Shown: positions 1 through 64,000, numbered from the stretch's first letter. The stretch: DNA of 64,000 bases from Gammaproteobacteria bacterium (GCA_965222615.1 CBDCUI010000009.1:800001-864000); one strand, 5' to 3'. Numbers and translations: made by a program. Notes: generated by a model not told the origin, from the letters alone.

Positions 1-78
1 CGAGTGTCCCGTTGGGCAAGCAAATTTGGGTGTCCTTTCTTTTGGTTCGTTTTCTTTGGACAAGCAAAGAAAATGAAC
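1..78 (+). repeat. Partial structured intergenic repeat (runs off the window start); homologous to the reverse complement of 62679-62752
   Basis: cgagtgtcccgttgggcaagcaaatttgggtg... aligns with revcomp cgagtgtgccccgtaaggggcaaggaaattaggctg...; ends in hairpin gttcgttttctttg-gacaag-caaagaaaatgaac (45-78). Confidence 0.65.
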
Positions 79-198
79 AACTAAACTTTTTTAATTTAAT
101 TAAAGAACTGAACGTTCACTTCTTGCCGAAAACTAAAACAACCTAAGCCCCTCAACCCTTCGTTTAAAAACTTTCTACCTTATGCTGAAGCTTGTACC

Positions 199-1464
199 TC
201 AAGCTCGCAAAATTCCCTTCTCTCCTTCAGTACGCCCTATTATAACCGCCCCACAGGAATCACTAAACACATTGACTGCTGTTCTACACATGTCTAGCAC
301 TCGATCTACTGCCAGAATCAAGCCAATACCTTCTGCAGGCAATCCAATCGCCGCTAATATGATGGCAATGGCAACCAAACTTGCCGAGGGTATACCTGCA
401 ACTCCAATGGAAGTCATCAAAGCCAACACAATAATGGAAAATTGCGTGGCAACCGTTAGATCTAAACCATATGCCTGGGCAATAAAGATTGCGGCTACAC
501 ATTCATATAATGCCGTGCCATCCATATTGACTGTCGCACCGAGTGGCAACACAAAACTGGTAACGCGATTGGAGACACCTGCACGATCTTGTACACAATC
601 GATAGTGACGGGCAATGTTGCAGAGGACGACGCCGTAGAAAATGCAGTTAACAATGCAGGAGCCATTGCTTGGTAATGTTTAATCGGATTCACACCACCA
701 ACAAACCGCAACAGTAACGGCATAACCACGACAATATGAATGAGTAAAGCGATAATTACCGTGATAAAAAATGTAAGCAGTGGTTTAAAGGCATCAAATC
801 CTGAAATCACTACGACTTTGGCTACCAATGCAAACACGCCGATAGGAGCAAATTTCATTACTAAGTCTGTAATGAGCATCATGACATCAAACACTCCTTG
901 CCAAAATGTTTGCAGCACTTTTTGAGTATCTAGTTTTATCTTAGTCATGAAAAAGCCAAACAACAGACTGAAAAAGATCAGTCCCAACATTTGCCCTTCT
1001 GCAGCAGCTTTAACAATATTGGTTGGAATCATGCGCAGAAAAATTCCCACTACATCACCAGCCGATTTACCTTCTACTTTTTCCATAACTTCACTGGTGT
1101 CTTCACTGAGACCCAACATTTCTTTTGCAGGCGTGCCATCGACGATACCAGGCTGCACAATATTAACGACTGTAATACCAATCAGAATGGCGAACGTACT
1201 TGTGATCACATAGTAAAGTAAGGTTTTGCCACCCAAACGCCCAAAGGCATCACTAGAACCAAGATTGCTCACGCCCATAATGATCGAAGAAGCGATCAAG
1301 GGAACAATAATCATCTTCAAGGCGTTTAAAAACAGCTTGCCAACAAAATCAAAAATGGAAACTAAGGATACCCCTAACAAAGTTGATTCAGGATTGACTA
1401 ACCAACCGACAAATACTGCCAATAGCAGTGCAATGAGAATTTGCCAATGAAGTTTAAGCTTCAT
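199..1464 (-). CDS. Dicarboxylate/amino acid:cation symporter (DAACS, GltP/GltT family)
   Basis: Multi-TM protein with AFSTASSSATLP, GATVNMDGTALY and DRVLDMCRTAVNV motifs; ATG at 1464 preferred over TTG at 1470. Confidence 0.92.
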   Translation of the reverse strand: MKLKLHWQILIALLLAVFVGWLVNPESTLLGVSLVSIFDFVGKLFLNALKMIIVPLIASSIIMGVSNLGSSDAFGRLGGKTLLYYVITSTFAILIGITVVNIVQPGIVDGTPAKEMLGLSEDTSEVMEKVEGKSAGDVVGIFLRMIPTNIVKAAAEGQMLGLIFFSLLFGFFMTKIKLDTQKVLQTFWQGVFDVMMLITDLVMKFAPIGVFALVAKVVVISGFDAFKPLLTFFITVIIALLIHIVVVMPLLLRFVGGVNPIKHYQAMAPALLTAFSTASSSATLPVTIDCVQDRAGVSNRVTSFVLPLGATVNMDGTALYECVAAIFIAQAYGLDLTVATQFSIIVLALMTSIGVAGIPSASLVAIAIILAAIGLPAEGIGLILAVDRVLDMCRTAVNVFSDSCGAVIIGRTEGEKGILRA

Positions 1465-1517
1465 GGCCAAAGAGTATAACAGAATTAACTATACTAAATT
1501 TTTAAAGACTATGTATG

Positions 1518-3431
1518 CTATTGCGCGCTTAAACTATCTTCAAAAATCTGCACATCAGCAGTTTGTCGGATAGCATCGATTACTGCATTGAATTCGCGAC
1601 GGCCATAATTAACTCGTTGTGAAAGTTGCGCTGCTTTCTCGTCATCTAATTCTGCAGCATCTTCTTTCACTTCACTTAGTTCAAGTAAGACATAGGTTCC
1701 ATCCGGCATTTCCATACCGTCTTTAATGACCTGCCCAGTATCTGGTCGTGGGAGATTAAATACATGCTGCATAAGCGTAAACGCTACACTGCTATCATCA
1801 CGCTTTAATGCACCAGGATTTTTCAGCTCGAGTGAATGCTCAGAAGCTATTTTTTCCAATGAGGCTCCTGCTTGAAGATCTGCTAACAGCTTCTTTCCCT
1901 CTGTAGTGGCTTGCTCAGCTGCTTTGCGCACAGCTATTGCGCCTTTTATTTCATCTGTTACTTCTTCCAATGGCTTTGTAGATGACTCTTTATATTCCAG
2001 TAAGCGAAACGCAATGACATGTCCATCGGCAACTTGTATTAACTCACTATTTAGTTCTTCTTTTAGAATATTTTGAGAAAATGCTAGAGCTTTAACCTTA
2101 GGAAATTCAAAAATTTCAGCATTACTATTTGATGCAAGCCAATCAGTTTGTTTAATTTCCAAATCATAATCACCAGAAACTTCAGGTAATTCATCGGGTT
2201 GTTCAAACACCAAATTTGATAGCTCTTCAGCGATTTCAATAAATTGCTCTTGCGCTAATTGACCTTTACGTTCATTTATTATCTTTTCGCGTACAGATTC
2301 GAAAGGTTTTTGTTCCGAAGCTTGTATTTCATCTAACTTAAAAATCTGAATACCTTGTTCTGTGCGTACTGGTCTTGAATACTCGCCAACTTTTAATGAA
2401 AACAACGTATCCTCTAATTCCTTATTCGTGAAATCTCCAGCCGCAATTAAACCAATTTCGCCACCTTTGTCTGCAGACAAACTATCCTGTGAATGCTGTG
2501 TAGCCAATTCAGCAAAGTCGCCACCATCATCCAGTTGCTTAACTAATTCATTCGCTTTATCTAAGGCCTCATCCCATTCCAGACCATCTGCCCCCGCTTC
2601 ATTCGGTACTTTGAGTAAGATATGACGAGTCTTTCGTAACTCATCTGTCATATAGCGTTCAGGTTGTCCATCGTAGATTGCCCGCACGTCTTCTGCATTA
2701 ACCGTGATTTCTTTTACTAAATCTTCTTCTTTTAACTCAACATAGGCGAGCTTGACTTGTTCAGGAGTTTGAAATAGTTGTTGATTTTCATTGTAGTAAT
2801 TACGACTTTCTTCATCTGATACTGAAATCGTATCCGAACTGACTTTTACAATGGCATAGTCGAAATCTCGTGTTTGTTCAGAAAGTTTTTGAAAACGCTG
2901 CAAATCTGCTTTGGGTATAAAAGATGACGCCGCTAACGATGCTTCCATTTGTCTTAATTGTTCTTGCTCACGTATTTCACGTTCAAATTGCGCCTTGTTA
3001 TAGCGACCTGCTGATAATGACCGTTCATACAATGCAGGATCAAACTTTCCATCTTGTTGGAATTGGGGAATTTGCTGAATATTTTTAATTAAACTGGCAT
3101 CACTAATTCGATAACCAGCATCGGTAACTTCTTGACGCAATAATTCTGTCCGTACCATGGAATTAATGACGTCTTTCCTAATTGCACCTTCATCAGGATA
3201 CTGTTGTTGGTAGTTGTTTCCCAAGATAGCTCGCAATCTTTGTTTATATTGCTGAAACTGATTATTAAACTGAACTTGTGAGATTTCGTTTCCATTAATC
3301 TCAGCTACAGGTACAGTCGCTCCCCCACCAAAATATTCTTGAATCCCCCAAAGTGCAAAAGACAATACTAATAATCCAATAATGATATAGGCCACCCAAC
3401 TACTAGCTCTGTCACGAATTTCAATAAGCAT
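1518..3431 (-). CDS. ppiD: Periplasmic chaperone / parvulin PPIase PpiD
   Basis: N-terminal TM anchor, SurA-like N domain, rotamase motifs RHILL and LATQHSQD..SADKGGEIG; canonical position after hupB. Confidence 0.92.
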   Translation of the reverse strand: MLIEIRDRASSWVAYIIIGLLVLSFALWGIQEYFGGGATVPVAEINGNEISQVQFNNQFQQYKQRLRAILGNNYQQQYPDEGAIRKDVINSMVRTELLRQEVTDAGYRISDASLIKNIQQIPQFQQDGKFDPALYERSLSAGRYNKAQFEREIREQEQLRQMEASLAASSFIPKADLQRFQKLSEQTRDFDYAIVKVSSDTISVSDEESRNYYNENQQLFQTPEQVKLAYVELKEEDLVKEITVNAEDVRAIYDGQPERYMTDELRKTRHILLKVPNEAGADGLEWDEALDKANELVKQLDDGGDFAELATQHSQDSLSADKGGEIGLIAAGDFTNKELEDTLFSLKVGEYSRPVRTEQGIQIFKLDEIQASEQKPFESVREKIINERKGQLAQEQFIEIAEELSNLVFEQPDELPEVSGDYDLEIKQTDWLASNSNAEIFEFPKVKALAFSQNILKEELNSELIQVADGHVIAFRLLEYKESSTKPLEEVTDEIKGAIAVRKAAEQATTEGKKLLADLQAGASLEKIASEHSLELKNPGALKRDDSSVAFTLMQHVFNLPRPDTGQVIKDGMEMPDGTYVLLELSEVKEDAAELDDEKAAQLSQRVNYGRREFNAVIDAIRQTADVQIFEDSLSAQ

Positions 3432-3630
3432 TTTTTATTTTATTCCTTGCAAATCTCTTTAAATTACAAGCTTCAATAAATATGAAAACTTATGCATTTT
3501 TTAAGAATTAAGTTCAACCACTAAAGTTAAGCTTGTGATTGTATAGGTGATTTTAAGTGACGCGCATTATAATAGATGGCGAGTATTTTGGCTCGCACTT
3601 CAGTCTTACATAAAATGTTGCCCAGAAAAA

Positions 3631-3707
3631 TGGCGGAGTGGACGGGATTCGAACCCGCGACCCCCGGCGTGACAGGCCGGTATTCTAACCAGCTGAACTA
3701 CCACTCC
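3631..3707 (-). tRNA. tRNA-Asp(GTC)
   Basis: Revcomp GGAGTGGTAGTTCAGCTGG...CCTGTCACG...GGTTCGAATCC...CACTCCGCCA; encoded CCA. Confidence 0.97.
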
Positions 3708-3715
3708 GTCATGCG

Positions 3716-3791
3716 TGGTGGGTGCTGAGGGATTCGAACCCCCGACATCCGCCTTGTAAGGGCGACGCTCTACCAGCTGAGCTAAGCACCC
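3716..3791 (-). tRNA. tRNA-Val(TAC)
   Basis: Revcomp GGGTGCTTAGCTCAG...CCTTACAAGG...GGTTCGAATCC...CACCCACCA. Confidence 0.97.
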
Positions 3792-3802
3792 CAAAAGGCG
3801 CG

Positions 3803-4075
3803 CTAGTTTACGGCATCCTTTAAACCTTTGCCAGCTTTGAAACTAGGCACTTTAGAGGCTGCAATTTGAATGGTTTCACCGGTGCGCGGATTGCGGCCGG
3901 TACGAGCATTACGTTGCTTTACTTGAAAGGTGCCAAATCCTACTAAAGACACCGAATCACCTCGACACAGTGCAGCAGTAATGGAATCTAATACGGCATC
4001 GACCGCTCGTGCACCATCGGCTTTAGACGCATTGGTTGCATTCGCCACTGCATCTGCAAGTTCACTTTTATTCAT
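3803..4075 (-). CDS. hupB: DNA-binding protein HU-beta
   Basis: MNKSEL...VGFGTF...[10 protein letters not shown]...[14 protein letters not shown]; true start ATG 4075 (ORF track extends upstream). Confidence 0.96.
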
Positions 4076-4285
4076 TGAACAAACTCCCCCTAGTTGATAT
4101 GCAATTAAAAAAATACATGTTAAATGTAAGAGACGATAACAGTTCATATATCTCGATATCATCATACGAGATATGCAGAAGCGTGTTTGTTGATAACTGA
4201 TTTTTGATGATCGCTTGGCTACTAGACAATTAAACGCTAGTGTTATACCAAGCGCTTCCGAAGCAAGTCAATAAACAAAGAACAA

Positions 4286-6730
4286 TTAATGTGCTTGTAC
4301 TGGCTTACGTTTTTGTGCAGATTTCTTGCGTTTCCCGGCTACGGTACCCACCTCATCAGCTTCCGCTAATGGTTCAGGCATGTTTACCAATGCAACTTGA
4401 AGTACTTCATCAATCCACTGTACTGGAATGATTTCAAGCTTTTGTTTGATATTCTTAGGAATCTCGCTTAAATCTTTTTCATTCTCTTTGGGAATCAAAA
4501 CCGTCTTAATTTCACCTCGATGAGCGGCCAAAAGCTTCTCTTTTAGGCCTCCAATAGGCAAAACTTCGCCTCTTAAAGTAATTTCTCCAGTCATGGCCAC
4601 ATCTGCCCGAACTGGAATTTTTGTCAATGCAGAGACAATGGCAGTGGTCATGCCAACACCGGCACTAGGCCCGTCTTTCTTAACGGCACCCTCTGGAACG
4701 TGGATATGGATATCGGAACTCTCATAAAAGTCGGCTGCAATACCCAAAATAGCGGCACGACTGCGCACCACGGTGTGAGCTACTTGTATAGACTCTTGCA
4801 TCACATCTTCTAACTGTCCGGTGCGGCTGGTTTTGCCTTTACCTGGAACTACTACCGCTTCAATCGTGAGCAATTCTCCACCGACTTCTGTCCAAGCCAG
4901 ACCTGTAACTTGACCGACTTGATCATTTTCATCTGCTAAACCATAACGAAAACGTTTCACGCCAAGATATTTTTCTAGAGAACGCGGTGTGATAGACACA
5001 ACTTTTTTACTATCACCTAACACAATTGACTTCACTACTTTACGACAAATTTTTGAAATTTCTCTTTCCAGATTTCGCACACCTGCTTCTCGTGTGTAAT
5101 AACGAATCATGTCGCGTATTGCTGTGTCGCTAATTTTTATTTCATTTTCTTTTAAACCATTTGCTTTAAGCTGCTTGGGCACTAGATAACGTATAGCAAT
5201 ATTTTTCTTTTCATCTTCGGTATAGCCAGGCAAGCGAATAACTTCCATACGATCTAATAGCGGTCCTGGAATATTCAAGCTATTTGCAGTCGCTACAAAC
5301 ATGACATCAGATAAATCAAAATCTACTTCTAAGTAGTGATCAGCAAAGGTATGGTTTTGCTCAGGATCAAGCACCTCCAACATTGCAGAAGCTGGATCAC
5401 CACGAAAGTCCATCGCCATTTTGTCGATCTCATCTAACAAAAATAATGGATTGCGCACGCCGACTTTAGATAAATTTTGAATAATCTTGCCTGGTAACGA
5501 ACCGATATAGGTACGACGGTGCCCACGTATTTCTGCTTCATCTCGTACACCACCTAACGACATACGCGTAAACTTTCTACTGGTCGCCCGTGCAATTGAT
5601 TTTCCAATGGATGTCTTACCTACACCGGGAGGACCCACTAAACATAAAATAGGCCCTTTAGACTTTTTCACGCGCTGTTGCACAGCAAGATATTCAATAA
5701 TCCGTTCTTTTACTTTTTCAAGACCATAATGGTCTTCTTCTAATATCTGCTCTGCGGTAGTTAAATCTTTGCGTACTTTGGATTTCTTTCTCCAAGGCGC
5801 GCTCACTAACCAATCAATGTAATTGCGAACCACAGTCGCCTCAGCAGACATTGGCGACATCATTTTGAGTTTGTTGAGTTCCGCAGTGGCTTTCTTTTTA
5901 GCCTCTTTAGACATGCCCACTTTTTCGATTTTTTCCGCGAGCTCATCTACTTCATTAGGCGCTTCTTCGAGCTCACCCAATTCCTTTTGAATAGCTTTCA
6001 TTTGCTCGTTTAAGTAATACTCGCGCTGCGATTTCTCCATTTGCTGTTTGACACGACCACGTATGCGTTTTTCAATTTGCAATACATCGAGTTCGCCTTC
6101 TATTAAGCTAACTAAATGCTCAAGTCGTTTACGCACACTACTAATCTCGAGTACATGTTGCTTTTCATCTAGCTTTAATGACATATGTGCGGCTATAGTA
6201 TCGGCAAGTCGGGTGGGCTCATCAATACCCGCTAACGAAGTTAAAACTTCTGGAGGTACTTTTTTATTGAGCTTGACATATTGTTCAAACAAATTAGTTA
6301 CAGAACGGGCTAATACTTCTAGCTCTTTTTCATCATCTGTTTCATCATCAGAACTTAGCAATGATATTTGTGCACTAAAAAATTCTTCGTCATCAATATA
6401 TTCATCAACTTGTGCACGTTCGACACCTTCGACTAATACCTTTATGGTGCCATCGGGTAATTTCAACAGCTGCAAGATGGTTGATAGCGTGCCAATCTGG
6501 TGAATTTCTTCTGTACCTGGTTCATCCAGCTCAGCACTTTTTTGCGCAACTAATAAGATCTGCTTGTTATCTGCCATAGCGGCATCTAAGGCCTTGATGG
6601 ATTTATCTCGGCCAACAAACAATGGAATCACCATATGTGGATAGACCACAACGTCACGCAACGGCAACACGGGAACTACTTGGATATTGGGTCGATCGAT
6701 CACTTCAGTTGGAACTTGCTCATCACTCAT
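4286..6730 (-). CDS. lon: ATP-dependent Lon protease
   Basis: [11 protein letters not shown]-domain, Walker A GPPGVGKT, catalytic KDGPSAG and PIGGLKEK. Confidence 0.98.
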
Positions 6731-6902
6731 AAAAAATCTTCTTTTAGATTTGCATTAGAATTACATATAGTTGGGTTTATCAACTATTTAACGGCTTTAG
6801 GGAAAAGACATTTAGCCTAAAGATGGGGGCTTTTACACTAAAATTCAAGGCTTTTTAGGTATAACTGGATGTTGTTGTGAGCTCGAGGGCTCAGTTTTGA
6901 CA

Positions 6903-8189
6903 TTAACCGTCGTCTGATGCCGCCTTTTCGTATTCAGAGCCTTCGTAAATCAGATAAGGCTTGGAATCACCCATGATGACAGATTCATCAATCACAACCT
7001 TACTGATACTGTTTTGCGAGGGTATGTCATACATGGTATCCAACAACACATTCTCCAAGATTGTGCGCAAACCTCTGGCACCGGTTTTACGATCCATCGC
7101 TTTTCGTGCTACTGCATAGAGTGCATTTTCACGAAACTCGATTTCAACGCCTTCCATCTCGAATAAGCGGTGATATTGTTTGGTGATGGCATTTTTGGGC
7201 TCCGTCAATATTCGTACCAGTGCTTCCTCATCTAACTCTTCTAAGGTAGCCACTACTGGCAAACGGCCTACGAATTCTGGAATAAGTCCGTACTTAATTA
7301 AATCCTCAGGTTCAACATTATGCAAAATCTCACCCAACTTAATTGCATTTTCTTTAGTACGTACTTCGGCTGAAAAACCAATACCACCTTTTTCTGTGCG
7401 ATCGAGAATAACTTTATCAAGACCGGCAAATGCGCCACCACAAATGAAAAGAATGTTACTGGTATCTACTTGTAAGAATTCTTGTTGCGGGTGCTTACGT
7501 CCACCTTGCGGAGGAACAGATGCTATTGTGCCCTCAATTAATTTTAATAACGCCTGTTGAACGCCTTCGCCAGATACATCGCGAGTAATAGATGGATTAT
7601 CTGATTTGCGAGAAATTTTATCGATCTCATCTATGTAAACAATTCCCGTCTGCGCTTTATCAACATCGTAATCGCATTTTTGCAATAGCTTCTGAATGAT
7701 ATTTTCTACATCTTCTCCCACATAACCCGCTTCGGTTAATGTAGTCGCATCCGCTATAGTAAATGGAACGTTTAACAAACGCGCTAAGGTTTCTGCTAAT
7801 AATGTTTTACCTGAACCAGTTGGACCCACTAAGAGAATGTTACTTTTCGCTAATTCAACTACATTCTTACTAGTACTTCGTGCATCCAATCTCTTATAGT
7901 GGTTATAGACCGCTACCGATAAAACTTTTTTAGCGCGATCCTGACCAATTACATATTCATCAAGGATTGAATTAATTTCTACAGGTTTGGGCAGCTTTGA
8001 GCCACCAGTTGGAGACTGATCCTGCATCTCCTCACGAATGATGTCGTTACACAATTCGACACATTCATCACATATGAATACCGACGGACCAGCGATAAGT
8101 TTGCGGACCTCATGCTGACTTTTGCCACAAAAAGAGCAGTATAGAAGTTTGCCGCTGTCCTGATCCTTGGTTGTATTTTCGTCACTCAT
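6903..8189 (-). CDS. clpX: ATP-dependent Clp protease ATP-binding subunit ClpX
   Basis: Zn finger CSFCGK...[15 protein letters not shown] loop, RKH motif. Confidence 0.98.
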
Positions 8190-8366
8190 GGCAACTTGCT
8201 GGGCAATGAAATAATTAAGACGCCGTCACTTGGCTATGGTTTAACTGAATATATCTGATATTCCGTAAGGAAATATGCCTCTAGTTAGCATTACTATACG
8301 CTTAAATGTTGTTGTTGTGCAGGTCTATTCGTGATCAATATTTGACCACAGACACAAAAATAACAC

Positions 8367-9011
8367 TTAGCTTGATGGCTTTTCTCTACGTTTCTCTAGC
8401 AGCTCATCGATTAACCCATACTCCTTTGCCTCCTTACTATTCATAAAGTTATCGCGTTCGGTATCTTGAGCAATGCGCTCAACTGGTTGACCTGTGTGAT
8501 AGGCAAATATCTGATTGAGCTCTTCGCGAATCTTTAATATTTCCTTAGCATGAATATCGATATCCGTAGCTTGTCCCTGAAAACCCCCTAACGGTTGATG
8601 AATCATGACTCTAGAATGCGGTAATGCATAACGCTTATTTTTAGCACCACCAGCAAGTAACAACGCACCCATGCTAGCTGCTTGTCCTACGCATAAAGTA
8701 CTCACGTCTGGACTGGTAAATTGCATGGTGTCATAAATCGCCATTCCAGCACTTACAGATCCACCCGGTGAATTGATGTACACCGAAATGTCTTTGTCAG
8801 GATTTTCTGATTCAAGAAATAACAATTGCGCAACTACTAAATTAGCCATTTGATCTTCAATTGGCCCGACAATAAAAACGACGCGCTCTTTTAATAATCG
8901 CGAATAAATATCATACGCGCGTTCGCCACGGGCAGATTGCTCCACCACCATCGGCACTAAATTTAATGCTTGCGTATTTAGACCACCACTATTCGATTGA
9001 ACTTTTCCCAT
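8367..9011 (-). CDS. clpP: ATP-dependent Clp protease proteolytic subunit ClpP
   Basis: [30 protein letters not shown]; ATG 9011 preferred because the longer ORF overlaps tig. Confidence 0.97.
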
Positions 9012-9030
9012 AATACTTGCCCTATATGTT

Positions 9031-10323
9031 TTAACCCTGTTTATTAACAAACTCATCAAATGTAAAAGATTTAGAAATTTGTTTGGCCTGGCTAAGGATC
9101 CATTCTACTGCTTGCTCCTCCATTACAACTGACTCAATACTTGCCATCGCTTGTGGATTATTTCGATAGTAACTAACTACTTCCTCAGGCCTACCGTAAC
9201 TTGCCGCAATCATATTGATATGATCATTTACCTTTCCGTTATCCAATTTTATTTCATTTTGCTGCACAATTTCTCCAATCATCAGCCCTAATGATATTCT
9301 ACGTTTTGCCTCTTCTTCAAATAATGTATCGGGCAATTTCGATTCATCTTTAAGATTCATTTCCTGCATGCTTTGTTCACGCAGTGCGTGAATTTCACGG
9401 TGGACTAATGAGTTGGGAACGACAAACTCATTTTTATCTAGCAGACATTGCATCACTTGAGCTTTATCAAAAGCCATTTTACGCTGGGTAAGCTCCGCCT
9501 GCATACTTTCTTTAAGCTGTTCCTTCAAAGTATCTATGCTGCCATCTTCTATACCAAGCCCCTTGATAAAATCTTCGTCAACTTCAGGCAATTCACCGGT
9601 CTCTACTTTATGCACCTTCACCTCAAAAGCTGCCGTTTTTTCAGCCAAGTCCTTTTGCATATAGTCTTTGGGGAAAGTCACATCAAAGGTCTTTTGTTCG
9701 TCTTTTTTCACACCTTCAAGCTGGTTTTCAAATTCAGGTAGCAAATTGCTATTGCCCAATACGACAGAAAAATTTTCGCTAGTTCCCCCTGGAAACAACT
9801 CCCCATCAATTGCGCCCTTAAAATCTATTGTAACCTGATCATCATTTTTAGCAGCACGATCAACTTCACTCCACTGCACTTTTTGTTTGCGTAATTTTTC
9901 AAGCACATTATCGGTATCCTGATCTGTAATCTCGACATCCGCGACTTCAATCTCAAATGTGCTCACATCGGCTAAATCAATTTCGGGATAGACTTCAAAA
10001 GTTGCAATATATTTTAAGTCTTGTTCGTTCTCTACATTCAGCGGCTCAATTTTCGGACTTCCTGCAGGCCGTAATTTTTCCTGAAGAATCGCCTCTTGAT
10101 AACTAGATTGCATTGTATCTGCAACAACTTCTTGAAATACTTGCTTGCCAAAACGTTGCTTTACAATGTTTAAAGGCACTTTCCCTGGACGAAAACCAGA
10201 GATTTTTACTTGCTGCCGCATTTTTTGTAAGCGCTGCTCAATCGCCGAAGTTACTTTTTCGGCAGGCACTTCAACCGTCATCTTGCGTTCTAAGGTGCCA
10301 GTGGTTTCTAGAGATACTTGCAT
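9031..10323 (-). CDS. tig: Trigger factor
   Basis: Ribosome-binding signature [12 protein letters not shown] domain; tig-clpP-clpX-lon synteny. Confidence 0.97.
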
Positions 10324-10715
10324 ATTTGGTTTTGTATTTTTAATAAAGGTAACCGAGTATATATGAATTCACGGATTATAAAGACCTAGTATTGGTGGAT
10401 ATTAAGTCGGCTAAGAGTTCAGCAATTATTTGTGCTAGCCTACAAAGGTACATAAATTATGCTTATTCAGTATTATCCTTGCTCGCTATAAATTTCTTGC
10501 CTAACGTCATCAGTAGTATTCTTGCTAGCTATAATCGATCGTGCGAGCACCTCTTATCCTGCATGGAAGCAATTCTTAATTAACTGAGCAGAATAGAAGT
10601 CTAGGTTTACCTAAACACTGCTATTCGTGCCCTCTATAAAAACAAATCATGCTTGGTCAGTATTATCCTTGCATAACTTAGCGCTCTTGCCCTACTCATT
10701 GTAGTGCAAGGCTCT

Positions 10716-10801
<86 letters not shown>

Positions 10802-10918
10802 TAACGTATGTACATCTGGCCAATTTATAATAGCCGGGCCTTAATTATAACTGAAAATTAAATATACTAACGTTAATCTAGTATTAGCAATACTCAACAA
10901 ACCACCCAATAATTATTT

Positions 10919-11800
10919 ATGCCTGCCCTGATTGTATTTATTGCTTTATTTATATTTGCACTGATTGCAGGAGCAATGCTTGCTTACCCTGTGCACATTC
11001 TTTTATCTAACTGGTTTGAACTAGATTTTGAACGTGTAATTAGTCGCAGCGTTGTCATTATGGTCCTCGTATTATTTTTATTAATGTTTAGAAAACTAGG
11101 TTTTAATTCCTGGAGAGATATTGGCTATAGCCACAACAAAAAAGAATTTTGGTCTGAATTTCCAAAAGGGTTTGGCCTTGGACTATTAATTATGTTACCT
11201 GTTGTTGCAGGGCTATTAATTGCTAAGACAAGACTCATTGATCCTGCTTGGGATTGGTCTTTTACGAGTATAGTCACATTAATCATCACCGCACTGTTAA
11301 GTGGATTGATCATTGCATTTATCGAGGAAACCTTGTTTCGTGGCGCCATGTTGACTGCCATTCGACGGCAAGCTTCCAATCTATTCGCCGTAGTATCCAC
11401 AAGCTTGGTTTACGCATTTGTACATTTTCTACAACCTGAAACTCATTTAACCCAAAATCCTCTAAATTGGACGAGCGGATTAACTGTATTAAAAAACGCA
11501 TTTACACCTTTATTTCAGCCCACAGAACATATTGACTCTTTTATCGCATTATTTCTTGCGGGTGTATTACTTGCATTAGTTAAGAACCACACAAACAAGC
11601 TCGCTATTTGCATCGGATTACATACTGGTTGGGTGTTTATTATCAAGGTATTTAGACGTCTGACAAACTCAAACATCAACACCGATTATTCTTTTTTAGC
11701 TGGCAGCTACGACAAAGTTATTGGCTACCTGGCCGCATTTTGTATTGCTATTGCAATTGTGATCTTTATAAAAATTAAAAATCGACCACAACTTAATTAA
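10919..11800 (+). CDS. CPBP (CAAX/Abi) family intramembrane glutamic endopeptidase
   Basis: Multi-TM with EETLFRG, YAFVHF and GLHTGW motifs. Confidence 0.88.
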   Translation: MPALIVFIALFIFALIAGAMLAYPVHILLSNWFELDFERVISRSVVIMVLVLFLLMFRKLGFNSWRDIGYSHNKKEFWSEFPKGFGLGLLIMLPVVAGLLIAKTRLIDPAWDWSFTSIVTLIITALLSGLIIAFIEETLFRGAMLTAIRRQASNLFAVVSTSLVYAFVHFLQPETHLTQNPLNWTSGLTVLKNAFTPLFQPTEHIDSFIALFLAGVLLALVKNHTNKLAICIGLHTGWVFIIKVFRRLTNSNINTDYSFLAGSYDKVIGYLAAFCIAIAIVIFIKIKNRPQLN

Positions 11801-12429
11801 TGCCTGTTTATTAAAACTCGTTTCCAGCCTATTAGATAAGCATCTAATAACCAATATCGCTCAGAATGATTCACATAAGGAATAGTACGGGCAAAATTAT
11901 TACTCCATTTTAAATTTAGATAATTTTGTTCTACTACTTGTACTGTGGATTGTTGCTCATTAATTGCAACCACTACCGCCACATGGCCGGTGCCAAGATA
12001 TTCTCTACCGTAGATGAGCAAATCGCCTCTCTGTGGCTTAGCCTTAGCGCCATTCACGATGGAGTTAAATAGATGTGCTTCATCTGTGAGGGGATTGATG
12101 ACGTTTTCAAGATCCCAAATATCTGCAGCTATATCAACGTCCCCATAAACGACACCTAATTCTTGCAATAACCAACGCCTGGCATATTCCACACACTGCC
12201 ATTTAATACCGGTATAGATGCCTTTGTGGTGGTTAGGTTCGAATATCACACAATCTGAACTACAATTTGAATAGGCTGGAATACCCGCTGGTGATTTCCC
12301 AAGTTCTAATCCATACTGCGTTTCGCAGTCTATACTACACTGCTGAGGTATAGATTCGACATTCTCTGACAACACTATTTTACTAGGCAGTAGAAGTACT
12401 AATGAAAGATATAACTGCAGCAATTTCAT
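11797..12429 (-). CDS. Secreted CHAP-domain amidase (glutathionylspermidine amidase-like)
   Basis: YTGIKWQCVEYARRWL (catalytic Cys), GHVAVV (His), EQNY; signal-peptide-like N-terminus from ATG 12429. Confidence 0.85.
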   Translation of the reverse strand: MKLLQLYLSLVLLLPSKIVLSENVESIPQQCSIDCETQYGLELGKSPAGIPAYSNCSSDCVIFEPNHHKGIYTGIKWQCVEYARRWLLQELGVVYGDVDIAADIWDLENVINPLTDEAHLFNSIVNGAKAKPQRGDLLIYGREYLGTGHVAVVVAINEQQSTVQVVEQNYLNLKWSNNFARTIPYVNHSERYWLLDAYLIGWKRVLINRH

Positions 12430-12630
12430 TCTGTAAAATATGATTATTAGAGTTTCTATACTTGAATCGGACTGATTAGAATACAACCATTATCGTTTAT
12501 CAATATGCAATCTAGCCCGAAAAGTGCTAGACGTTTACAACTAAAAGTGTGCGATTGGGGGAAGAATTTAATGGAAATTCTGGTATAAAATTATTACTTT
12601 ACACATTGCTAAATATATTTAGGAGTACTT

Positions 12631-12831
12631 GTGGGCCTTAAAGTGAATTGTTCCGATCTAGCGGCTATATTTGGTGTTAGCCAAGCGAAAATTGATACCT
12701 GGACCGAACAAGGCTTGCCATATTCTGTTAAACCTAGAAGAGACTCCAAAAGTATAAACAGTTCTAAAGATTATATTTTTGATACAACTGAAGTTATCGA
12801 ATGGTGTATCAAAAATAAAATTTCACTTTAA
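12631..12831 (+). CDS. Small winged-HTH protein resembling the DNA-binding domain of lambda terminase small subunit gpNu1
   Basis: VNCSDLAAIFGVS...W...GLP...FDTTEVIEW parallels gpNu1 VNKKQLADIFGAS...W...GMP...YDSAAVIKW; AGGAG RBS before the GTG start. Confidence 0.72.
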   Translation: MGLKVNCSDLAAIFGVSQAKIDTWTEQGLPYSVKPRRDSKSINSSKDYIFDTTEVIEWCIKNKISL

Positions 12832-12849
12832 GACTATTCTCCAAGACAT

Positions 12850-12885
12850 AAAAAAAGCCCACGTTTTATAAAACGTGGGCTTTTT
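12850..12885. terminator. Bidirectional intrinsic terminator
   Basis: aaaaaagcccacgtttt-at-aaaacgtgggcttttt between convergent genes. Confidence 0.88.
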
Positions 12886-12900
12886 ATTTATATGCGCAGA

Positions 12901-13680
12901 CTAATTATGTACGCGCAATTCTACTCTTCTATTTTGAGCACGGCCTTCACTAGTACTGTTATCTGCAACTGGCTGTGATTCTCCATAACCTGAAGCTGAT
13001 AAACGCGAACTACTGACACCCTGAGAAACCAGATAGTCTCTTACCGCATTGGCACGGCGCTCTGACAATCCTTGGTTATAACCAGCATCACCGACACTAT
13101 CTGTATGACCTGCAATTTCTACTGCCACACCGGGGTTAGCATTCAATGTCTCAGCAGTAGCATTGAGTACCGCAATGGACTCGCTCTTCAGCTCAGCCGA
13201 ATCTGTAACGAAATAGATTCCACTAAGTGAAATAGCCTTGGCTTTAACCTCGCAACCTTGTGCATCGACCTTTGTGCCGCGTGGGGTTCCAGGACATGCA
13301 TCTTTACTGTCCACTACACCATCACCATCACTATCCAGTTCACAGCCATTACTGTCGACTTTCACGCCTGGTGGGGTCCCTGGGCATCGATCATTATTAT
13401 CAATGACGCCATCTCCATCTGAATCACTTGGTTCAGGTTCTGGCTCGGGTTCAGGCTCAGGCTCCTCAGCAGAGCTTGGGCAAATAATAAAACCTAATAT
13501 TCCACCAACTGCAGCACCGACTAGTGCGCCATCACCATCATCGGCAGCACCTCCAACTGCAGTTCCACCAACTGCACCTGCTGCCGCACAAGCCATACGG
13601 CTATCCCAAGCGCGAGTAGCACAACCAGATGCCAATAAGATCATAAGTACGATTAGGACTATCGTTTTCAAGTTATTCAT
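12901..13680 (-). CDS. OmpA-family lipoprotein with TSP3-type Ca-binding repeats
   Basis: Lipobox LASGC, glycine zipper, (EP)n linker, DSDGDGV..D.CPGTP repeats, OmpA C-domain (GHTDS...LSERRA...NRRVEL). Confidence 0.92.
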   Translation of the reverse strand: MNNLKTIVLIVLMILLASGCATRAWDSRMACAAAGAVGGTAVGGAADDGDGALVGAAVGGILGFIICPSSAEEPEPEPEPEPEPSDSDGDGVIDNNDRCPGTPPGVKVDSNGCELDSDGDGVVDSKDACPGTPRGTKVDAQGCEVKAKAISLSGIYFVTDSAELKSESIAVLNATAETLNANPGVAVEIAGHTDSVGDAGYNQGLSERRANAVRDYLVSQGVSSSRLSASGYGESQPVADNSTSEGRAQNRRVELRVHN

Positions 13681-13876
13681 AATTTTAGACTCGGTAGTTA
13701 TTAAAATTTAGTGACGTCATTGTGTTAGCCCACAACTTTGACGAAGTTAAAGTCAATTGTAAACATTACTATTTACTATTTGCAATATTTAACATCCTAT
13801 CATGATCTAGCTAAGTAGCGCAGTTGATAAAAATGAAAACTAAAAACTATTTTTGTAACCTTCGCCAGGTCATGTT

Positions 13877-13953
13877 TGGGGTGAGCGATGGGGATCGAAC
13901 CCACGACCACAGGAATCACAATCCTGCGCTCTACCAACTGAGCTACGCTCACC
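13877..13953 (-). tRNA. tRNA-His(GTG)
   Basis: Revcomp GGTGAGCGTAGCTCAGTTGG...CAGGATTGTGATTCCTG...CACCCCA. Confidence 0.96.
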
Positions 13954-14174
13954 ATAAGAACTTAAATATTAACGCATTTGCGTCAGACATGACCATGATA
14001 CTCATTAAAATTTTTACTTAATAACCGAATCAATCATGATCGCATTAGCCTTTTTAATGTTTTAATTTCAAAAGTCAACTAGTTATCAATTTGTAATGAT
14101 TAGCTTTATCAAAGAACTCATATGGGATGAATAGAATAGCTATTCGACAGCTTTATTTACTTGTACTCAGAGAT

Positions 14175-14218
14175 GAATCGCTACGCGATCATTTATTTGC
14201 GCATAGTACCCATGCGCA
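14175..14218. repeat. 44-nt two-hairpin tRNA-linked repeat, copy 1
   Basis: gaatcgctacgcgatcatttatttgcgcatagtacccatgcgca; homologous to 21543-21586 and 21792-21835. Confidence 0.75.
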
Positions 14219-14233
14219 TGTGTCACGCAAGTC

Positions 14234-14310
14234 TGGCGCGCCCGAGAGGACTCGAACCTCTAACCCTCGGCTTAGAAGGCCGATGCTCTATCCGGTTGAG
14301 CTACGGGCGC
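14234..14310 (-). tRNA. tRNA-Arg(TCT)
   Basis: Revcomp GCGCCCGTAGCTCAACCGGATAGAGCATCGGCCTTCTAAGCCGAG...GCGCGCCA. Confidence 0.96.
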
Positions 14311-14451
14311 AGTACAGGTTCTTGTTAGTGTAGCATTGGAATTTTCACCATGTGAATGGATGCTTCCACTTGAGATCAATGAGCTGTTAAACAAATGAGC
14401 TATTGCACAAGTAGTCTAGCGACTAGTTAGCAATGATTGCGAAATGACAAA

Positions 14452-14730
14452 TTAGATATCAGATTTATGATGACGCTCAATCCAAGCATGCTGGACTCGA
14501 ACCAACCCAGAAGAGCATAGATAAAAAATGTTTGCATTGATATGGGGAAGATGCCAAGTAAATGACTTATTGCGCAATACTTGTGGCTCTACTTCTCTCA
14601 AGTAATTAAGTACAAAACCGAGCAACACAACACAGGCTACCAGGGGTACTGCAATCACAGACAAAAGCAGCAACACGCTCAGCGTGATGAATTTCAAGAG
14701 ATTTATGAGAGCGTAGATAATCCAATGCAT
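14452..14730 (-). CDS. Hypothetical small membrane protein
   Basis: 92-aa ORF with a long hydrophobic N-terminal half; no recognisable motif. Confidence 0.45.
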   Translation of the reverse strand: MHWIIYALINLLKFITLSVLLLLSVIAVPLVACVVLLGFVLNYLREVEPQVLRNKSFTWHLPHINANIFYLCSSGLVRVQHAWIERHHKSDI

Positions 14731-14941
14731 ATTCGATATCTTCCCTGTTCTTATGGTTATTGTGACTAGATCTTTTAAAAAAAGTTTTGATGGGCTTCAA
14801 AAATCACCTGTCTAAGTCCATCATTTATAAGCAATTAGCTCACATTTTCACCGAGTTACAGCTTTATCCTTATAGAGGTTATTAATAAATTTAATCAGCC
14901 CAAATATTAGCTCAGCACTCAAAAATCTTCAATAAATATCT

Positions 14942-15802
14942 ATGTATTTTCCTTTAGTCATCAAGCTGTTAGCAAAATTACCCTTATCTGTATTACATGC
15001 CTTCAGCTGGATCGCTTACGTCCTACTTTTCCACATATTCGGCGTGCGCAAGCAACTTACTCTGCAAAACATAAGAAAATCACTTACTAATTATTCTGAA
15101 ACCGAACAACAGCAAATTGCCAAGAATCATTACAAAAGTATATGCATGGTATTTGCAGAAACGATTAAGTCATTTAGCTTAAACAAAGAGCAAATTAAAC
15201 AACGTGTAAAATTTATCAATTTAGAAATTTTAGAAAAATATTTAGCGAATAATCAATCAGCAATTGTTGTTACCGCACATCACTGCAATCCAGAATGGGC
15301 ATTACTAGCAATTGCTCAGCATGTAAATTTTCCTGTAGATATGATTTATCGAACTCAACGTGTCGCTTGGCTTGATAAACTATTTTATGAGCTCCGCACC
15401 AAATTCGGAATCACCCCATTACCAATGCAAACCTGTATTGCTGATTCAGTTAAGCGCTCAAAAATTACAAGAGTGATCACCTTGGCGGCAGATCAATCCC
15501 CTAAAGTAAATGATACTCCGTATTGGCATACATTTTTAAATCGCGATACAGCATTTCATACAGGAACAGAAAAAATTGCCAAAGCTTTTAAATATCCCCT
15601 TATATTTATGTCAATGAAAAGACAACGCAAAGGTTATTATGAAGCTACACTAAAGTTGTTAGCTGAACCGCCTTACACTTTAAAATCTAATGAGCTTATG
15701 CAAAAGTATATTACTGAATTAGAGGCATTAGTAACCGCGAGTCCTAAAGACTGGCTATGGGCATATCGCCGCTGGAAAATTGTCAAGCCGGTTTATGACT
15801 AG
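14942..15802 (+). CDS. Lysophospholipid acyltransferase family protein (LpxL/HtrB lipid A late acyltransferase-like), paralog 1
   Basis: HX4E motif AHHCNPEW, LAADQSP, C-terminal PKDWLWAYRRWK. Confidence 0.88.
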   Translation: MYFPLVIKLLAKLPLSVLHAFSWIAYVLLFHIFGVRKQLTLQNIRKSLTNYSETEQQQIAKNHYKSICMVFAETIKSFSLNKEQIKQRVKFINLEILEKYLANNQSAIVVTAHHCNPEWALLAIAQHVNFPVDMIYRTQRVAWLDKLFYELRTKFGITPLPMQTCIADSVKRSKITRVITLAADQSPKVNDTPYWHTFLNRDTAFHTGTEKIAKAFKYPLIFMSMKRQRKGYYEATLKLLAEPPYTLKSNELMQKYITELEALVTASPKDWLWAYRRWKIVKPVYD

Positions 15803-16512
15803 CTATCCTGATAAGAAAGTCTTTGCAAATATAAAAAGATTGCTGCAGAAATTCCCGAAGAACCAAATAACACACTCATAATTACAATTTGGTATTTCGC
15901 AGCTACTAAAGGCGAAACACCCGATAAGATTTGCCCAGTCATCATCCCTGGTAAAGCCACCAATCCAACTGCGAAAAATGTATTGATCGATGGAATCAAT
16001 GATGCCGTAAAAGCATTATTACGTGCATGTATATAATTATTTAAAACCGGACTATCTGCCTCAAAACGTTCTGCTGCCAAACTAACCGTATTCATTGCAT
16101 TAGAAAAAATCATACCTGCTAACGGAATTACGTATTGTGGTTCATACCAATAATCAATTCTAAGGACAGCAACAGTAGTCAGCATAAGTGTAGAGACTCC
16201 ACCTATGAATATGGCAAATAATGCCTCTAGAAATTTACGCAAAGAACGTTGCTTAAGTGGTCTCAGTGCAATCCAACTCGCTGCCAATAACATTATGGAT
16301 AATACAAACAACACAATACTCGAATTATTTAAAGAAAATATGGAAGTCAAAATATATCCAATAGCGATTAATTGAATTAACATGCGAACTGAAGCATAAA
16401 CCGCTGTTTTACTGTTCAACGACCAGACCGCCAAAATTACAACCACGACTACGATAGGAATCAATGCAACGGCTAAGTCAAATAACCCAATTTCATATAA
16501 ACTAATTTTCAT
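15799..16512 (-). CDS. UPF0014 / FetB(YbbM)-like ABC permease
   Basis: RMLIQLIAIGY, IPLAGMIFSNAM, GLVALPGMMTGQILSG.SPLVAAKYQI. Confidence 0.88.
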   Translation of the reverse strand: MKISLYEIGLFDLAVALIPIVVVVVILAVWSLNSKTAVYASVRMLIQLIAIGYILTSIFSLNNSSIVLFVLSIMLLAASWIALRPLKQRSLRKFLEALFAIFIGGVSTLMLTTVAVLRIDYWYEPQYVIPLAGMIFSNAMNTVSLAAERFEADSPVLNNYIHARNNAFTASLIPSINTFFAVGLVALPGMMTGQILSGVSPLVAAKYQIVIMSVLFGSSGISAAIFLYLQRLSYQDS

Positions 16513-16616
16513 ATATTTTCCTCAGTCTACTTCGAGCAGTATTTTTAAACATACCAGTGAATCCACTTTACTTTATTAAAACATATTAGTTTCTGAATCT
16601 ATTTACTGACTTAAGA

Positions 16617-17474
16617 ATGCTAAAACAAATAGTTAATCTTATTGCTGCGATGCCGATGTCAGTACTTTATGGCATTTCTAAACCGCTTTATTTTTTACTT
16701 TTTCATATTTTACGCTTGAAACGTGATATTGCAGAAAAAAATATAACTAACTCATTCCCAGATATGGATAAGAGCGAACAACAGCAGCTTCTTAAAAACC
16801 ATTACCGAAATTTATGCGATGTTATATTGGAGATAATTAAAAGCTTTAGAATGAAACCAGATCAGCTCAGTGATCATGTCAAATTCACCAATACAGATCT
16901 CATTGAACAAACACTAAAACAAGAAAAACCAATTTTATTAGCGGTTGCACATCACTGTAACCAAGAATGGGCCATGCTTGCAGCCAGCCAGCATTTTGAT
17001 ACTCCGATCGACGCGGTGTACAAACCACTACATGTAAAATGGCTTGATCAACTAGCCAATGAATCCCGCTCTCGTTTTAACATCACGTTAATTCCGGCGA
17101 AAACCTGTGTAACAGATTTAATTAAACGCGCTAATCTGACACGCATTATTGCAATTGCAGCAGATCAAGCACCGCGGCGCAGAGACGAAGCATATTGGAC
17201 TAAATTTATGCATCAAGATACGCCTTTCTACTTAGGACTTGAAAAGATTGCCTTATTATTTAAGTACCCAGTTTTTTTTATGGAGCTTGAGCGTCTTAGC
17301 CCAGGAAAATATCAAGCTAATTTCAAGCAAATCTCTAGTCCACCGTATGAGAAAGAGTCACATCTAATAACTGCACACTATGCAAGAGCCGTAGAAGAAC
17401 AAATATTACGTCGGCCAGAAGATTGGCTGTGGACTCATAAAAGATGGAAAAAGAAAAAGTCTTTATATGATTAA
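16617..17474 (+). CDS. Lysophospholipid acyltransferase family protein (LpxL/HtrB-like), paralog 2
   Basis: AHHCNQEW, IAADQAP, PEDWLWTHKRWK; clear paralog of 14942-15802. Confidence 0.88.
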   Translation: MLKQIVNLIAAMPMSVLYGISKPLYFLLFHILRLKRDIAEKNITNSFPDMDKSEQQQLLKNHYRNLCDVILEIIKSFRMKPDQLSDHVKFTNTDLIEQTLKQEKPILLAVAHHCNQEWAMLAASQHFDTPIDAVYKPLHVKWLDQLANESRSRFNITLIPAKTCVTDLIKRANLTRIIAIAADQAPRRRDEAYWTKFMHQDTPFYLGLEKIALLFKYPVFFMELERLSPGKYQANFKQISSPPYEKESHLITAHYARAVEEQILRRPEDWLWTHKRWKKKKSLYD

Positions 17475-19421
17475 TTCACTTTTTGCGCGCTCGCGTAAAA
17501 AATTTGCTAGATCATAAATACTTGGATGTTCGACTAGATCCGTTATTTCTACCTTCCCTGGATAGAGCTCATCTAATCCAGTATGTATTTCAACTAAGGC
17601 CAATGAGCTTGCCCCAATCTCTAACAGGCTATCATGAATACTAAAGGATTTATCAGGCAAGGCCTCTATACAAATTTGTCTAATTGAATTCAAAATTGCA
17701 TCACTTTGGTCTTCTGAATCATCTGCTTTATTTTTCTCTTCCAGATCGGTTAATTGCTCAATCACTTCATCATACAAACCAGCTTGATAATTATCTGCTA
17801 AAGCCGATCGCTGCACTTTGCCACTGGTTGTTTTCGGAACCTTCTTGATAGGGATGACTTGATGAACTTCTATGCCAAATTGCTCATTTACCAACGCCTT
17901 AACTTTTGCCGATAACGGTAAAAATTCTTCTGGTTTTCCCTTGTGCAATATAAACACAAGCACTTCTTCCAGATCAGTCCGTTTAGATGGCGCTCCCGCA
18001 ACCACAACCTTGCCCAACTCAATATCGGGAAGTCCTTGCAACATTTCTTCAATATCATAGGGATAATAATTCTGCCCATTTACAAAGAGTATTTCTTTAT
18101 AGCGACCTGTGATGAACAAACTTTTTTCACCTACAAAACCCAGATCACCCGTATCGACCCAACCACCTTCATAAAATATCCCACCCTCATCGCCAATAAT
18201 TTTTTCGGTTACGTTAGTTCCGCCAATATGGATGTGCCCTACGGTATTGCCAGCCAACTCATTACCATCGTGGTCACTAATTCTTACTTTGCAGTTTTTG
18301 ATAGGTGTACCCACCCCTACCAGTGCAACACTCGACTCAGAATCCTGATCGATTTCGATGGACCCTCCTATCGAAAGCGACGCACGCAACACCTTCGCGA
18401 CTTCTAAACCCGCACCAATTTCAGGAAAACTAACCGCTAAACTTGCCTCGGCCAAGCCATAAACCGGAAACATGCTATGTTCGGGCAATCCATACTTTTT
18501 CATTGCAGACATAAACTGCTCACAAAGATTTACCGAAATAGGCTCAGCGCCATTAAAAATCAAACGAACATGCGATAAATCAATATCACTTAAGCCTTTA
18601 CGTTTAAATGCATTTAAAAAATGTTTGTAGCCAAAATTTGGTGAACACAGCACAGTGGCTTTTTTTTCACTGGTGGCAGTCATCCAATACAAAGGCCGAC
18701 GCACGAACAATTCAGTGCGCATAATGTAATGACTATAATTACAAACAATTGGATTTAGATGAAAACCAATTAAGCCCATATCATGAGTTAACGGCATCCA
18801 GCTCAAACTAATATCATGCGTAGAGAAGGCAGCATCTTGTTGAATACCTTCTATATTAGCGATTAAATTTCGATGTTTTAAAACAACGCCTTTTGGACTA
18901 CCTGTAGAACCAGAGGAAAACTGAATAAAAGAGACATCTTGTGGATCAACCTTTTCAATTTCACCTGGCGAAGAAATATCTACAATCTCATCTGTAAGAA
19001 CAGTGTTTTTTTCCAACTGTGTATAGATTGAAGTTAGATCAGATTCTTGTGCACTTGCGGATAATTTAAATAAATTTTTACGATTGGTATATAGATATGG
19101 GTTACCAAGTTTTTGTGCAACATTAAATACTTTTTGACGATGTTGATCACTGATTCCTACTGCTAGTGGCACCGGGATTATTCCGCCAAATTGACATGCC
19201 CAAAAGACATCGATCATTTGTTCATTATTATTCAAGAATAAAATTAGGTAATCGCCTTTACCTATGTTTCTTTGCTGAAGGACTTTGAGCAACCCCAAAG
19301 AACGTTGATATAAAGACTCAAACGTGATTTGTTTTTCTTCATCTTGTCCCTCGATAAAGCCAACAAATCGTTGTTCACCACGATTTTGCTCTAAGGCATC
19401 GGTTAAGGTTTGAAACTGCAT
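17463..19421 (-). CDS. Fatty acyl-AMP ligase (FAAL)-like adenylation domain fused to a C-terminal carrier protein domain
   Basis: FIQFSSGSTGSPKG, SWMPLTHDMGLIG, YGLAEASL followed by a FAAL-type insertion, DTGDLGF, PKTTSGKVQR; C-terminal SLLEIGASSLAL...HPSI carrier motif. Confidence 0.88.
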   Translation of the reverse strand: MQFQTLTDALEQNRGEQRFVGFIEGQDEEKQITFESLYQRSLGLLKVLQQRNIGKGDYLILFLNNNEQMIDVFWACQFGGIIPVPLAVGISDQHRQKVFNVAQKLGNPYLYTNRKNLFKLSASAQESDLTSIYTQLEKNTVLTDEIVDISSPGEIEKVDPQDVSFIQFSSGSTGSPKGVVLKHRNLIANIEGIQQDAAFSTHDISLSWMPLTHDMGLIGFHLNPIVCNYSHYIMRTELFVRRPLYWMTATSEKKATVLCSPNFGYKHFLNAFKRKGLSDIDLSHVRLIFNGAEPISVNLCEQFMSAMKKYGLPEHSMFPVYGLAEASLAVSFPEIGAGLEVAKVLRASLSIGGSIEIDQDSESSVALVGVGTPIKNCKVRISDHDGNELAGNTVGHIHIGGTNVTEKIIGDEGGIFYEGGWVDTGDLGFVGEKSLFITGRYKEILFVNGQNYYPYDIEEMLQGLPDIELGKVVVAGAPSKRTDLEEVLVFILHKGKPEEFLPLSAKVKALVNEQFGIEVHQVIPIKKVPKTTSGKVQRSALADNYQAGLYDEVIEQLTDLEEKNKADDSEDQSDAILNSIRQICIEALPDKSFSIHDSLLEIGASSLALVEIHTGLDELYPGKVEITDLVEHPSIYDLANFLRERAKSELII

Positions 19422-19526
19422 GTAGTATTGAATTTTTTATTAACTGGTTCAGGTAGTTAGAATATAACAGGCGAGTTTTATCCTTAATTGAATAATGAAA
19501 ATTTATGATTATAATTTAGTAGGATT

Positions 19527-19565
19527 AATGCTAAGAATACGTCCTTAGGACGTATTCTTAGCATT
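19527..19565. promoter_or_regulatory. Perfect 39-bp palindrome, putative AbiEi operator 1
   Basis: aatgctaagaatacgtcct-t-aggacgtattcttagcatt (19-bp arms). Confidence 0.75.
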
Positions 19566-19628
19566 TAATTAACCAATTGTCAACACCCTTTTAGCCTTAT
19601 AATCAGGCACTACATAGACTCTAAATAT

Positions 19629-19674
19629 TTGACATTCGTCGTAATATAGGGTATACGTCCTAAGGACGTATACC
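19629..19674 (+). promoter_or_regulatory. Sigma70-type promoter of abiEi with an overlapping 25-bp palindromic operator 2
   Basis: TTGACA at 19629-19634; palindrome ggtatacgtcct-a-aggacgtatacc (19650-19674) covers the expected -10 position, 12 bp before the ATG. Confidence 0.72.
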
Positions 19675-19686
19675 TCTTTATGCTAT

Positions 19687-20583
19687 ATGAAGCTCACTAA
19701 AGCAGTATCCCTTAGTTTAGGCGATCTAGACCAGCCGGTAGTCACCTCATACCAGCTTGGATTAATCATATACAACTTGTATTTCTCAAAAAGTTATAAG
19801 AATGAACAAATTAAGCAAATAAAAAAACAAGCTGCAGACTACCAAGATTTCACAAGAATTGTCAGAAACCTCTATGAAGAAGGAATTTTATCCCGTTGCA
19901 AGGGATTACCTATAAAAGCTGCGTACAGTGTACTAGGTAGAAAACCCAACTCACCAGATGAAGTTGTTTGTTTAGTAGATCCTTTCTGTTATTTATCACA
20001 TTTAAGTGCCTTAAGTTACCATGGTATGACAAACAGAATTCCCGCTAAAGTATTTATCTCAACACCAACAAATGATCAGTGGAAAATATTCGCATTTGAA
20101 AAAATGAGTAAAGATCTAAAAAAACACTTACATAAATACATTAATAGTGGCTTTCCTAAATTGACAAAAATTAAAATCTCTAAGATTAATAAAAAAGATA
20201 TACATATTATGAACAGCTCACATTTAGGTGCGTACCGAAATGTTAAAGATAGAGCTTTGCGCGTTTCTACAATTGGAAGAACTTTTTTAGATATGTTACG
20301 TAATCCAGAGTTATGTGGTGGTATAAACCATGTTCTTGAAATTTTTGAAAATCATGCTGCCGATTACCTAGATTTGATTATTGATGAAATAGACCAACAT
20401 GGTCGGCCAATTGACAAGGTTAGAGCAGGGTACATAATTGATGAAGTTTTAAACTTATCCAGTGATCGTATAGACAAATGGCTTTCTTTTGTTCAAAGAG
20501 GTGGTTCAAGAAAACTAGATTCGACTCAAGAATATATGCCTGAGCATTCTGCCAAATGGTGCATTTCCATAAATACATATTAA
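19687..20583 (+). CDS. abiEi: Type IV toxin-antitoxin antitoxin, AbiEi family (transcriptional regulator)
   Basis: YLSHLSALSYHGMT and RVSTIGRTFLDMLRNPELCGG motifs; directly upstream of an AbiEii toxin. Confidence 0.82.
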   Translation: MKLTKAVSLSLGDLDQPVVTSYQLGLIIYNLYFSKSYKNEQIKQIKKQAADYQDFTRIVRNLYEEGILSRCKGLPIKAAYSVLGRKPNSPDEVVCLVDPFCYLSHLSALSYHGMTNRIPAKVFISTPTNDQWKIFAFEKMSKDLKKHLHKYINSGFPKLTKIKISKINKKDIHIMNSSHLGAYRNVKDRALRVSTIGRTFLDMLRNPELCGGINHVLEIFENHAADYLDLIIDEIDQHGRPIDKVRAGYIIDEVLNLSSDRIDKWLSFVQRGGSRKLDSTQEYMPEHSAKWCISINTY

Positions 20584-20587
20584 AATT

Positions 20588-21460
20588 GTGTCTCAAAATA
20601 TAGAAGAATACGATATTACATCCTGGGTTTCTGATATAGATGATGAAAACCAAAAAGAATTTAGACAAGCTGTACATACAATTTTAATTGCTATTGCTAA
20701 AAATGATGAATTAAAAGCTAGCATGATAATAAAAGGAGGGATTCTCCTTGCAGTCAGATACCACAGTCCAAGATTTACGACAGATATCGATTTTTCAACA
20801 AATGATAACCTAGATGAAGCTTATAGAAATAAGATATACGAATCCCTAAATACAAGCCTGAAGAAAGTTGTTGAATCACTCGATTATGGATTAGATTGTC
20901 AAGTTCAAAGTTGCAGAATACAACCTACAAACATACAGAATCCCACATTCCCGGAACTAAAAATAACTATAGGCTATGCATACAAAGGTTCTGATAAACA
21001 TCAAAGATTAATTGCAGGTCAATCTCCAGATATAGTTTCAATAGATTTCAGTTTTAATGAAGTAATCAATAAAATTGAACACATCACTTTGGACAATAAC
21101 TGTCAAATACAAGCGTATTCTATTACAGATGTTGTATCTGAAAAGTATAGATCAGTTTTACAACAAAAAGTAAGAAATCGTAATAGAAGACAAGATGTAT
21201 ACGATTTATTTTTAATCTTAAACAGTATTAAAACATTCAATGTAGAAGAAAAGAAATTAATTCTTACAAGTCTAATTTCAAAATCAGAAAATAAAGGGAT
21301 ATCGCCTAATCGACATTCCCTTAGAGATGAAGAGACAATAAAAAGAGCAAAACATGAATATTCGAGTCTTGAGTTTGAAATTAATGAAGAATTACCAGAA
21401 TTTGATAATTCTTACTCTACAGTTCGAGAGTTTTATGAGTCATTACCATGGAATAATTAA
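20588..21460 (+). CDS. abiEii: Type IV toxin, AbiEii/AbiGii-family nucleotidyltransferase
   Basis: IKGGILL...PRFTTDIDFS, EKYRSV, RRQDVYDL motifs of DUF1814 NTases. Confidence 0.88.
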   Translation: MSQNIEEYDITSWVSDIDDENQKEFRQAVHTILIAIAKNDELKASMIIKGGILLAVRYHSPRFTTDIDFSTNDNLDEAYRNKIYESLNTSLKKVVESLDYGLDCQVQSCRIQPTNIQNPTFPELKITIGYAYKGSDKHQRLIAGQSPDIVSIDFSFNEVINKIEHITLDNNCQIQAYSITDVVSEKYRSVLQQKVRNRNRRQDVYDLFLILNSIKTFNVEEKKLILTSLISKSENKGISPNRHSLRDEETIKRAKHEYSSLEFEINEELPEFDNSYSTVREFYESLPWNN

Positions 21461-21542
21461 TCAACATTTATTTATTGTTTAATGTGCACATTTTTTAATT
21501 TGTACCCCTTTATACTTTTCTGTTTTTCCCAATTAATATAAG

Positions 21543-21586
21543 GAATGGCTTCGCCATATTTAATTTGCGCATAATATCCATGCGCA
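21543..21586. repeat. 44-nt two-hairpin tRNA-linked repeat, copy 2
   Basis: gaatggcttcgccatatttaatttgcgcataatatccatgcgca. Confidence 0.78.
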
Positions 21587-21591
21587 CGTGC

Positions 21592-21708
21592 GGGCAGAGG
21601 GATTTACTCGAGCCATTCATGGAAAATATCATATTAAATGAGCGCATCCTCCCTGATGCGAAATCTCACTCGCGTATCCCTACACTCGCCAAACAAATTT
21701 GTGAACCC
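21592..21708 (-). pseudogene. Split tRNA-Pro-like remnant interrupted by a REP-like repeat
   Basis: gggcagagggattt (21592-21605) is identical to tRNA-Pro 28264-28277; gaaccc resumes at 21703; the intervening 21644-21687 matches the repeat at 62860-62902 in reverse. Confidence 0.55.
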
Positions 21709-21791
21709 TATTGTGGTTCCACTCCCCTCGACTCTGCGTCTTTAAAATAAAAGAGACCTCACTTTGAGTGAATAATTATTATATTGATAAT

Positions 21792-21835
21792 GAATGGCTT
21801 CGCCATACTTAACTTGCGTGTAGTACCTACACGCA
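21792..21835. repeat. 44-nt two-hairpin tRNA-linked repeat, copy 3
   Basis: gaatggcttcgccatacttaacttgcgtgtagtacctacacgca, followed by tggtc (complement of the tRNA-Pro 3' end GACCA) at 21840. Confidence 0.78.
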
Positions 21836-22160
21836 AAGGTGGTCTGCATTAACGTGATTACTGCACCCAGAGCACTAAGTGCCTGAATTAAAAGCATTCT
21901 TTTTTAATCTGAAAGGACCCCCCTGGGGGCAAATTTGCCTCCATAGATACACAAATAGTGGGTCCCAGAGTCTAAAAATTTTTAATATTTTTGAAATTTT
22001 TAATATAACTATATATCCCTATTATTTATAGGGTTTACAGTTATGATAAACAGAACTCTAAAATTTGATATGAACTATAGAGGATCAGATTTATTCCATA
22101 AATCAGAATAAGAATATATCTCAATCAATGAAGTTGGTATTTATCACCAATTTTATGCTT

Positions 22161-22964
22161 TTACCCTGCACTTCTAAAAACAATAAATGTAGCATCATCT
22201 TTATGATCTAGATTTTCAGCAATTTTAAAAAATTTATTAGACAATAAATTAGCTGCTTTTTTTAAGGGTCCAGATTTTATAAGTTTTAGACACTCATCAA
22301 GTGGTATCAAATCCGTTATACCGTCACTACACATAAACAAAGTGTCTGACTTTTTAAGTTCAATTTCTGGACCTATTTCAATATGCATGTCCGTATTACC
22401 TACTAAGTGAAACACTTCATGTGAAATTTCTGAATCCAAATGCTCTTCTGTAACGAGCTCAGATCGAAGTGCATACCCTAATGGCGAGTGTTCCGTATTA
22501 CGATAAATAAGTTTTCCTCGTTGTCCAGTAATCGCAATCACAGAATCACCCACATGAAAGGGTCTGCATCGATTTTCTTCGATGGAAACAATACACGCTG
22601 TTGCGCCTGCACCGGTTTTCAACTCCATCACAGATTTATTCGCAAATTCAATTGCATTTAAGATCGATGCGCGAATTATTTGATCTTCGTTAGAGTCATG
22701 TAGCAGTTCTTTCTTTAATTCATTAATAACGATTTGTGAGGCTTGTTGCCCACCTAACTGTCCACCTGCTCCATCGGATAATCCAAGTACTAGCTCGTGG
22801 TGATTTAAAGGTATCAGAATAGCGCTATCTTGATTGTCCTCTGCAATGTTCGAGGAAGGAAAACTAAATGCAGCAACTTCACCCGCGCTAAATAGGCTAA
22901 TTTCAGGCTTTTTAAGCAGTGATGATTTGTATACAACCGTGCTGTTTGCTAATTCATTCATCAT
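22161..22964 (-). CDS. PP2C-family Ser/Thr protein phosphatase
   Basis: NQDS, LSDGAGG, HVGDS, MCSDGITD, KDDAT motifs. Confidence 0.88.
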   Translation of the reverse strand: MMNELANSTVVYKSSLLKKPEISLFSAGEVAAFSFPSSNIAEDNQDSAILIPLNHHELVLGLSDGAGGQLGGQQASQIVINELKKELLHDSNEDQIIRASILNAIEFANKSVMELKTGAGATACIVSIEENRCRPFHVGDSVIAITGQRGKLIYRNTEHSPLGYALRSELVTEEHLDSEISHEVFHLVGNTDMHIEIGPEIELKKSDTLFMCSDGITDLIPLDECLKLIKSGPLKKAANLLSNKFFKIAENLDHKDDATFIVFRSAG

Positions 22965-22988
22965 ACATCACTAGTTTTCAATACTTTT

Positions 22989-24365
22989 TTAAAACAACGG
23001 AAGCATAAGGGTCGCAATGCTCAGAACTAAAAAGAATCCACATAAATCGGTGATTGTTGTTAGTACAGGGCCTGATGCCACCGCTGGATCCACATTAATC
23101 CATCGTAATAAAAGCGGTACTGTACCACCGATTGACACTGCTACAAGCGTATTGAGTGCAAGTGCAACACCCACGACAAAACTTAAAACTAAATTGCTTT
23201 GCCATAAATAGGCAACGATACCAAGCAAAATTCCTAAAGCAACGCCGTTAATTAAGCCCACTTTCGCTTCTTTGAACCATACGTGTAATACATCTAGAGG
23301 TTTGACGAGCCCTAATGAAAGTTCTCGCATACTTACTGCTACTGCCTGATTGCCGGAGCATCCACTCATATCCGAAACGATAGGTAAAAACACTGCTAAC
23401 GCAATAACAGCACTCAGAGTATCCGTAAACATCGCAATAACGCTTGCAGAGATTACGTTAAGGATAATATTTATACTTAACCAAGAAAGGCGGCGTCGGG
23501 AACGAGTTGCAGTAGGCATACTCCTCGTTTCTTCACCTACAACAATACCTTTAGATTTTAGCTGTGCTATATCAGCACGCTCTGCAATTGCACGTAAAAC
23601 ATCTTGTCGCCTAACGACGCCTACTAATCGACTTGCATCATCGACAACTGGAACACCATAAAAATCATGCGCATCAAATAATTCTTTAAGTTCATCTAAT
23701 GAAGAGGATAATTGAACATAAACTGGGGTTATTAATATCTCTTTTAAAGCTGTTTCTCTTGATACCAATAACAGTTTTCGCGAACTTACAACGCCCAGTA
23801 ATTTATTTTTTTCCGAAGTTACGTAAAAGTTCGCCTCAAACTCTGATCGATCTTTCGTTGTTTGTTGGAGAAAATTTATAACATCATTGACTTGTGAAAA
23901 CTCTTTGAAGGAAACATATTCTGTAACCATCAAGCCGCCTGCCTCATCATCCGGAAATGTTGCAAGCTCTCGAACTTCAGCCGCTTCTGCAGGATCCATT
24001 TCTGCTAAAATTGCCTCGGCTTCGTCCACATCAAGATCACCAACAATATCAGCTTGTTCATGACTTTCCATTTCTTCTAAGATGGAGGCCGCATCTTTTG
24101 AAGGAAGCTGCTCCACTAAATCAGCTGCTTGTTCATCCGGGACATCAAGGATAATCTCCGCAGCATCTATAGGAGCTAAACTGGATAATAGTTTTTGCTG
24201 ATCTTCATTACTTAATCGACTAAACACCCGCAGTGTTTCATCTGATTCAAGACTATTTAAGAATGCACTTGTTTCATGAACATTACTTGCCATGATAAGT
24301 TCATGTAGTTTTTCCCACGGTTCGATTGATTTTTCACTACTAAAATTTTCATGCATATCAGACAT
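22989..24365 (-). CDS. mgtE: Magnesium transporter MgtE
   Basis: Acidic N domain, AGGLM plus CBS pair, TM domain with DMSGCSGNQ and DPAVASGPVLTTITD. Confidence 0.93.
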   Translation of the reverse strand: MSDMHENFSSEKSIEPWEKLHELIMASNVHETSAFLNSLESDETLRVFSRLSNEDQQKLLSSLAPIDAAEIILDVPDEQAADLVEQLPSKDAASILEEMESHEQADIVGDLDVDEAEAILAEMDPAEAAEVRELATFPDDEAGGLMVTEYVSFKEFSQVNDVINFLQQTTKDRSEFEANFYVTSEKNKLLGVVSSRKLLLVSRETALKEILITPVYVQLSSSLDELKELFDAHDFYGVPVVDDASRLVGVVRRQDVLRAIAERADIAQLKSKGIVVGEETRSMPTATRSRRRLSWLSINIILNVISASVIAMFTDTLSAVIALAVFLPIVSDMSGCSGNQAVAVSMRELSLGLVKPLDVLHVWFKEAKVGLINGVALGILLGIVAYLWQSNLVLSFVVGVALALNTLVAVSIGGTVPLLLRWINVDPAVASGPVLTTITDLCGFFLVLSIATLMLPLF

Positions 24366-24456
24366 TTTCTTGTACCTAAAATATTTATCTATTTAAAGAT
24401 GTATTACATTCTTGAAAAAATTATTAAATTTACTTCACACATAAATTCATATAAAT

Positions 24457-24479
24457 AAAAAAGGCTGCATCTGCAGCCC
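24457..24479 (-). terminator. Intrinsic terminator downstream of the rimK operon
   Basis: Minus strand ggctgca-ga-tgcagcc followed by a T run. Confidence 0.6.
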
Positions 24480-24510
24480 AATTTTTAAATGCAAAGTTAT
24501 GCACATCAGC

Positions 24511-25524
24511 TTATGTTGTTTGCACAAATTCATAGTTATCAAGACTTTCTACAACTTTCTCAACATTTCTAAAGTATGCAATGTGATACAGTGGATCACC
24601 TTCATATACAAGTGGAATGTTTGACTTACCAATTACAATCCCATCGTCAGGAGCTAATACATTTACTGGGCTAAATGATCCACTAACATCTTCTACACTT
24701 CCTATAATTTGATTTTTTAGGATTTGTTTTCCTAATCGAGTTTTTGATCTAAAGATCCCGCTTATTGGGGCACGCATCCAGCTACTCGTCTTTGCAATCT
24801 GAGGTTCAGCTATATTTGACTTATTTTTTTGTGGCAAATCTATCATACCAAGATGCTTCATGACCCTTAGTATTCCACTTATCCCTGCTTTAATGTTTGC
24901 TTCATTGAAACGCATCGCTTCACCTGCTTCATATACTAGTACATGCACATTACTCGCACGTGCAGCTTCACGTAATGAGCCATCACGCAACTTAGAATTA
25001 ACGATCACGGGCACACCAAATGATATTGCTAAATCTTTCGTTTCACTGTCACTTAAATCCGCGCGAATTTGAGGTAAGTTATCGCGATTTAATGCAGCGG
25101 TATGTAAATCGATACCATGAGTACAATTAGCAACGATTTCATTCATAAATAAATTTGCAAGACGAGCTGCCAAAGATCCTTGTGAAGATCCAGGAAAACT
25201 ACGATTTAAATCACGACGATCAGGTAAATAACGCGAGTGCTGCAACATCCCGTAAACATTTACTACTGGAACAGCAATCAAGGTGCCCATAAGTTTTTTC
25301 ACAGAAATTCGTTTAATAAGTCGCCTTACAATTTCTACGCCATTTAGTTCATCTCCATGAATCGCAGCACTTACAAATAATTTAGGCCCATCTTCCCCGC
25401 CACGAATGACATGTACAGGCATAGTCAGTGGTGCGTTTGTATATAAAGGTGGGAGCTCAAGTTGCAATATTGTACTTGTAGCCGGTTTAATAACTATATT
25501 CGACAGTGTTAATTCTTCACTCAA
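24511..25524 (-). CDS. Succinylglutamate desuccinylase/aspartoacylase (M14) family protein
   Basis: AAIHGDELNG, DLNRSFPG, DLHT, YEAGE motifs; usual rimK neighbour. Confidence 0.9.
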   Translation of the reverse strand: MSEELTLSNIVIKPATSTILQLELPPLYTNAPLTMPVHVIRGGEDGPKLFVSAAIHGDELNGVEIVRRLIKRISVKKLMGTLIAVPVVNVYGMLQHSRYLPDRRDLNRSFPGSSQGSLAARLANLFMNEIVANCTHGIDLHTAALNRDNLPQIRADLSDSETKDLAISFGVPVIVNSKLRDGSLREAARASNVHVLVYEAGEAMRFNEANIKAGISGILRVMKHLGMIDLPQKNKSNIAEPQIAKTSSWMRAPISGIFRSKTRLGKQILKNQIIGSVEDVSGSFSPVNVLAPDDGIVIGKSNIPLVYEGDPLYHIAYFRNVEKVVESLDNYEFVQTT

Positions 25525-25570
25525 TTTATTTCAATACCTAGTAGGAAAAAATTTGAGACATTTGACTCTA

Positions 25571-26479
25571 TTAGCCTTTTCCACGTGTTCGTGTTCTATT
25601 TGGTCTAGCATTTTTCTCAATAAATTCGATAATCATCCCTGCAACGTCTTTTTGAGTAGCTTTCTCTATTCCCTCGAGTCCGGGTGAAGAATTCACTTCC
25701 ATTATTACAGGTCCACGATCAGAACGAAGTAAATCGACTCCCGCGACATTTAATCCCATTTTTTTTGCTGCTTTTATAGCAGTAGCTCTTTCTTGTGGAG
25801 TTAATTTCACAAGTGTTGCTGTACCACCTCGATGTAGATTTGAACGAAACTCACCTTCAGATGCTTGGCGCATCATTGCAGCAACGACCTTTTCACCTAT
25901 AACAAAGGCACGTATATCTGCACCACCCGCTTCTTTAATAAACTCTTGTACCAAAAAATTAGCGCCAAGTTGTCGAAATGCATCGATAATCGTTTCTGCG
26001 GCTTTCTGAGTTTCGGCTAGAACAATACCTTTTCCCTGTGTACCCTCAATTAGCTTTACAACCAACGGGGCACCATTCACTAAACTAATCAGATCTTTTG
26101 TATTTTTCGTAGAATTAGCAAAACCTGTTAGTGGCAACCCAACACCTGCACGTGCGAGAATTTGTAATGAGCGTAATTTGTCTCTAGAACGTGTAATTGC
26201 GATCGATTCATTTAGCGGATACGTTCCCATCATTTCAAATTGGCGTACGACCGCACAGCCATAAAAAGTGATTGAGGCACCAATCCGTGGAATAACTGCA
26301 TCAAACCGAGGTAACTCTTTACCTTTTAAATGAACGCATGGTTTATCAGTAGCGATGTCCATATAACAATCGACTGTATTTACAATCTCAATGTTATGTT
26401 GGCGTTCTTTTGCTGCTTCAATGAGTCGCTTATTTGAATATAACCTGTCTCCACCTTTAGTTAGTAATGCAATATTCAT
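25571..26479 (-). CDS. rimK: Ribosomal protein S6--L-glutamate ligase (ATP-grasp)
   Basis: [44 protein letters not shown]. Confidence 0.95.
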
Positions 26480-26483
26480 ATTT

Positions 26484-26936
26484 TTAATTTAGCCATTTTT
26501 TACCAATTAAATAGGAACGTGCAGGATTAACAATAAACCGGTTCTTAATAGCTTCACGACCCAGTAACATTCTAAACAACATGTTTTCTCTATCTGTGAG
26601 TGTAATTTCAGCATTCCACTCAAAATGGCCCAATTTAATGGGGGTTTCAATTACATATCTTTTTTCACGATGGCCACCGGAGTCTGTGACCGTTCTTGTG
26701 TCTAAGACCTTGCTTTTACATTCTACAATTTTGGTTTTATTTCGTTGTAGTGGATGGAGTCCAAACTTTACAAATAACTGCCCTTTATTATTATGGTATG
26801 GCTCAATGTAGAATGCATGTAAAGCAGAAGTCCTTGCACCCGTATCAACTTTACATTTAATTTTATCAATACCAAGTTTAGGTAAAGAAATCCATTCGCG
26901 CCAACCAATTAAATTATCAGGATTATTTTTCTTCAT
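26484..26936 (-). CDS. RimK-associated putative protease (RimB-like, retropepsin-type DTG motif)
   Basis: [34 protein letters not shown]. Confidence 0.9.
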
Positions 26937-26986
26937 AGACTGCTACAAGATATATTAATTTATGTAAAAAGGTGACTATTTATATC

Positions 26987-27127
26987 TTATATTGCAAAAT
27001 CTTGTTCAAATTGTTCATCTAATAAATCGAGTTCGTATGATTCTAACTCATATAAAATATCATCAAATTCGTCTTCGTCTTCGTCTTTACTAGGACAAAG
27101 CACTATTTTGTTTTTTTTACTTCCCAT
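26987..27127 (-). CDS. Unannotated 46-aa acidic microprotein (MGSKKNKIVLCPSKDEDEDEFDDILYELESYELDLLDEQFEQDFAI)
   Basis: Manually translated ATG..TAA ORF with TAAGG just upstream; fills the gap between the RRM gene and the rimB-like gene, same strand; below the ORF track cutoff. Confidence 0.55.
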   Translation of the reverse strand: MGSKKNKIVLCPSKDEDEDEFDDILYELESYELDLLDEQFEQDFAI

Positions 27128-27145
27128 GCCTTACTATACTTAGAG

Positions 27146-27379
27146 CTAGTGAGTTTTATAAATACGTAGAGTTCTAAAATCAATTTCATGACCGTTGAGT
27201 CTTACCATTGCAAGTTCTCCGGACTCATCTGACATTTCAACTGTACCCATGCCACGAGATTTCCCAGTATCCCAATCAGTAATCACTGTTGCATTGATCA
27301 CTTCGCCTACAGAGCAAAACAGTTCTTTCAAGTCAAAATCCGTAAAAACATAAGGAATGTTTTCAATTAATAGTTTCAT
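27146..27379 (-). CDS. RRM/RNP-type RNA-binding protein
   Basis: LLIENIPY (RNP2-like), TGKSRGMGTVEM (RNP1-like), LNGHEIDFRTLRI; AGGAG RBS. Confidence 0.85.
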   Translation of the reverse strand: MKLLIENIPYVFTDFDLKELFCSVGEVINATVITDWDTGKSRGMGTVEMSDESGELAMVRLNGHEIDFRTLRIYKTH

Positions 27380-27812
27380 TGCATCCGTCTCCTAGCTCAA
27401 TAATAGAGCTTTTGTGTGCGCATTTTTTTAGTATGCACAATCCGTAACTTCCAAAGAAGCATTTTCTAAGGAACCTATGAATTAGAAGCGACTACAGATT
27501 TCTGGCTGAAAACCTCAGGAAGAATATCGGAGTGAGGGCCCTAATTTGAGTGGAGAATACTCTTGAAATAACTCAAACGCGAGAAATTTTAAAAAGAACA
27601 GGTTCACAATTTTGAGTAAAAAAACTGGGTCAACTAGCTACTTAATTTTTTAAATTATTAATTAAAAAAACGTCAAATTTAGCTCCGTTTCTGAACCAAA
27701 ACTGCTCCTCTAAGTAGATATATACGAGGCCAAAAGTTAGGAGGATTATCCGCGCGCCTTTAGTAATTAGAGGCCTATTTTTAACTTGTTTTATTTGAAA
27801 GGATGAGTTGTT

Positions 27813-28064
27813 ATGAGCTATGGGTCTAATACTAAAAAAGTATTTCAGAAAATGCTTGAAAGAGCTTGTAAGGATAGCGTAGTCACACCAAAAGAGTTGT
27901 TACGCGAACTGGTAAGTTCAGGCTACAAAAATATTTATGATATGGAAATCACACTTGATGAATTAAAATCAATTTGTGAAGATCTTGAAGATAGTAAAGA
28001 AATTGAAGAACTCCACAGCCATAAAGCTGGAGTTAAATCAAACTTTGATTCTATGGAAATTTAA
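27813..28064 (+). CDS. Hypothetical protein
   Basis: 83-aa ORF with AAGGA RBS; no recognised motif. Confidence 0.55.
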   Translation: MSYGSNTKKVFQKMLERACKDSVVTPKELLRELVSSGYKNIYDMEITLDELKSICEDLEDSKEIEELHSHKAGVKSNFDSMEI

Positions 28065-28257
28065 TGTGGTACATCAATCAGAGGAAAGACTACGTACCAT
28101 TATCCCAGTCTAAATTTAGTTAGATTGAATCTCCCCATTTTGGACACACTGGTAGCAGCGTGGGAGCACTTACTAGAAATCAATGATTTAAACTACAAGA
28201 TAAACGTAGGAAACACTCTTAAATTCTTAATAATAAACGACGAAAGGTGTTGTAAAG

Positions 28258-28334
28258 TGGTCGGGGCAGAGGGATTTGAACCCCCGACCCTCTGCTCCCA
28301 AAGCAGATGCGCTACCAGACTGCGCTATGCCCCG
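28258..28334 (-). tRNA. tRNA-Pro(TGG)
   Basis: Revcomp CGGGGCATAGCGCAGTCTGG...TCTGCTTTGGGAGCAGA...GGTTCAAATCC...CCCCGACCA. Confidence 0.96.
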
Positions 28335-28562
28335 ATATTGAGTAGTGTATACGATATTTCGAGTGCGAATCATACGTTCTAGATGTTCTTTAGGTCAATG
28401 CCGCTTAACAGTCATTAATCGTGTTTGTATCCCGCAACCTAGAATTGATCCCGATTTTTTGCATACATTAGCTTGAGTTATTGATTGAAACTTTCATCCT
28501 TATTTACGGACAAATAACTGAAAAATAGATATCATTCAGCCACATTCAAAAACGGAGCAAAT

Positions 28563-29141
28563 ATGAATACTTTACTTAAGCGTTCTCTTCTGACTGTATT
28601 CATGGTTATTCTTATGACGACATCAAATGTACAAGCAGAAATGACGACTGTAATCATGGAAACGAACAAGGGTGCAATCACGATTGAACTCGATGGTGAC
28701 AAAGCACCGAATACGGTTGCTAATTTCTTAACCTATGTTAAAGAAGGATTTTATGACGGCACGATCTTTCACCGTGTCATATCAAATTTTATGATTCAAG
28801 GCGGTGGGTTCACCGAAGATATGTCTCAAAAAACCACCCATGATCCCATTAAAAACGAAGCCAATAATGGCCTAGGCAATGATACCGGAACCATTGCCAT
28901 GGCGCGCACTGGTGACCCTCATTCTGCGACTGCGCAATTTTTTATTAACGTAAAAGACAATGATTTTCTAAATTTCAGTAGTGAAACTTCTCAAGGTTGG
29001 GGCTATGCTGTGTTTGGCAAAGTCACTGAAGGCATGGACGTTGTCAATGCGATTAAAGATGTTGCCACAACAACTAAAGGCCCTTACCAAGATGTGCCTG
29101 CTGAGACGGTAAGGATTGAAAAAGTCATGGTTGTCGAATAA
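28563..29141 (+). CDS. ppiB: Cyclophilin-type peptidyl-prolyl isomerase (in the ppiB position before lpxH, but with a signal-peptide-like N-terminus)
   Basis: [42 protein letters not shown]. Confidence 0.88.
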
Positions 29142-29153
29142 GCACATGGTGTA

Positions 29154-29876
29154 ATGCCACAAACTCTTTTTGTTTCAGATTTACACTTAGATAACAAAAG
29201 GCCGCATATCGTTGCGGCCTTTTGTCGTTTTCTGAATGAGATTACTGATGCCGATGCACTCTATATACTAGGTGATCTATTTGAATTCTGGATTGGAGAT
29301 GACGATCCAGCACTCGGCCTCGAATCTGTTATTGAAGCCTTAAAAAATTTAAGCGGCTCTGGTGTTCCCATCCATTTTATCCATGGTAATCGAGACTTTT
29401 TATTAGGCAAGAAATTTGCAAACAATACCAACTGCAAAATCCTTCCAGAAGAAGCGATTATCGACTTATATGGAACCCCTACTCTGATTATGCATGGAGA
29501 TACATTGTGTACTGATGATATTGCTTACCAAAAATATCGAGCCAAAGCCCGTAACAAGTGGATTCAAAAAACTTTATTACTGTTAAGCGTAAAGCAACGG
29601 CTTAAAATTGCCGAAAGACTGAGAAATAAAAGCATCTCTGCCACTCAAGGCAAGCACCCTGAGATCATGGATGTCAATCAGAATACAGTTGAACAAATTA
29701 TGCTTTCGCATAATGTACAGCATTTGATTCATGGACATACACATCGACCTGCTATTCACAATTTCACCATCAATAATCAAGAATATAAGCGTATTGTATT
29801 AGGTGATTGGTATGAACAAGGCAGCGTACTAAGATGCACACCAGATAGCATGACACTAGAGACAATAAACGCTTAA
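29154..29876 (+). CDS. lpxH: UDP-2,3-diacylglucosamine diphosphatase
   Basis: SDLHL, LGDLFEFWIGDD, GNRDFLLG, HGDTLCTDD, HGHTHRP, LGDW. Confidence 0.96.
   Translation: MPQTLFVSDLHLDNKRPHIVAAFCRFLNEITDADALYILGDLFEFWIGDDDPALGLESVIEALKNLSGSGVPIHFIHGNRDFLLGKKFANNTNCKILPEEAIIDLYGTPTLIMHGDTLCTDDIAYQKYRAKARNKWIQKTLLLLSVKQRLKIAERLRNKSISATQGKHPEIMDVNQNTVEQIMLSHNVQHLIHGHTHRPAIHNFTINNQEYKRIVLGDWYEQGSVLRCTPDSMTLETINA
29194..29225 (+). terminator. Terminator-like hairpin inside the 5' end of lpxH
   Basis: acaaaaggccgca-tatcgt-tgcggccttttgt, perfect 13-bp arms, T-rich tail. Confidence 0.5.
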
Positions 29877-29901
29877 ATGCCCGTATCGACCCAAAGTTAC
29901 C
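29876..29901 (+). repeat. Short hairpin repeat copy R0 (degenerate)
   Basis: aatgcccgtatcgacccaaagttacc, begins at the lpxH stop codon; similar to R2. Confidence 0.45.
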
Positions 29902-30067
29902 ATTCAATTTATTACCTTTAATACGATAAACACCCCATATAAGCGTGACTCTGGTTTACTCATTCGATAAAACCAGGACCATATTAATCCATCATTACAT
30001 GTTTAATTTACTTGCGTAATAGGCGAGTTAATTGGGGATAATAAAGGATTAAATTATTAGCAAGATC

Positions 30068-30574
30068 ATGAGGGACAAAAAAATATTATTTCTAATTACT
30101 ATGTTCCTAGTAGTCATACTTTTATCTGGGGTTTTCTTAATTCAATATTTAGAAAAAAGGAGGAATTTAGAGCTTGTCGAAAAAATTACTTCACTCGAAT
30201 TGTTTGATATTAATGTAATTAAAATTGCGAAATTAAAAAACTGGAAGCCTGAAGATTGTTTGGTAATTAACAAACGAGAGAATGTTGAAGCATTCATGGA
30301 AGTGTTCAAACAAGTCAAGCCAGGAGGCATCGATGATGAAGAAACCATAGCGGTTGAGAGATTTGTAATTATTGATACCGATTATGGAACCCGCACTTAT
30401 CTAGCAACCATATATGAAACCGCCCCAGAGAAAATAATAATTACCCAAGATATTTATAAAGTGAAAAGGCATAGTAACTACAACCTAAAATTTTCTGGAA
30501 AAGAAGTGAGTCTTAATAATCAATCTAATTGGTTTCTTGATTTACTAAGGTCAAACAACTGTCTAGCTCGGTAA
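30068..30574 (+). CDS. Hypothetical protein with an N-terminal TM anchor
   Basis: 168-aa AT-rich ORF, hydrophobic N-terminus. Confidence 0.7.
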   Translation: MRDKKILFLITMFLVVILLSGVFLIQYLEKRRNLELVEKITSLELFDINVIKIAKLKNWKPEDCLVINKRENVEAFMEVFKQVKPGGIDDEETIAVERFVIIDTDYGTRTYLATIYETAPEKIIITQDIYKVKRHSNYNLKFSGKEVSLNNQSNWFLDLLRSNNCLAR

Positions 30575-30824
30575 TTTGAGCGTCACTCCTGTTATATCTC
30601 TAAACCGAGACAGTTATTCGTATAGGTAACACTCCTGTATTCGTATTATCGCCCGATAGGCGGTACTAATTTACATTATAGCTAACTGATAATTATGAAG
30701 AATTTGTATTGAAGGATGGATAGCATATTAAGTCGCTATCTAAACATTGAATTGTTACTCATCTACCGGGGGTCGTATGTATATTTCTTTCATGGCGTGC
30801 AACAAAATTCATATATCGAATACT

Positions 30825-32360
30825 ATGCTTTCTATTAACAAGCTTGTTTTCGCAAGCGTTTTTATTTTTTCAATAGTTATTATTTTCGGATGCGATGTAG
30901 GTACAGTTAATGATGCAGTAGAAACAATTTCTAAATTGGTTGATGAGAAAAAAAGACAAAAAAATCTTGAACAACAAAAAAATCGATATGAAGGTTCTTT
31001 AAATAATAAACCTGTATATTTGGGCGAAACTGAAGTTGCAAAACAAGGGCGCTACTTTAAAGCTGTGTACCCAGATGCATTCGATGTTATGGATGCAGTT
31101 TACAAAGAATCATTTGAGGCATTGGAGTTTCATTTTAGTGAGCTGAATAAAAACTATAGTAACAATGATGATATACAAACAGAAAAAATGTATAGCATAT
31201 TTTATGGAGGGTTTGGTAATACGGACCCTCGTTTAGAAGATTTATTTAATAAATGGATAAATCAATATCCAGACTCACATACGGCCTATACTGCAAGAGG
31301 TTTATATTACAAGAGTATCGCTGGGGCAAAACGCGGAGGCAAATATATTTCTGATACTGAAGACCATCAGATCAAAGGTATGCATGAATATCTGTCTTTA
31401 GCGAAGAATGATTTATTAAAAGCAATTGAACTCAATGATCATACACTCATGGCATATAATGGTTTATTGGGTCTCTATAATTTAACTGGCGATGATCGTG
31501 CTGAACAAGAAGTTCAAGATAAAGTTTTATCAATTTTTCCAAAATCTATCATTATACGAAGCACTCTAATATTTTCTTTGCAACCAAAATGGGGGGGTTC
31601 AATACATGAGATTGAACAACTTATTCAAAATAGCAAAAAAGTTTATGAGGATGATGACCCACGCCTAGAATATCTACGTAATTACCTTCATTACACTAAA
31701 GCTGAGATAAAAAGACGAACTGATAGAAAGGCAGCAATTCCCTTATATGATGCAGCTGTAGGCGATGGAAACCATTCTTTGTTTTTATATGCTCGCGGTT
31801 CAAACTATTACTATTTAAAACAATATGATAAAGCTCTTGAGGATTTAGACGCAGCAATTAAAAGAAGCCCATATTTACCAGGCTCACGCCTGAAAAGGTC
31901 TAGAGTACTAGAGAAACTGGGTCGAAACGAAGAAGCACTAGAGGATTTAAATGTAGCACTTGAAATTGATTCATTTGATGAGGATTATTTGAGGGCAAGA
32001 GGCGATTTACATAGAACACTTGGTAACTATAAGTTAGCGGAAATCGATTTAACTAACTCTCTTGTTTATGGCAGCACAGAAAGATGGAATTGGCATATGC
32101 TAGCAGAAGTTTATTTGTTTGATTATAAAAACTATGAAGAAGGTGAAAAGGTAGCTAAAAAGGGTCTGGTATTTCATCCCAGAGACGAATTTTTGTGGTA
32201 CGACCTAGCGATTGCACAATCTCAATTATTTAACTGCGAAGTGATGGATACATTTAAAAAATTCTTAAAAATATGTAAAAAACAAGATTGCTCTGAACAA
32301 AATATAAATTGGATAAAAAATTCACAGGAAATATTTAAACAAAGAAAATTTTGTGCTTAA
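30825..32360 (+). CDS. Exported/lipoprotein DUF4034-like + TPR repeat protein
   Basis: W...YPDS..AY.ARG...A..KRGG and LQPKWGGS motifs, several TPRs; start uncertain (ORF track 30747, ATG 30825 gives an IIFGC lipobox-like end). Confidence 0.75.
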   Translation: MLSINKLVFASVFIFSIVIIFGCDVGTVNDAVETISKLVDEKKRQKNLEQQKNRYEGSLNNKPVYLGETEVAKQGRYFKAVYPDAFDVMDAVYKESFEALEFHFSELNKNYSNNDDIQTEKMYSIFYGGFGNTDPRLEDLFNKWINQYPDSHTAYTARGLYYKSIAGAKRGGKYISDTEDHQIKGMHEYLSLAKNDLLKAIELNDHTLMAYNGLLGLYNLTGDDRAEQEVQDKVLSIFPKSIIIRSTLIFSLQPKWGGSIHEIEQLIQNSKKVYEDDDPRLEYLRNYLHYTKAEIKRRTDRKAAIPLYDAAVGDGNHSLFLYARGSNYYYLKQYDKALEDLDAAIKRSPYLPGSRLKRSRVLEKLGRNEEALEDLNVALEIDSFDEDYLRARGDLHRTLGNYKLAEIDLTNSLVYGSTERWNWHMLAEVYLFDYKNYEEGEKVAKKGLVFHPRDEFLWYDLAIAQSQLFNCEVMDTFKKFLKICKKQDCSEQNINWIKNSQEIFKQRKFCA

Positions 32361-32460
32361 ATTTTTGTCAACGATTATTGTTATTAAAAACCAAGCTTTT
32401 AATCATCTGATGTGCGCAAATCGAAATAAGTAAATTATAACCTCCCATAATTAGCCATTC

Positions 32461-32994
32461 ATGACTTCTATCCGTGAAGCAACGAATCTGGATCGTGACA
32501 ATATTTGCGAAATACACATGCTCAGCTTTGATAAATCCGAAGCAAAGAATGTTGCAACGCTCGCATCCAATCTTCTTGACGAAAAAACAAGCCCTGAAAC
32601 ATTGACGAAGGTTGCCGAAATAGATGGCGCAGTGGTAGGCCACATAGCATTCAGTCCAGTAACTTTTGATTCGAGCAAGGATTTGAAAGGTTATATCTTG
32701 GCACCACTTGGCGTAAAACCCGAGTATCAAAAACGCGGAATCGGATCGAAACTCATTGAAAATGGTATAGAGTTACTAACAAGGAAAGGAGTCAACGTAT
32801 TATTTGTTTACGGTGATCCGAAGTTTTACGGCAAGTTCAGGTTCAAAGTCGAGACTGCTGCCAGATACTTGCCACCTTACAAGTTACAGTATCCTTTTGG
32901 GTGGCTAGCACTTACCCTTAACGAGGAGGGTTCTGCTGAACATACTGTCAAGATATCGTGTGTAGCTTCATTGTGCGATCCAGCACTATGGTAA
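32461..32994 (+). CDS. GNAT N-acetyltransferase (YhbS-like)
   Basis: VVGHIAFSP, LAPLGVKPEYQKRGIGSKLI, VYGDPKFYGKF. Confidence 0.9.
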   Translation: MTSIREATNLDRDNICEIHMLSFDKSEAKNVATLASNLLDEKTSPETLTKVAEIDGAVVGHIAFSPVTFDSSKDLKGYILAPLGVKPEYQKRGIGSKLIENGIELLTRKGVNVLFVYGDPKFYGKFRFKVETAARYLPPYKLQYPFGWLALTLNEEGSAEHTVKISCVASLCDPALW

Positions 32995-33015
32995 TCATGC
33001 TGCTAACAAAACATT

Positions 33016-33042
33016 AATGTCTGCTATTGGCCAAAAGCAGAC
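33016..33042 (+). repeat. 27-bp hairpin repeat copy R1
   Basis: aatgtctgctattggccaaaagcagac; stem gtctgct/agcagac. Confidence 0.7.
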
Positions 33043-33097
33043 TTAATTTAAACCATTTAGGTAAATATCAGGTTGGAAACTTTAAAATCTTATTGAA

Positions 33098-33124
33098 AAT
33101 GACCGTCTACGATCCAAAGCGGAC
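33098..33124 (+). repeat. 27-bp hairpin repeat copy R2
   Basis: aatgaccgtctacgatccaaagcggac. Confidence 0.65.
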
Positions 33125-33214
33125 AGTTAAGATTGACAGTTTATTGTTCTACGTCAACATAAAACGAGCACTTATTGGCATGATATAGAACAATAAATAG
33201 AGGGGCACCAAATC

Positions 33215-33466
33215 ATGGCCTCAATTGAATCTTTAGCAACGTTTTTTGGTTGGTGTACAGTCATCAACTTAGGGATTTTATTGATATTTGTGTTACTCAT
33301 GAGTTTCATAAATAAAGATGGTTTCCTTGTCAAATTCAGTACGAAAATTTTTGGTAATACGAAAGAAGATACTTGGGCAACTACATTTCGTGTTTTTCAA
33401 CAATATCGTCTCTTGTTTGTAGTTTTCAATGTCGTGCCTTATATCGCACTGAAAATCATGGCCTAA
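33215..33466 (+). CDS. Small membrane protein (DUF6868-like)
   Basis: FFGWCTVINLGILL...YRLLFVVFNVVPYIALKIM; GAGG RBS. Confidence 0.8.
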   Translation: MASIESLATFFGWCTVINLGILLIFVLLMSFINKDGFLVKFSTKIFGNTKEDTWATTFRVFQQYRLLFVVFNVVPYIALKIMA

Positions 33467-33534
33467 TAAATTCACCTCAATTTCCTAATAATATCCCTCA
33501 TAAAAAGAACGTGGGTGTACGTAAAGAAGAAAAA

Positions 33535-34329
33535 ATGAAAATCACTTACTACCTTTACAACACTTTTGTTATTGAATTGGGTAATAAAAAAATAGCTATA
33601 GACCCAGGGGCATTATTCTTCTATTTTTTCAGACTCACGCCTTTAATTCCAAAATCGGAATGGAAGGATATTACACACATCTTCATAACTCATGGTGATA
33701 TTGACCATTACTGGCACACGGATCGCGTAGCAGAAGTCTCTGGAGCTAAAGTGATTTGCAATAAAACTATGATAAAAAACATAGAGGGAAAAGCACTAAT
33801 GCTTGGACCTCGAGATAAAGGACTATCATTTACAACAGCAATTAACAATATTCATGCCATCTCAGTTAATGAAACAATTCAGCTTGATGATATGTCAATT
33901 ACAGGAATAAAAACGACGCATGGTGACTTAAAGATTAAATTAGGTCCATTTTCTAAAACACTAAGGCCAGGACCAGATGAGAGAGTTGGATGGGGCGCCA
34001 TTGGTTTCAATATTAAACTTGATGGGAAAAGTATTGTTAATCTTGGAGATACTCTACTTCATACAAATGAATGGAAAACAATAAGCAATCCTGACATATT
34101 AATGATTCCGATTGGAGGCTCAATCATTCACAATACAATGGACGAGAGAGAAGCCTTGCAAGCGGTAAATATAATGCAACCAAAACTTGTAATTCCCTGC
34201 CATTATAACTGTCCTGCACTCTTCACAAAAAAATATAATCCTGCTAATGACGAGATATTTAAAAAAGAAGTGAATCAAACAGGTTCAAAATGTGTAGTTT
34301 TATATAATGGGGAATCAATAAATTTTTAA
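33535..34329 (+). CDS. MBL-fold metallo-hydrolase (UPF0173-like)
   Basis: IDPG, THGDIDH, LGDT, PIGG, IPCHY; true start ATG 33535 (ORF track extends into the upstream gene). Confidence 0.88.
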   Translation: MKITYYLYNTFVIELGNKKIAIDPGALFFYFFRLTPLIPKSEWKDITHIFITHGDIDHYWHTDRVAEVSGAKVICNKTMIKNIEGKALMLGPRDKGLSFTTAINNIHAISVNETIQLDDMSITGIKTTHGDLKIKLGPFSKTLRPGPDERVGWGAIGFNIKLDGKSIVNLGDTLLHTNEWKTISNPDILMIPIGGSIIHNTMDEREALQAVNIMQPKLVIPCHYNCPALFTKKYNPANDEIFKKEVNQTGSKCVVLYNGESINF

Positions 34330-34333
34330 AAAG

Positions 34334-34360
34334 AATGACTACTATTAGCCGGAAGCGGAT
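34334..34360 (+). repeat. 27-bp hairpin repeat copy R3
   Basis: aatgactactattagccggaagcggat, 4 bp after the MBL stop codon. Confidence 0.62.
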
Positions 34361-34405
34361 ATTAGATAATTAAGACTTTTATATGTGGTACCGACGTAAA
34401 AACGT

Positions 34406-35200
34406 CTAATTATTTTGTAGTGCTGATAATTCAGCATCACTAAAACCCGCTTGTTTACGTGCTTCAATCTGAAAAGGCCCGCGTAATTCCCCACCCATAT
34501 ACTTAGTTAATAATTCTTGAAAGGTCTGCTCTGGTATTAAGCCTTGTTGTTCGCACACATAATTAAACCAGCGTGTGCCGATTGCAACATGACCAATTTC
34601 TTGTTCAAAAATTATTTTTAAAATATTTGCTGTGGCTTCGTCACCATGACTTTGCAACTTTGTGATCATTTTTGGGGTTACATCCAGACCTCTGGCTTCC
34701 AGCACTCTGGGTACTAACGCCATTCGCGCAATGATATTGTCAGCAGTTTTAATCGCCATTTCCCATAAGCCATTATGTGCATCAAAATCACCATACTCAT
34801 AATCTTGTTCTTGTAATCGATCGCGCAACATTGAAAAATGCTGTGCTTCTTCAAAGGCAACTTGCAACCAGTCGCGATAATATTTTTCAGGTAATTTTTG
34901 ATATCGGTATATCGCATCAAGCGCTAAATTGATTGCATTAAACTCTATATGTGTAACGGCATGAATTAAAGCTGCACGCCCTTGTTCTGTAGCCAAACTG
35001 CGTCGTGGAACTGCGCGTGGCTGTACTAAATTAGGTTTTTCAGGACGACCAGGAATGTCAATTTTTTCTATTGAGTCAGTGCATTTTAAATTTAGATCGT
35101 GGTGATCAATATATTCTTTAAGTTGAAAGACTTGTTTGCATTTGTCATCAGGATTCGACTGCATTAAACAGTCATATGCATCGGCAAATATAGATCTCAT
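34406..35200 (-). CDS. Ferritin-like domain protein (DUF455)
   Basis: HAVTHIEFNAINLALD, EEAQHF, LVPRVLEARGLDVTP, EIGHVAIG. Confidence 0.92.
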   Translation of the reverse strand: MRSIFADAYDCLMQSNPDDKCKQVFQLKEYIDHHDLNLKCTDSIEKIDIPGRPEKPNLVQPRAVPRRSLATEQGRAALIHAVTHIEFNAINLALDAIYRYQKLPEKYYRDWLQVAFEEAQHFSMLRDRLQEQDYEYGDFDAHNGLWEMAIKTADNIIARMALVPRVLEARGLDVTPKMITKLQSHGDEATANILKIIFEQEIGHVAIGTRWFNYVCEQQGLIPEQTFQELLTKYMGGELRGPFQIEARKQAGFSDAELSALQNN

Positions 35201-35223
35201 ATGAATAGAAAAATGAACAATGA

Positions 35224-35754
35224 CTATTTATCAATAATGACTAAGGATGCAATCTCGATGCGATCATATAAGTCAATAACGTCTTGATTTTTCATGCGAA
35301 TACAGCCTTCCGAGGCAGGTTGACCTATCAAGCCTTCTTCATGAGTGCCATGGATATAAATATATCTTGCATAGCTATCCACCCCTGCTCCTTTATTTAC
35401 CCCCTCCTCCAGACCTGCTAGCCAGATTATTCTGGAGGTAATGCAATCTTCATTGGTGCAAATATCTTCATGCTCAATGTTGGCACAACTATGTGTACGT
35501 TCTCTAGCTTTAAATATTTCGGCAAACTCCGCATCACCACCAATTTTTTCTTGAACACAATGAACCCCTAACGGAGTTTTATAAGAGTCTTCTTCTTGCC
35601 CGGTACCGTATCGAGAAGTAGATATTGGATATTCACATACACACTCATTATTCAAAAATACGTATAGCTTTTGCTCACTTATTTTTATTACAACTGCAGG
35701 ATAATTTGCATGTTGTGGATACTTATCGCAAGCTTGCTTTACTCTATGTAACAA
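35224..35754 (-). CDS. L,D-transpeptidase (YkuD) family protein
   Basis: STSRYG...SYKTPLG, IYIHGT...PASEGCIRM. Confidence 0.9.
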   Translation of the reverse strand: MLHRVKQACDKYPQHANYPAVVIKISEQKLYVFLNNECVCEYPISTSRYGTGQEEDSYKTPLGVHCVQEKIGGDAEFAEIFKARERTHSCANIEHEDICTNEDCITSRIIWLAGLEEGVNKGAGVDSYARYIYIHGTHEEGLIGQPASEGCIRMKNQDVIDLYDRIEIASLVIIDK

Positions 35755-35805
35755 CGTCTTAACTCTTTTAGTTTCTGGAATTTAAGGACTTAAACCAAGA
35801 CTAAC

Positions 35806-35929
35806 AGGAAGTTATGATTTATTCTGAGACGAGGCAAAAAATGTCGAGATGAGCGATGTGTATTGACTCATACATGAGCGATATCGAGATCATTTTTTAA
35901 CAAAGTATCGGGATAAATCAGGACTTCCT
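35806..35929. mobile_element. 124-bp MITE-like palindromic element
   Basis: Imperfect terminal inverted repeats aggaagttatgatttattctgagac / gtatcgggataaatcaggacttcct with internal hairpins; 5 bp from the purF stop. Confidence 0.65.
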
Positions 35930-35934
35930 AAGGT

Positions 35935-37440
35935 TCAACTACTGTTGTGTAAGTCTATCCCAATATATTCTTTTTCATGTTCTTGTTTTGATTTGTCACT
36001 TCGGACCACTTCTAAGTTTTCAAAGTAACCGTCTTCAACACCTGTAATGTAATCACCATTAAACACCGATGTATCGAATTGTTCTAAACGCAAGTTTCCT
36101 TGTTGCACTGCCGAGATCAAATCATCCAAATCTTGATAAATCAACTTATCTGCATTTATTTCAGTACATATTTCATCAATTTCTTTATTAAATGCAATTA
36201 ATTCATTGCGTGCAGGCATATCTATACCATAGATATTCTGATAACGAATTGGAGGAGATGCGGAAGCAAAATACACTTTTCTTGCACCCGCATCGCGCGC
36301 CATTTGTACAATTTCCCGTGAAGTGGTGCCACGCACAATGGAGTCGTCGATAAGCAATACATTTTTGTCCCTAAACTCTAAGCCAATCGGATTCAGTTTT
36401 TGTCGTACTGATTTTTTGCGAATCTTTTGTCCTGGCATAATAAATGTACGTCCAATGTAACGATTTTTAATAAATCCTTCTCGATATTTAACTCCCAATA
36501 AATAAGCAATTTCAATTGCAGCTGTACGACTGGTATCAGGAATCGGCATGACGACATCAACATCGTGATTAGGCCATTGCTTAAGAATTTTTTTCGCTAA
36601 CTTCTGGCCCATCCGCATACGCGCCTTTTGCACAAAGACATCTTCAATAACAGAATCTGGGCGCGCAAAATATACATACTCAAATATACACGGCGAATGA
36701 AGCACTTGCGGTGCACAGTGCTGAGCAGAAATTTTTCCATTTATATCAATAAATATCGCCTCACCCGGAGCGATATCACGTACTAAACTAAATCCAAGCA
36801 CATCCAGTGCTGCGCTTTCGGAAGCGACCATGTATTCTGTTCCAAATTGTGATTCTCGCACTCCATAAACGAGTGGCCGGATACCATTTGGATCACGAAA
36901 AGCAACAATACCCCTACCGGTAAGCATAGCAACCACTGCATAGGCACCTTTACAGCGCCTGTGCACACCTTTAACCGCTGCAAAAACTTCTTCAGCTTGC
37001 AGTTGTAGCGATTGTTGATTGGCTAGCTCATGTGCAAATATGTTTAAAAGAATTTCTGAATCAGATTCTGTATTGAGATGACGTCTATCTTCTAAAAATA
37101 ATTCTTTTTTTAGTTGCTCTGCATTTACTAAGTTACCATTATGCCCAAGCGAAATGCCAAATGGCGAATTGACATAAAATGGTTGCGCTTCTGCAGAAGA
37201 TGATGACCCAGCTGTCGGATAGCGGACATGAGCAATACCCATCATGCCTTTTAAGCGTTCCATGTGACGACTGTGGAAAACATCTCGTACTAAACCGTTT
37301 GCTTTGCGTTGGTAGAGTCGGCCCTCATCATAAGTAACTATACCTGCCGCATCTTGTCCACGATGTTGCAATACTAGTAAAGCATTATATAGATCCTGAT
37401 TAACTGCTCGATTAGCAACAATGCCAACAATACCGCACAT
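35935..37440 (-). CDS. purF: Amidophosphoribosyltransferase
   Basis: [33 protein letters not shown]. Confidence 0.98.
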
Positions 37441-37460
37441 GTAACTAAGACTTAATTGTG

Positions 37461-38027
37461 TTAAAGATTGTAGGATGAGGCTTGTAATTCAGCCTCATCA
37501 AATGAAAAGTATTTTGAGTATTCGGGTGGCATGATATCAATAACCTTGCGTGCCACTAATTCAAACGGAGGCAAAAACTGCGATGCCTTCCAAGTATCTG
37601 AACGTGGAAAACTCGTCAAAGCCGCCAATAAAATAACAATTACCACTACGGCAGCACCTCTCGCCACTCCAAAAAACGCGCCTAATATCCTATCAATTCC
37701 ACGTAGTGCACGTGTTTGGGTAATTTGACTAAGTATATAATTAAGCAGAGCACCGGCAATTAACGTCCCTATCACGATTAATATGAATGCGATGCCTACA
37801 CGTAACTTACTTGCTTCCACTCCACCTGTACCAAAATTGATGGTTGCTTCATCAATACTAGAGGGAAGAAATAACGCTACTTGTTCAGAAAATGTCATGG
37901 CTAACCAAATTGCTGCAATCCAGCTGGCTAGAGAAATCGCTTCTTTCACAAAACCTCGGAACATAGCAATCACTACTGAAATAAGAAGTATGATCGCAAT
38001 GCCGAGGTCAATCCACGATAATTCCAT
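37461..38027 (-). CDS. cvpA: Colicin V production protein CvpA
   Basis: [23 protein letters not shown]; upstream of purF. Confidence 0.93.
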
Positions 38028-38102
38028 ATATGGCCTTCATCAAAAACTAGTTTTTATATTCTATGCTGAATAAATATTGATATAACTGAATTTTATGAAA
38101 AA

Positions 38103-38678
38103 TTAAGGATGATTGGTTACAAAGCTGTCAGTAAGCCCATGCTCTTGCTCAATTTTATCGCGCATTTTCTCAGCATTTTCTCGTTTTAATTCGGGCCCAA
38201 CTTTTACACGGTATAAAACCTTATTTCCATTAGCAGTTTTTTCCGTAAATGCTGGATAATTCTCTGCTAACAACTTTTGTTGTAACGCCATTGCCTTTTC
38301 TTCTTCGCCAAATGCAGCAACTTGAACTGCCCACGCACTTAAATCTGGGTTTGGTTTTATATGATTGGCTGTGGCTTCAACTACCTTTGGCTTTGGTTTT
38401 TCTTTTACAACAGGGGCAGTCTCAGCAGTTTTAGCTTCTTGTTTAGGAACTGATTTGGCTTGAGTGTCTATCTTATTATCAATAGGCGGCAATTCGTCCA
38501 ATTGCTTGGTATCCGGTAGATCACTCTCGAACACAAATTTCGGTTTAGGTGGTGCTTCCATATTAATCGCCACGGTTTCTTGCTGGCCCGACCCATCTAG
38601 AATCATCGGCACAAATATTACTGCCAGCGCGATGATTACCGCTGTACCAATTAATCGTTGTTTTAAAGTAGGGTCCAT
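38103..38678 (-). CDS. dedD: SPOR-domain cell division protein DedD
   Basis: KQRLIGTAVIIALAVIFVP, C-terminal SPOR (WAVQVAAF...YRVKVGP); folC-dedD-cvpA synteny. Confidence 0.88.
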   Translation of the reverse strand: MDPTLKQRLIGTAVIIALAVIFVPMILDGSGQQETVAINMEAPPKPKFVFESDLPDTKQLDELPPIDNKIDTQAKSVPKQEAKTAETAPVVKEKPKPKVVEATANHIKPNPDLSAWAVQVAAFGEEEKAMALQQKLLAENYPAFTEKTANGNKVLYRVKVGPELKRENAEKMRDKIEQEHGLTDSFVTNHP

Positions 38679-38737
38679 AGAAATACGAATTACATAGAGT
38701 ATGATTAGACCGGTTTTAGTGAAAAACGTTTAGCTAA

Positions 38738-40003
38738 TTATACTTCTAGGCTTAACACTTCCGCCACTGTTAAGAATGAGCCAAATACGACAATCCGCGA
38801 AGTCGTGTTGGCCTCTTGTTTGGCCGCAAAATAGGCTTGTGAAATCGTTGGATAAGCCTGTGAAATGCATTCTGGACAATGCTGATGGAGCTTTTTCTGT
38901 AGCTCATCACATCCCATTGCACGTTCACTATCCAGCTGAGAAATAAACCACTTATCAAACACGCCCTTCACGGTCTCAATAATGCCATCAACGTCTTTAT
39001 CTGCTAATACAGCAAACACGGCGTAGGTATTTGTGGCTGGCTCTAAATCTTGCAAATTATTTACTAATGCCTTAGTGCTATCCAAGTTGTGTGCCACATC
39101 AAGAATAATATCGCAATTACCGGATATTCTTTGAAACCGACCTAACAAGTTAATATTGCTTAAACCACGATCAATACATTCCCGCGTCACAGGTAATGAA
39201 CCATCAAGTGACGATAAACCCATCAAAGCAGTGGCAGCATTGCTAATTTGCACGCCTCCATACAAACTCGGTATCGGTAAATTATTCCACTCCAAGCTTG
39301 AAGATTCAAAGGACCAAGTTTGATTATCATTTTTCTTAACAAAATAATCGCTATTGATCATATACAATTTCGATCCAATATCTTTTGCATATTTAATCAA
39401 ACTTTCTGGAGGGTCTTTATCACCACAAATTGCAGGGCAGTCCGCTCTAAATATTCCAGCTTTTTCAAAGCCAATTGATTCACGAGTAGAACCTAACCAC
39501 TGCACATGATCAATGCCAATACTTGAAATAATCGCTAGATGCGAATCTAAAATATTTACCGCATCTAAACGACCCCCAAGCCCAACTTCATAAATTGCCA
39601 CATCTAAGTCTAGCTGACTAAATATTTGCATTGCAGCTAATGTTCCAAATTCAAAATAACTCAAACTGATTTCACCACGTGCCTCATCTACTAACGAAAA
39701 GGCGTTACAGAGTGTTTCATCGTCGACATTATTTTGTTCAATCCTGATGCGTTCGTTGTAGTGTAACAAGTGTGGAGATGTGTAGGCCGCTACTCGATAA
39801 CCTGCATGGTGATAAATTGACTCTAACACTGCGACGATAGAGCCTTTACCATTGGTTCCAGCAACAGTAATTATTTTACTCTTTGGTTGTAGCACACCTA
39901 GGGAGTTAGCAACGTCTGCAATTCGATCAAGACCCAGTTCGATCTTTTGTGAATGTAGAGTTTGCTGCCAGGCAAGCCAATCTTGGAGATGCTCGAATCT
40001 CAA
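38738..40003 (-). CDS. folC: Folylpolyglutamate/dihydrofolate synthase
   Basis: VAGTNGKGS, YTSPHL, EVGLGGRLDAVN, DVAHN. Confidence 0.96.
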   Translation of the reverse strand: MRFEHLQDWLAWQQTLHSQKIELGLDRIADVANSLGVLQPKSKIITVAGTNGKGSIVAVLESIYHHAGYRVAAYTSPHLLHYNERIRIEQNNVDDETLCNAFSLVDEARGEISLSYFEFGTLAAMQIFSQLDLDVAIYEVGLGGRLDAVNILDSHLAIISSIGIDHVQWLGSTRESIGFEKAGIFRADCPAICGDKDPPESLIKYAKDIGSKLYMINSDYFVKKNDNQTWSFESSSLEWNNLPIPSLYGGVQISNAATALMGLSSLDGSLPVTRECIDRGLSNINLLGRFQRISGNCDIILDVAHNLDSTKALVNNLQDLEPATNTYAVFAVLADKDVDGIIETVKGVFDKWFISQLDSERAMGCDELQKKLHQHCPECISQAYPTISQAYFAAKQEANTTSRIVVFGSFLTVAEVLSLEV

Positions 40004-40105
40004 AGTAGTTAAAAATAGAAGTGAATAAAGCTGTTTGTAACAGTTTTAAATTATTAAGTATAGATAGTGCTGTCTATTTATTACCCACTATGGATAAAAA
40101 ATCAC

Positions 40106-40975
40106 TTATTCTTCATCAGCAATTTCTAGATTTAATAATAAACATAGTATTTGATAAATCTGATCTCTAATATTTTGGCGATCTACGATCATATCTAAGG
40201 CTCCATGTTCAAGCAAAAATTCACTACGTTGAAATCCTTCAGGCAAGGTTTCCCTGACCGTTTGCTGAATCACCCTAGGTCCAGCAAACCCTATTAGAGC
40301 CTCAGGTTCTGCTATATGAATATCTCCGAGCATAGCCAAACTTGCCGACACACCACCCATGGTAGGATCGGTTAATACGGAAATAAATGGAATTCCTGTT
40401 TCGCGCATACGTGCTAGCACCGCACTTGTCTTTGCCATCTGGAATAAAGACATCAGTGCCTCTTGCATTCTAGCGCCTCCACTGGTTGAGAAACATACTA
40501 GTGGTATTTGATCTCTTAAAGCATATTCTGCACCCTGTAAAAACCGCTCTCCTACTACAGATCCCATGGACCCACCAATAAAGTTAAAATCAAACGCAGC
40601 AGCAATAATTGGTAGTTTTTTTAGTTCACCCTTAATTACAATTAAAGCTTCTTTTTCGCCCGTAGTTTTTTGTGCGGTTGTCAGTCGGTCCTTATATTTC
40701 TTGCTGTCTTTAAATTTGAGAAAATCCCTTGGCTCTATATCACTTCCGATTTCTTCTTGCTGACCTTCATCTAGAAAAGCTTGTAGTCTTTCCCGTGCAT
40801 TAATTCGCATATGATGATTACATTTGGGGCACACTTGAAGATTACGCTCTAGATCAGAACGATATAGTACCGCACCGCAGCTTTCACATTTATCCCAAAG
40901 CCCTTCGGGGACTTTGCGCTTACTCGTACCTTCCGTACGAATACGTGAAGGCATTAACTTTTCTAGCCAACTCAT
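40106..40975 (-). CDS. accD: Acetyl-CoA carboxylase carboxyltransferase beta subunit
   Basis: PEGLWDKC..C Zn finger, [26 protein letters not shown]. Confidence 0.97.
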
Positions 40976-41015
40976 ACTTATTAGTACACCAGTAACACTG
41001 AATAATTATTCATCG

Positions 41016-41843
41016 TTAAGCCACTTCTTGTTTTATTGAATCGCTATCAATCGCTTCTCGTATACTCATCAACAAGATTTTAATATCTTGATGCATTTTT
41101 TCGTAATCTGATAAGTTTTTTTCTATTTTTCGAATTACAGCACTTCCTACAACAATTGCATCAGCAGTTGATGCTAGTAATTTAGCACTTTCAGCATCTT
41201 TAATTCCAAATCCTACACCAACCGGTAATGAAGATACTTTTTTTATCTGCCTAACTTTATCTTTCACTTCTGTAATATCTAAATGGCCTGCACCGGTTAC
41301 ACCTTTTAATGAAACGTAATAGACAAAACCAGAAGATTTCTCACAGATCTTTTCAATTCTAGTAACATTAGTCGTTGGGGCAATTAAAAAAATCGAATCA
41401 ATACCATGTTGTTGATATATGCTTAATTCAGATTCTGCTTGTTCAATAGGCAAATCCACTGTTAATACCCCATCGATTTGACTATCTTTGGCTGCTTGCG
41501 CAAATTTTAAAGCTCCCATCACTTCAATTGGATTTTGATAGCCCATCAATATCACGGGTGTATGGTCATTGTGCTTGCGAAAGTTTGCTACCATGCCTAG
41601 CACTTGGTGCAAGTTAGTATGGTGCTCAAGTGCACGTTCACAAGCCGCTTGTATCACTGGACCATCTGCCATGGGATCAGAAAATGGCACCCCCAACTCG
41701 ATAATATCTGCACCCGATTCTACCAAAGTATTCATCAGCTTAACCGTTTCGTCAGGATGAGGATCTCCTGCGGTAACATAAGGAATGAGTGCTTTACGGT
41801 TCGACTGTTGCAAGGCATTGAAACAGGATTGGATGCGACTCAT
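41016..41843 (-). CDS. trpA: Tryptophan synthase alpha chain
   Basis: [32 protein letters not shown]. Confidence 0.97.
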
Positions 41844-43072
41844 AGTTTAATGCCTTCTAACTTTGCTACGGTATTAATATCTTTATCGCCACGACCAGAC
41901 AAATTAACAATAATTTTTTGCTCATGTGTCATCGTTGTCGCTAATTTACATGCATAAGCCAAAGCATGACTACTCTCTAACGCCGGAATAATGCCTTCTA
42001 CTTGAGTCAATTCGTGAAATGCCGTCAAGGCCTCGTCATCGGTAACCGAATCGTATTGCACCCTGCCGATATCTTTGAGCCAGGCGTGCTCAGGACCTAC
42101 TCCTGGATAATCTAAACCCGCAGAGACCGAATGGGTTTCAAGAATTTGCCCATCATCATCTTCCATTAAATAGGTACGATTCCCGTGTAGCACACCCGGA
42201 CGACCTGCATTAAGCGGGGCAGAATGTTGTTTCGTATTAACCCCCAAACCAGCTGCTTCCACCCCATACATGTTTACGGAGTCATCATCTAAAAAAGGAT
42301 AAAACAACCCGATGGCATTGGAACCACCCCCTACACAGGCAACTAATGCATCTGGCAAACAATTTGCTAGTTCACTCAGTTGTCGTTTAGCCTCACGCCC
42401 GATAATCGCTTGAAAGTCACGCACCAATACGGGATAAGGGTGTGGCCCGGCTACCGTGCCAATAATGTAAAACGTGTTATCTACATTCGTAACCCAATCT
42501 CGTAAGGCCTCGTTCAAGGCATCCTTTAATGTTTTTGAACCCGAAGTCACTGGTATAACTTCTGCGCCTAAAAGTCGCATGCGATAAACATTGGGAGCTT
42601 GGCGATGTATATCGTGTTCTCCCATATAGACCACACATTCCAAACCTAACCTTGCTGCAACCGTGGCGCTGGCGACACCATGCTGACCTGCACCAGTTTC
42701 GGCAATAATGCGAGTTTTCCCCATACGTTTGGCAAGTAGCGCTTGACCAATGGTGTTATTTATTTTGTGCGCGCCAGTGTGATTTAAGTCTTCTCTCTTT
42801 AAAAATATCTGTGCACCCGAATACTTTTGACTTAAATGCTGAGCATGATAAAGCGGGCTTGGTCTACCCACATAATGCTCAAAATCGGCATTCAACTCAG
42901 CCATAAACTCCGGGTCGTCTTTATAGGTTTGATAGGCTTGTTCTAGTTGTACAAGTGGTTCAATGAGTGTTTCCGCCACATAACGACCACCATACTCGCC
43001 AAACATCCCCAGATCGTCTGGAAACTGATCTAACAAAGTCTGAGATGAATGTGGTGTTACAACACTAGACAT
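41840..43072 (-). CDS. trpB: Tryptophan synthase beta chain
   Basis: [38 protein letters not shown]. Confidence 0.98.
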
Positions 43073-43682
43073 TTTTTACTTCCCTAATAAAGTGCTCCAT
43101 TTTAGCCAGGTCTTTTATCCCTTTGCTAGCCTCAATTCCACTACTGACATCCACCGCATAAGGCCGTACTACACGAATTGCCTCTGCCACATTCTCTGCG
43201 GTCAAACCTCCAGCAAGAATAATCGGCTTATTTTGGTTTTTTGGTACTTTAGACCATGCAAATGTCTCACCACTACCCCCCATTTGACCTGCAGCATGAC
43301 TATCTAAAACAAAACCTGTAGCAGATGAAAAATTTTCAAAATGATCGGCAACCCGAGAAACACTCTGCATAGGAATTGCCTTTAGATAGGGAATTTGAAA
43401 TTGCCTGCAAAATTTTTCATCTTCATCACCATGAAACTGTAAAAGATCTAGCCTTGCTTCCTTAAGTATGCTTTTGATCATTGCAGTTTCAGAATTCATA
43501 AATAACCCTACTTTAACTACAAAAGGTGGGATTTGTTCAATAATTTCACGTGCGTGTTCAAGTTCTAAATAGCGAGAACTTTCATTAACAAATACAAACC
43601 CCAGCGCATCTACTCCTAAACGAACGGCATTCTCTACGTCCTGCGTGTTAGTCATACCACAAAATTTAATACGTGTTTGCAT
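43065..43682 (-). CDS. trpF: Phosphoribosylanthranilate isomerase
   Basis: RIKFCGM, LQFHGDE, ILAGGL, DVSSGIE; ATG 43682. Confidence 0.95.
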
Positions 43683-43717
43683 GGTTACTTTATATATGTT
43701 TCCAACAACCTCGTTAA

Positions 43718-44500
43718 TCAAATTGCAAAAACTGGCCACCTGATTCTATTATTCAGCCCATATGTATCATCATACTGTACTTTAACCAGATATAAGCCTG
43801 ATGCTTGTGCAGTCACTCCACCCTGTGTACGGTCGCGATGCTCCAATATAGTGTTTGCCCAATCAATCGTTTGTTCCCCAGCACCAATCTCGATCAGCAC
43901 TCCGGCAATATTTCTAACCATGTGATGTAAAAAACCATCGGCATGTACATCTACAAAGATGAATTCACCTTGGCGTGTAACGGAAAGATCATGCACGGTT
44001 CGTATAGGACTTTTAGCTTGACAAGTTAACGCTCGGTAAGATGAAAAATCTTGTTCACCAATCAAGCACTGTGCAGCTTGTGACATATGTTCATGATTAA
44101 GTAGCTTATACACCCAGGTAACTTTTCCATAAAGTATGGCCGGACGTGTAGCTCGATTCAAAATTACATAGCGGTATCTTCTTGACGTTGCAGAAAACCT
44201 CGCGTGAAATTTTTCATCAACTTGTTTCGCCCAAAGAATAGAAATTGAGTCTGGCAAATACGTATTCGTCCCCATCACCCATGCTTTGTTATCTCGCATG
44301 ACCGAACAGTCAAAATGAACAATTTGCTCAGTTGCATGCACTGCGGTGTCGGTACGCCCCGCTGCATGAATTTGAATGGGCGTATTTGCAACTTTTGAAA
44401 CTGCTTCTTCTACCTTCTGTTGCACAGATAAGGCATGCGGTTGCCGTTGCCAACCATAGTAACGACTTCCGTCATATTCAATTCCAAGTGCAATACGCAT
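43718..44500 (-). CDS. truA: tRNA pseudouridine(38-40) synthase
   Basis: EYDGS.YYGWQRQ, AGRTDTAVHA, FLHHMVRNI. Confidence 0.97.
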   Translation of the reverse strand: MRIALGIEYDGSRYYGWQRQPHALSVQQKVEEAVSKVANTPIQIHAAGRTDTAVHATEQIVHFDCSVMRDNKAWVMGTNTYLPDSISILWAKQVDEKFHARFSATSRRYRYVILNRATRPAILYGKVTWVYKLLNHEHMSQAAQCLIGEQDFSSYRALTCQAKSPIRTVHDLSVTRQGEFIFVDVHADGFLHHMVRNIAGVLIEIGAGEQTIDWANTILEHRDRTQGGVTAQASGLYLVKVQYDDTYGLNNRIRWPVFAI

Positions 44501-44615
44501 CGTTAATTAAAGACAGGGGATAGATGAAGTTTTATGCAAAAAGCATAAAACACAGGACATATATGTTTGGAGTGATCGCAGCGACTAGTTTGTTGTACTA
44601 CTGAATAACCAGAAT

Positions 44616-47600
44616 TTAAGCACCAAGTTTTTCCATCAGTTCTCTTGCTTCTTCAATCTGTGACTCATCGCCTTCGTTAATTACTTCCAACAGAGTTTCC
44701 TTCGCCGCATCTGCGTCACCCATATCGACAAATGCTTTAGCCAGATCTAATTTTGTACTAACTTCTTCGATTAATGAGGGTGGACCCAGCTCTTTTAGAT
44801 CTGTAGCAGTTTGCGCAACTGTAGCTTCAGCTGGATCTAAAAATTCTGTATCCAAATTACTTGAATCAAATTGTTCAGTTTCTTGTTGGTCCTGCATATA
44901 GGCAGCTGTAGCATCTGGGTCATCAAGGTTAGCCGCAGTATCTAGACCCACATCAAAGTCTTCATCAGTTTGTAATGCCACTGTGGTATCCAAACTTTCT
45001 TCATCCATTTCTAGTGGTTGAAGATCATCTACGGTTGTTTGCATGCTAACTTCTTCAAGCTCTTCCGTCATTTCTTCATCTAAGTTAAGTGAGTCATGAA
45101 TACCCGTTGCCTCATGTATACCCGTTGCGATCGATTCCAAATCGCTTTCGGTGTCTTTTAAATCTTCAATATTTTCAGCATCTGCTAAATCATCAACTTC
45201 AAAATTCAAAATGTCTGATGTTTCATTTGCCTCCATAATTTTACTGGCAACCGGGTCATCATCAAACGACTCCGTTACTTGCTCATCTATATTGAAGTCC
45301 AGGCCTTCATCATCATTACTAGTACTCGCATCTATGACGGTGTCTTCAAGATCATCATCTGATAATGTTTCATTAATTGCAGTTTGCAATCCAATGTCTA
45401 CATCTTCAGCATCTGATTTTTCGGCCAATGCATTTGCTGCAACTCCAATTGCTGCTGCTCCTGCAAATAATGCACTCGATGGAGCAAGTTCTTTACCCAT
45501 AGAAATTATGTTTTGCCAGTCACTACTGGACTCACCCAGTTGATCTTTTATCGACTCAGCATGTTTCTCAAAGGCTTCTTTGTCTTTAGCACTATAAAAG
45601 ACTTCAGCTAACTTAACTTTATAATCGTTACGATTTGGTTCCGCAGCGATTGCATCATTTAACAAATCTTGTGCTTGTTGATGCAAACCATAAGAAATGT
45701 ATACATCAGCCTCTTCCAAAACATCATCTGGAGTGCCTCCTTCCGCGGACATGGGTTCTGCTAATTCATCATCGCTACCTACTACATCAGCAGTTGATTC
45801 AAATGCTACCTCTTCAATCGACTCAGCAGCCTCTACTGGAGCATCAGTTGGTGTGATAATGGTTTCATCTAATATGTCATCATACTGATCATCCTCTAAG
45901 GGCTCTGGCATACCCATCGTCATGGTTTCAACTCGCTTAGCCGAACGCTTTTGTTTCCAAGCAAACATACCCAACAACACTGCAATAACAGCAAGTGCCG
46001 CAGCCCCGATACCGGAGTTCTCTCGAATCATAGACTTTATGGGGTCGAGAAAACCCATTAATTTAGCAACTAAGCCTTTTTCTTCTGTAACCGGCTCAGC
46101 TACTTCTACAGGTTGTTCTTTTGGTTGCGTGACTGTTTCAGTGGGCTTGACTTCTTCCGTAGGTGTTTCAGCTACTTGCGTCTCTTCACTTGGGGTTACT
46201 TCTCCAGGTAGTTCAATTTCAGGTAACGACTCCCAATCGGGCAAGGGTTCAAGTTTTGGCTTGGCAACAAGCGTCTCTTGGACCGTAGTTTCTTGTTCAG
46301 GTGATTCAATTTCTGGTAATGTTTCCCAATCAGGCAATGACTCTACTTCAGGTGGCTTAATCTCTTTAGGCTTAGGCTGCGTCACGGCTTGTTGTTCAGA
46401 TTTTGGTTTGGGTGCTTGACTTGAAGTTTTTTCTTGCAACTGCTTTTCGGCTTCAATGGCTTTGCTAGTCTCAGTGTCAAGCTGCTGTTTTAAATTATTG
46501 AGCTGATCGTTTTGAATATTGATGATTTTGTCTTTCTTTTCCAGCATTGATTCCAATGCTTCAACACGACTTTTTAGATCTTCATTTTCTTTTTCACGTG
46601 ATTGCACTAGTTCTTTTAAAGCTGCTTGATCTTTTTGAAGTTTTTCTAGTTCTTCACCACCTGCAACTTGCGTAGCCCCGGTATTAGTTGATTCACCGTC
46701 AGCGCCCGCCAGGATGTTTAACTCTTGTTTTGGCTGTGTAGACTCTTTTTCTTTTAAAACTTGTTTTGCTTCAGTTGCTGACTCCTTAGCTGAGTCCGCA
46801 GCTTCCTCTACTAAATCAGGTGCATCTACATTTACCGCACTCATCTTTTCTGTGACTTGACCACGATATTCACGCCACAAGCCATTTTGACGTGCTACCT
46901 CAGCCACAGCTTGACCACTTGATGTAGCTTCTGCATCTACTTCCTCGGGAATACGTAACACAACTCCTGACTTGAGGAGATTGATGTTGTTCTTGATAAA
47001 TGCATCCGGATTCGCTTGTTGAATCGCAAGCATCATTTGGTTTACGGTGACATCACGCGCCCCACGTGTAGCTTTGGCAATCGCAAATAAGGTATCCCCT
47101 TTAACCGTTGTATAACCACCCGCAGGAATACTACTTGCTCCCTCATCTTCTACAAAAGGTTCCATCGTTGGGATTTCTGTAGTAGTGCCTGTATCTTCTT
47201 CAATATCTTCAGCAATAATCACATCTTCTTCGACCGGCTCGGCTGCGACTTCCTGAGTTTCTACATCCACGGCTTCTTCGATCTCTTCAACCGTTGGTTC
47301 AGCTTCAACAATTTCTTCTACCTCAGTCTCTTCAGCGGTGACAACGGGTTCAGAATGATCAATACCAAGCTTTCGATCTATTTCAGCACGAATCGCTTCA
47401 AGATCTACTTCTTCTTGGGCTGGTGGTGCAACTTCTGGTTCAGCTGCAACAATTTCTTCTGCAGGAGGTTGTGAAATTGGTACTTCTGCAGCTACCGGTG
47501 TTGAAACCTGTGGAGCTTGCTGCTGTGCAAATTCAGGCGGGTCTAATAAAACCGTGTACTCGCGTAACAAACGACCTTTCGGCCAAGTAACCTCAACTAA

Positions 47601-47960
47601 AAACGTTAAGAATGGTTCACGAACTGGGTCTTTAGAAGTAACACGAATTGCGAGAGAGCCATTTGGTAGTGTTACCGGTACAAATTTAAGTTGTGTTAAA
47701 AAATATGGACGCGGTACACCGACGCGATCGAATACATCTGCAGGAGCTAATTCCACACGTAGCTCTTCTAATTCATCTGCACGTGCAGATATTAGATTAA
47801 TTCGGGCATCTAATGGTTGGTTCAATGCTGAATCCACATCGATCTCACCCAAACCCAAAGCAAACAAGTGCCCCGGAATTAGAAACAACAAACTGATAAA
47901 TAAAATATAAGAAGATCTACGCACCATTGTTGTGCTCCACCTTGTTTGCATTATTCGCAT
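44616..47960 (-). CDS. fimV: FimV/HubP polar landmark protein
   Basis: LGLGEI...SALNQPL, LLREYTVLLDPP, LysM-like GDTLFAIA..NPDAF..NNINLL, coiled coil, TM, acidic tail, TKLDLAKAFVDMGD; start may be ATG 47927. Confidence 0.92.
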   Translation of the reverse strand: MRIMQTRWSTTMVRRSSYILFISLLFLIPGHLFALGLGEIDVDSALNQPLDARINLISARADELEELRVELAPADVFDRVGVPRPYFLTQLKFVPVTLPNGSLAIRVTSKDPVREPFLTFLVEVTWPKGRLLREYTVLLDPPEFAQQQAPQVSTPVAAEVPISQPPAEEIVAAEPEVAPPAQEEVDLEAIRAEIDRKLGIDHSEPVVTAEETEVEEIVEAEPTVEEIEEAVDVETQEVAAEPVEEDVIIAEDIEEDTGTTTEIPTMEPFVEDEGASSIPAGGYTTVKGDTLFAIAKATRGARDVTVNQMMLAIQQANPDAFIKNNINLLKSGVVLRIPEEVDAEATSSGQAVAEVARQNGLWREYRGQVTEKMSAVNVDAPDLVEEAADSAKESATEAKQVLKEKESTQPKQELNILAGADGESTNTGATQVAGGEELEKLQKDQAALKELVQSREKENEDLKSRVEALESMLEKKDKIINIQNDQLNNLKQQLDTETSKAIEAEKQLQEKTSSQAPKPKSEQQAVTQPKPKEIKPPEVESLPDWETLPEIESPEQETTVQETLVAKPKLEPLPDWESLPEIELPGEVTPSEETQVAETPTEEVKPTETVTQPKEQPVEVAEPVTEEKGLVAKLMGFLDPIKSMIRENSGIGAAALAVIAVLLGMFAWKQKRSAKRVETMTMGMPEPLEDDQYDDILDETIITPTDAPVEAAESIEEVAFESTADVVGSDDELAEPMSAEGGTPDDVLEEADVYISYGLHQQAQDLLNDAIAAEPNRNDYKVKLAEVFYSAKDKEAFEKHAESIKDQLGESSSDWQNIISMGKELAPSSALFAGAAAIGVAANALAEKSDAEDVDIGLQTAINETLSDDDLEDTVIDASTSNDDEGLDFNIDEQVTESFDDDPVASKIMEANETSDILNFEVDDLADAENIEDLKDTESDLESIATGIHEATGIHDSLNLDEEMTEELEEVSMQTTVDDLQPLEMDEESLDTTVALQTDEDFDVGLDTAANLDDPDATAAYMQDQQETEQFDSSNLDTEFLDPAEATVAQTATDLKELGPPSLIEEVSTKLDLAKAFVDMGDADAAKETLLEVINEGDESQIEEARELMEKLGA

Positions 47961-48050
47961 TGGAAGTGTATGTGCCTATGTAATAGATGAGAATGAAAAT
48001 ACTTAGAAAATACCTTAGGTTACATAAGTAATTCACTAGCGAACTATAAA

Positions 48051-49070
48051 TTAAATATGGTTTTTTATCAAAATCTCAGCGATTTGGATGCTGTTTAAAG
48101 CCGCCCCTTTCCTTAAATTATCACTCACCACCCACATATTGAGTCCATTCGAGTGTGAGATGTCTTCACGAATTCGGCCTACATACACCGCATCTGTGCC
48201 TTCACCTTCTGTCACCGCAGTTGGGTATCCGCCATCTTTCTGTTCATCTATTACTTTAACTCCTGGTGCTACCTGTAAGATTTCTCTCGCTTGTTGCGCA
48301 GATAAACGTTCTTTTAGCTCAAGATGAACAGCTTCTGAGTGCCCGTATTTGACTGGTATTCGCACTGTGGTTGGATTAACCAAGATGGAACCATCCTCCA
48401 TAATTTTTTGGGTCTCCCACACCATTTTCATTTCTTCTTTGGTGTAGCCATTGTCCAAAAATACATCTATATGAGGCAGTGCATTAAACGCAATCTGTTT
48501 CGGATAAACGTCACATTTAAACGGTTTATTATTGATAATACTCTTGGTTTGCTGGTCCAGCTCTTCAATCGCTTCTTTACCTGTGCCGGATACCGCTTGA
48601 TAAGTTGCGACATTGACGCGGGTAATCCCCACCGCATCATGCAGTGGCTTTAGGGCGACTACCATTTGTATGGTGGAACAATTCGGATTGGCGATAATAC
48701 CGCGCGAGGTATAGTTAGCGACTTGATGGGGATTCACTTCAGGCACTACAAGCGGAATATCATCGTCGTAACGAAATTGCGAGGTGTTATCGACTACTAC
48801 GCAACCTTTCTCTGCTGCGATGGGAGCAAATTGCTTTGAAATACTTGCCCCGGGAGAAAACAAACCTATTTGTACTTTTGAGAAATCAAAACTAGCTAAG
48901 TCCTCAACCAAGAGCTCTTGTTCACCGTATGCGATTTTTTTGCCGACTGAACGCGAACTTGCTAAGGCATAGACATGGTCAACCGGAAATTTTCTTTGTG
49001 CGAGAATAGCAAGCATTTGCTCACCCACAGCACCGGTAGCACCTACTACTGCAACGTCATATTTTTTCAT
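48051..49070 (-). CDS. asd: Aspartate-semialdehyde dehydrogenase
   Basis: GATGAVG, ANPNCSTIQ, TYQAVSGTG, DNLRKGAALN. Confidence 0.97.
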   Translation of the reverse strand: MKKYDVAVVGATGAVGEQMLAILAQRKFPVDHVYALASSRSVGKKIAYGEQELLVEDLASFDFSKVQIGLFSPGASISKQFAPIAAEKGCVVVDNTSQFRYDDDIPLVVPEVNPHQVANYTSRGIIANPNCSTIQMVVALKPLHDAVGITRVNVATYQAVSGTGKEAIEELDQQTKSIINNKPFKCDVYPKQIAFNALPHIDVFLDNGYTKEEMKMVWETQKIMEDGSILVNPTTVRIPVKYGHSEAVHLELKERLSAQQAREILQVAPGVKVIDEQKDGGYPTAVTEGEGTDAVYVGRIREDISHSNGLNMWVVSDNLRKGAALNSIQIAEILIKNHI

Positions 49071-49130
49071 GTATCAGTTATTAATATTAATTTTAATGTT
49101 AATTTAATTCGATCTATTTACTAACGAGGC

Positions 49131-50216
49131 TTAACTTGTAATTTGGCGCAATGCTGCAATAACCGCATCGCCCATCTCCTCAGTGCCTAATGATTTTTGT
49201 GTAGTGTCCGCTATATCTGCAGTACGTAGACCATCATCGATAACCTCTTCTACAGCTTGCTCTACTATAGAGGCGAGTTTAGCTTCATTTAAGCTGTAAC
49301 GAAGCATCATTGCGACCGACAAGATCGTTGCTAATGGATTGGCAAGATTCTTACCTGCAATATCTGGTGCGGACCCATGAATGGGTTCATACATGCCATT
49401 ATCTTCACTATTTAATGATGCCGAAGGCAACATGCCTATGGAGCCGGTTAGCATTGCAGCCGCATCGGAAAGGATATCGCCAAACATATTCCCGGTTAAT
49501 ATTACGTCAAACTGATTTGGGTCTTTTATTAATTGCATCGCTGCATTATCGACATACATATGACTTAATGTCACATTCGAATACTCTTGATGGATATCAT
49601 CTACTACCCTTCGCCATAGCTCAGATACCTCAAGCACATTGGCCTTATCAACTGAGCATAACTTTTTGCTACGTTTTTGTGCAATGCGAAACGCGACGCG
49701 GGCAATACGTGCAATCTCGTTTTCATCATAAACCAAGGTATTAAAACCTTGTTGAATTCCTGCTTGTAAAGTACGAATACCGCGTGGTTCACCAAAGTAA
49801 ATACCTCCTGTCAACTCCCGCACGATCATGATATTTAGGCCAGCCACTATTTCTGCTTTTAATGATGAAGCTTGGGCAAGTGATTTATACAAAATTGCTG
49901 GTCGCAAGTTAGCAAACAAATCAAGTTCTGCACGCAATTGCAGCAAACCTTTTTCTGGACGAAGCTCGCGATCTATCTTGTCGTATTTAGGCCCACCCAC
50001 CGCACCTAACAAAACTGCGTTCGAAGATTTAGCCAAATGCAAAGTTTCTTCAGGTAGCGGAGTCTTATTTTGGTCATAAGCAGCCCCGCCTACCAAGGCC
50101 TTTTCCATTTCCAGATTTAAACCACAATTTTGAACTAAAAAAGTAAGTACTTTGCTCGCTTGCGCAACGACTTCTGGCCCAATGCCATCACCAGGTAGTA
50201 ACAGAACCTTATTCAT
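49131..50216 (-). CDS. leuB: 3-isopropylmalate dehydrogenase
   Basis: [41 protein letters not shown]. Confidence 0.97.
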
Positions 50217-50249
50217 AATTATGCTTTTAGTTATTTTTTAGTTATGGGA

Positions 50250-50891
50250 TCAGTCAACCAATAACCAAGGACTGATATCTCTTAATCGCGACTCATAGTT
50301 TTTAATCTTGTCTGCATGTTGCAAAGTTAAATCAATTTCATCATAACCATTTAATATGCAATATTTACGAAATTCGTCAATTTCAAATACAAATGTGTTT
50401 TGATTTTCATCTTTAATCGTTTGTGATGCTAAATCTACCTCACATTGAAATGCGGGATTATCCTCCACTTGCGTAAACAAGTAATCCACTTCCTTTTTAC
50501 TTAATGTAATTGGTAACAAGCCATTTTTATAACTATTGCTGCAAAATATATCAGCGAAACTCGAAGCAATCACGACTTCAAATCCATAATCTAGAATAGA
50601 CCATACCGCGTGTTCGCGTGATGACCCACAACCAAAATTATCTCTGGCCAGCAATATCTTGGCATTTTTGTATTGATCTTGATTTAAAACAAACTCGGCA
50701 TTTAGTCCTCGTTGACTATGATCTTGCCCTAATATCCCTGGATCAAGATAACGCCAGTTATCAAATAAATTTACTCCAAAACCGGTGCGTTTGACTGACT
50801 TTAAATACTGCTGCGGAATTATTGCATCCGTGTCTACATTACTGCGATCCAACGGTAATAAACTAGAATTAAGTTTGGTAAACGACTTCAT
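50250..50891 (-). CDS. leuD: 3-isopropylmalate dehydratase small subunit
   Basis: NVDTDAIIP, NFGCGSSREHA, SFADIF. Confidence 0.97.
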   Translation of the reverse strand: MKSFTKLNSSLLPLDRSNVDTDAIIPQQYLKSVKRTGFGVNLFDNWRYLDPGILGQDHSQRGLNAEFVLNQDQYKNAKILLARDNFGCGSSREHAVWSILDYGFEVVIASSFADIFCSNSYKNGLLPITLSKKEVDYLFTQVEDNPAFQCEVDLASQTIKDENQNTFVFEIDEFRKYCILNGYDEIDLTLQHADKIKNYESRLRDISPWLLVD

Positions 50892-52282
50892 TATAAATAC
50901 TTCCTGACATCCACAAAATGGCCATGCACGGCTGCCGCAGCGGCCATGACCGGGCTAACTAAATGTGTTCTTCCGCCTTTGCCCTGACGACCTTCAAAAT
51001 TGCGGTTTGAAGTTGAAGCACAGCGTTCAGCAGGGGCTAATTGGTCCGCATTCATGCCTAGGCACATGGAACAGCCGGGTTCACGCCATTCAAAGCCTGC
51101 CGATTTAAATACTTGGTCTAAACCTTCTTGTTCTGCTTGTTGCTTAACCAAGCCAGAACCTGGAACCACCATAGCCAATTTTATATTGGATGCAATTTTC
51201 TGATCTTGAATAATATTTGCTGCTTCTCGTAAATCTTCAATACGCGAATTAGTGCACGAGCCAATAAATACCTTATCTATCTGAATCTCTTCGATGCTTT
51301 GTCCAGGCTGCAAACCCATGTATTCAAGTGCAAGCTGTTGGTCCTGGTTGACAGTTGCAGGCACCCTGCCATCGGCATCGACTACCATCTCAGGCGAAGT
51401 GCCCCAGGTCACTTGTGGTTTTAAACTACTGGCATCCAATTGCACTACGGCATCAAATTTAACATTTTCATCTGAATGCAAGTCGCGCCATTGCGCAACT
51501 GCCTGTTCCCAAAGTTTTCCATTTGGAGCAAAGGGTCGATTGGCAACGTATTCAATCGTCGCGTCATCGACTGCGATCATGCCCGCCCGACCTCCGGCTT
51601 CAATCGACATATTGCACATCGTCATACGCCCTTCAATAGAAAGTGAACCAATGGCACTACCGGCATACTCCATGGTGTGGCCCGTTGCACCTGCCGTACC
51701 TAATTTACCGATAATGGCGAGGATAATGTCTTTAGAAGTAACACCAGGGGATAGATTTCCATCCACTTGCACCAGCATGTTTTTAGACTTCTGCATCAAT
51801 AAGCATTGTGTTGCAAGCACATGTTCTACTTCAGAAGTGCCAATACCAAATGCCAATGCCCCCAATGCACCATGGGTAGAGGTGTGCGAGTCTCCACAAA
51901 CGATCGTCATACCTGGTAAGGAGGCACCTTGCTCAGGACCGATTACATGCACAATCCCCTGACGCACATCCAACATAGGAAACTGCGTAATGGAAAAGTC
52001 TTTACAGTTTTGATCTAAAGTATCAACTTGCGTTTTAGATATCGGATCATCAATACCTAAACTTCGATCGGTTGTGGGAACATTATGATCAGCAGTTGCC
52101 AAAATAGAATTGATTCGCCAAGGCTGTCGATTAGCCAAACGCAGCCCTTCAAAAGCTTGCGGCGAAGTAACTTCATGTACTAAATGACGATCGATGTATA
52201 ATAACGTCATACCATCATCGCGCTCATGCACGACATGGCTTTGCCATACTTTGTCATATAAAGTTTTAGCTTCCATCATCAC
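50891..52282 (-). CDS. leuC: 3-isopropylmalate dehydratase large subunit
   Basis: [45 protein letters not shown]. Confidence 0.98.
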
Positions 52283-52445
52283 TAAGAGTTAGGGCAATAG
52301 TTATTCGTTCACGCTTTATCTAAACGTGGTTCTGCAATCCAAAATGAATTGAATCAAGGCGATGGTGGCCACACACATTGTTAAATGCGAGATGGCCCTA
52401 TCGAACTCCTAAGTATACCCGCTTAACAAGCCCCTAGGCCAAAAC

Positions 52446-53546
52446 TTATACAGGTGTACTGGGGATATCTGGAATTGAGGACTGCACATCAACGTTTTGT
52501 GCGCACTGTCGAAGCACATGATCCATGAGCACAATCGCTAACATGGCTTCAGCTATGGGCACACCGCGAATCCCCACACACGGATCGTGTCGTCCGGTGG
52601 TAACAATTTCAGTTTCATTGCCATGCACATCTACAGTTTTACCTGGAACACGAATACTAGAAGTAGGTTTAAAGGCAACGCTGATTAATAGATCTTGACC
52701 AGAAGAGATCCCACCCAAGGTGCCTCCAGCATTATTGGAAAGAAAGCCTTGCAGAGTAATTTCATCTCGATGTTCACTGCCTTTTTGCGTAACGGAGTTA
52801 AACCCCGCACCAATTTCTACCGCCTTAACAGCATTGATGCTCATCATGGCATGCGCAATATCTGCATCAAGACGATCAAACACAGGTTCACCCAAGCCAA
52901 CTGGCACACTATTTGCGACGACATTGACACGCGCCCCAACTGAATCACCTTGTTTGCGCAATGCATCCATATAGTCTTCAAGTTCAGATACTTTATCTTC
53001 ATCAGGACAAAAAAATGGATTTTGTTCGACCACATTCCAGTCTTGATGCTCAATCTCAACAGGTCCAAGTTGCGCTAAGTAACCACGGATTTCAAGCCCA
53101 AATTTTTCACGTAAGTATTTTTTTGCAATTGCGCCTGCCGCCACACGCATTGCGGTTTCGCGTGCTGATGATCGACCTCCGCCACGATAATCTCTTAATC
53201 CATATTTTTTGTAATAGGTATAATCAGCATGCCCAGGACGAAATTTATCTTTGATGTCTGTGTAATCTTTAGAACGCGCATCTTGATTGTAAATAATAAG
53301 ACCTATTGGACAACCTGTCGTGATGCCTTCGAAAGTACCCGAGAGAATCTCTACTTCATCAGGCTCACGGCGCTGTGTCGTATGGCGTGATTTTCCAGGG
53401 CGCCTACGTTCAAGCTCCATTTGCAAATCCTCATTGGCAAGGGCCAAACCAGGCGGACAACCATCAACAATACAGCCAATGGCCTTGCCGTGACTTTCGC
53501 CAAATGAGCTCAGTGTAAAGATTTTTCCAATTGAGTTACCAGACAT
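52446..53546 (-). CDS. aroC: Chorismate synthase
   Basis: [29 protein letters not shown]. Confidence 0.98.
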
Positions 53547-53621
53547 GTAGATATTGTAGCATTTTCATGAGCAAGACTATCTATTTTGCTCAATGTACTT
53601 CCAATTTTGCTATGAAATAAT

Positions 53622-54308
53622 ATGTTTATGAACTTCTTATTAGACAATATTAACGCAAAACAATCTGGCCGCACTACATTAATAATTTTGTTTAGTGTTG
53701 CAGCCTTTAGTTTCGGCATGCTTTTCTATTTTTTTGCAAATACAGATAAAAGACTTGCAAATTTAGATAACTTAAAACATGCAACCTCTTTATTAACGAA
53801 CTCACGTGCATTTCCCGACTTTACATTAACCGATCAGAACAATAATAAATTTACAAATAAAAATTTGACCAATACTTGGAGTTTTGTCTTCTTTGGGTTT
53901 ACTCATTGTCCTGATGTTTGCCCATTAACCCTCAGCACTATTGATAAAGTACTAAACAATCTAACTACCAATAATGAGATTTCTGCACAAGGTGTATTTA
54001 TATCTGTAGATCCAAAAAGAGATACCACGGGAGAACTTAATGACTACGTTAAACATTTTAACCAGGATATGATTGGTCTTACTGGCAACGACGAACAATT
54101 AAAAGAACTAACACGAAGTCTCGGCGTGGTATACACAACTCCAAGTGAAAACCAAGAGGGTGATTATTTAATTGACCATAGTGCACATATTTTTTTAATT
54201 GCACCCAATGGTAACCTTGCTGCCATCTTTAGTACGCCACATGAAACAAATACCATAACCGAAGACTTTAACATCTTAAATGCCTATTACACTTTACATG
54301 GAAGTTAG
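53622..54308 (+). CDS. SCO1/SenC family copper chaperone
   Basis: FFGFTHCPDVCP, ISVDPKRDT, DHSA. Confidence 0.93.
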   Translation: MFMNFLLDNINAKQSGRTTLIILFSVAAFSFGMLFYFFANTDKRLANLDNLKHATSLLTNSRAFPDFTLTDQNNNKFTNKNLTNTWSFVFFGFTHCPDVCPLTLSTIDKVLNNLTTNNEISAQGVFISVDPKRDTTGELNDYVKHFNQDMIGLTGNDEQLKELTRSLGVVYTTPSENQEGDYLIDHSAHIFLIAPNGNLAAIFSTPHETNTITEDFNILNAYYTLHGS

Positions 54309-54311
54309 CTA

Positions 54312-55163
54312 TTGAATATTTGGAAACAGGTAAAGGGATTATTATTTCATTTATTTCCTCACCATCTTGTATCTCGCATTACTTTTTGGTTGACGAGATT
54401 AAAGACGCCTTTAAAAAATCCTGCGATTCGATGTTTTATTCACATCTTTGATGTAGATATGAGCGAAGCCATTCATCAAGACCCCCAAGCTTATGCTTCC
54501 TTTAATGAGTTTTTCACACGCAAATTGGTTGATGGAGCACGCCCGATTGCACTTGAGTTCAATTCAATTGCTTGTCCAGCAGATGGGAGAATTAGTCAAA
54601 TTACCAGTTATGAAAATGATCGCGTGGTACAAGCAAAGGGACAATATTTCTCGATGCAACAATTATTAGGCGGCGTTTTAGAATACGGATCATTATGTGA
54701 TAGCGGAAATTTTGTAACAGTTTACTTATCACCCAAAAATTATCATCGTGTACACATGCCTTATGATGGCATTTTAAAAGAGATGATTTATATTCCGGGT
54801 CGTTTATTCAGTGTTGCTCCGTATTCGGCAGAAGTAATCAAAGACTTATATAGTCGCAATGAAAGAGTCGCCTCTATTTTTGAAACCGATAGAGGATATA
54901 TGGCGGTTGTCATGGTAGGTGCCGTAAATGTATCTGCAATAGAAATAGCTTGGGAAGGTTTAGTCACTCCTTCTTCTGGAAAAACTATACAGAGAAAAAA
55001 ATATCATGACATAAAACTCAAGAAAGGCGAGGAACTTGGTATTTTTAACATGGGATCCACCGCTATCGTTGCTTTTGAATCAAACATAATTGAATGGCAC
55101 AAAAACTTAAAATTACAACAAGATGTTCAAGTTGGACAATCGTTAGGACAATTTGTCGATTAA
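54312..55163 (+). CDS. psd: Phosphatidylserine decarboxylase proenzyme
   Basis: FNEFFTRKL, PADG, YLSPKNYHRVHMP, RNER, FNMGST self-cleavage motif. Confidence 0.94.
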   Translation: MNIWKQVKGLLFHLFPHHLVSRITFWLTRLKTPLKNPAIRCFIHIFDVDMSEAIHQDPQAYASFNEFFTRKLVDGARPIALEFNSIACPADGRISQITSYENDRVVQAKGQYFSMQQLLGGVLEYGSLCDSGNFVTVYLSPKNYHRVHMPYDGILKEMIYIPGRLFSVAPYSAEVIKDLYSRNERVASIFETDRGYMAVVMVGAVNVSAIEIAWEGLVTPSSGKTIQRKKYHDIKLKKGEELGIFNMGSTAIVAFESNIIEWHKNLKLQQDVQVGQSLGQFVD

Positions 55164-56122
55164 TAATTCGGAAATACTAATACTTCTTGAATAGTATCTA
55201 CTCCCAGTAAAGGCATTAATAGACGATCGACTCCCAGAGCAACACCTGCACAATCTGGTAATCCTGCTTGTAATGCATCAATAAACTTCATGTCGATGTC
55301 AACTTGTTTTTTATTGTTTTGCTTACGTTTGATGTTGTCTGATTTAAACCGCTCGAATTGTTCATCTGCATCCGTAAGTTCTTGGAAGCCGTTTGCAAGC
55401 TCGATTGTTCCAAAATATAACTCAAAACGTTCGGCTACACCGTGCTGGTTAATTTTAGCAAGGGCAGCTTGTTGCTTTGGGAAATCGTATATAAAAGTTA
55501 ATTGGTTTTTTGGCAACTGCGGTGCAATCACTTGATCGAGTAATAACTCTTGATAACCCTGCGTAGATAATTTTTCAGTTAAAGAAATATTTGCTTGTTG
55601 ACAAGCATGAATATATTCAGCTTGGCTTGCTTGCCATGGATCAATTTCACAATATTTAATAAAGGTATCTTGATAAGTTATAAATTCTGTTTCAGCAAGC
55701 TTAATTTGATCGTTTAATACAAACTTTATTAACTCATCTACCTCATGCATTAGTTTTTTGTAATCACAGCCCATGCGATACCACTCGAGCATGGTAAACT
55801 CAAAATGGTGATATCTTCCAATCTCACCAGCTCTAAATACCTTACAGAGTTGATAAATATCGCGCTTGAAAAAGGCCAGCATCCTTTTCATAGCATATTC
55901 GGGTGAAGTATGCAGAAAAAATTCAGAACCAATATCCTGCACCTTAATAGATTCAATATTGAGATCTGACACTGCGAAAGACTGAATTATGGGGGTTTCA
56001 ATTTCTAGCACATCACGCGCAGCAAAAAAATTTCGAATTTGACAATAAAGCTTCGCACGAACTTCTAAACCATATTCTGAGCTGATAGGTTCCCAATCAG
56101 TACTGTTAGTTACATTGCACAA
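55160..56122 (-). CDS. epmA: EF-P beta-lysine ligase EpmA
   Basis: LHTSPEYAMKR, FRAGE..RYHHFEFTMLEWY, ELANGFQELTD, GVALGVDRL; next to efp. Confidence 0.94.
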   Translation of the reverse strand: MCNVTNSTDWEPISSEYGLEVRAKLYCQIRNFFAARDVLEIETPIIQSFAVSDLNIESIKVQDIGSEFFLHTSPEYAMKRMLAFFKRDIYQLCKVFRAGEIGRYHHFEFTMLEWYRMGCDYKKLMHEVDELIKFVLNDQIKLAETEFITYQDTFIKYCEIDPWQASQAEYIHACQQANISLTEKLSTQGYQELLLDQVIAPQLPKNQLTFIYDFPKQQAALAKINQHGVAERFELYFGTIELANGFQELTDADEQFERFKSDNIKRKQNNKKQVDIDMKFIDALQAGLPDCAGVALGVDRLLMPLLGVDTIQEVLVFPNY

Positions 56123-56279
56123 ATTAAAGTGACTTTGTTCGGCGATTGGTCTAAATATAAAAATTACAAATCTGTACTAGCGAAAAACACAAGAACGCCC
56201 TGAATTTATTAGTGCTACAATTGAGACATCTTTAACGACCTAAGAAAATTAAACCGGTCTGAATAAATTCAGAGTTTCG

Positions 56280-56849
56280 CTACTCTTTCACACGTGAGAC
56301 ATATTCTGCCGTACGTGTATCAATTCGCAATATTTCACCTTCTTCAATAAATAACGGTACTTTTACAACAGCACCAGTTTCTAATGTGGCCGGTTTTGTG
56401 CCTCCACTTGCAGTATCACCACGCACACCGGGATCAGTTTGAGTAATTTTTAATTCAACAAAGTTTGGAGCCGTTACACTGAGTGGATCACCATTTAACA
56501 AGGTTACGTTACAAGTTTCCTGCCCTTTCAACCATTGCGCTGCATCACCTACAGCGGCCTTGTTGGCTGCATACTGCTCATAAGAGTTTGGTTCCATAAA
56601 ATGCCACTGTTCCCCGTCGTTATACAGGTATTGCATGTCAATATCGATCACATCAGCACCCTCAACCGTTTCGCCTGACTTAAAGGTTCGATCCACAACT
56701 CGTCCAGTTTTGAGGTTACGTAACTTGACGCGATTGAATGCCTGGCCTTTACCTGGTTTAACAAATTCATTTTCAATGATGGTATATGGGTCACCATCTA
56801 AATTAAGCTTTAAGCCTGCACGAAATTCGTTAGTATTGTAGCTAGTCAT
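56280..56849 (-). CDS. efp: Elongation factor P
   Basis: VKPGKGQAF (Lys34), [15 protein letters not shown]. Confidence 0.98.
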
Positions 56850-56879
56850 AATCAGTTTTAGTAAAGAAGTATCAGATCA

Positions 56880-57899
56880 ATGAACCATTACAGTCTAGCA
56901 CGAGAATATGCAAGCCCAGAAATAAATTGGCAACAACAATATAAAGAATCAATAACGAATATTGATACATTATGCAAAGAACTTGATTTACAAACTAGCC
57001 AACTTCCTTTTAGCTTATCTGCCAACCAACAATTTCGTTTACGTGTACCTAGAAGCTATGTACGACGCATGCAAAAATCAAATCCATTTGATCCACTACT
57101 TTTACAGGTTTTACCGCATATTTACGAAGAAAATATAGCTATGGAATATTCCTTGGATCCAGTTGGGGATCTACAAAACATTAAAAGCCCCGGTTTAATA
57201 AAAAAATATCATGGACGCGCTTTACTTCTTACTACGAGTTGCTGTGCAATTCATTGTCGCTATTGTTTTCGTAGACATTTCCCTTATACATCACATAATC
57301 CACAAAAAGATGCCTGGTCTATTGCTATTAAAAAAATAGCCAGTGATTTAAGTATCAAAGAGGTCATCCTTAGTGGTGGTGATCCATTAGTTTTATCTGA
57401 AAGTAAATTAGAAAAAATTATTCGACAATTAGAATCTATTAAACATGTAGAACGGCTACGCATACATACTCGGCTACCAGCAACAATCCCTGATCGTATC
57501 AACAGCGAACTTATTCAGCTAATAAACAATACAAAATTACAAGTAGTAATCGTTTTGCATATAAATCATTTTCAAGAATTAGATCATCAGCTGCAAGACA
57601 AACTTCGACAGCTTTCTGCTTCTAAATGTACTTTGCTAAACCAAAGTGTTTTGCTTAGAGGTATTAATGATAATGTAGATGTATTAACAAAATTAAGCGA
57701 GGCATTATTTAAAGCCAATGTTTTACCCTATTACTTGCATATTTTAGACAAGGTACAAGGAGCCACACATTTTGAAGTATCCGAATCTAAAGCATGTGAA
57801 ATAATGAAAGAACTTACAAAAAAACTACCCGGATATTTAGTCCCGAAGCTTGCAAAAGAAGAAGCAGGTAAGCCTGCCAAAACATTAGTTACGTATTGA
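56880..57899 (+). CDS. epmB: EF-P beta-lysylation lysine 2,3-aminomutase EpmB
   Basis: CAIHCRYCFRRHFPY, ILSGGDPL, NQSVLLRGIND, GYLVPKL; divergent from efp. Confidence 0.95.
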   Translation: MNHYSLAREYASPEINWQQQYKESITNIDTLCKELDLQTSQLPFSLSANQQFRLRVPRSYVRRMQKSNPFDPLLLQVLPHIYEENIAMEYSLDPVGDLQNIKSPGLIKKYHGRALLLTTSCCAIHCRYCFRRHFPYTSHNPQKDAWSIAIKKIASDLSIKEVILSGGDPLVLSESKLEKIIRQLESIKHVERLRIHTRLPATIPDRINSELIQLINNTKLQVVIVLHINHFQELDHQLQDKLRQLSASKCTLLNQSVLLRGINDNVDVLTKLSEALFKANVLPYYLHILDKVQGATHFEVSESKACEIMKELTKKLPGYLVPKLAKEEAGKPAKTLVTY

Positions 57900-58112
57900 A
57901 TTTCTTATCAATTTATTCACTTTTTGGTTGCTAAAAAGTGCCAACATCATCACACAATTTGGTAAAAATTTTCACCAGCATATTTATTCCAGACAAAATC
58001 ACATGAATGGTCGACAAATCGCGGCATAATGGCAACCGTACAACTATTCTAATCTATACACTAGAGAATCTAGTGGATAGCGTTTTTTAAATCATTGTTT
58101 TCGTAAGGGATT

Positions 58113-59873
58113 ATGCTTCTAAACACACAAATAACCATGCCTAACCAAGACCCAATGGCCGGACAAGAATTTTCATTAGCACCTCGCAATGTACGCAAAT
58201 GGATAAAAGCTCTTCCCTACATTGACCAAAACGTTGCAGCACAACAATTTTATGATGGGCTTAGACGTTCTAATCGACAAGCTCACCCAACTAAGCAGCG
58301 ACTTGCTGCAATAGAATTAATGCGTCCTGTAGCACGCGAATTTCTCAAAGAGCAACGTAAGTATCTTATATCGCAACCATTCCCGCTTTCTAAAAAAGCT
58401 GCTGAAGTTCTTAAACTTCAACAAAACATCATCAGTGAACTTGCCGTTGCTTATAAAATTATTATTCAAGAAACCGCAAATCGAGACATACAACTAAGCC
58501 CTAAAAAGCTTATCGTGTGCATCCATCATGCAATGCGTTATATGCTGGAACAATATATAACCCTTGCGCTAGTCTATTCCGAGCCACCCCAAGGATTTTG
58601 GCAAGATTACTGCCAGCTATATAAAATGGCTGAGCTTATTGATTTAAGTCACCACCCTGTAAAAAATGAATCTCACTTAGATAATGCTAAGTCAACTGTT
58701 AACTGTTTATTTAAAAACACCTGCCTATTGTCTTTAGCAAATCTACATACTTTTGGCCATGGAGAAGCCGAAAAAATTGCTGCCTTCCTTGAATCAACAC
58801 ATCATTTAACAAATTTTTCGGAAACAAAATATGAAAATATTAATAATGAAGTACATTTCATAAATTTAGCACTAAATAAACCTCCAAGGCTATTAACGGT
58901 TGAGGATATACCTATTTCTTCTGAAAATCGTTATTTGGAAGCAAAAAGCTTGATTTCCGAATTAGAAAAAATTATAGCCAATAATAACAACAGTACTGAA
59001 ACAATTTTATCAAATTCTAGACTAAATACATCACTTGCAAAAAGATTATTAAATAAACTTACCAGCAAGCCTAAAAGAGCAAATAAAAGAGCTATTTCAT
59101 CGAAAGAACGATTAAGCGTAGTGCATGGGTTACGTGAAACAATCAACACACTTTTAAACAATGATGCTGATGAAACTGAAACAAAACCTATTCCAACAAC
59201 AAATGATTTAGATTTGTTGCCATTAGAACATGATCAAATGCATATATCAAAGCAGAGAAACTCACTGTTTACTGATAATATTGAGACAGATAAAGGTGCC
59301 GACGCATGGGATTGGGTTGGACGAGGCAATATAATAACGGGCTCGCATATAGATGCTACACATAAGCCCCAAGAAAAAAATAAGACCAATCCTGTAAAAA
59401 TCAAACCTTTTATTCAATCGTGGGAGATCAGTAACGCGAGTAACGGTGGTTATTGCTTAAAGTCTGAAAACACATCAGATTACCACTCTCAGGTTGGTGA
59501 TATTATTTTATTACGTAGAGAAAACTACCCAAATGAACCATGGCGCATTGGTATTGTACGATGGATGCAATCCCTATCTGAACGCGGGGTTAAGATTGGA
59601 ATTGAAACTTTGCACGGGCATATACAGCTCGCTAGAGTTGTCGATGCGCACTTCTCATCAAACAAATTTAAGGGCCTTGATCATATTCTGTATTTTACTG
59701 AGGAATCTGTTATAGAAAATGCAGAAAGTTTAATCGCGCCACCAAACTCAATAAAAACGGATGAGAGTTTAGAAATACAAATTGGTGGGAACAAACAAAC
59801 CGTTGCAATTAAGAACATAATCGAGCGAACCATATCCTTTGTTAGATTTACCTTTTTCATTCAGCAGCCTTGA
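58113..59873 (+). CDS. FimW-like cytoplasmic protein (putative c-di-GMP receptor, C-terminal PilZ-like barrel)
   Basis: WIKALP..., NASNGGYCL, WRIGIVRW, GIETL; immediately upstream of a fimX-like gene and near psd, as in Pseudomonas. Confidence 0.65.
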   Translation: MLLNTQITMPNQDPMAGQEFSLAPRNVRKWIKALPYIDQNVAAQQFYDGLRRSNRQAHPTKQRLAAIELMRPVAREFLKEQRKYLISQPFPLSKKAAEVLKLQQNIISELAVAYKIIIQETANRDIQLSPKKLIVCIHHAMRYMLEQYITLALVYSEPPQGFWQDYCQLYKMAELIDLSHHPVKNESHLDNAKSTVNCLFKNTCLLSLANLHTFGHGEAEKIAAFLESTHHLTNFSETKYENINNEVHFINLALNKPPRLLTVEDIPISSENRYLEAKSLISELEKIIANNNNSTETILSNSRLNTSLAKRLLNKLTSKPKRANKRAISSKERLSVVHGLRETINTLLNNDADETETKPIPTTNDLDLLPLEHDQMHISKQRNSLFTDNIETDKGADAWDWVGRGNIITGSHIDATHKPQEKNKTNPVKIKPFIQSWEISNASNGGYCLKSENTSDYHSQVGDIILLRRENYPNEPWRIGIVRWMQSLSERGVKIGIETLHGHIQLARVVDAHFSSNKFKGLDHILYFTEESVIENAESLIAPPNSIKTDESLEIQIGGNKQTVAIKNIIERTISFVRFTFFIQQP

Positions 59874-60028
59874 ATCCCCAAGCACATCATCTACTACCTT
59901 TCAGCCGTCGGATCAGTTTGATATTTGAGCAATTTGTCACTCGAAGCCCCGTAGCTGATACCGTTCAAGAGTATAAATATGGGCATCGTCGTCTGCCTGT
60001 TGCATAAGCCATCACCATTGAGAAAATA

Positions 60029-62149
60029 GTGGCTGACGTCAAAAAATCTCATAAAGTACAGAATATACTAGGAATTATGAATCAGCCGCTGCAACTCTTA
60101 TTTGTTAGCAGCAGCCCTAATGATGTTGAAGAGATGGTCACCACCATCAAGACATCAGGAGTGGCTGTACGTTCGCATATTGCCCAAGATGCAGAAGACC
60201 TTACCAAACTTTTAAATGAGACTCAGCCTCATATCGTGTTCCACACTATAGAGTCTGAAGAGCTGACACTAGAACAAACTGTATCCACCATTAACGGTCG
60301 CGCGCCTGAAATACCAATTATAGCGGTAACCAACTCCCCACAAACAGACCCTGTTCCCTGCATGATGCAAGGTGCTGCCAACTTAGTAAATAAAAATAAT
60401 GCAGAACATTTAAAGCTAGTAGTAAATAATACGGCAAAAACACAACTTCATATCCAACAGTTAAAAAACACTGCTGCAATTTGTGAAGAGTTAGAAACTC
60501 GTTGCCAAATGCTGATGGAAAGTTCTCGTGATGCGATTTGCTATATTCATGAAGGCATGCACACCTATGCAAATCAAAAATATTTAGAACTTTTTGATTT
60601 TTCTAACACAGATGAACTGTACGGGTTATCTATTATGGATTTAGTATCTGCAGATGACCAAGCACAGATGAAAGATATACTCAAGAGCGTTGCCAAAACA
60701 AAGCAAGGGGGAGAACTAAACCTTAACTTTAAAAAAAATGATGATGAAACTTTTCCGGCAAAATTTAACTATAGCGCGGTAACGGTCGCGGGTGAAGAAT
60801 GTACTCAAATTATTATTCAAAATTCTGAAGGTGGAGACACTAAAGAACTAGAAGAACAATTAAGTTATTTAAGTGAACGTGATATCCATACCGGTTTTTA
60901 TCATCGACGTTCTATTCTAGACCAACTGGAGTTAGCAGTAAGTGAGGCAAAAGAAGGCAAACCCACACAAGCCTTTATTCAAATTGATATCGCCAACTTT
61001 ACCGAAATCAAAGATAAATTCGGCTTGGCTGCGATTGATAAGGTAAGTTCAAATGTGGCTAATACCTTACGTAAATGCTGCACTAAAGGAGAAAACCTTT
61101 CAAAACTCACTGAGGAATCTTTTGGTATTTTAACTAGTAACTGCGATGTAGACGCTTTACAGGCTTTTGGTGCGGATGTGATTAAGAGTCTGAGCGATTT
61201 AATGACCACATCAGGCAGTGATTATGTATCGATAAAACCTGCCGTTGGAGCAGTAATCATCGATCAGTTTGCTAGCGATTTAACTGATATTCTCGATAAA
61301 GCCAAAACCTGTTGCGACGAGGCCTGGGAGAAAGAATCCAATGCTTTAGTGTTGTATATGCCTGATGATGAGCAAATGGGAGAGCGCGAAAAAGATGAAC
61401 GCTGGACCATACAATTACGCGAAGCCATTAAGGAAAATCGACTTGCACTACTCTATCAACCTATTATCAGCTTACAAGGAGAGCCTGGCGAAAGATACCA
61501 AATTTACACCGCACTCCGTAATGACAAAAATCAATTAGTCCCTGCAAGTGAATTTGTAATGCGTATTGAACGTACCGGCTACGGTAAAATGCTAGATCGT
61601 TGGATCATTCTCAATGCATTCAAAAAATTAGCAGAGCGACGCAATAAAGGCGCAGATATGCGTTTATTTATCAAACTAAGTTCAAACTCAATATTGGACA
61701 AAGACATCATTACCTGGTTACAAGAACAACTCAATAATAATGGAATATCCCCTGGGTTTGTCTGTTTTGAAATTAAAGAGCATGTACTGATCTCACATTT
61801 TAAAGAATCTAAAAATCTTGTCACAGGATTAAAAGGAATCAAATGCGAATTCGCGATCGATGCATTTGGAACGGGCGATGACCCAACAAAGATACTAAAG
61901 GCTATTCCAGCTGATTATGTGAAAATATGTAAAAGTCTAATGTCTGGAATTAGCGAAAATCAAGAGAATCAAGAGGCAATTCGTGAAATTGCAGGTGCAT
62001 TGAAGCCAATGGGTACAAAAGTAGTTTCTCAGTTTGTTGAAGATGCCGATACATTATCCACTTTGTGGAGTTTAGGAATTAATTTCACTCAAGGCAATTT
62101 CTTGCAACCACCTACTGAAGAGCCAAACTACGACTTTTCTTCAATGTAA
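60029..62149 (+). CDS. FimX-like REC-PAS-GGDEF-EAL protein with degenerate catalytic motifs
   Basis: SSRDAICYIHEGMH.YAN PAS; GGDEF site reads LTEESFG; EAL site reads YQIYTAL; start may be ATG 60077. Confidence 0.82.
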   Translation: MADVKKSHKVQNILGIMNQPLQLLFVSSSPNDVEEMVTTIKTSGVAVRSHIAQDAEDLTKLLNETQPHIVFHTIESEELTLEQTVSTINGRAPEIPIIAVTNSPQTDPVPCMMQGAANLVNKNNAEHLKLVVNNTAKTQLHIQQLKNTAAICEELETRCQMLMESSRDAICYIHEGMHTYANQKYLELFDFSNTDELYGLSIMDLVSADDQAQMKDILKSVAKTKQGGELNLNFKKNDDETFPAKFNYSAVTVAGEECTQIIIQNSEGGDTKELEEQLSYLSERDIHTGFYHRRSILDQLELAVSEAKEGKPTQAFIQIDIANFTEIKDKFGLAAIDKVSSNVANTLRKCCTKGENLSKLTEESFGILTSNCDVDALQAFGADVIKSLSDLMTTSGSDYVSIKPAVGAVIIDQFASDLTDILDKAKTCCDEAWEKESNALVLYMPDDEQMGEREKDERWTIQLREAIKENRLALLYQPIISLQGEPGERYQIYTALRNDKNQLVPASEFVMRIERTGYGKMLDRWIILNAFKKLAERRNKGADMRLFIKLSSNSILDKDIITWLQEQLNNNGISPGFVCFEIKEHVLISHFKESKNLVTGLKGIKCEFAIDAFGTGDDPTKILKAIPADYVKICKSLMSGISENQENQEAIREIAGALKPMGTKVVSQFVEDADTLSTLWSLGINFTQGNFLQPPTEEPNYDFSSM

Positions 62150-62382
62150 TCGTAACTAGCTTTCCTTACACTACCTTACAATTTGCTCACATTAAACCGT
62201 ACTAGCTAGAATTTAAACTAACAGACAGAGACAGAATAAATCGAAACTAGTCATTGCCAATCAAGTGAAGTCATTTCGTGCTCGTAAGAGATAGCGATAT
62301 ACGGTTTTCGCTCTCTCACCACTACAGTTCTCTTCTTCAACAGGTTCACTCGAGAGCAAGGTGCTTTTGTTATGGCAATAGC

Positions 62383-62433
62383 GAGTACAAGGAAGTGCGA
62401 AAAAGAGTACCATCAGGGACGATGCAACTGATT
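62383..62433. repeat. About 50-bp REP-like repeat copy A
   Basis: gagtacaaggaagtgcgaaaaagagtaccatcagggacgatgcaactgatt. Confidence 0.75.
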
Positions 62434-62515
62434 AGAGTTAGGTGATATTAAAAAAATATCAAACTGCATAACTCAACGTTTACTAAATATTGGTATAAAC
62501 GCTTTGCCTTTTTAC

Positions 62516-62565
62516 AGCACAGGGAAGTGCGAATAAGAGTTCCATCAGGGACGATGCAACTGATT
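62516..62565. repeat. About 50-bp REP-like repeat copy B
   Basis: agcacagggaagtgcgaataagagttccatcagggacgatgcaactgatt. Confidence 0.75.
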
Positions 62566-62670
62566 CATTCTTATCGATGAGTGTTACGACGTGGCAATCC
62601 AGTTAGCAACCTCTGGGAAACTACTTCGCTCTCCCAATACTTCGATTATTTTTTATATCTCCTGCAATGA

Positions 62671-62853
62671 GAGCGAGAGACTTCTTTGTGGCAACAAAGA
62701 AGTCACCAAGAAAATGCAGCCTAATTTCCTTGCCCCTTACGGGGCACACTCGCTACACAGAAAGACATGGCGGACGGCAGGATTCACATCCTGCTCAGCC
62801 TGCCTCAAATGAACCTCCCTGTTCATTTGCCAGCCGTCTTTTCTGTGTGCTCG
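62671..62853 (-). repeat. About 180-bp multi-hairpin repeat element
   Basis: Hairpins gacttctttg/caaagaagtc, tgcccc/ggggca, gcaggat/atcctgc, caaatgaac/gttcatttg, outer acacagaaa/tttctgtgt; homologous to 1-78. Confidence 0.65.
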
Positions 62854-62859
62854 TCAAGT

Positions 62860-62902
62860 GAGCACAGGGATGTGCGAATGAGAGTTGCATCATGGAGGAT
62901 GC
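62860..62902. repeat. REP-like repeat copy C
   Basis: gagcacagggatgtgcgaatgagagttgcatcatggaggatgc. Confidence 0.72.
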
Positions 62903-62974
62903 TTTCCTTAATCTTAGCCTGCTTGTAATCGTGACTAACAGTACTTGGTTGATTAAATCTAAACTCTTAAACAT

Positions 62975-63862
62975 TTAACTTTGTTTTAATGCTTCAATAC
63001 GCTCACTCAGCGGTGGATGAGACATAAATAACTGCTGAAACCCTTTTTTAACGCCTCCTGAAATTCCAAAAGCAGCAAGTTGTCCAGGAAGATCTTCCGT
63101 CTCGTGTTGTGTCTGTAGTCTTTGCAACGCTGAAATCATTTTTTTACGTCCGGCAAGCTTTGCTCCACCAACATCTGCACGAAACTCCCTACGTCTCGAA
63201 AACCAACTAGCAATGATCAACGCCAAGAACCCTAATATCACCTCGGCAATAATGCTAACAATGAAGTAGCCAGGTCCAAATCCACGTTCTACTTTGAACA
63301 CGGCTTTGTCAACGATAAGCCCAATGACCCGTGAAATAAAAATAACAAAAGTGTTTAACACCCCTTGTAGCAAACCCATAGTAACCATATCGCCATTGGC
63401 TACATGACTTACTTCGTGACCTAACACCGCTTCGACTTCATCACGATGCATAGCCTGTAACAAACCACTACTAACTGCTACCAGGGCATTATTGCGCTGC
63501 ATTCCAGTGGCAAATGCATTGGGTTGTGGAGAGTTAAATACCCCGACTTCTGGCATACCGATACCCGCCTGCTCTGCTTGCCGTTGCACGGTCTCAACTA
63601 GCCACTGCTCAGATGCATTGCTTGGTTGTTCAATTACCTTAACACCCATTGTACGTTTGGCCATCCATTTGGAAATTGCCAATGAAATAAATGACCCCCC
63701 GAAACCAAATAAAAGTGACATGACCAAGAGGCCAGTTAATTGACCAGGCATACCATTTTGTGCCAGCCAGTCGTCTAAGCCAAGAATTCTGGCGGTGAAA
63801 CTCAGAACGATAATGATAGAAAAGTTTGTAAGTAAAAACAGGGCAATACGCGTTCCCATCAA
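62975..63862 (-). CDS. htpX: Membrane zinc protease HtpX
   Basis: PNAFATG, HEVSHVANGDMVT, FSRRREFRAD, SHPPLSERI. Confidence 0.96.
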   Translation of the reverse strand: MMGTRIALFLLTNFSIIIVLSFTARILGLDDWLAQNGMPGQLTGLLVMSLLFGFGGSFISLAISKWMAKRTMGVKVIEQPSNASEQWLVETVQRQAEQAGIGMPEVGVFNSPQPNAFATGMQRNNALVAVSSGLLQAMHRDEVEAVLGHEVSHVANGDMVTMGLLQGVLNTFVIFISRVIGLIVDKAVFKVERGFGPGYFIVSIIAEVILGFLALIIASWFSRRREFRADVGGAKLAGRKKMISALQRLQTQHETEDLPGQLAAFGISGGVKKGFQQLFMSHPPLSERIEALKQS

Positions 63863-64000
63863 TAAAACCTCAAAGTAGTAAGATGATTAGAAGCATCAAT
63901 CTCAACAGCACTTTGTTACAGATTGACTATGATTAGTTATATTGTTAGATATGTGGACAAATTATAAAGTTTCAAGTCTCTTAGTCCTCAGACTCTAAAA

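Follow-up and report, generated by a model that had tools for sequence, protein, structure and literature searches.

A Fatty Acyl-AMP Ligase–Carrier Fusion Linked to LpxL-Like Acyltransferases: A Candidate Acylation Module in Gammaproteobacteria

Introduction

In the AlmEFG system of Vibrio cholerae, as outlined in PMC4278540, an adenylating enzyme charges a carrier, from which an LpxL-family membrane enzyme transfers the group, glycine, to lipid A. In the Rhizobiales, the dedicated carrier AcpXL and the LpxL-family transferase LpxXL put a hydroxylated secondary chain on lipid A, a very-long-chain (omega-1)-hydroxy fatty acid according to the summary given in PMC5613085. The DUF374 proteins constitute the LpxJ family of late acyltransferases, outlined in PMC6148475 as 3'-secondary acyltransferases, and the literature searched yielded no LpxJ described together with its own loader or with a P450. 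Didomain loaders, in which a fatty acyl-AMP ligase (FAAL) is joined to an acyl carrier, are known from PKS/NRPS pathways, among them those of hapalosin and the olefin synthase; the examples in the sections of review PMC11837247 drawn on here all feed a PKS or an NRPS, and those sections describe neither an acyltransferase-coupled nor a lipid A role for such proteins.

This article describes a FAAL-carrier fusion encoded next to LpxL-like acyltransferase genes in a gammaproteobacterial genome, its distribution among relatives, and the reactions in which it may take part. The window analysed is a stretch of 64,000 nucleotides (GCA_965222615.1, CBDCUI010000009.1:800001-864000), for which a first-pass annotation had proposed that a fused AlmEF-like loader supplies two LpxL-family acyltransferases. 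The genes on which that proposal was built are all present where they had been placed.

Organization of the Locus

The locus and the neighbouring features that give it context are as follows.

14942..15802, plus strand: LpxA1, an LpxL-family (PF03279) late-acyltransferase-like protein of 286 aa (Pfam E 2e-35)
15799..16512, minus strand: FetB-like UPF0014 permease of 237 aa (PF03649 E 6e-54)
16617..17474, plus strand: LpxA2, an LpxL-family late-acyltransferase-like protein of 285 aa (Pfam E 8e-37)
17463..19421, minus strand: FAAL-carrier fusion of 652 aa (Pfam AMP-binding and PP-binding)
17496..17681, minus strand: carrier (PP-binding) domain of the FAAL-carrier, residues 581-642, with the S606 codon at 17604-17606
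19687..21460, plus strand: AbiEi/AbiEii toxin-antitoxin cassette (AbiEii PF08843 E 8e-27; AbiEi_1 weak), context
28258-28334: tRNA-Pro
29154..29876, plus strand: lpxH, UDP-2,3-diacylglucosamine diphosphatase (TIGR01854 319.7 bits, cut-off 190), context

The FAAL-carrier and LpxA2 genes meet tail to tail, and the overlap claimed for their 3' ends amounts to 12 bp (17463-17474); they are convergent and not co-transcribed. The permease gene, which went unmentioned in the first-pass annotation, sits between LpxA1 and LpxA2, shares a 4-bp 3'-end overlap with LpxA1, and reaches 97.8 bits on the FetB model TIGR00245, under its cut-off of 410. Of 15 loci from the family, 11 have it beside an LpxL-like gene; it is missing from one genus (g7) and was not seen in distant modules, and its membership of the system is uncertain.

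The adenylation domain of the fusion occupies about residues 1-550, with the AMP-binding match (PF00501) at residues 21-406 (E 1e-49), and is followed by the PP-binding domain (PF00550) at residues 581-642 (E 1e-6; 29.3 bits, cut-off 20.8). Among NCBIfam models the best match is the fatty acyl-AMP ligase NF006624, at 341.9 bits over residues 2-550 and below the cut-off of 600. The insertion that FAALs carry where the N-terminal subdomain passes into the C-terminal one is indicated indirectly, with the FAAL models aligning unbroken (NF006624 over 2-550, NF004509 over 29-549) and CoA-ligase models splitting to leave about residues 331-368 unmatched. The SSGSTGxPKG, TGD, GR, and PKTTSGK motifs are invariant in alignment A1, showing that the adenylate-forming core is present, and in the same alignment the carrier serine S606, within GASSL, is invariant in 15 homologs together with G603 and L607. 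The adenylation domain and GASSL carrier recognized in the earlier reading are thus borne out by the Pfam matches and S606. The best PDB matches are the McyG A-PCP didomain, E. coli FAAL, L. pneumophila FAAL, and FadD32, with FAAL structures (3pbk, 3kxw, and FadD32) among the top ones. As the best of these is the McyG loading didomain, a loader of aryl acids, the acid used by the fusion may be other than a plain fatty acid.

The Acyltransferases and their Genomic Setting

LpxA1 and LpxA2 are 42% identical across 281 residues, in keeping with their earlier description as paralogs, and score 122.8 and 127.5 bits on PF03279, above the gathering cut-off of 22.3. The AHHCN[PQ]EW motif had been called unusual; it is indeed present in both proteins, as AHHCNPEW in LpxA1 (H113/E118; codons 15278-15280 and 15293-15295) and AHHCNQEW in LpxA2 (H112/E117; codons 16950-16952 and 16965-16967), but it is the ordinary HX4[D/E] dyad of PF03279 late acyltransferases. 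Among 23 relatives the first His is invariant, the second position is H, Q, Y, or T, and the dyad acid is E or D, except for V in three sequences of genus g3. An AF2 model of LpxA2 (pLDDT 91.8) gave as its top Foldseek matches Acinetobacter baumannii LpxM (5kn7/5knk; TM 0.78, E 1e-15), followed by PatA as the second-best fold match, and the protein is accordingly predicted to adopt an LpxM/PatA-type fold.

Both proteins fall short of the NCBIfam equivalog cut-offs that define LpxL, LpxP, and LpxM: LpxA1 and LpxA2 score 95.8 and 125.6 bits on the best model, NF006270 (cut-off 248), 71.8 and 97.2 on TIGR02207 (cut-off 297.8), and 40 and 52 on TIGR02208 (cut-off 336), and the ‘lysophospholipid acyltransferase’ models of NCBIfam score almost equally to those for LpxL. 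On an HMM of their own, FAAL-linked LpxL-like proteins score 387-452 bits and canonical LpxL at most 100. In a quick ML tree with 17 canonical sequences, the linked proteins, LpxA1 and LpxA2 included, form their own clade with SH-aLRT support of 100, and they constitute a divergent subfamily separate from canonical LpxL. The nearest clade adjoins a gene for a 1143-aa MFS, PlsC, and AMP-binding fusion, annotated as acyl-ACP--phospholipid acyltransferase, together with a TetR gene.

LpxA1 and LpxA2 are the only PF03279 genes in their genome, which is 99.8% complete and has no match to DUF374/LpxJ (PF04028); LpxC, LpxH, LpxK, and WaaA of the Raetz pathway were found. Being the only PF03279 or DUF374 genes, the two are probably the genome's equivalents of LpxL and LpxM, and the suggestion that they form an added-on system is not upheld. 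Genome-wide there are two PP-binding domains, those of AcpP and the FAAL-carrier, and a single phosphopantetheinyl transferase, of the AcpS type. As AcpP is the sole other carrier domain, there is no PKS or NRPS to take the acyl group. The claim that no PKS, NRPS, condensation, or thioesterase gene lies in view also holds for the window, where 52 non-overlapping ORFs of at least 100 aa (11 covered by one domain scan, 40 by a second, and the FAAL-carrier by its best matches) showed none of these, nor any ketosynthase or dehydratase domain.

Distribution of the Module among Relatives

Of 24 genomes from the family, 15 carry an ortholog of the FAAL-carrier (62-75% identity); genomes within a family are kin, and such counts therefore overstate independence. 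An LpxL-like gene adjoins the ortholog in 14 of the 15 loci, the last of which ends inside the FAAL gene, and the neighbour is of the convergent LpxA2 type in 12 of 14 assessable loci; five of the nine family genomes without a FAAL-carrier are also without any PF03279 gene. A wider set comprised 80 loci whose orthologs are 42-75% identical. Flanking sequence was sufficient in 66 of them, and an adjacent late-acyltransferase-type gene was found in 59 of these 66 (51 DUF374, 8 LpxL-like), with no acyltransferase nearby in five. An even sample of 401 Gammaproteobacteria yielded 23 genomes with the ortholog, 22 of which were examined: an acyltransferase gene lay within about 2.5 kb in 18 (6 LpxL-like, 12 DUF374), representing 15 families, and of the four exceptions three come from fragmented assemblies in which the genes fall on different contigs, whereas the fourth had neither gene. 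Of 400 genomes scored, 15 contained the LpxL-like subfamily; 9 of these 15 carried a FAAL-carrier, compared with 14 of the 386 others. In a FastTree phylogeny built from 73 FAAL-carrier proteins, members next to an LpxL-like gene are interleaved with DUF374-adjacent sisters, and the LpxL-adjacent label requires at least three changes. Gene-neighbourhood analysis therefore shows that the linkage is conserved far beyond one family, with either of two Pfam families as partner.

Inherited gene order without functional significance is a very improbable explanation of the adjacency: although the flanks within the family (tig, a CPBP protease gene, and a CHAP-domain gene) are conserved too, outside it they differ completely and yet an acyltransferase neighbour is present in 53 of 60 assessable loci. 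The 66-locus survey, the even sample, and the partner switching on the FAAL tree all contradict such an explanation.

The acyltransferase genes never run in the same direction as the FAAL-carrier, being convergent with it at this locus and divergent from it where the partner is DUF374, and the genes thus do not form one operon. GT9 heptosyltransferase genes stand beside the module in 8 of the 66 assessable loci (9 of all 80). In the Steroidobacteraceae, P450, FAAL-carrier, Fur, HlyD, RND, and LpxL-like genes follow one another in one direction, the last lying after the RND pump, an arrangement like that of clusters for exported lipids.

Of the 401 genomes, 53 contain DUF374 genes, and about three quarters of those 53 have no FAAL-carrier, so DUF374-family late acyltransferases do not generally need one. 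FAAL-linked DUF374 proteins score 61-76 bits on the Pfam model, below most unlinked ones. In all five DUF374-type genomes examined, the DUF374 gene of the module is the sole one and one canonical LpxL is encoded elsewhere.

A P450 gene lies directly upstream of the FAAL-carrier in 54 of the 66 assessable loci, its nearest solved relatives being CYP97, CYP4B1, CYP3A, and CYP102. The present window holds no counterpart and no remnant (tblastn E above 2). A genome of the same genus retains the P450 where the AbiE cassette stands here (comparison with L015/G001), and the gene has been lost in this genome and replaced by the cassette. This usual third partner was consequently invisible to the first-pass annotation. 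In relatives without the island, lpxH lies 1.5-3 kb from the module, in the order lpxH, ppiB, tRNA-Pro, P450, FAAL-carrier, LpxL-like.

Proposed Mechanism and Alternatives

Functional coupling of the FAAL-carrier and late acyltransferases is well supported, because the fusion almost always adjoins a late-acyltransferase-type gene from one of two Pfam families. The coupling envisaged in the first-pass annotation thus stands with the conserved neighbourhood; the add-on role, the unusual motif, and a close kinship to AlmEFG do not.

What we propose, and regard as evenly balanced between right and wrong, is a three-enzyme acylation module in which the FAAL-carrier loads an acid and the LpxL-like enzymes transfer it, most likely to lipid A. 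A free carboxylic acid, of which a fatty acid is the likeliest kind, would be adenylated by the FAAL domain and bound as a thioester to the phosphopantetheine arm that S606 bears in the carrier domain of the same protein. Since the genome encodes no phosphopantetheinyl transferase other than the AcpS-type one, that enzyme would have to activate the carrier. LpxA1 and LpxA2 would use this acyl-carrier donor and, through their HX4E dyads, acylate a hydroxyl on a glycolipid of the membrane. The acceptor would most likely be the two secondary positions of Kdo2-lipid IVA, favoured because the genome, which has the Raetz pathway, offers no late-acyltransferase candidates besides these two enzymes. 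In most relatives, including same-genus species, the upstream CYP4/CYP102-like P450 probably oxidises the chain, so that the donor there would be a hydroxy-acyl group; this genome, its P450 lost to the AbiE cassette, would load the unmodified acid. We infer the substrate, the delivery from carrier to transferase, the lipid A acceptor, the P450 role, and the bypassing of AcpP. Replacement of the catalytic Glu by Val in genus g3 counts against the module, as do the non-operonic gene arrangement, the loci that lack an acyltransferase neighbour, and the many DUF374 genes without a FAAL-carrier.

It is possible, if on balance unlikely, that the module is coupled as proposed but serves another acceptor, the LpxL-like enzymes acylating a lysophospholipid or some other lipid or glycolipid of the envelope before its export; instead of a lipid A step, it would then be a split counterpart to Aas/LplT membrane-lipid repair or to an aryl-polyene lipid-anchoring step. 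The MFS-PlsC-AMP-binding fusion and TetR gene beside the sister clade suggest phospholipid chemistry, against the lipid A reading, and are joined by the near-equal scores of the lysophospholipid acyltransferase models, the Steroidobacteraceae array, and the fold match to PatA, a PF03279 member with a non-lipid-A acceptor. Such an acceptor would, however, leave the genome without any lipid A secondary acyltransferase despite a full Raetz pathway, and in DUF374-type genomes the DUF374 protein of the module is the only LpxJ/LpxM-type candidate; the GT9 genes and, in the family itself, lpxH beside the module likewise argue for lipid A.

A different and improbable arrangement is that LpxA1 and LpxA2 are housekeeping LpxL and LpxM enzymes using AcpP donors, and that the P450 and FAAL-carrier merely share an envelope-biogenesis neighbourhood while serving something else, such as making hydroxy-acyl groups for another enzyme. 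Their standing as sole late acyltransferases, the convergent and separately transcribed genes, the many DUF374 genes without a FAAL-carrier, and the loss of the P450 here with retention of the rest are consistent with this. The genome, though, encodes no PKS or NRPS and only two carrier domains, and offers no other consumer of the acyl-carrier; the adjacency has outlasted at least three swaps of acyltransferase family and holds in 15 families; and the linked proteins belong to the divergent subfamily rather than to canonical LpxL.

Comparison with Described Systems

The proposed lipid A module resembles AlmEFG in architecture only, in the sequence of adenylation, phosphopantetheinyl carrier, and LpxL-family transferase. 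AlmE is an amino-acid (DltA-type) ligase and AlmF a separate small carrier, encoded in one operon with AlmG, and none of these features is found at this locus. Here the ligase is of the FAAL type, the carrier is fused, and the transferases are convergent, two in number, and the only late acyltransferases of the genome; the earlier designation as an AlmEF-like loader is therefore apt for the architecture but not for the ligase type, the fused carrier, or the non-operonic gene arrangement. With AcpXL/LpxXL the module would share a dedicated carrier and a dedicated LpxL-family transferase. The AcpXL chain is built by dedicated FabZ/FabF-type elongation enzymes, whereas the window holds no elongation genes; the chain would come from a free acid via the FAAL, and its oxidation from a P450.

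The likeness to LpxJ lies in the DUF374 partner of the FAAL-carrier in most distant relatives, although this genome has no DUF374 gene. Aas and LplT-Aas are similar in the AMP-forming activation of a free fatty acid, its carriage on ACP, and its handover to an acyltransferase, and a fusion of that kind adjoins the sister clade of the LpxL-like proteins. The transferase domain of Aas, however, is PlsC-type (PF01553) and its carrier is AcpP, whereas at this locus ligase and carrier form one protein and the transferases belong to PF03279. The didomain loaders share the FAAL-ACP architecture (in the sections of PMC11837247 cited above) and differ in that this genome encodes no PKS or NRPS to be fed. 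No description of an acyltransferase-coupled FAAL-carrier module was found in the literature searched; if the proposal is true, the module would represent an undescribed route supplying acyl chains to the outer membrane.

Genes of the FAAL-Carrier Locus

The region at 14942-19421 is occupied by four genes, two of which encode LpxL-family late-acyltransferase-like proteins (LpxA1 and LpxA2) and one a fusion of a fatty acyl-AMP ligase (FAAL) with a carrier domain (the FAAL-carrier).

14942-15802, + strand: LpxA1, 286 aa (PF03279, E 2e-35)
15799-16512, - strand: FetB-like UPF0014 permease
16617-17474, + strand: LpxA2, 285 aa (PF03279, E 8e-37)
17463-19421, - strand: FAAL-carrier, 652 aa, AMP-binding domain and C-terminal PP-binding domain

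The acyltransferase and FAAL-carrier genes, the overlap of the latter with LpxA2, and the AHHCN[PQ]EW motif shared by the acyltransferases are all present as the first-pass annotation described them. The overlap is 12 bp long and lies tail to tail at the 3' end of the FAAL-carrier gene, so that FAAL-carrier and LpxA2 are not co-transcribed. LpxA1 and LpxA2 are 42% identical, and the AF2 model of LpxA2 (pLDDT 91.8) has Acinetobacter baumannii LpxM as its top fold match (TM 0.78) and PatA as its second. The motif had been read as an unusual active site, which is ruled out: it is the ordinary HX4E (H-x4-E) dyad of the family, and only its first His is kept in all 23 relatives. In genus g3 (loci L023, L024, and L025), the sole LpxL-like gene, at about 7140-8000, has AHHCNPVW, in which the dyad Glu is replaced by Val in the three aligned sequences. 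The FetB-like permease gene sits between the two acyltransferase genes without an adjoining FetA-type ATPase gene; its position is kept in 11 of 15 loci from the source genome's own family, and it is missing from genus g7 and from distant modules.

The adenylation part of the FAAL-carrier is, judged from its sequence, FAAL-like. Of the NCBIfam models, “fatty acyl-AMP ligase” (NF006624) fits best and matches residues 2-550 in one stretch at 342 bits, under the model's cut-off of 600, and CoA-ligase models split on the protein, leaving unmatched residues ~331-368, the place of the FAAL insertion. Among solved structures, the McyG A-PCP loading didomain (matching along its full extent), the FAALs of Escherichia coli and Legionella pneumophila, and FadD32 come closest to the fusion. 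In the carrier domain, the phosphopantetheine serine of the GASSL motif (S606) is invariant in 15 homologs. Prediction of a complex between LpxA2 and the carrier domain (residues 566-652), run without controls, gave a median score of 0.20 against a mark of 0.32, evidence in neither direction. Four FAAL-carrier orthologs have one in-frame stop each (G010:C1:75594-77543, TAG; G279, TGA; G362 and G266, TAA) and could be decaying copies or the product of sequencing errors.

The source genome (3.1 Mb, 99.8% complete) contains no PF03279 genes other than LpxA1 and LpxA2 and no DUF374 (PF04028, LpxJ family) gene, which leaves these two as the sole candidates for secondary acylation of lipid A. It encodes the Raetz-pathway proteins LpxC, WaaA, and LpxK, together with LpxH (29154-29876, within the window). 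A single phosphopantetheinyl transferase, of the AcpS type, is encoded, and there are just two carrier domains, AcpP and that of the fusion. As first noted from the sequence, no PKS, NRPS, condensation, or thioesterase domain occurs in the window's 52 ORFs of at least 100 aa; from the carrier census it follows that the FAAL-carrier cannot feed a PKS or NRPS. Three sequencing runs, all DNA-type and from a single study, contain this stretch, and none of RNA was listed.

Conservation of the Linkage

FAAL-carrier orthologs of 62-75% identity occur in 15 of 24 genomes of the own family, and an LpxL-like gene adjoins the FAAL-carrier in 14 of the 15 fetched loci, the fifteenth of which ends within its FAAL gene. 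The neighbor is of the LpxA2 type and convergent in 12 loci, and consists of a FetB-like gene plus an LpxA1-type gene in two. Among the nine genomes without an ortholog, PF03279 genes are wholly absent from five, and the remaining four have one extra canonical LpxL as well as an LpxL-like gene adjoining a 1143-aa MFS + PlsC + AMP-binding fusion. This LplT-Aas-like fusion, with a TetR gene, lies beside the nearest relatives of the LpxL-like proteins at L128:3937-8658, and likewise in L126 and L130; these loci represent two own-family genera without FAAL-carrier and a second pairing of the LpxL-like subfamily with a fatty-acid-activating enzyme. Adjacency within the family would not by itself prove coupling, because the flanking genes are also syntenic there.

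Wider conservation was assessed in 401 evenly drawn Gammaproteobacteria, 42 of which matched a FAAL-carrier profile at E ≤ 1e-100. Retained were 23 genomes with full-length matches of at least 687 bits; G186 and G313, with matches inside frames of 2523 and 1430 aa, and 17 genomes with a best match of at most 368 bits, covering the adenylation part only, were left out. In the 22 examined (the unpublished G324 was excluded), a gene of the LpxL-like subfamily adjoins the FAAL-carrier in six (G000, G007, G010, G052, G143, and G242) and a DUF374 gene lies within ~2.5 kb in 12; in each of these but G426, which has a tandem pair, it is the genome's only DUF374 gene. Three others have the LpxL-like gene on a different contig in fragmented assemblies, and one, in which the FAAL frame has a stop, has neither an LpxL-like nor a DUF374 gene. 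The 18 adjacent cases span 15 families, which bears out the gene-neighborhood conservation that the first-pass annotation had proposed to check. Of 400 scored genomes, 15 contain the LpxL-like subfamily itself (E ≤ 1e-60); a FAAL-carrier is present in nine of these 15, against 14 of the 386 others.

Scanning a single genome for each species yielded 80 loci with FAAL-carrier orthologs of 42-75% identity, a few from genomes that also appear here under G handles, belonging per record titles to Steroidobacteraceae, Woeseiaceae, Thioalkalispiraceae, Chromatiaceae, Thiotrichales, and some Burkholderiales, Lysobacterales, and Pseudomonadales. Neighbors were identified by clustering, Pfam annotation of cluster representatives, and HMM search of six-frame ORFs; the HMMs were derived from the same loci that were searched, and the family names rest on independent Pfam matches. 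Two layouts recur. The first comprises a reverse DUF374 gene, an optional reverse PPTase gene, a forward P450 gene, and the forward FAAL-carrier; the second has an optional forward P450 gene, the forward FAAL-carrier, and a reverse LpxL-like gene. For the 66 loci assessable by flank length (at least 2.6 kb upstream and at least 1.3 kb downstream), a late-acyltransferase-type gene adjoins the FAAL-carrier in 59 (DUF374 in 51, LpxL-like in 8), or 61 once LpxL-like genes 5-8 kb downstream are included. A P450 gene is directly upstream of the FAAL-carrier in 54, and a PPTase gene is present in 23. The late-acyltransferase-type gene is absent from five loci, three of which have a radical SAM/SPASM gene at the position of the P450. 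These enzymes (L067:8613-9986, L089:8389-9651, and L104:8549-9736) lie directly upstream of the FAAL-carrier in Steroidobacteraceae-like loci with no P450 and no acyltransferase nearby, and may represent an oxygen-independent variant. In Woeseiaceae-type loci (L087-L109), a DUF3108 gene lies upstream of DUF374 and the FAAL-carrier is followed directly by a FabH (KAS III) gene, an arrangement seen in 10/66 assessable loci.

The linked LpxL-like proteins form a distinct group: with an HMM built from them, linked members score 387-452 bits, three sequences adjoining the Aas-like fusion score 285-319 bits, and none of 17 canonical LpxL/LpxM-type proteins, taken from the same genomes or from related ones, exceeds 100 bits. 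In a quick IQ-TREE phylogeny, the linked and Aas-adjacent sequences group together (100 SH-aLRT), with the canonical ones outside this clade. The LpxJ family, whose members are 3'-secondary acyltransferases, corresponds to DUF374 (PMC6148475). Five genomes of the DUF374 type encode no DUF374 protein besides that of the module and have a single canonical LpxL elsewhere, which leaves the module enzyme as the only predicted LpxM/LpxJ-type candidate. On a FastTree phylogeny of 73 FAAL-carrier proteins, adjacency to an LpxL-like gene must have changed at least three times, and the proteins with such a neighbor are interspersed with DUF374-adjacent sisters; thus, the ligase keeps an acyltransferase neighbor while the family of that acyltransferase changes, which we regard as the strongest argument for functional coupling.

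The P450 and the Replaced Region

The closest solved relatives of the module P450 are CYP97, CYP4B1, CYP3A, and CYP102/BM3, which fits a predicted fatty-acid hydroxylase. It is present in four of the 15 own-family loci, including that of the same-genus genome G001. Comparison with G001 places an AbiEi/AbiEii cassette in the P450's place, within 19422-21693:

19687-21460: AbiEi/AbiEii cassette

The old junction is marked by an 80-bp match with the same-genus genome (21693-21772). An additional 6.5 kb (21772-28258), adjoining tRNA-Pro (28258-28334), encodes a PP2C phosphatase, MgtE, an AstE-like enzyme, RimK, and a Zn protease. A further 4.6 kb missing from the same-genus genome (29866-34442), between lpxH and a DUF455 gene, encodes a TPR/DUF4034 protein, a GNAT acetyltransferase, and an MBL-fold protein. 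No P450 remnant was found in the window by tblastn (E above 2), and the genome's single P450 (contig 9, 234108-235406) was rejected as the missing partner, since it shares just 25-27% identity with the module P450s found in two relatives.

Coupling and the Probable Acceptor

That the FAAL-carrier is coupled to enzymes of the late-acyltransferase type has good support and is, in our judgment, highly probable; this part of the initial interpretation, of a loader serving two LpxL-like transferases, is supported by the conserved linkage, whereas its special active site is not. Given coupling, lipid A is the most economical acceptor, and we lean modestly toward it because the source genome, which has the Raetz pathway, encodes no late acyltransferase besides LpxA1 and LpxA2, two paralogs match the two secondary positions, the module DUF374 is the sole LpxJ-type gene in other genomes, and the neighborhood includes GT9 heptosyltransferase and lpxH genes. 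A number of observations run contrary to these readings. The sister clade adjoins a phospholipid-reacylating fusion; in Steroidobacteraceae an RND pump separates the FAAL-carrier from the LpxL-like gene; ligase and acyltransferase never share one operon; DUF374 occurs in 53 of 401 genomes (a tally that takes in four unpublished genomes), mostly without the ligase; and in genus g3 the dyad Glu is Val.

A bolder reading, which we hold only tentatively and consider rather unlikely as a whole, is that in a broad range of Gammaproteobacteria (Steroidobacteraceae, Woeseiaceae, Thioalkalispiraceae, Chromatiaceae, the Thiotrichales-labelled own family, and others) a P450/FAAL-carrier route, and not FAS-II acyl-AcpP, supplies one or both secondary chains of lipid A. 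A CYP4/CYP102-like P450 would hydroxylate a free fatty acid, the FAAL would adenylate the product and load it onto the carrier domain fused to the ligase, and lipid A would then receive the chain from a specialised enzyme, LpxL-like or LpxJ-like.

Relation to Known Systems and Significance

Lipid A secondary acylation, for which the textbook donor is FAS-II acyl-AcpP, governs outer-membrane permeability, cationic-peptide resistance, and innate-immune recognition. An LpxL-like enzyme occurs together with an AMP-ligase and ACPs in aryl-polyene clusters. AlmEFG (PMC4278540) and AcpXL/LpxXL (PMC5613085) each provide an LpxL-family enzyme with a dedicated carrier, as is predicted here from the genes; the module differs from these systems in their defining features of ligase type, separate carrier, single operon, and elongation genes. 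Where it treats didomain FAAL-ACPs, a 2025 review of FAALs presents them as PKS/NRPS loaders only (PMC11837247). No description of the module was found in the literature searched (FAAL, lipid A, LpxL/LpxJ, and P450), most subscription journals and supplements lying outside its scope. The module is best described, for now, as a predicted new form of late acylation through a dedicated carrier, and it recurs in many gammaproteobacterial families.

If the proposed route is correct, it would join AcpXL/LpxXL and AlmEFG as the third route that supplies lipid A through a dedicated carrier. It would be the first to draw on free fatty acids and the first with a P450, and didomain FAAL-ACP proteins would gain a role beyond PKS/NRPS pathways. 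The LpxL-like subfamily is now delimited and testable, and in Woeseiaceae and Steroidobacteraceae, which are abundant sediment and marine groups, the predicted lipid A feature can be checked by mass spectrometry of existing isolates. On the proposed route there would be P450-dependent decoration of lipid A and a scavenging route into the outer membrane, and in the source genome the completion of lipid A would depend wholly on the FAAL-carrier.
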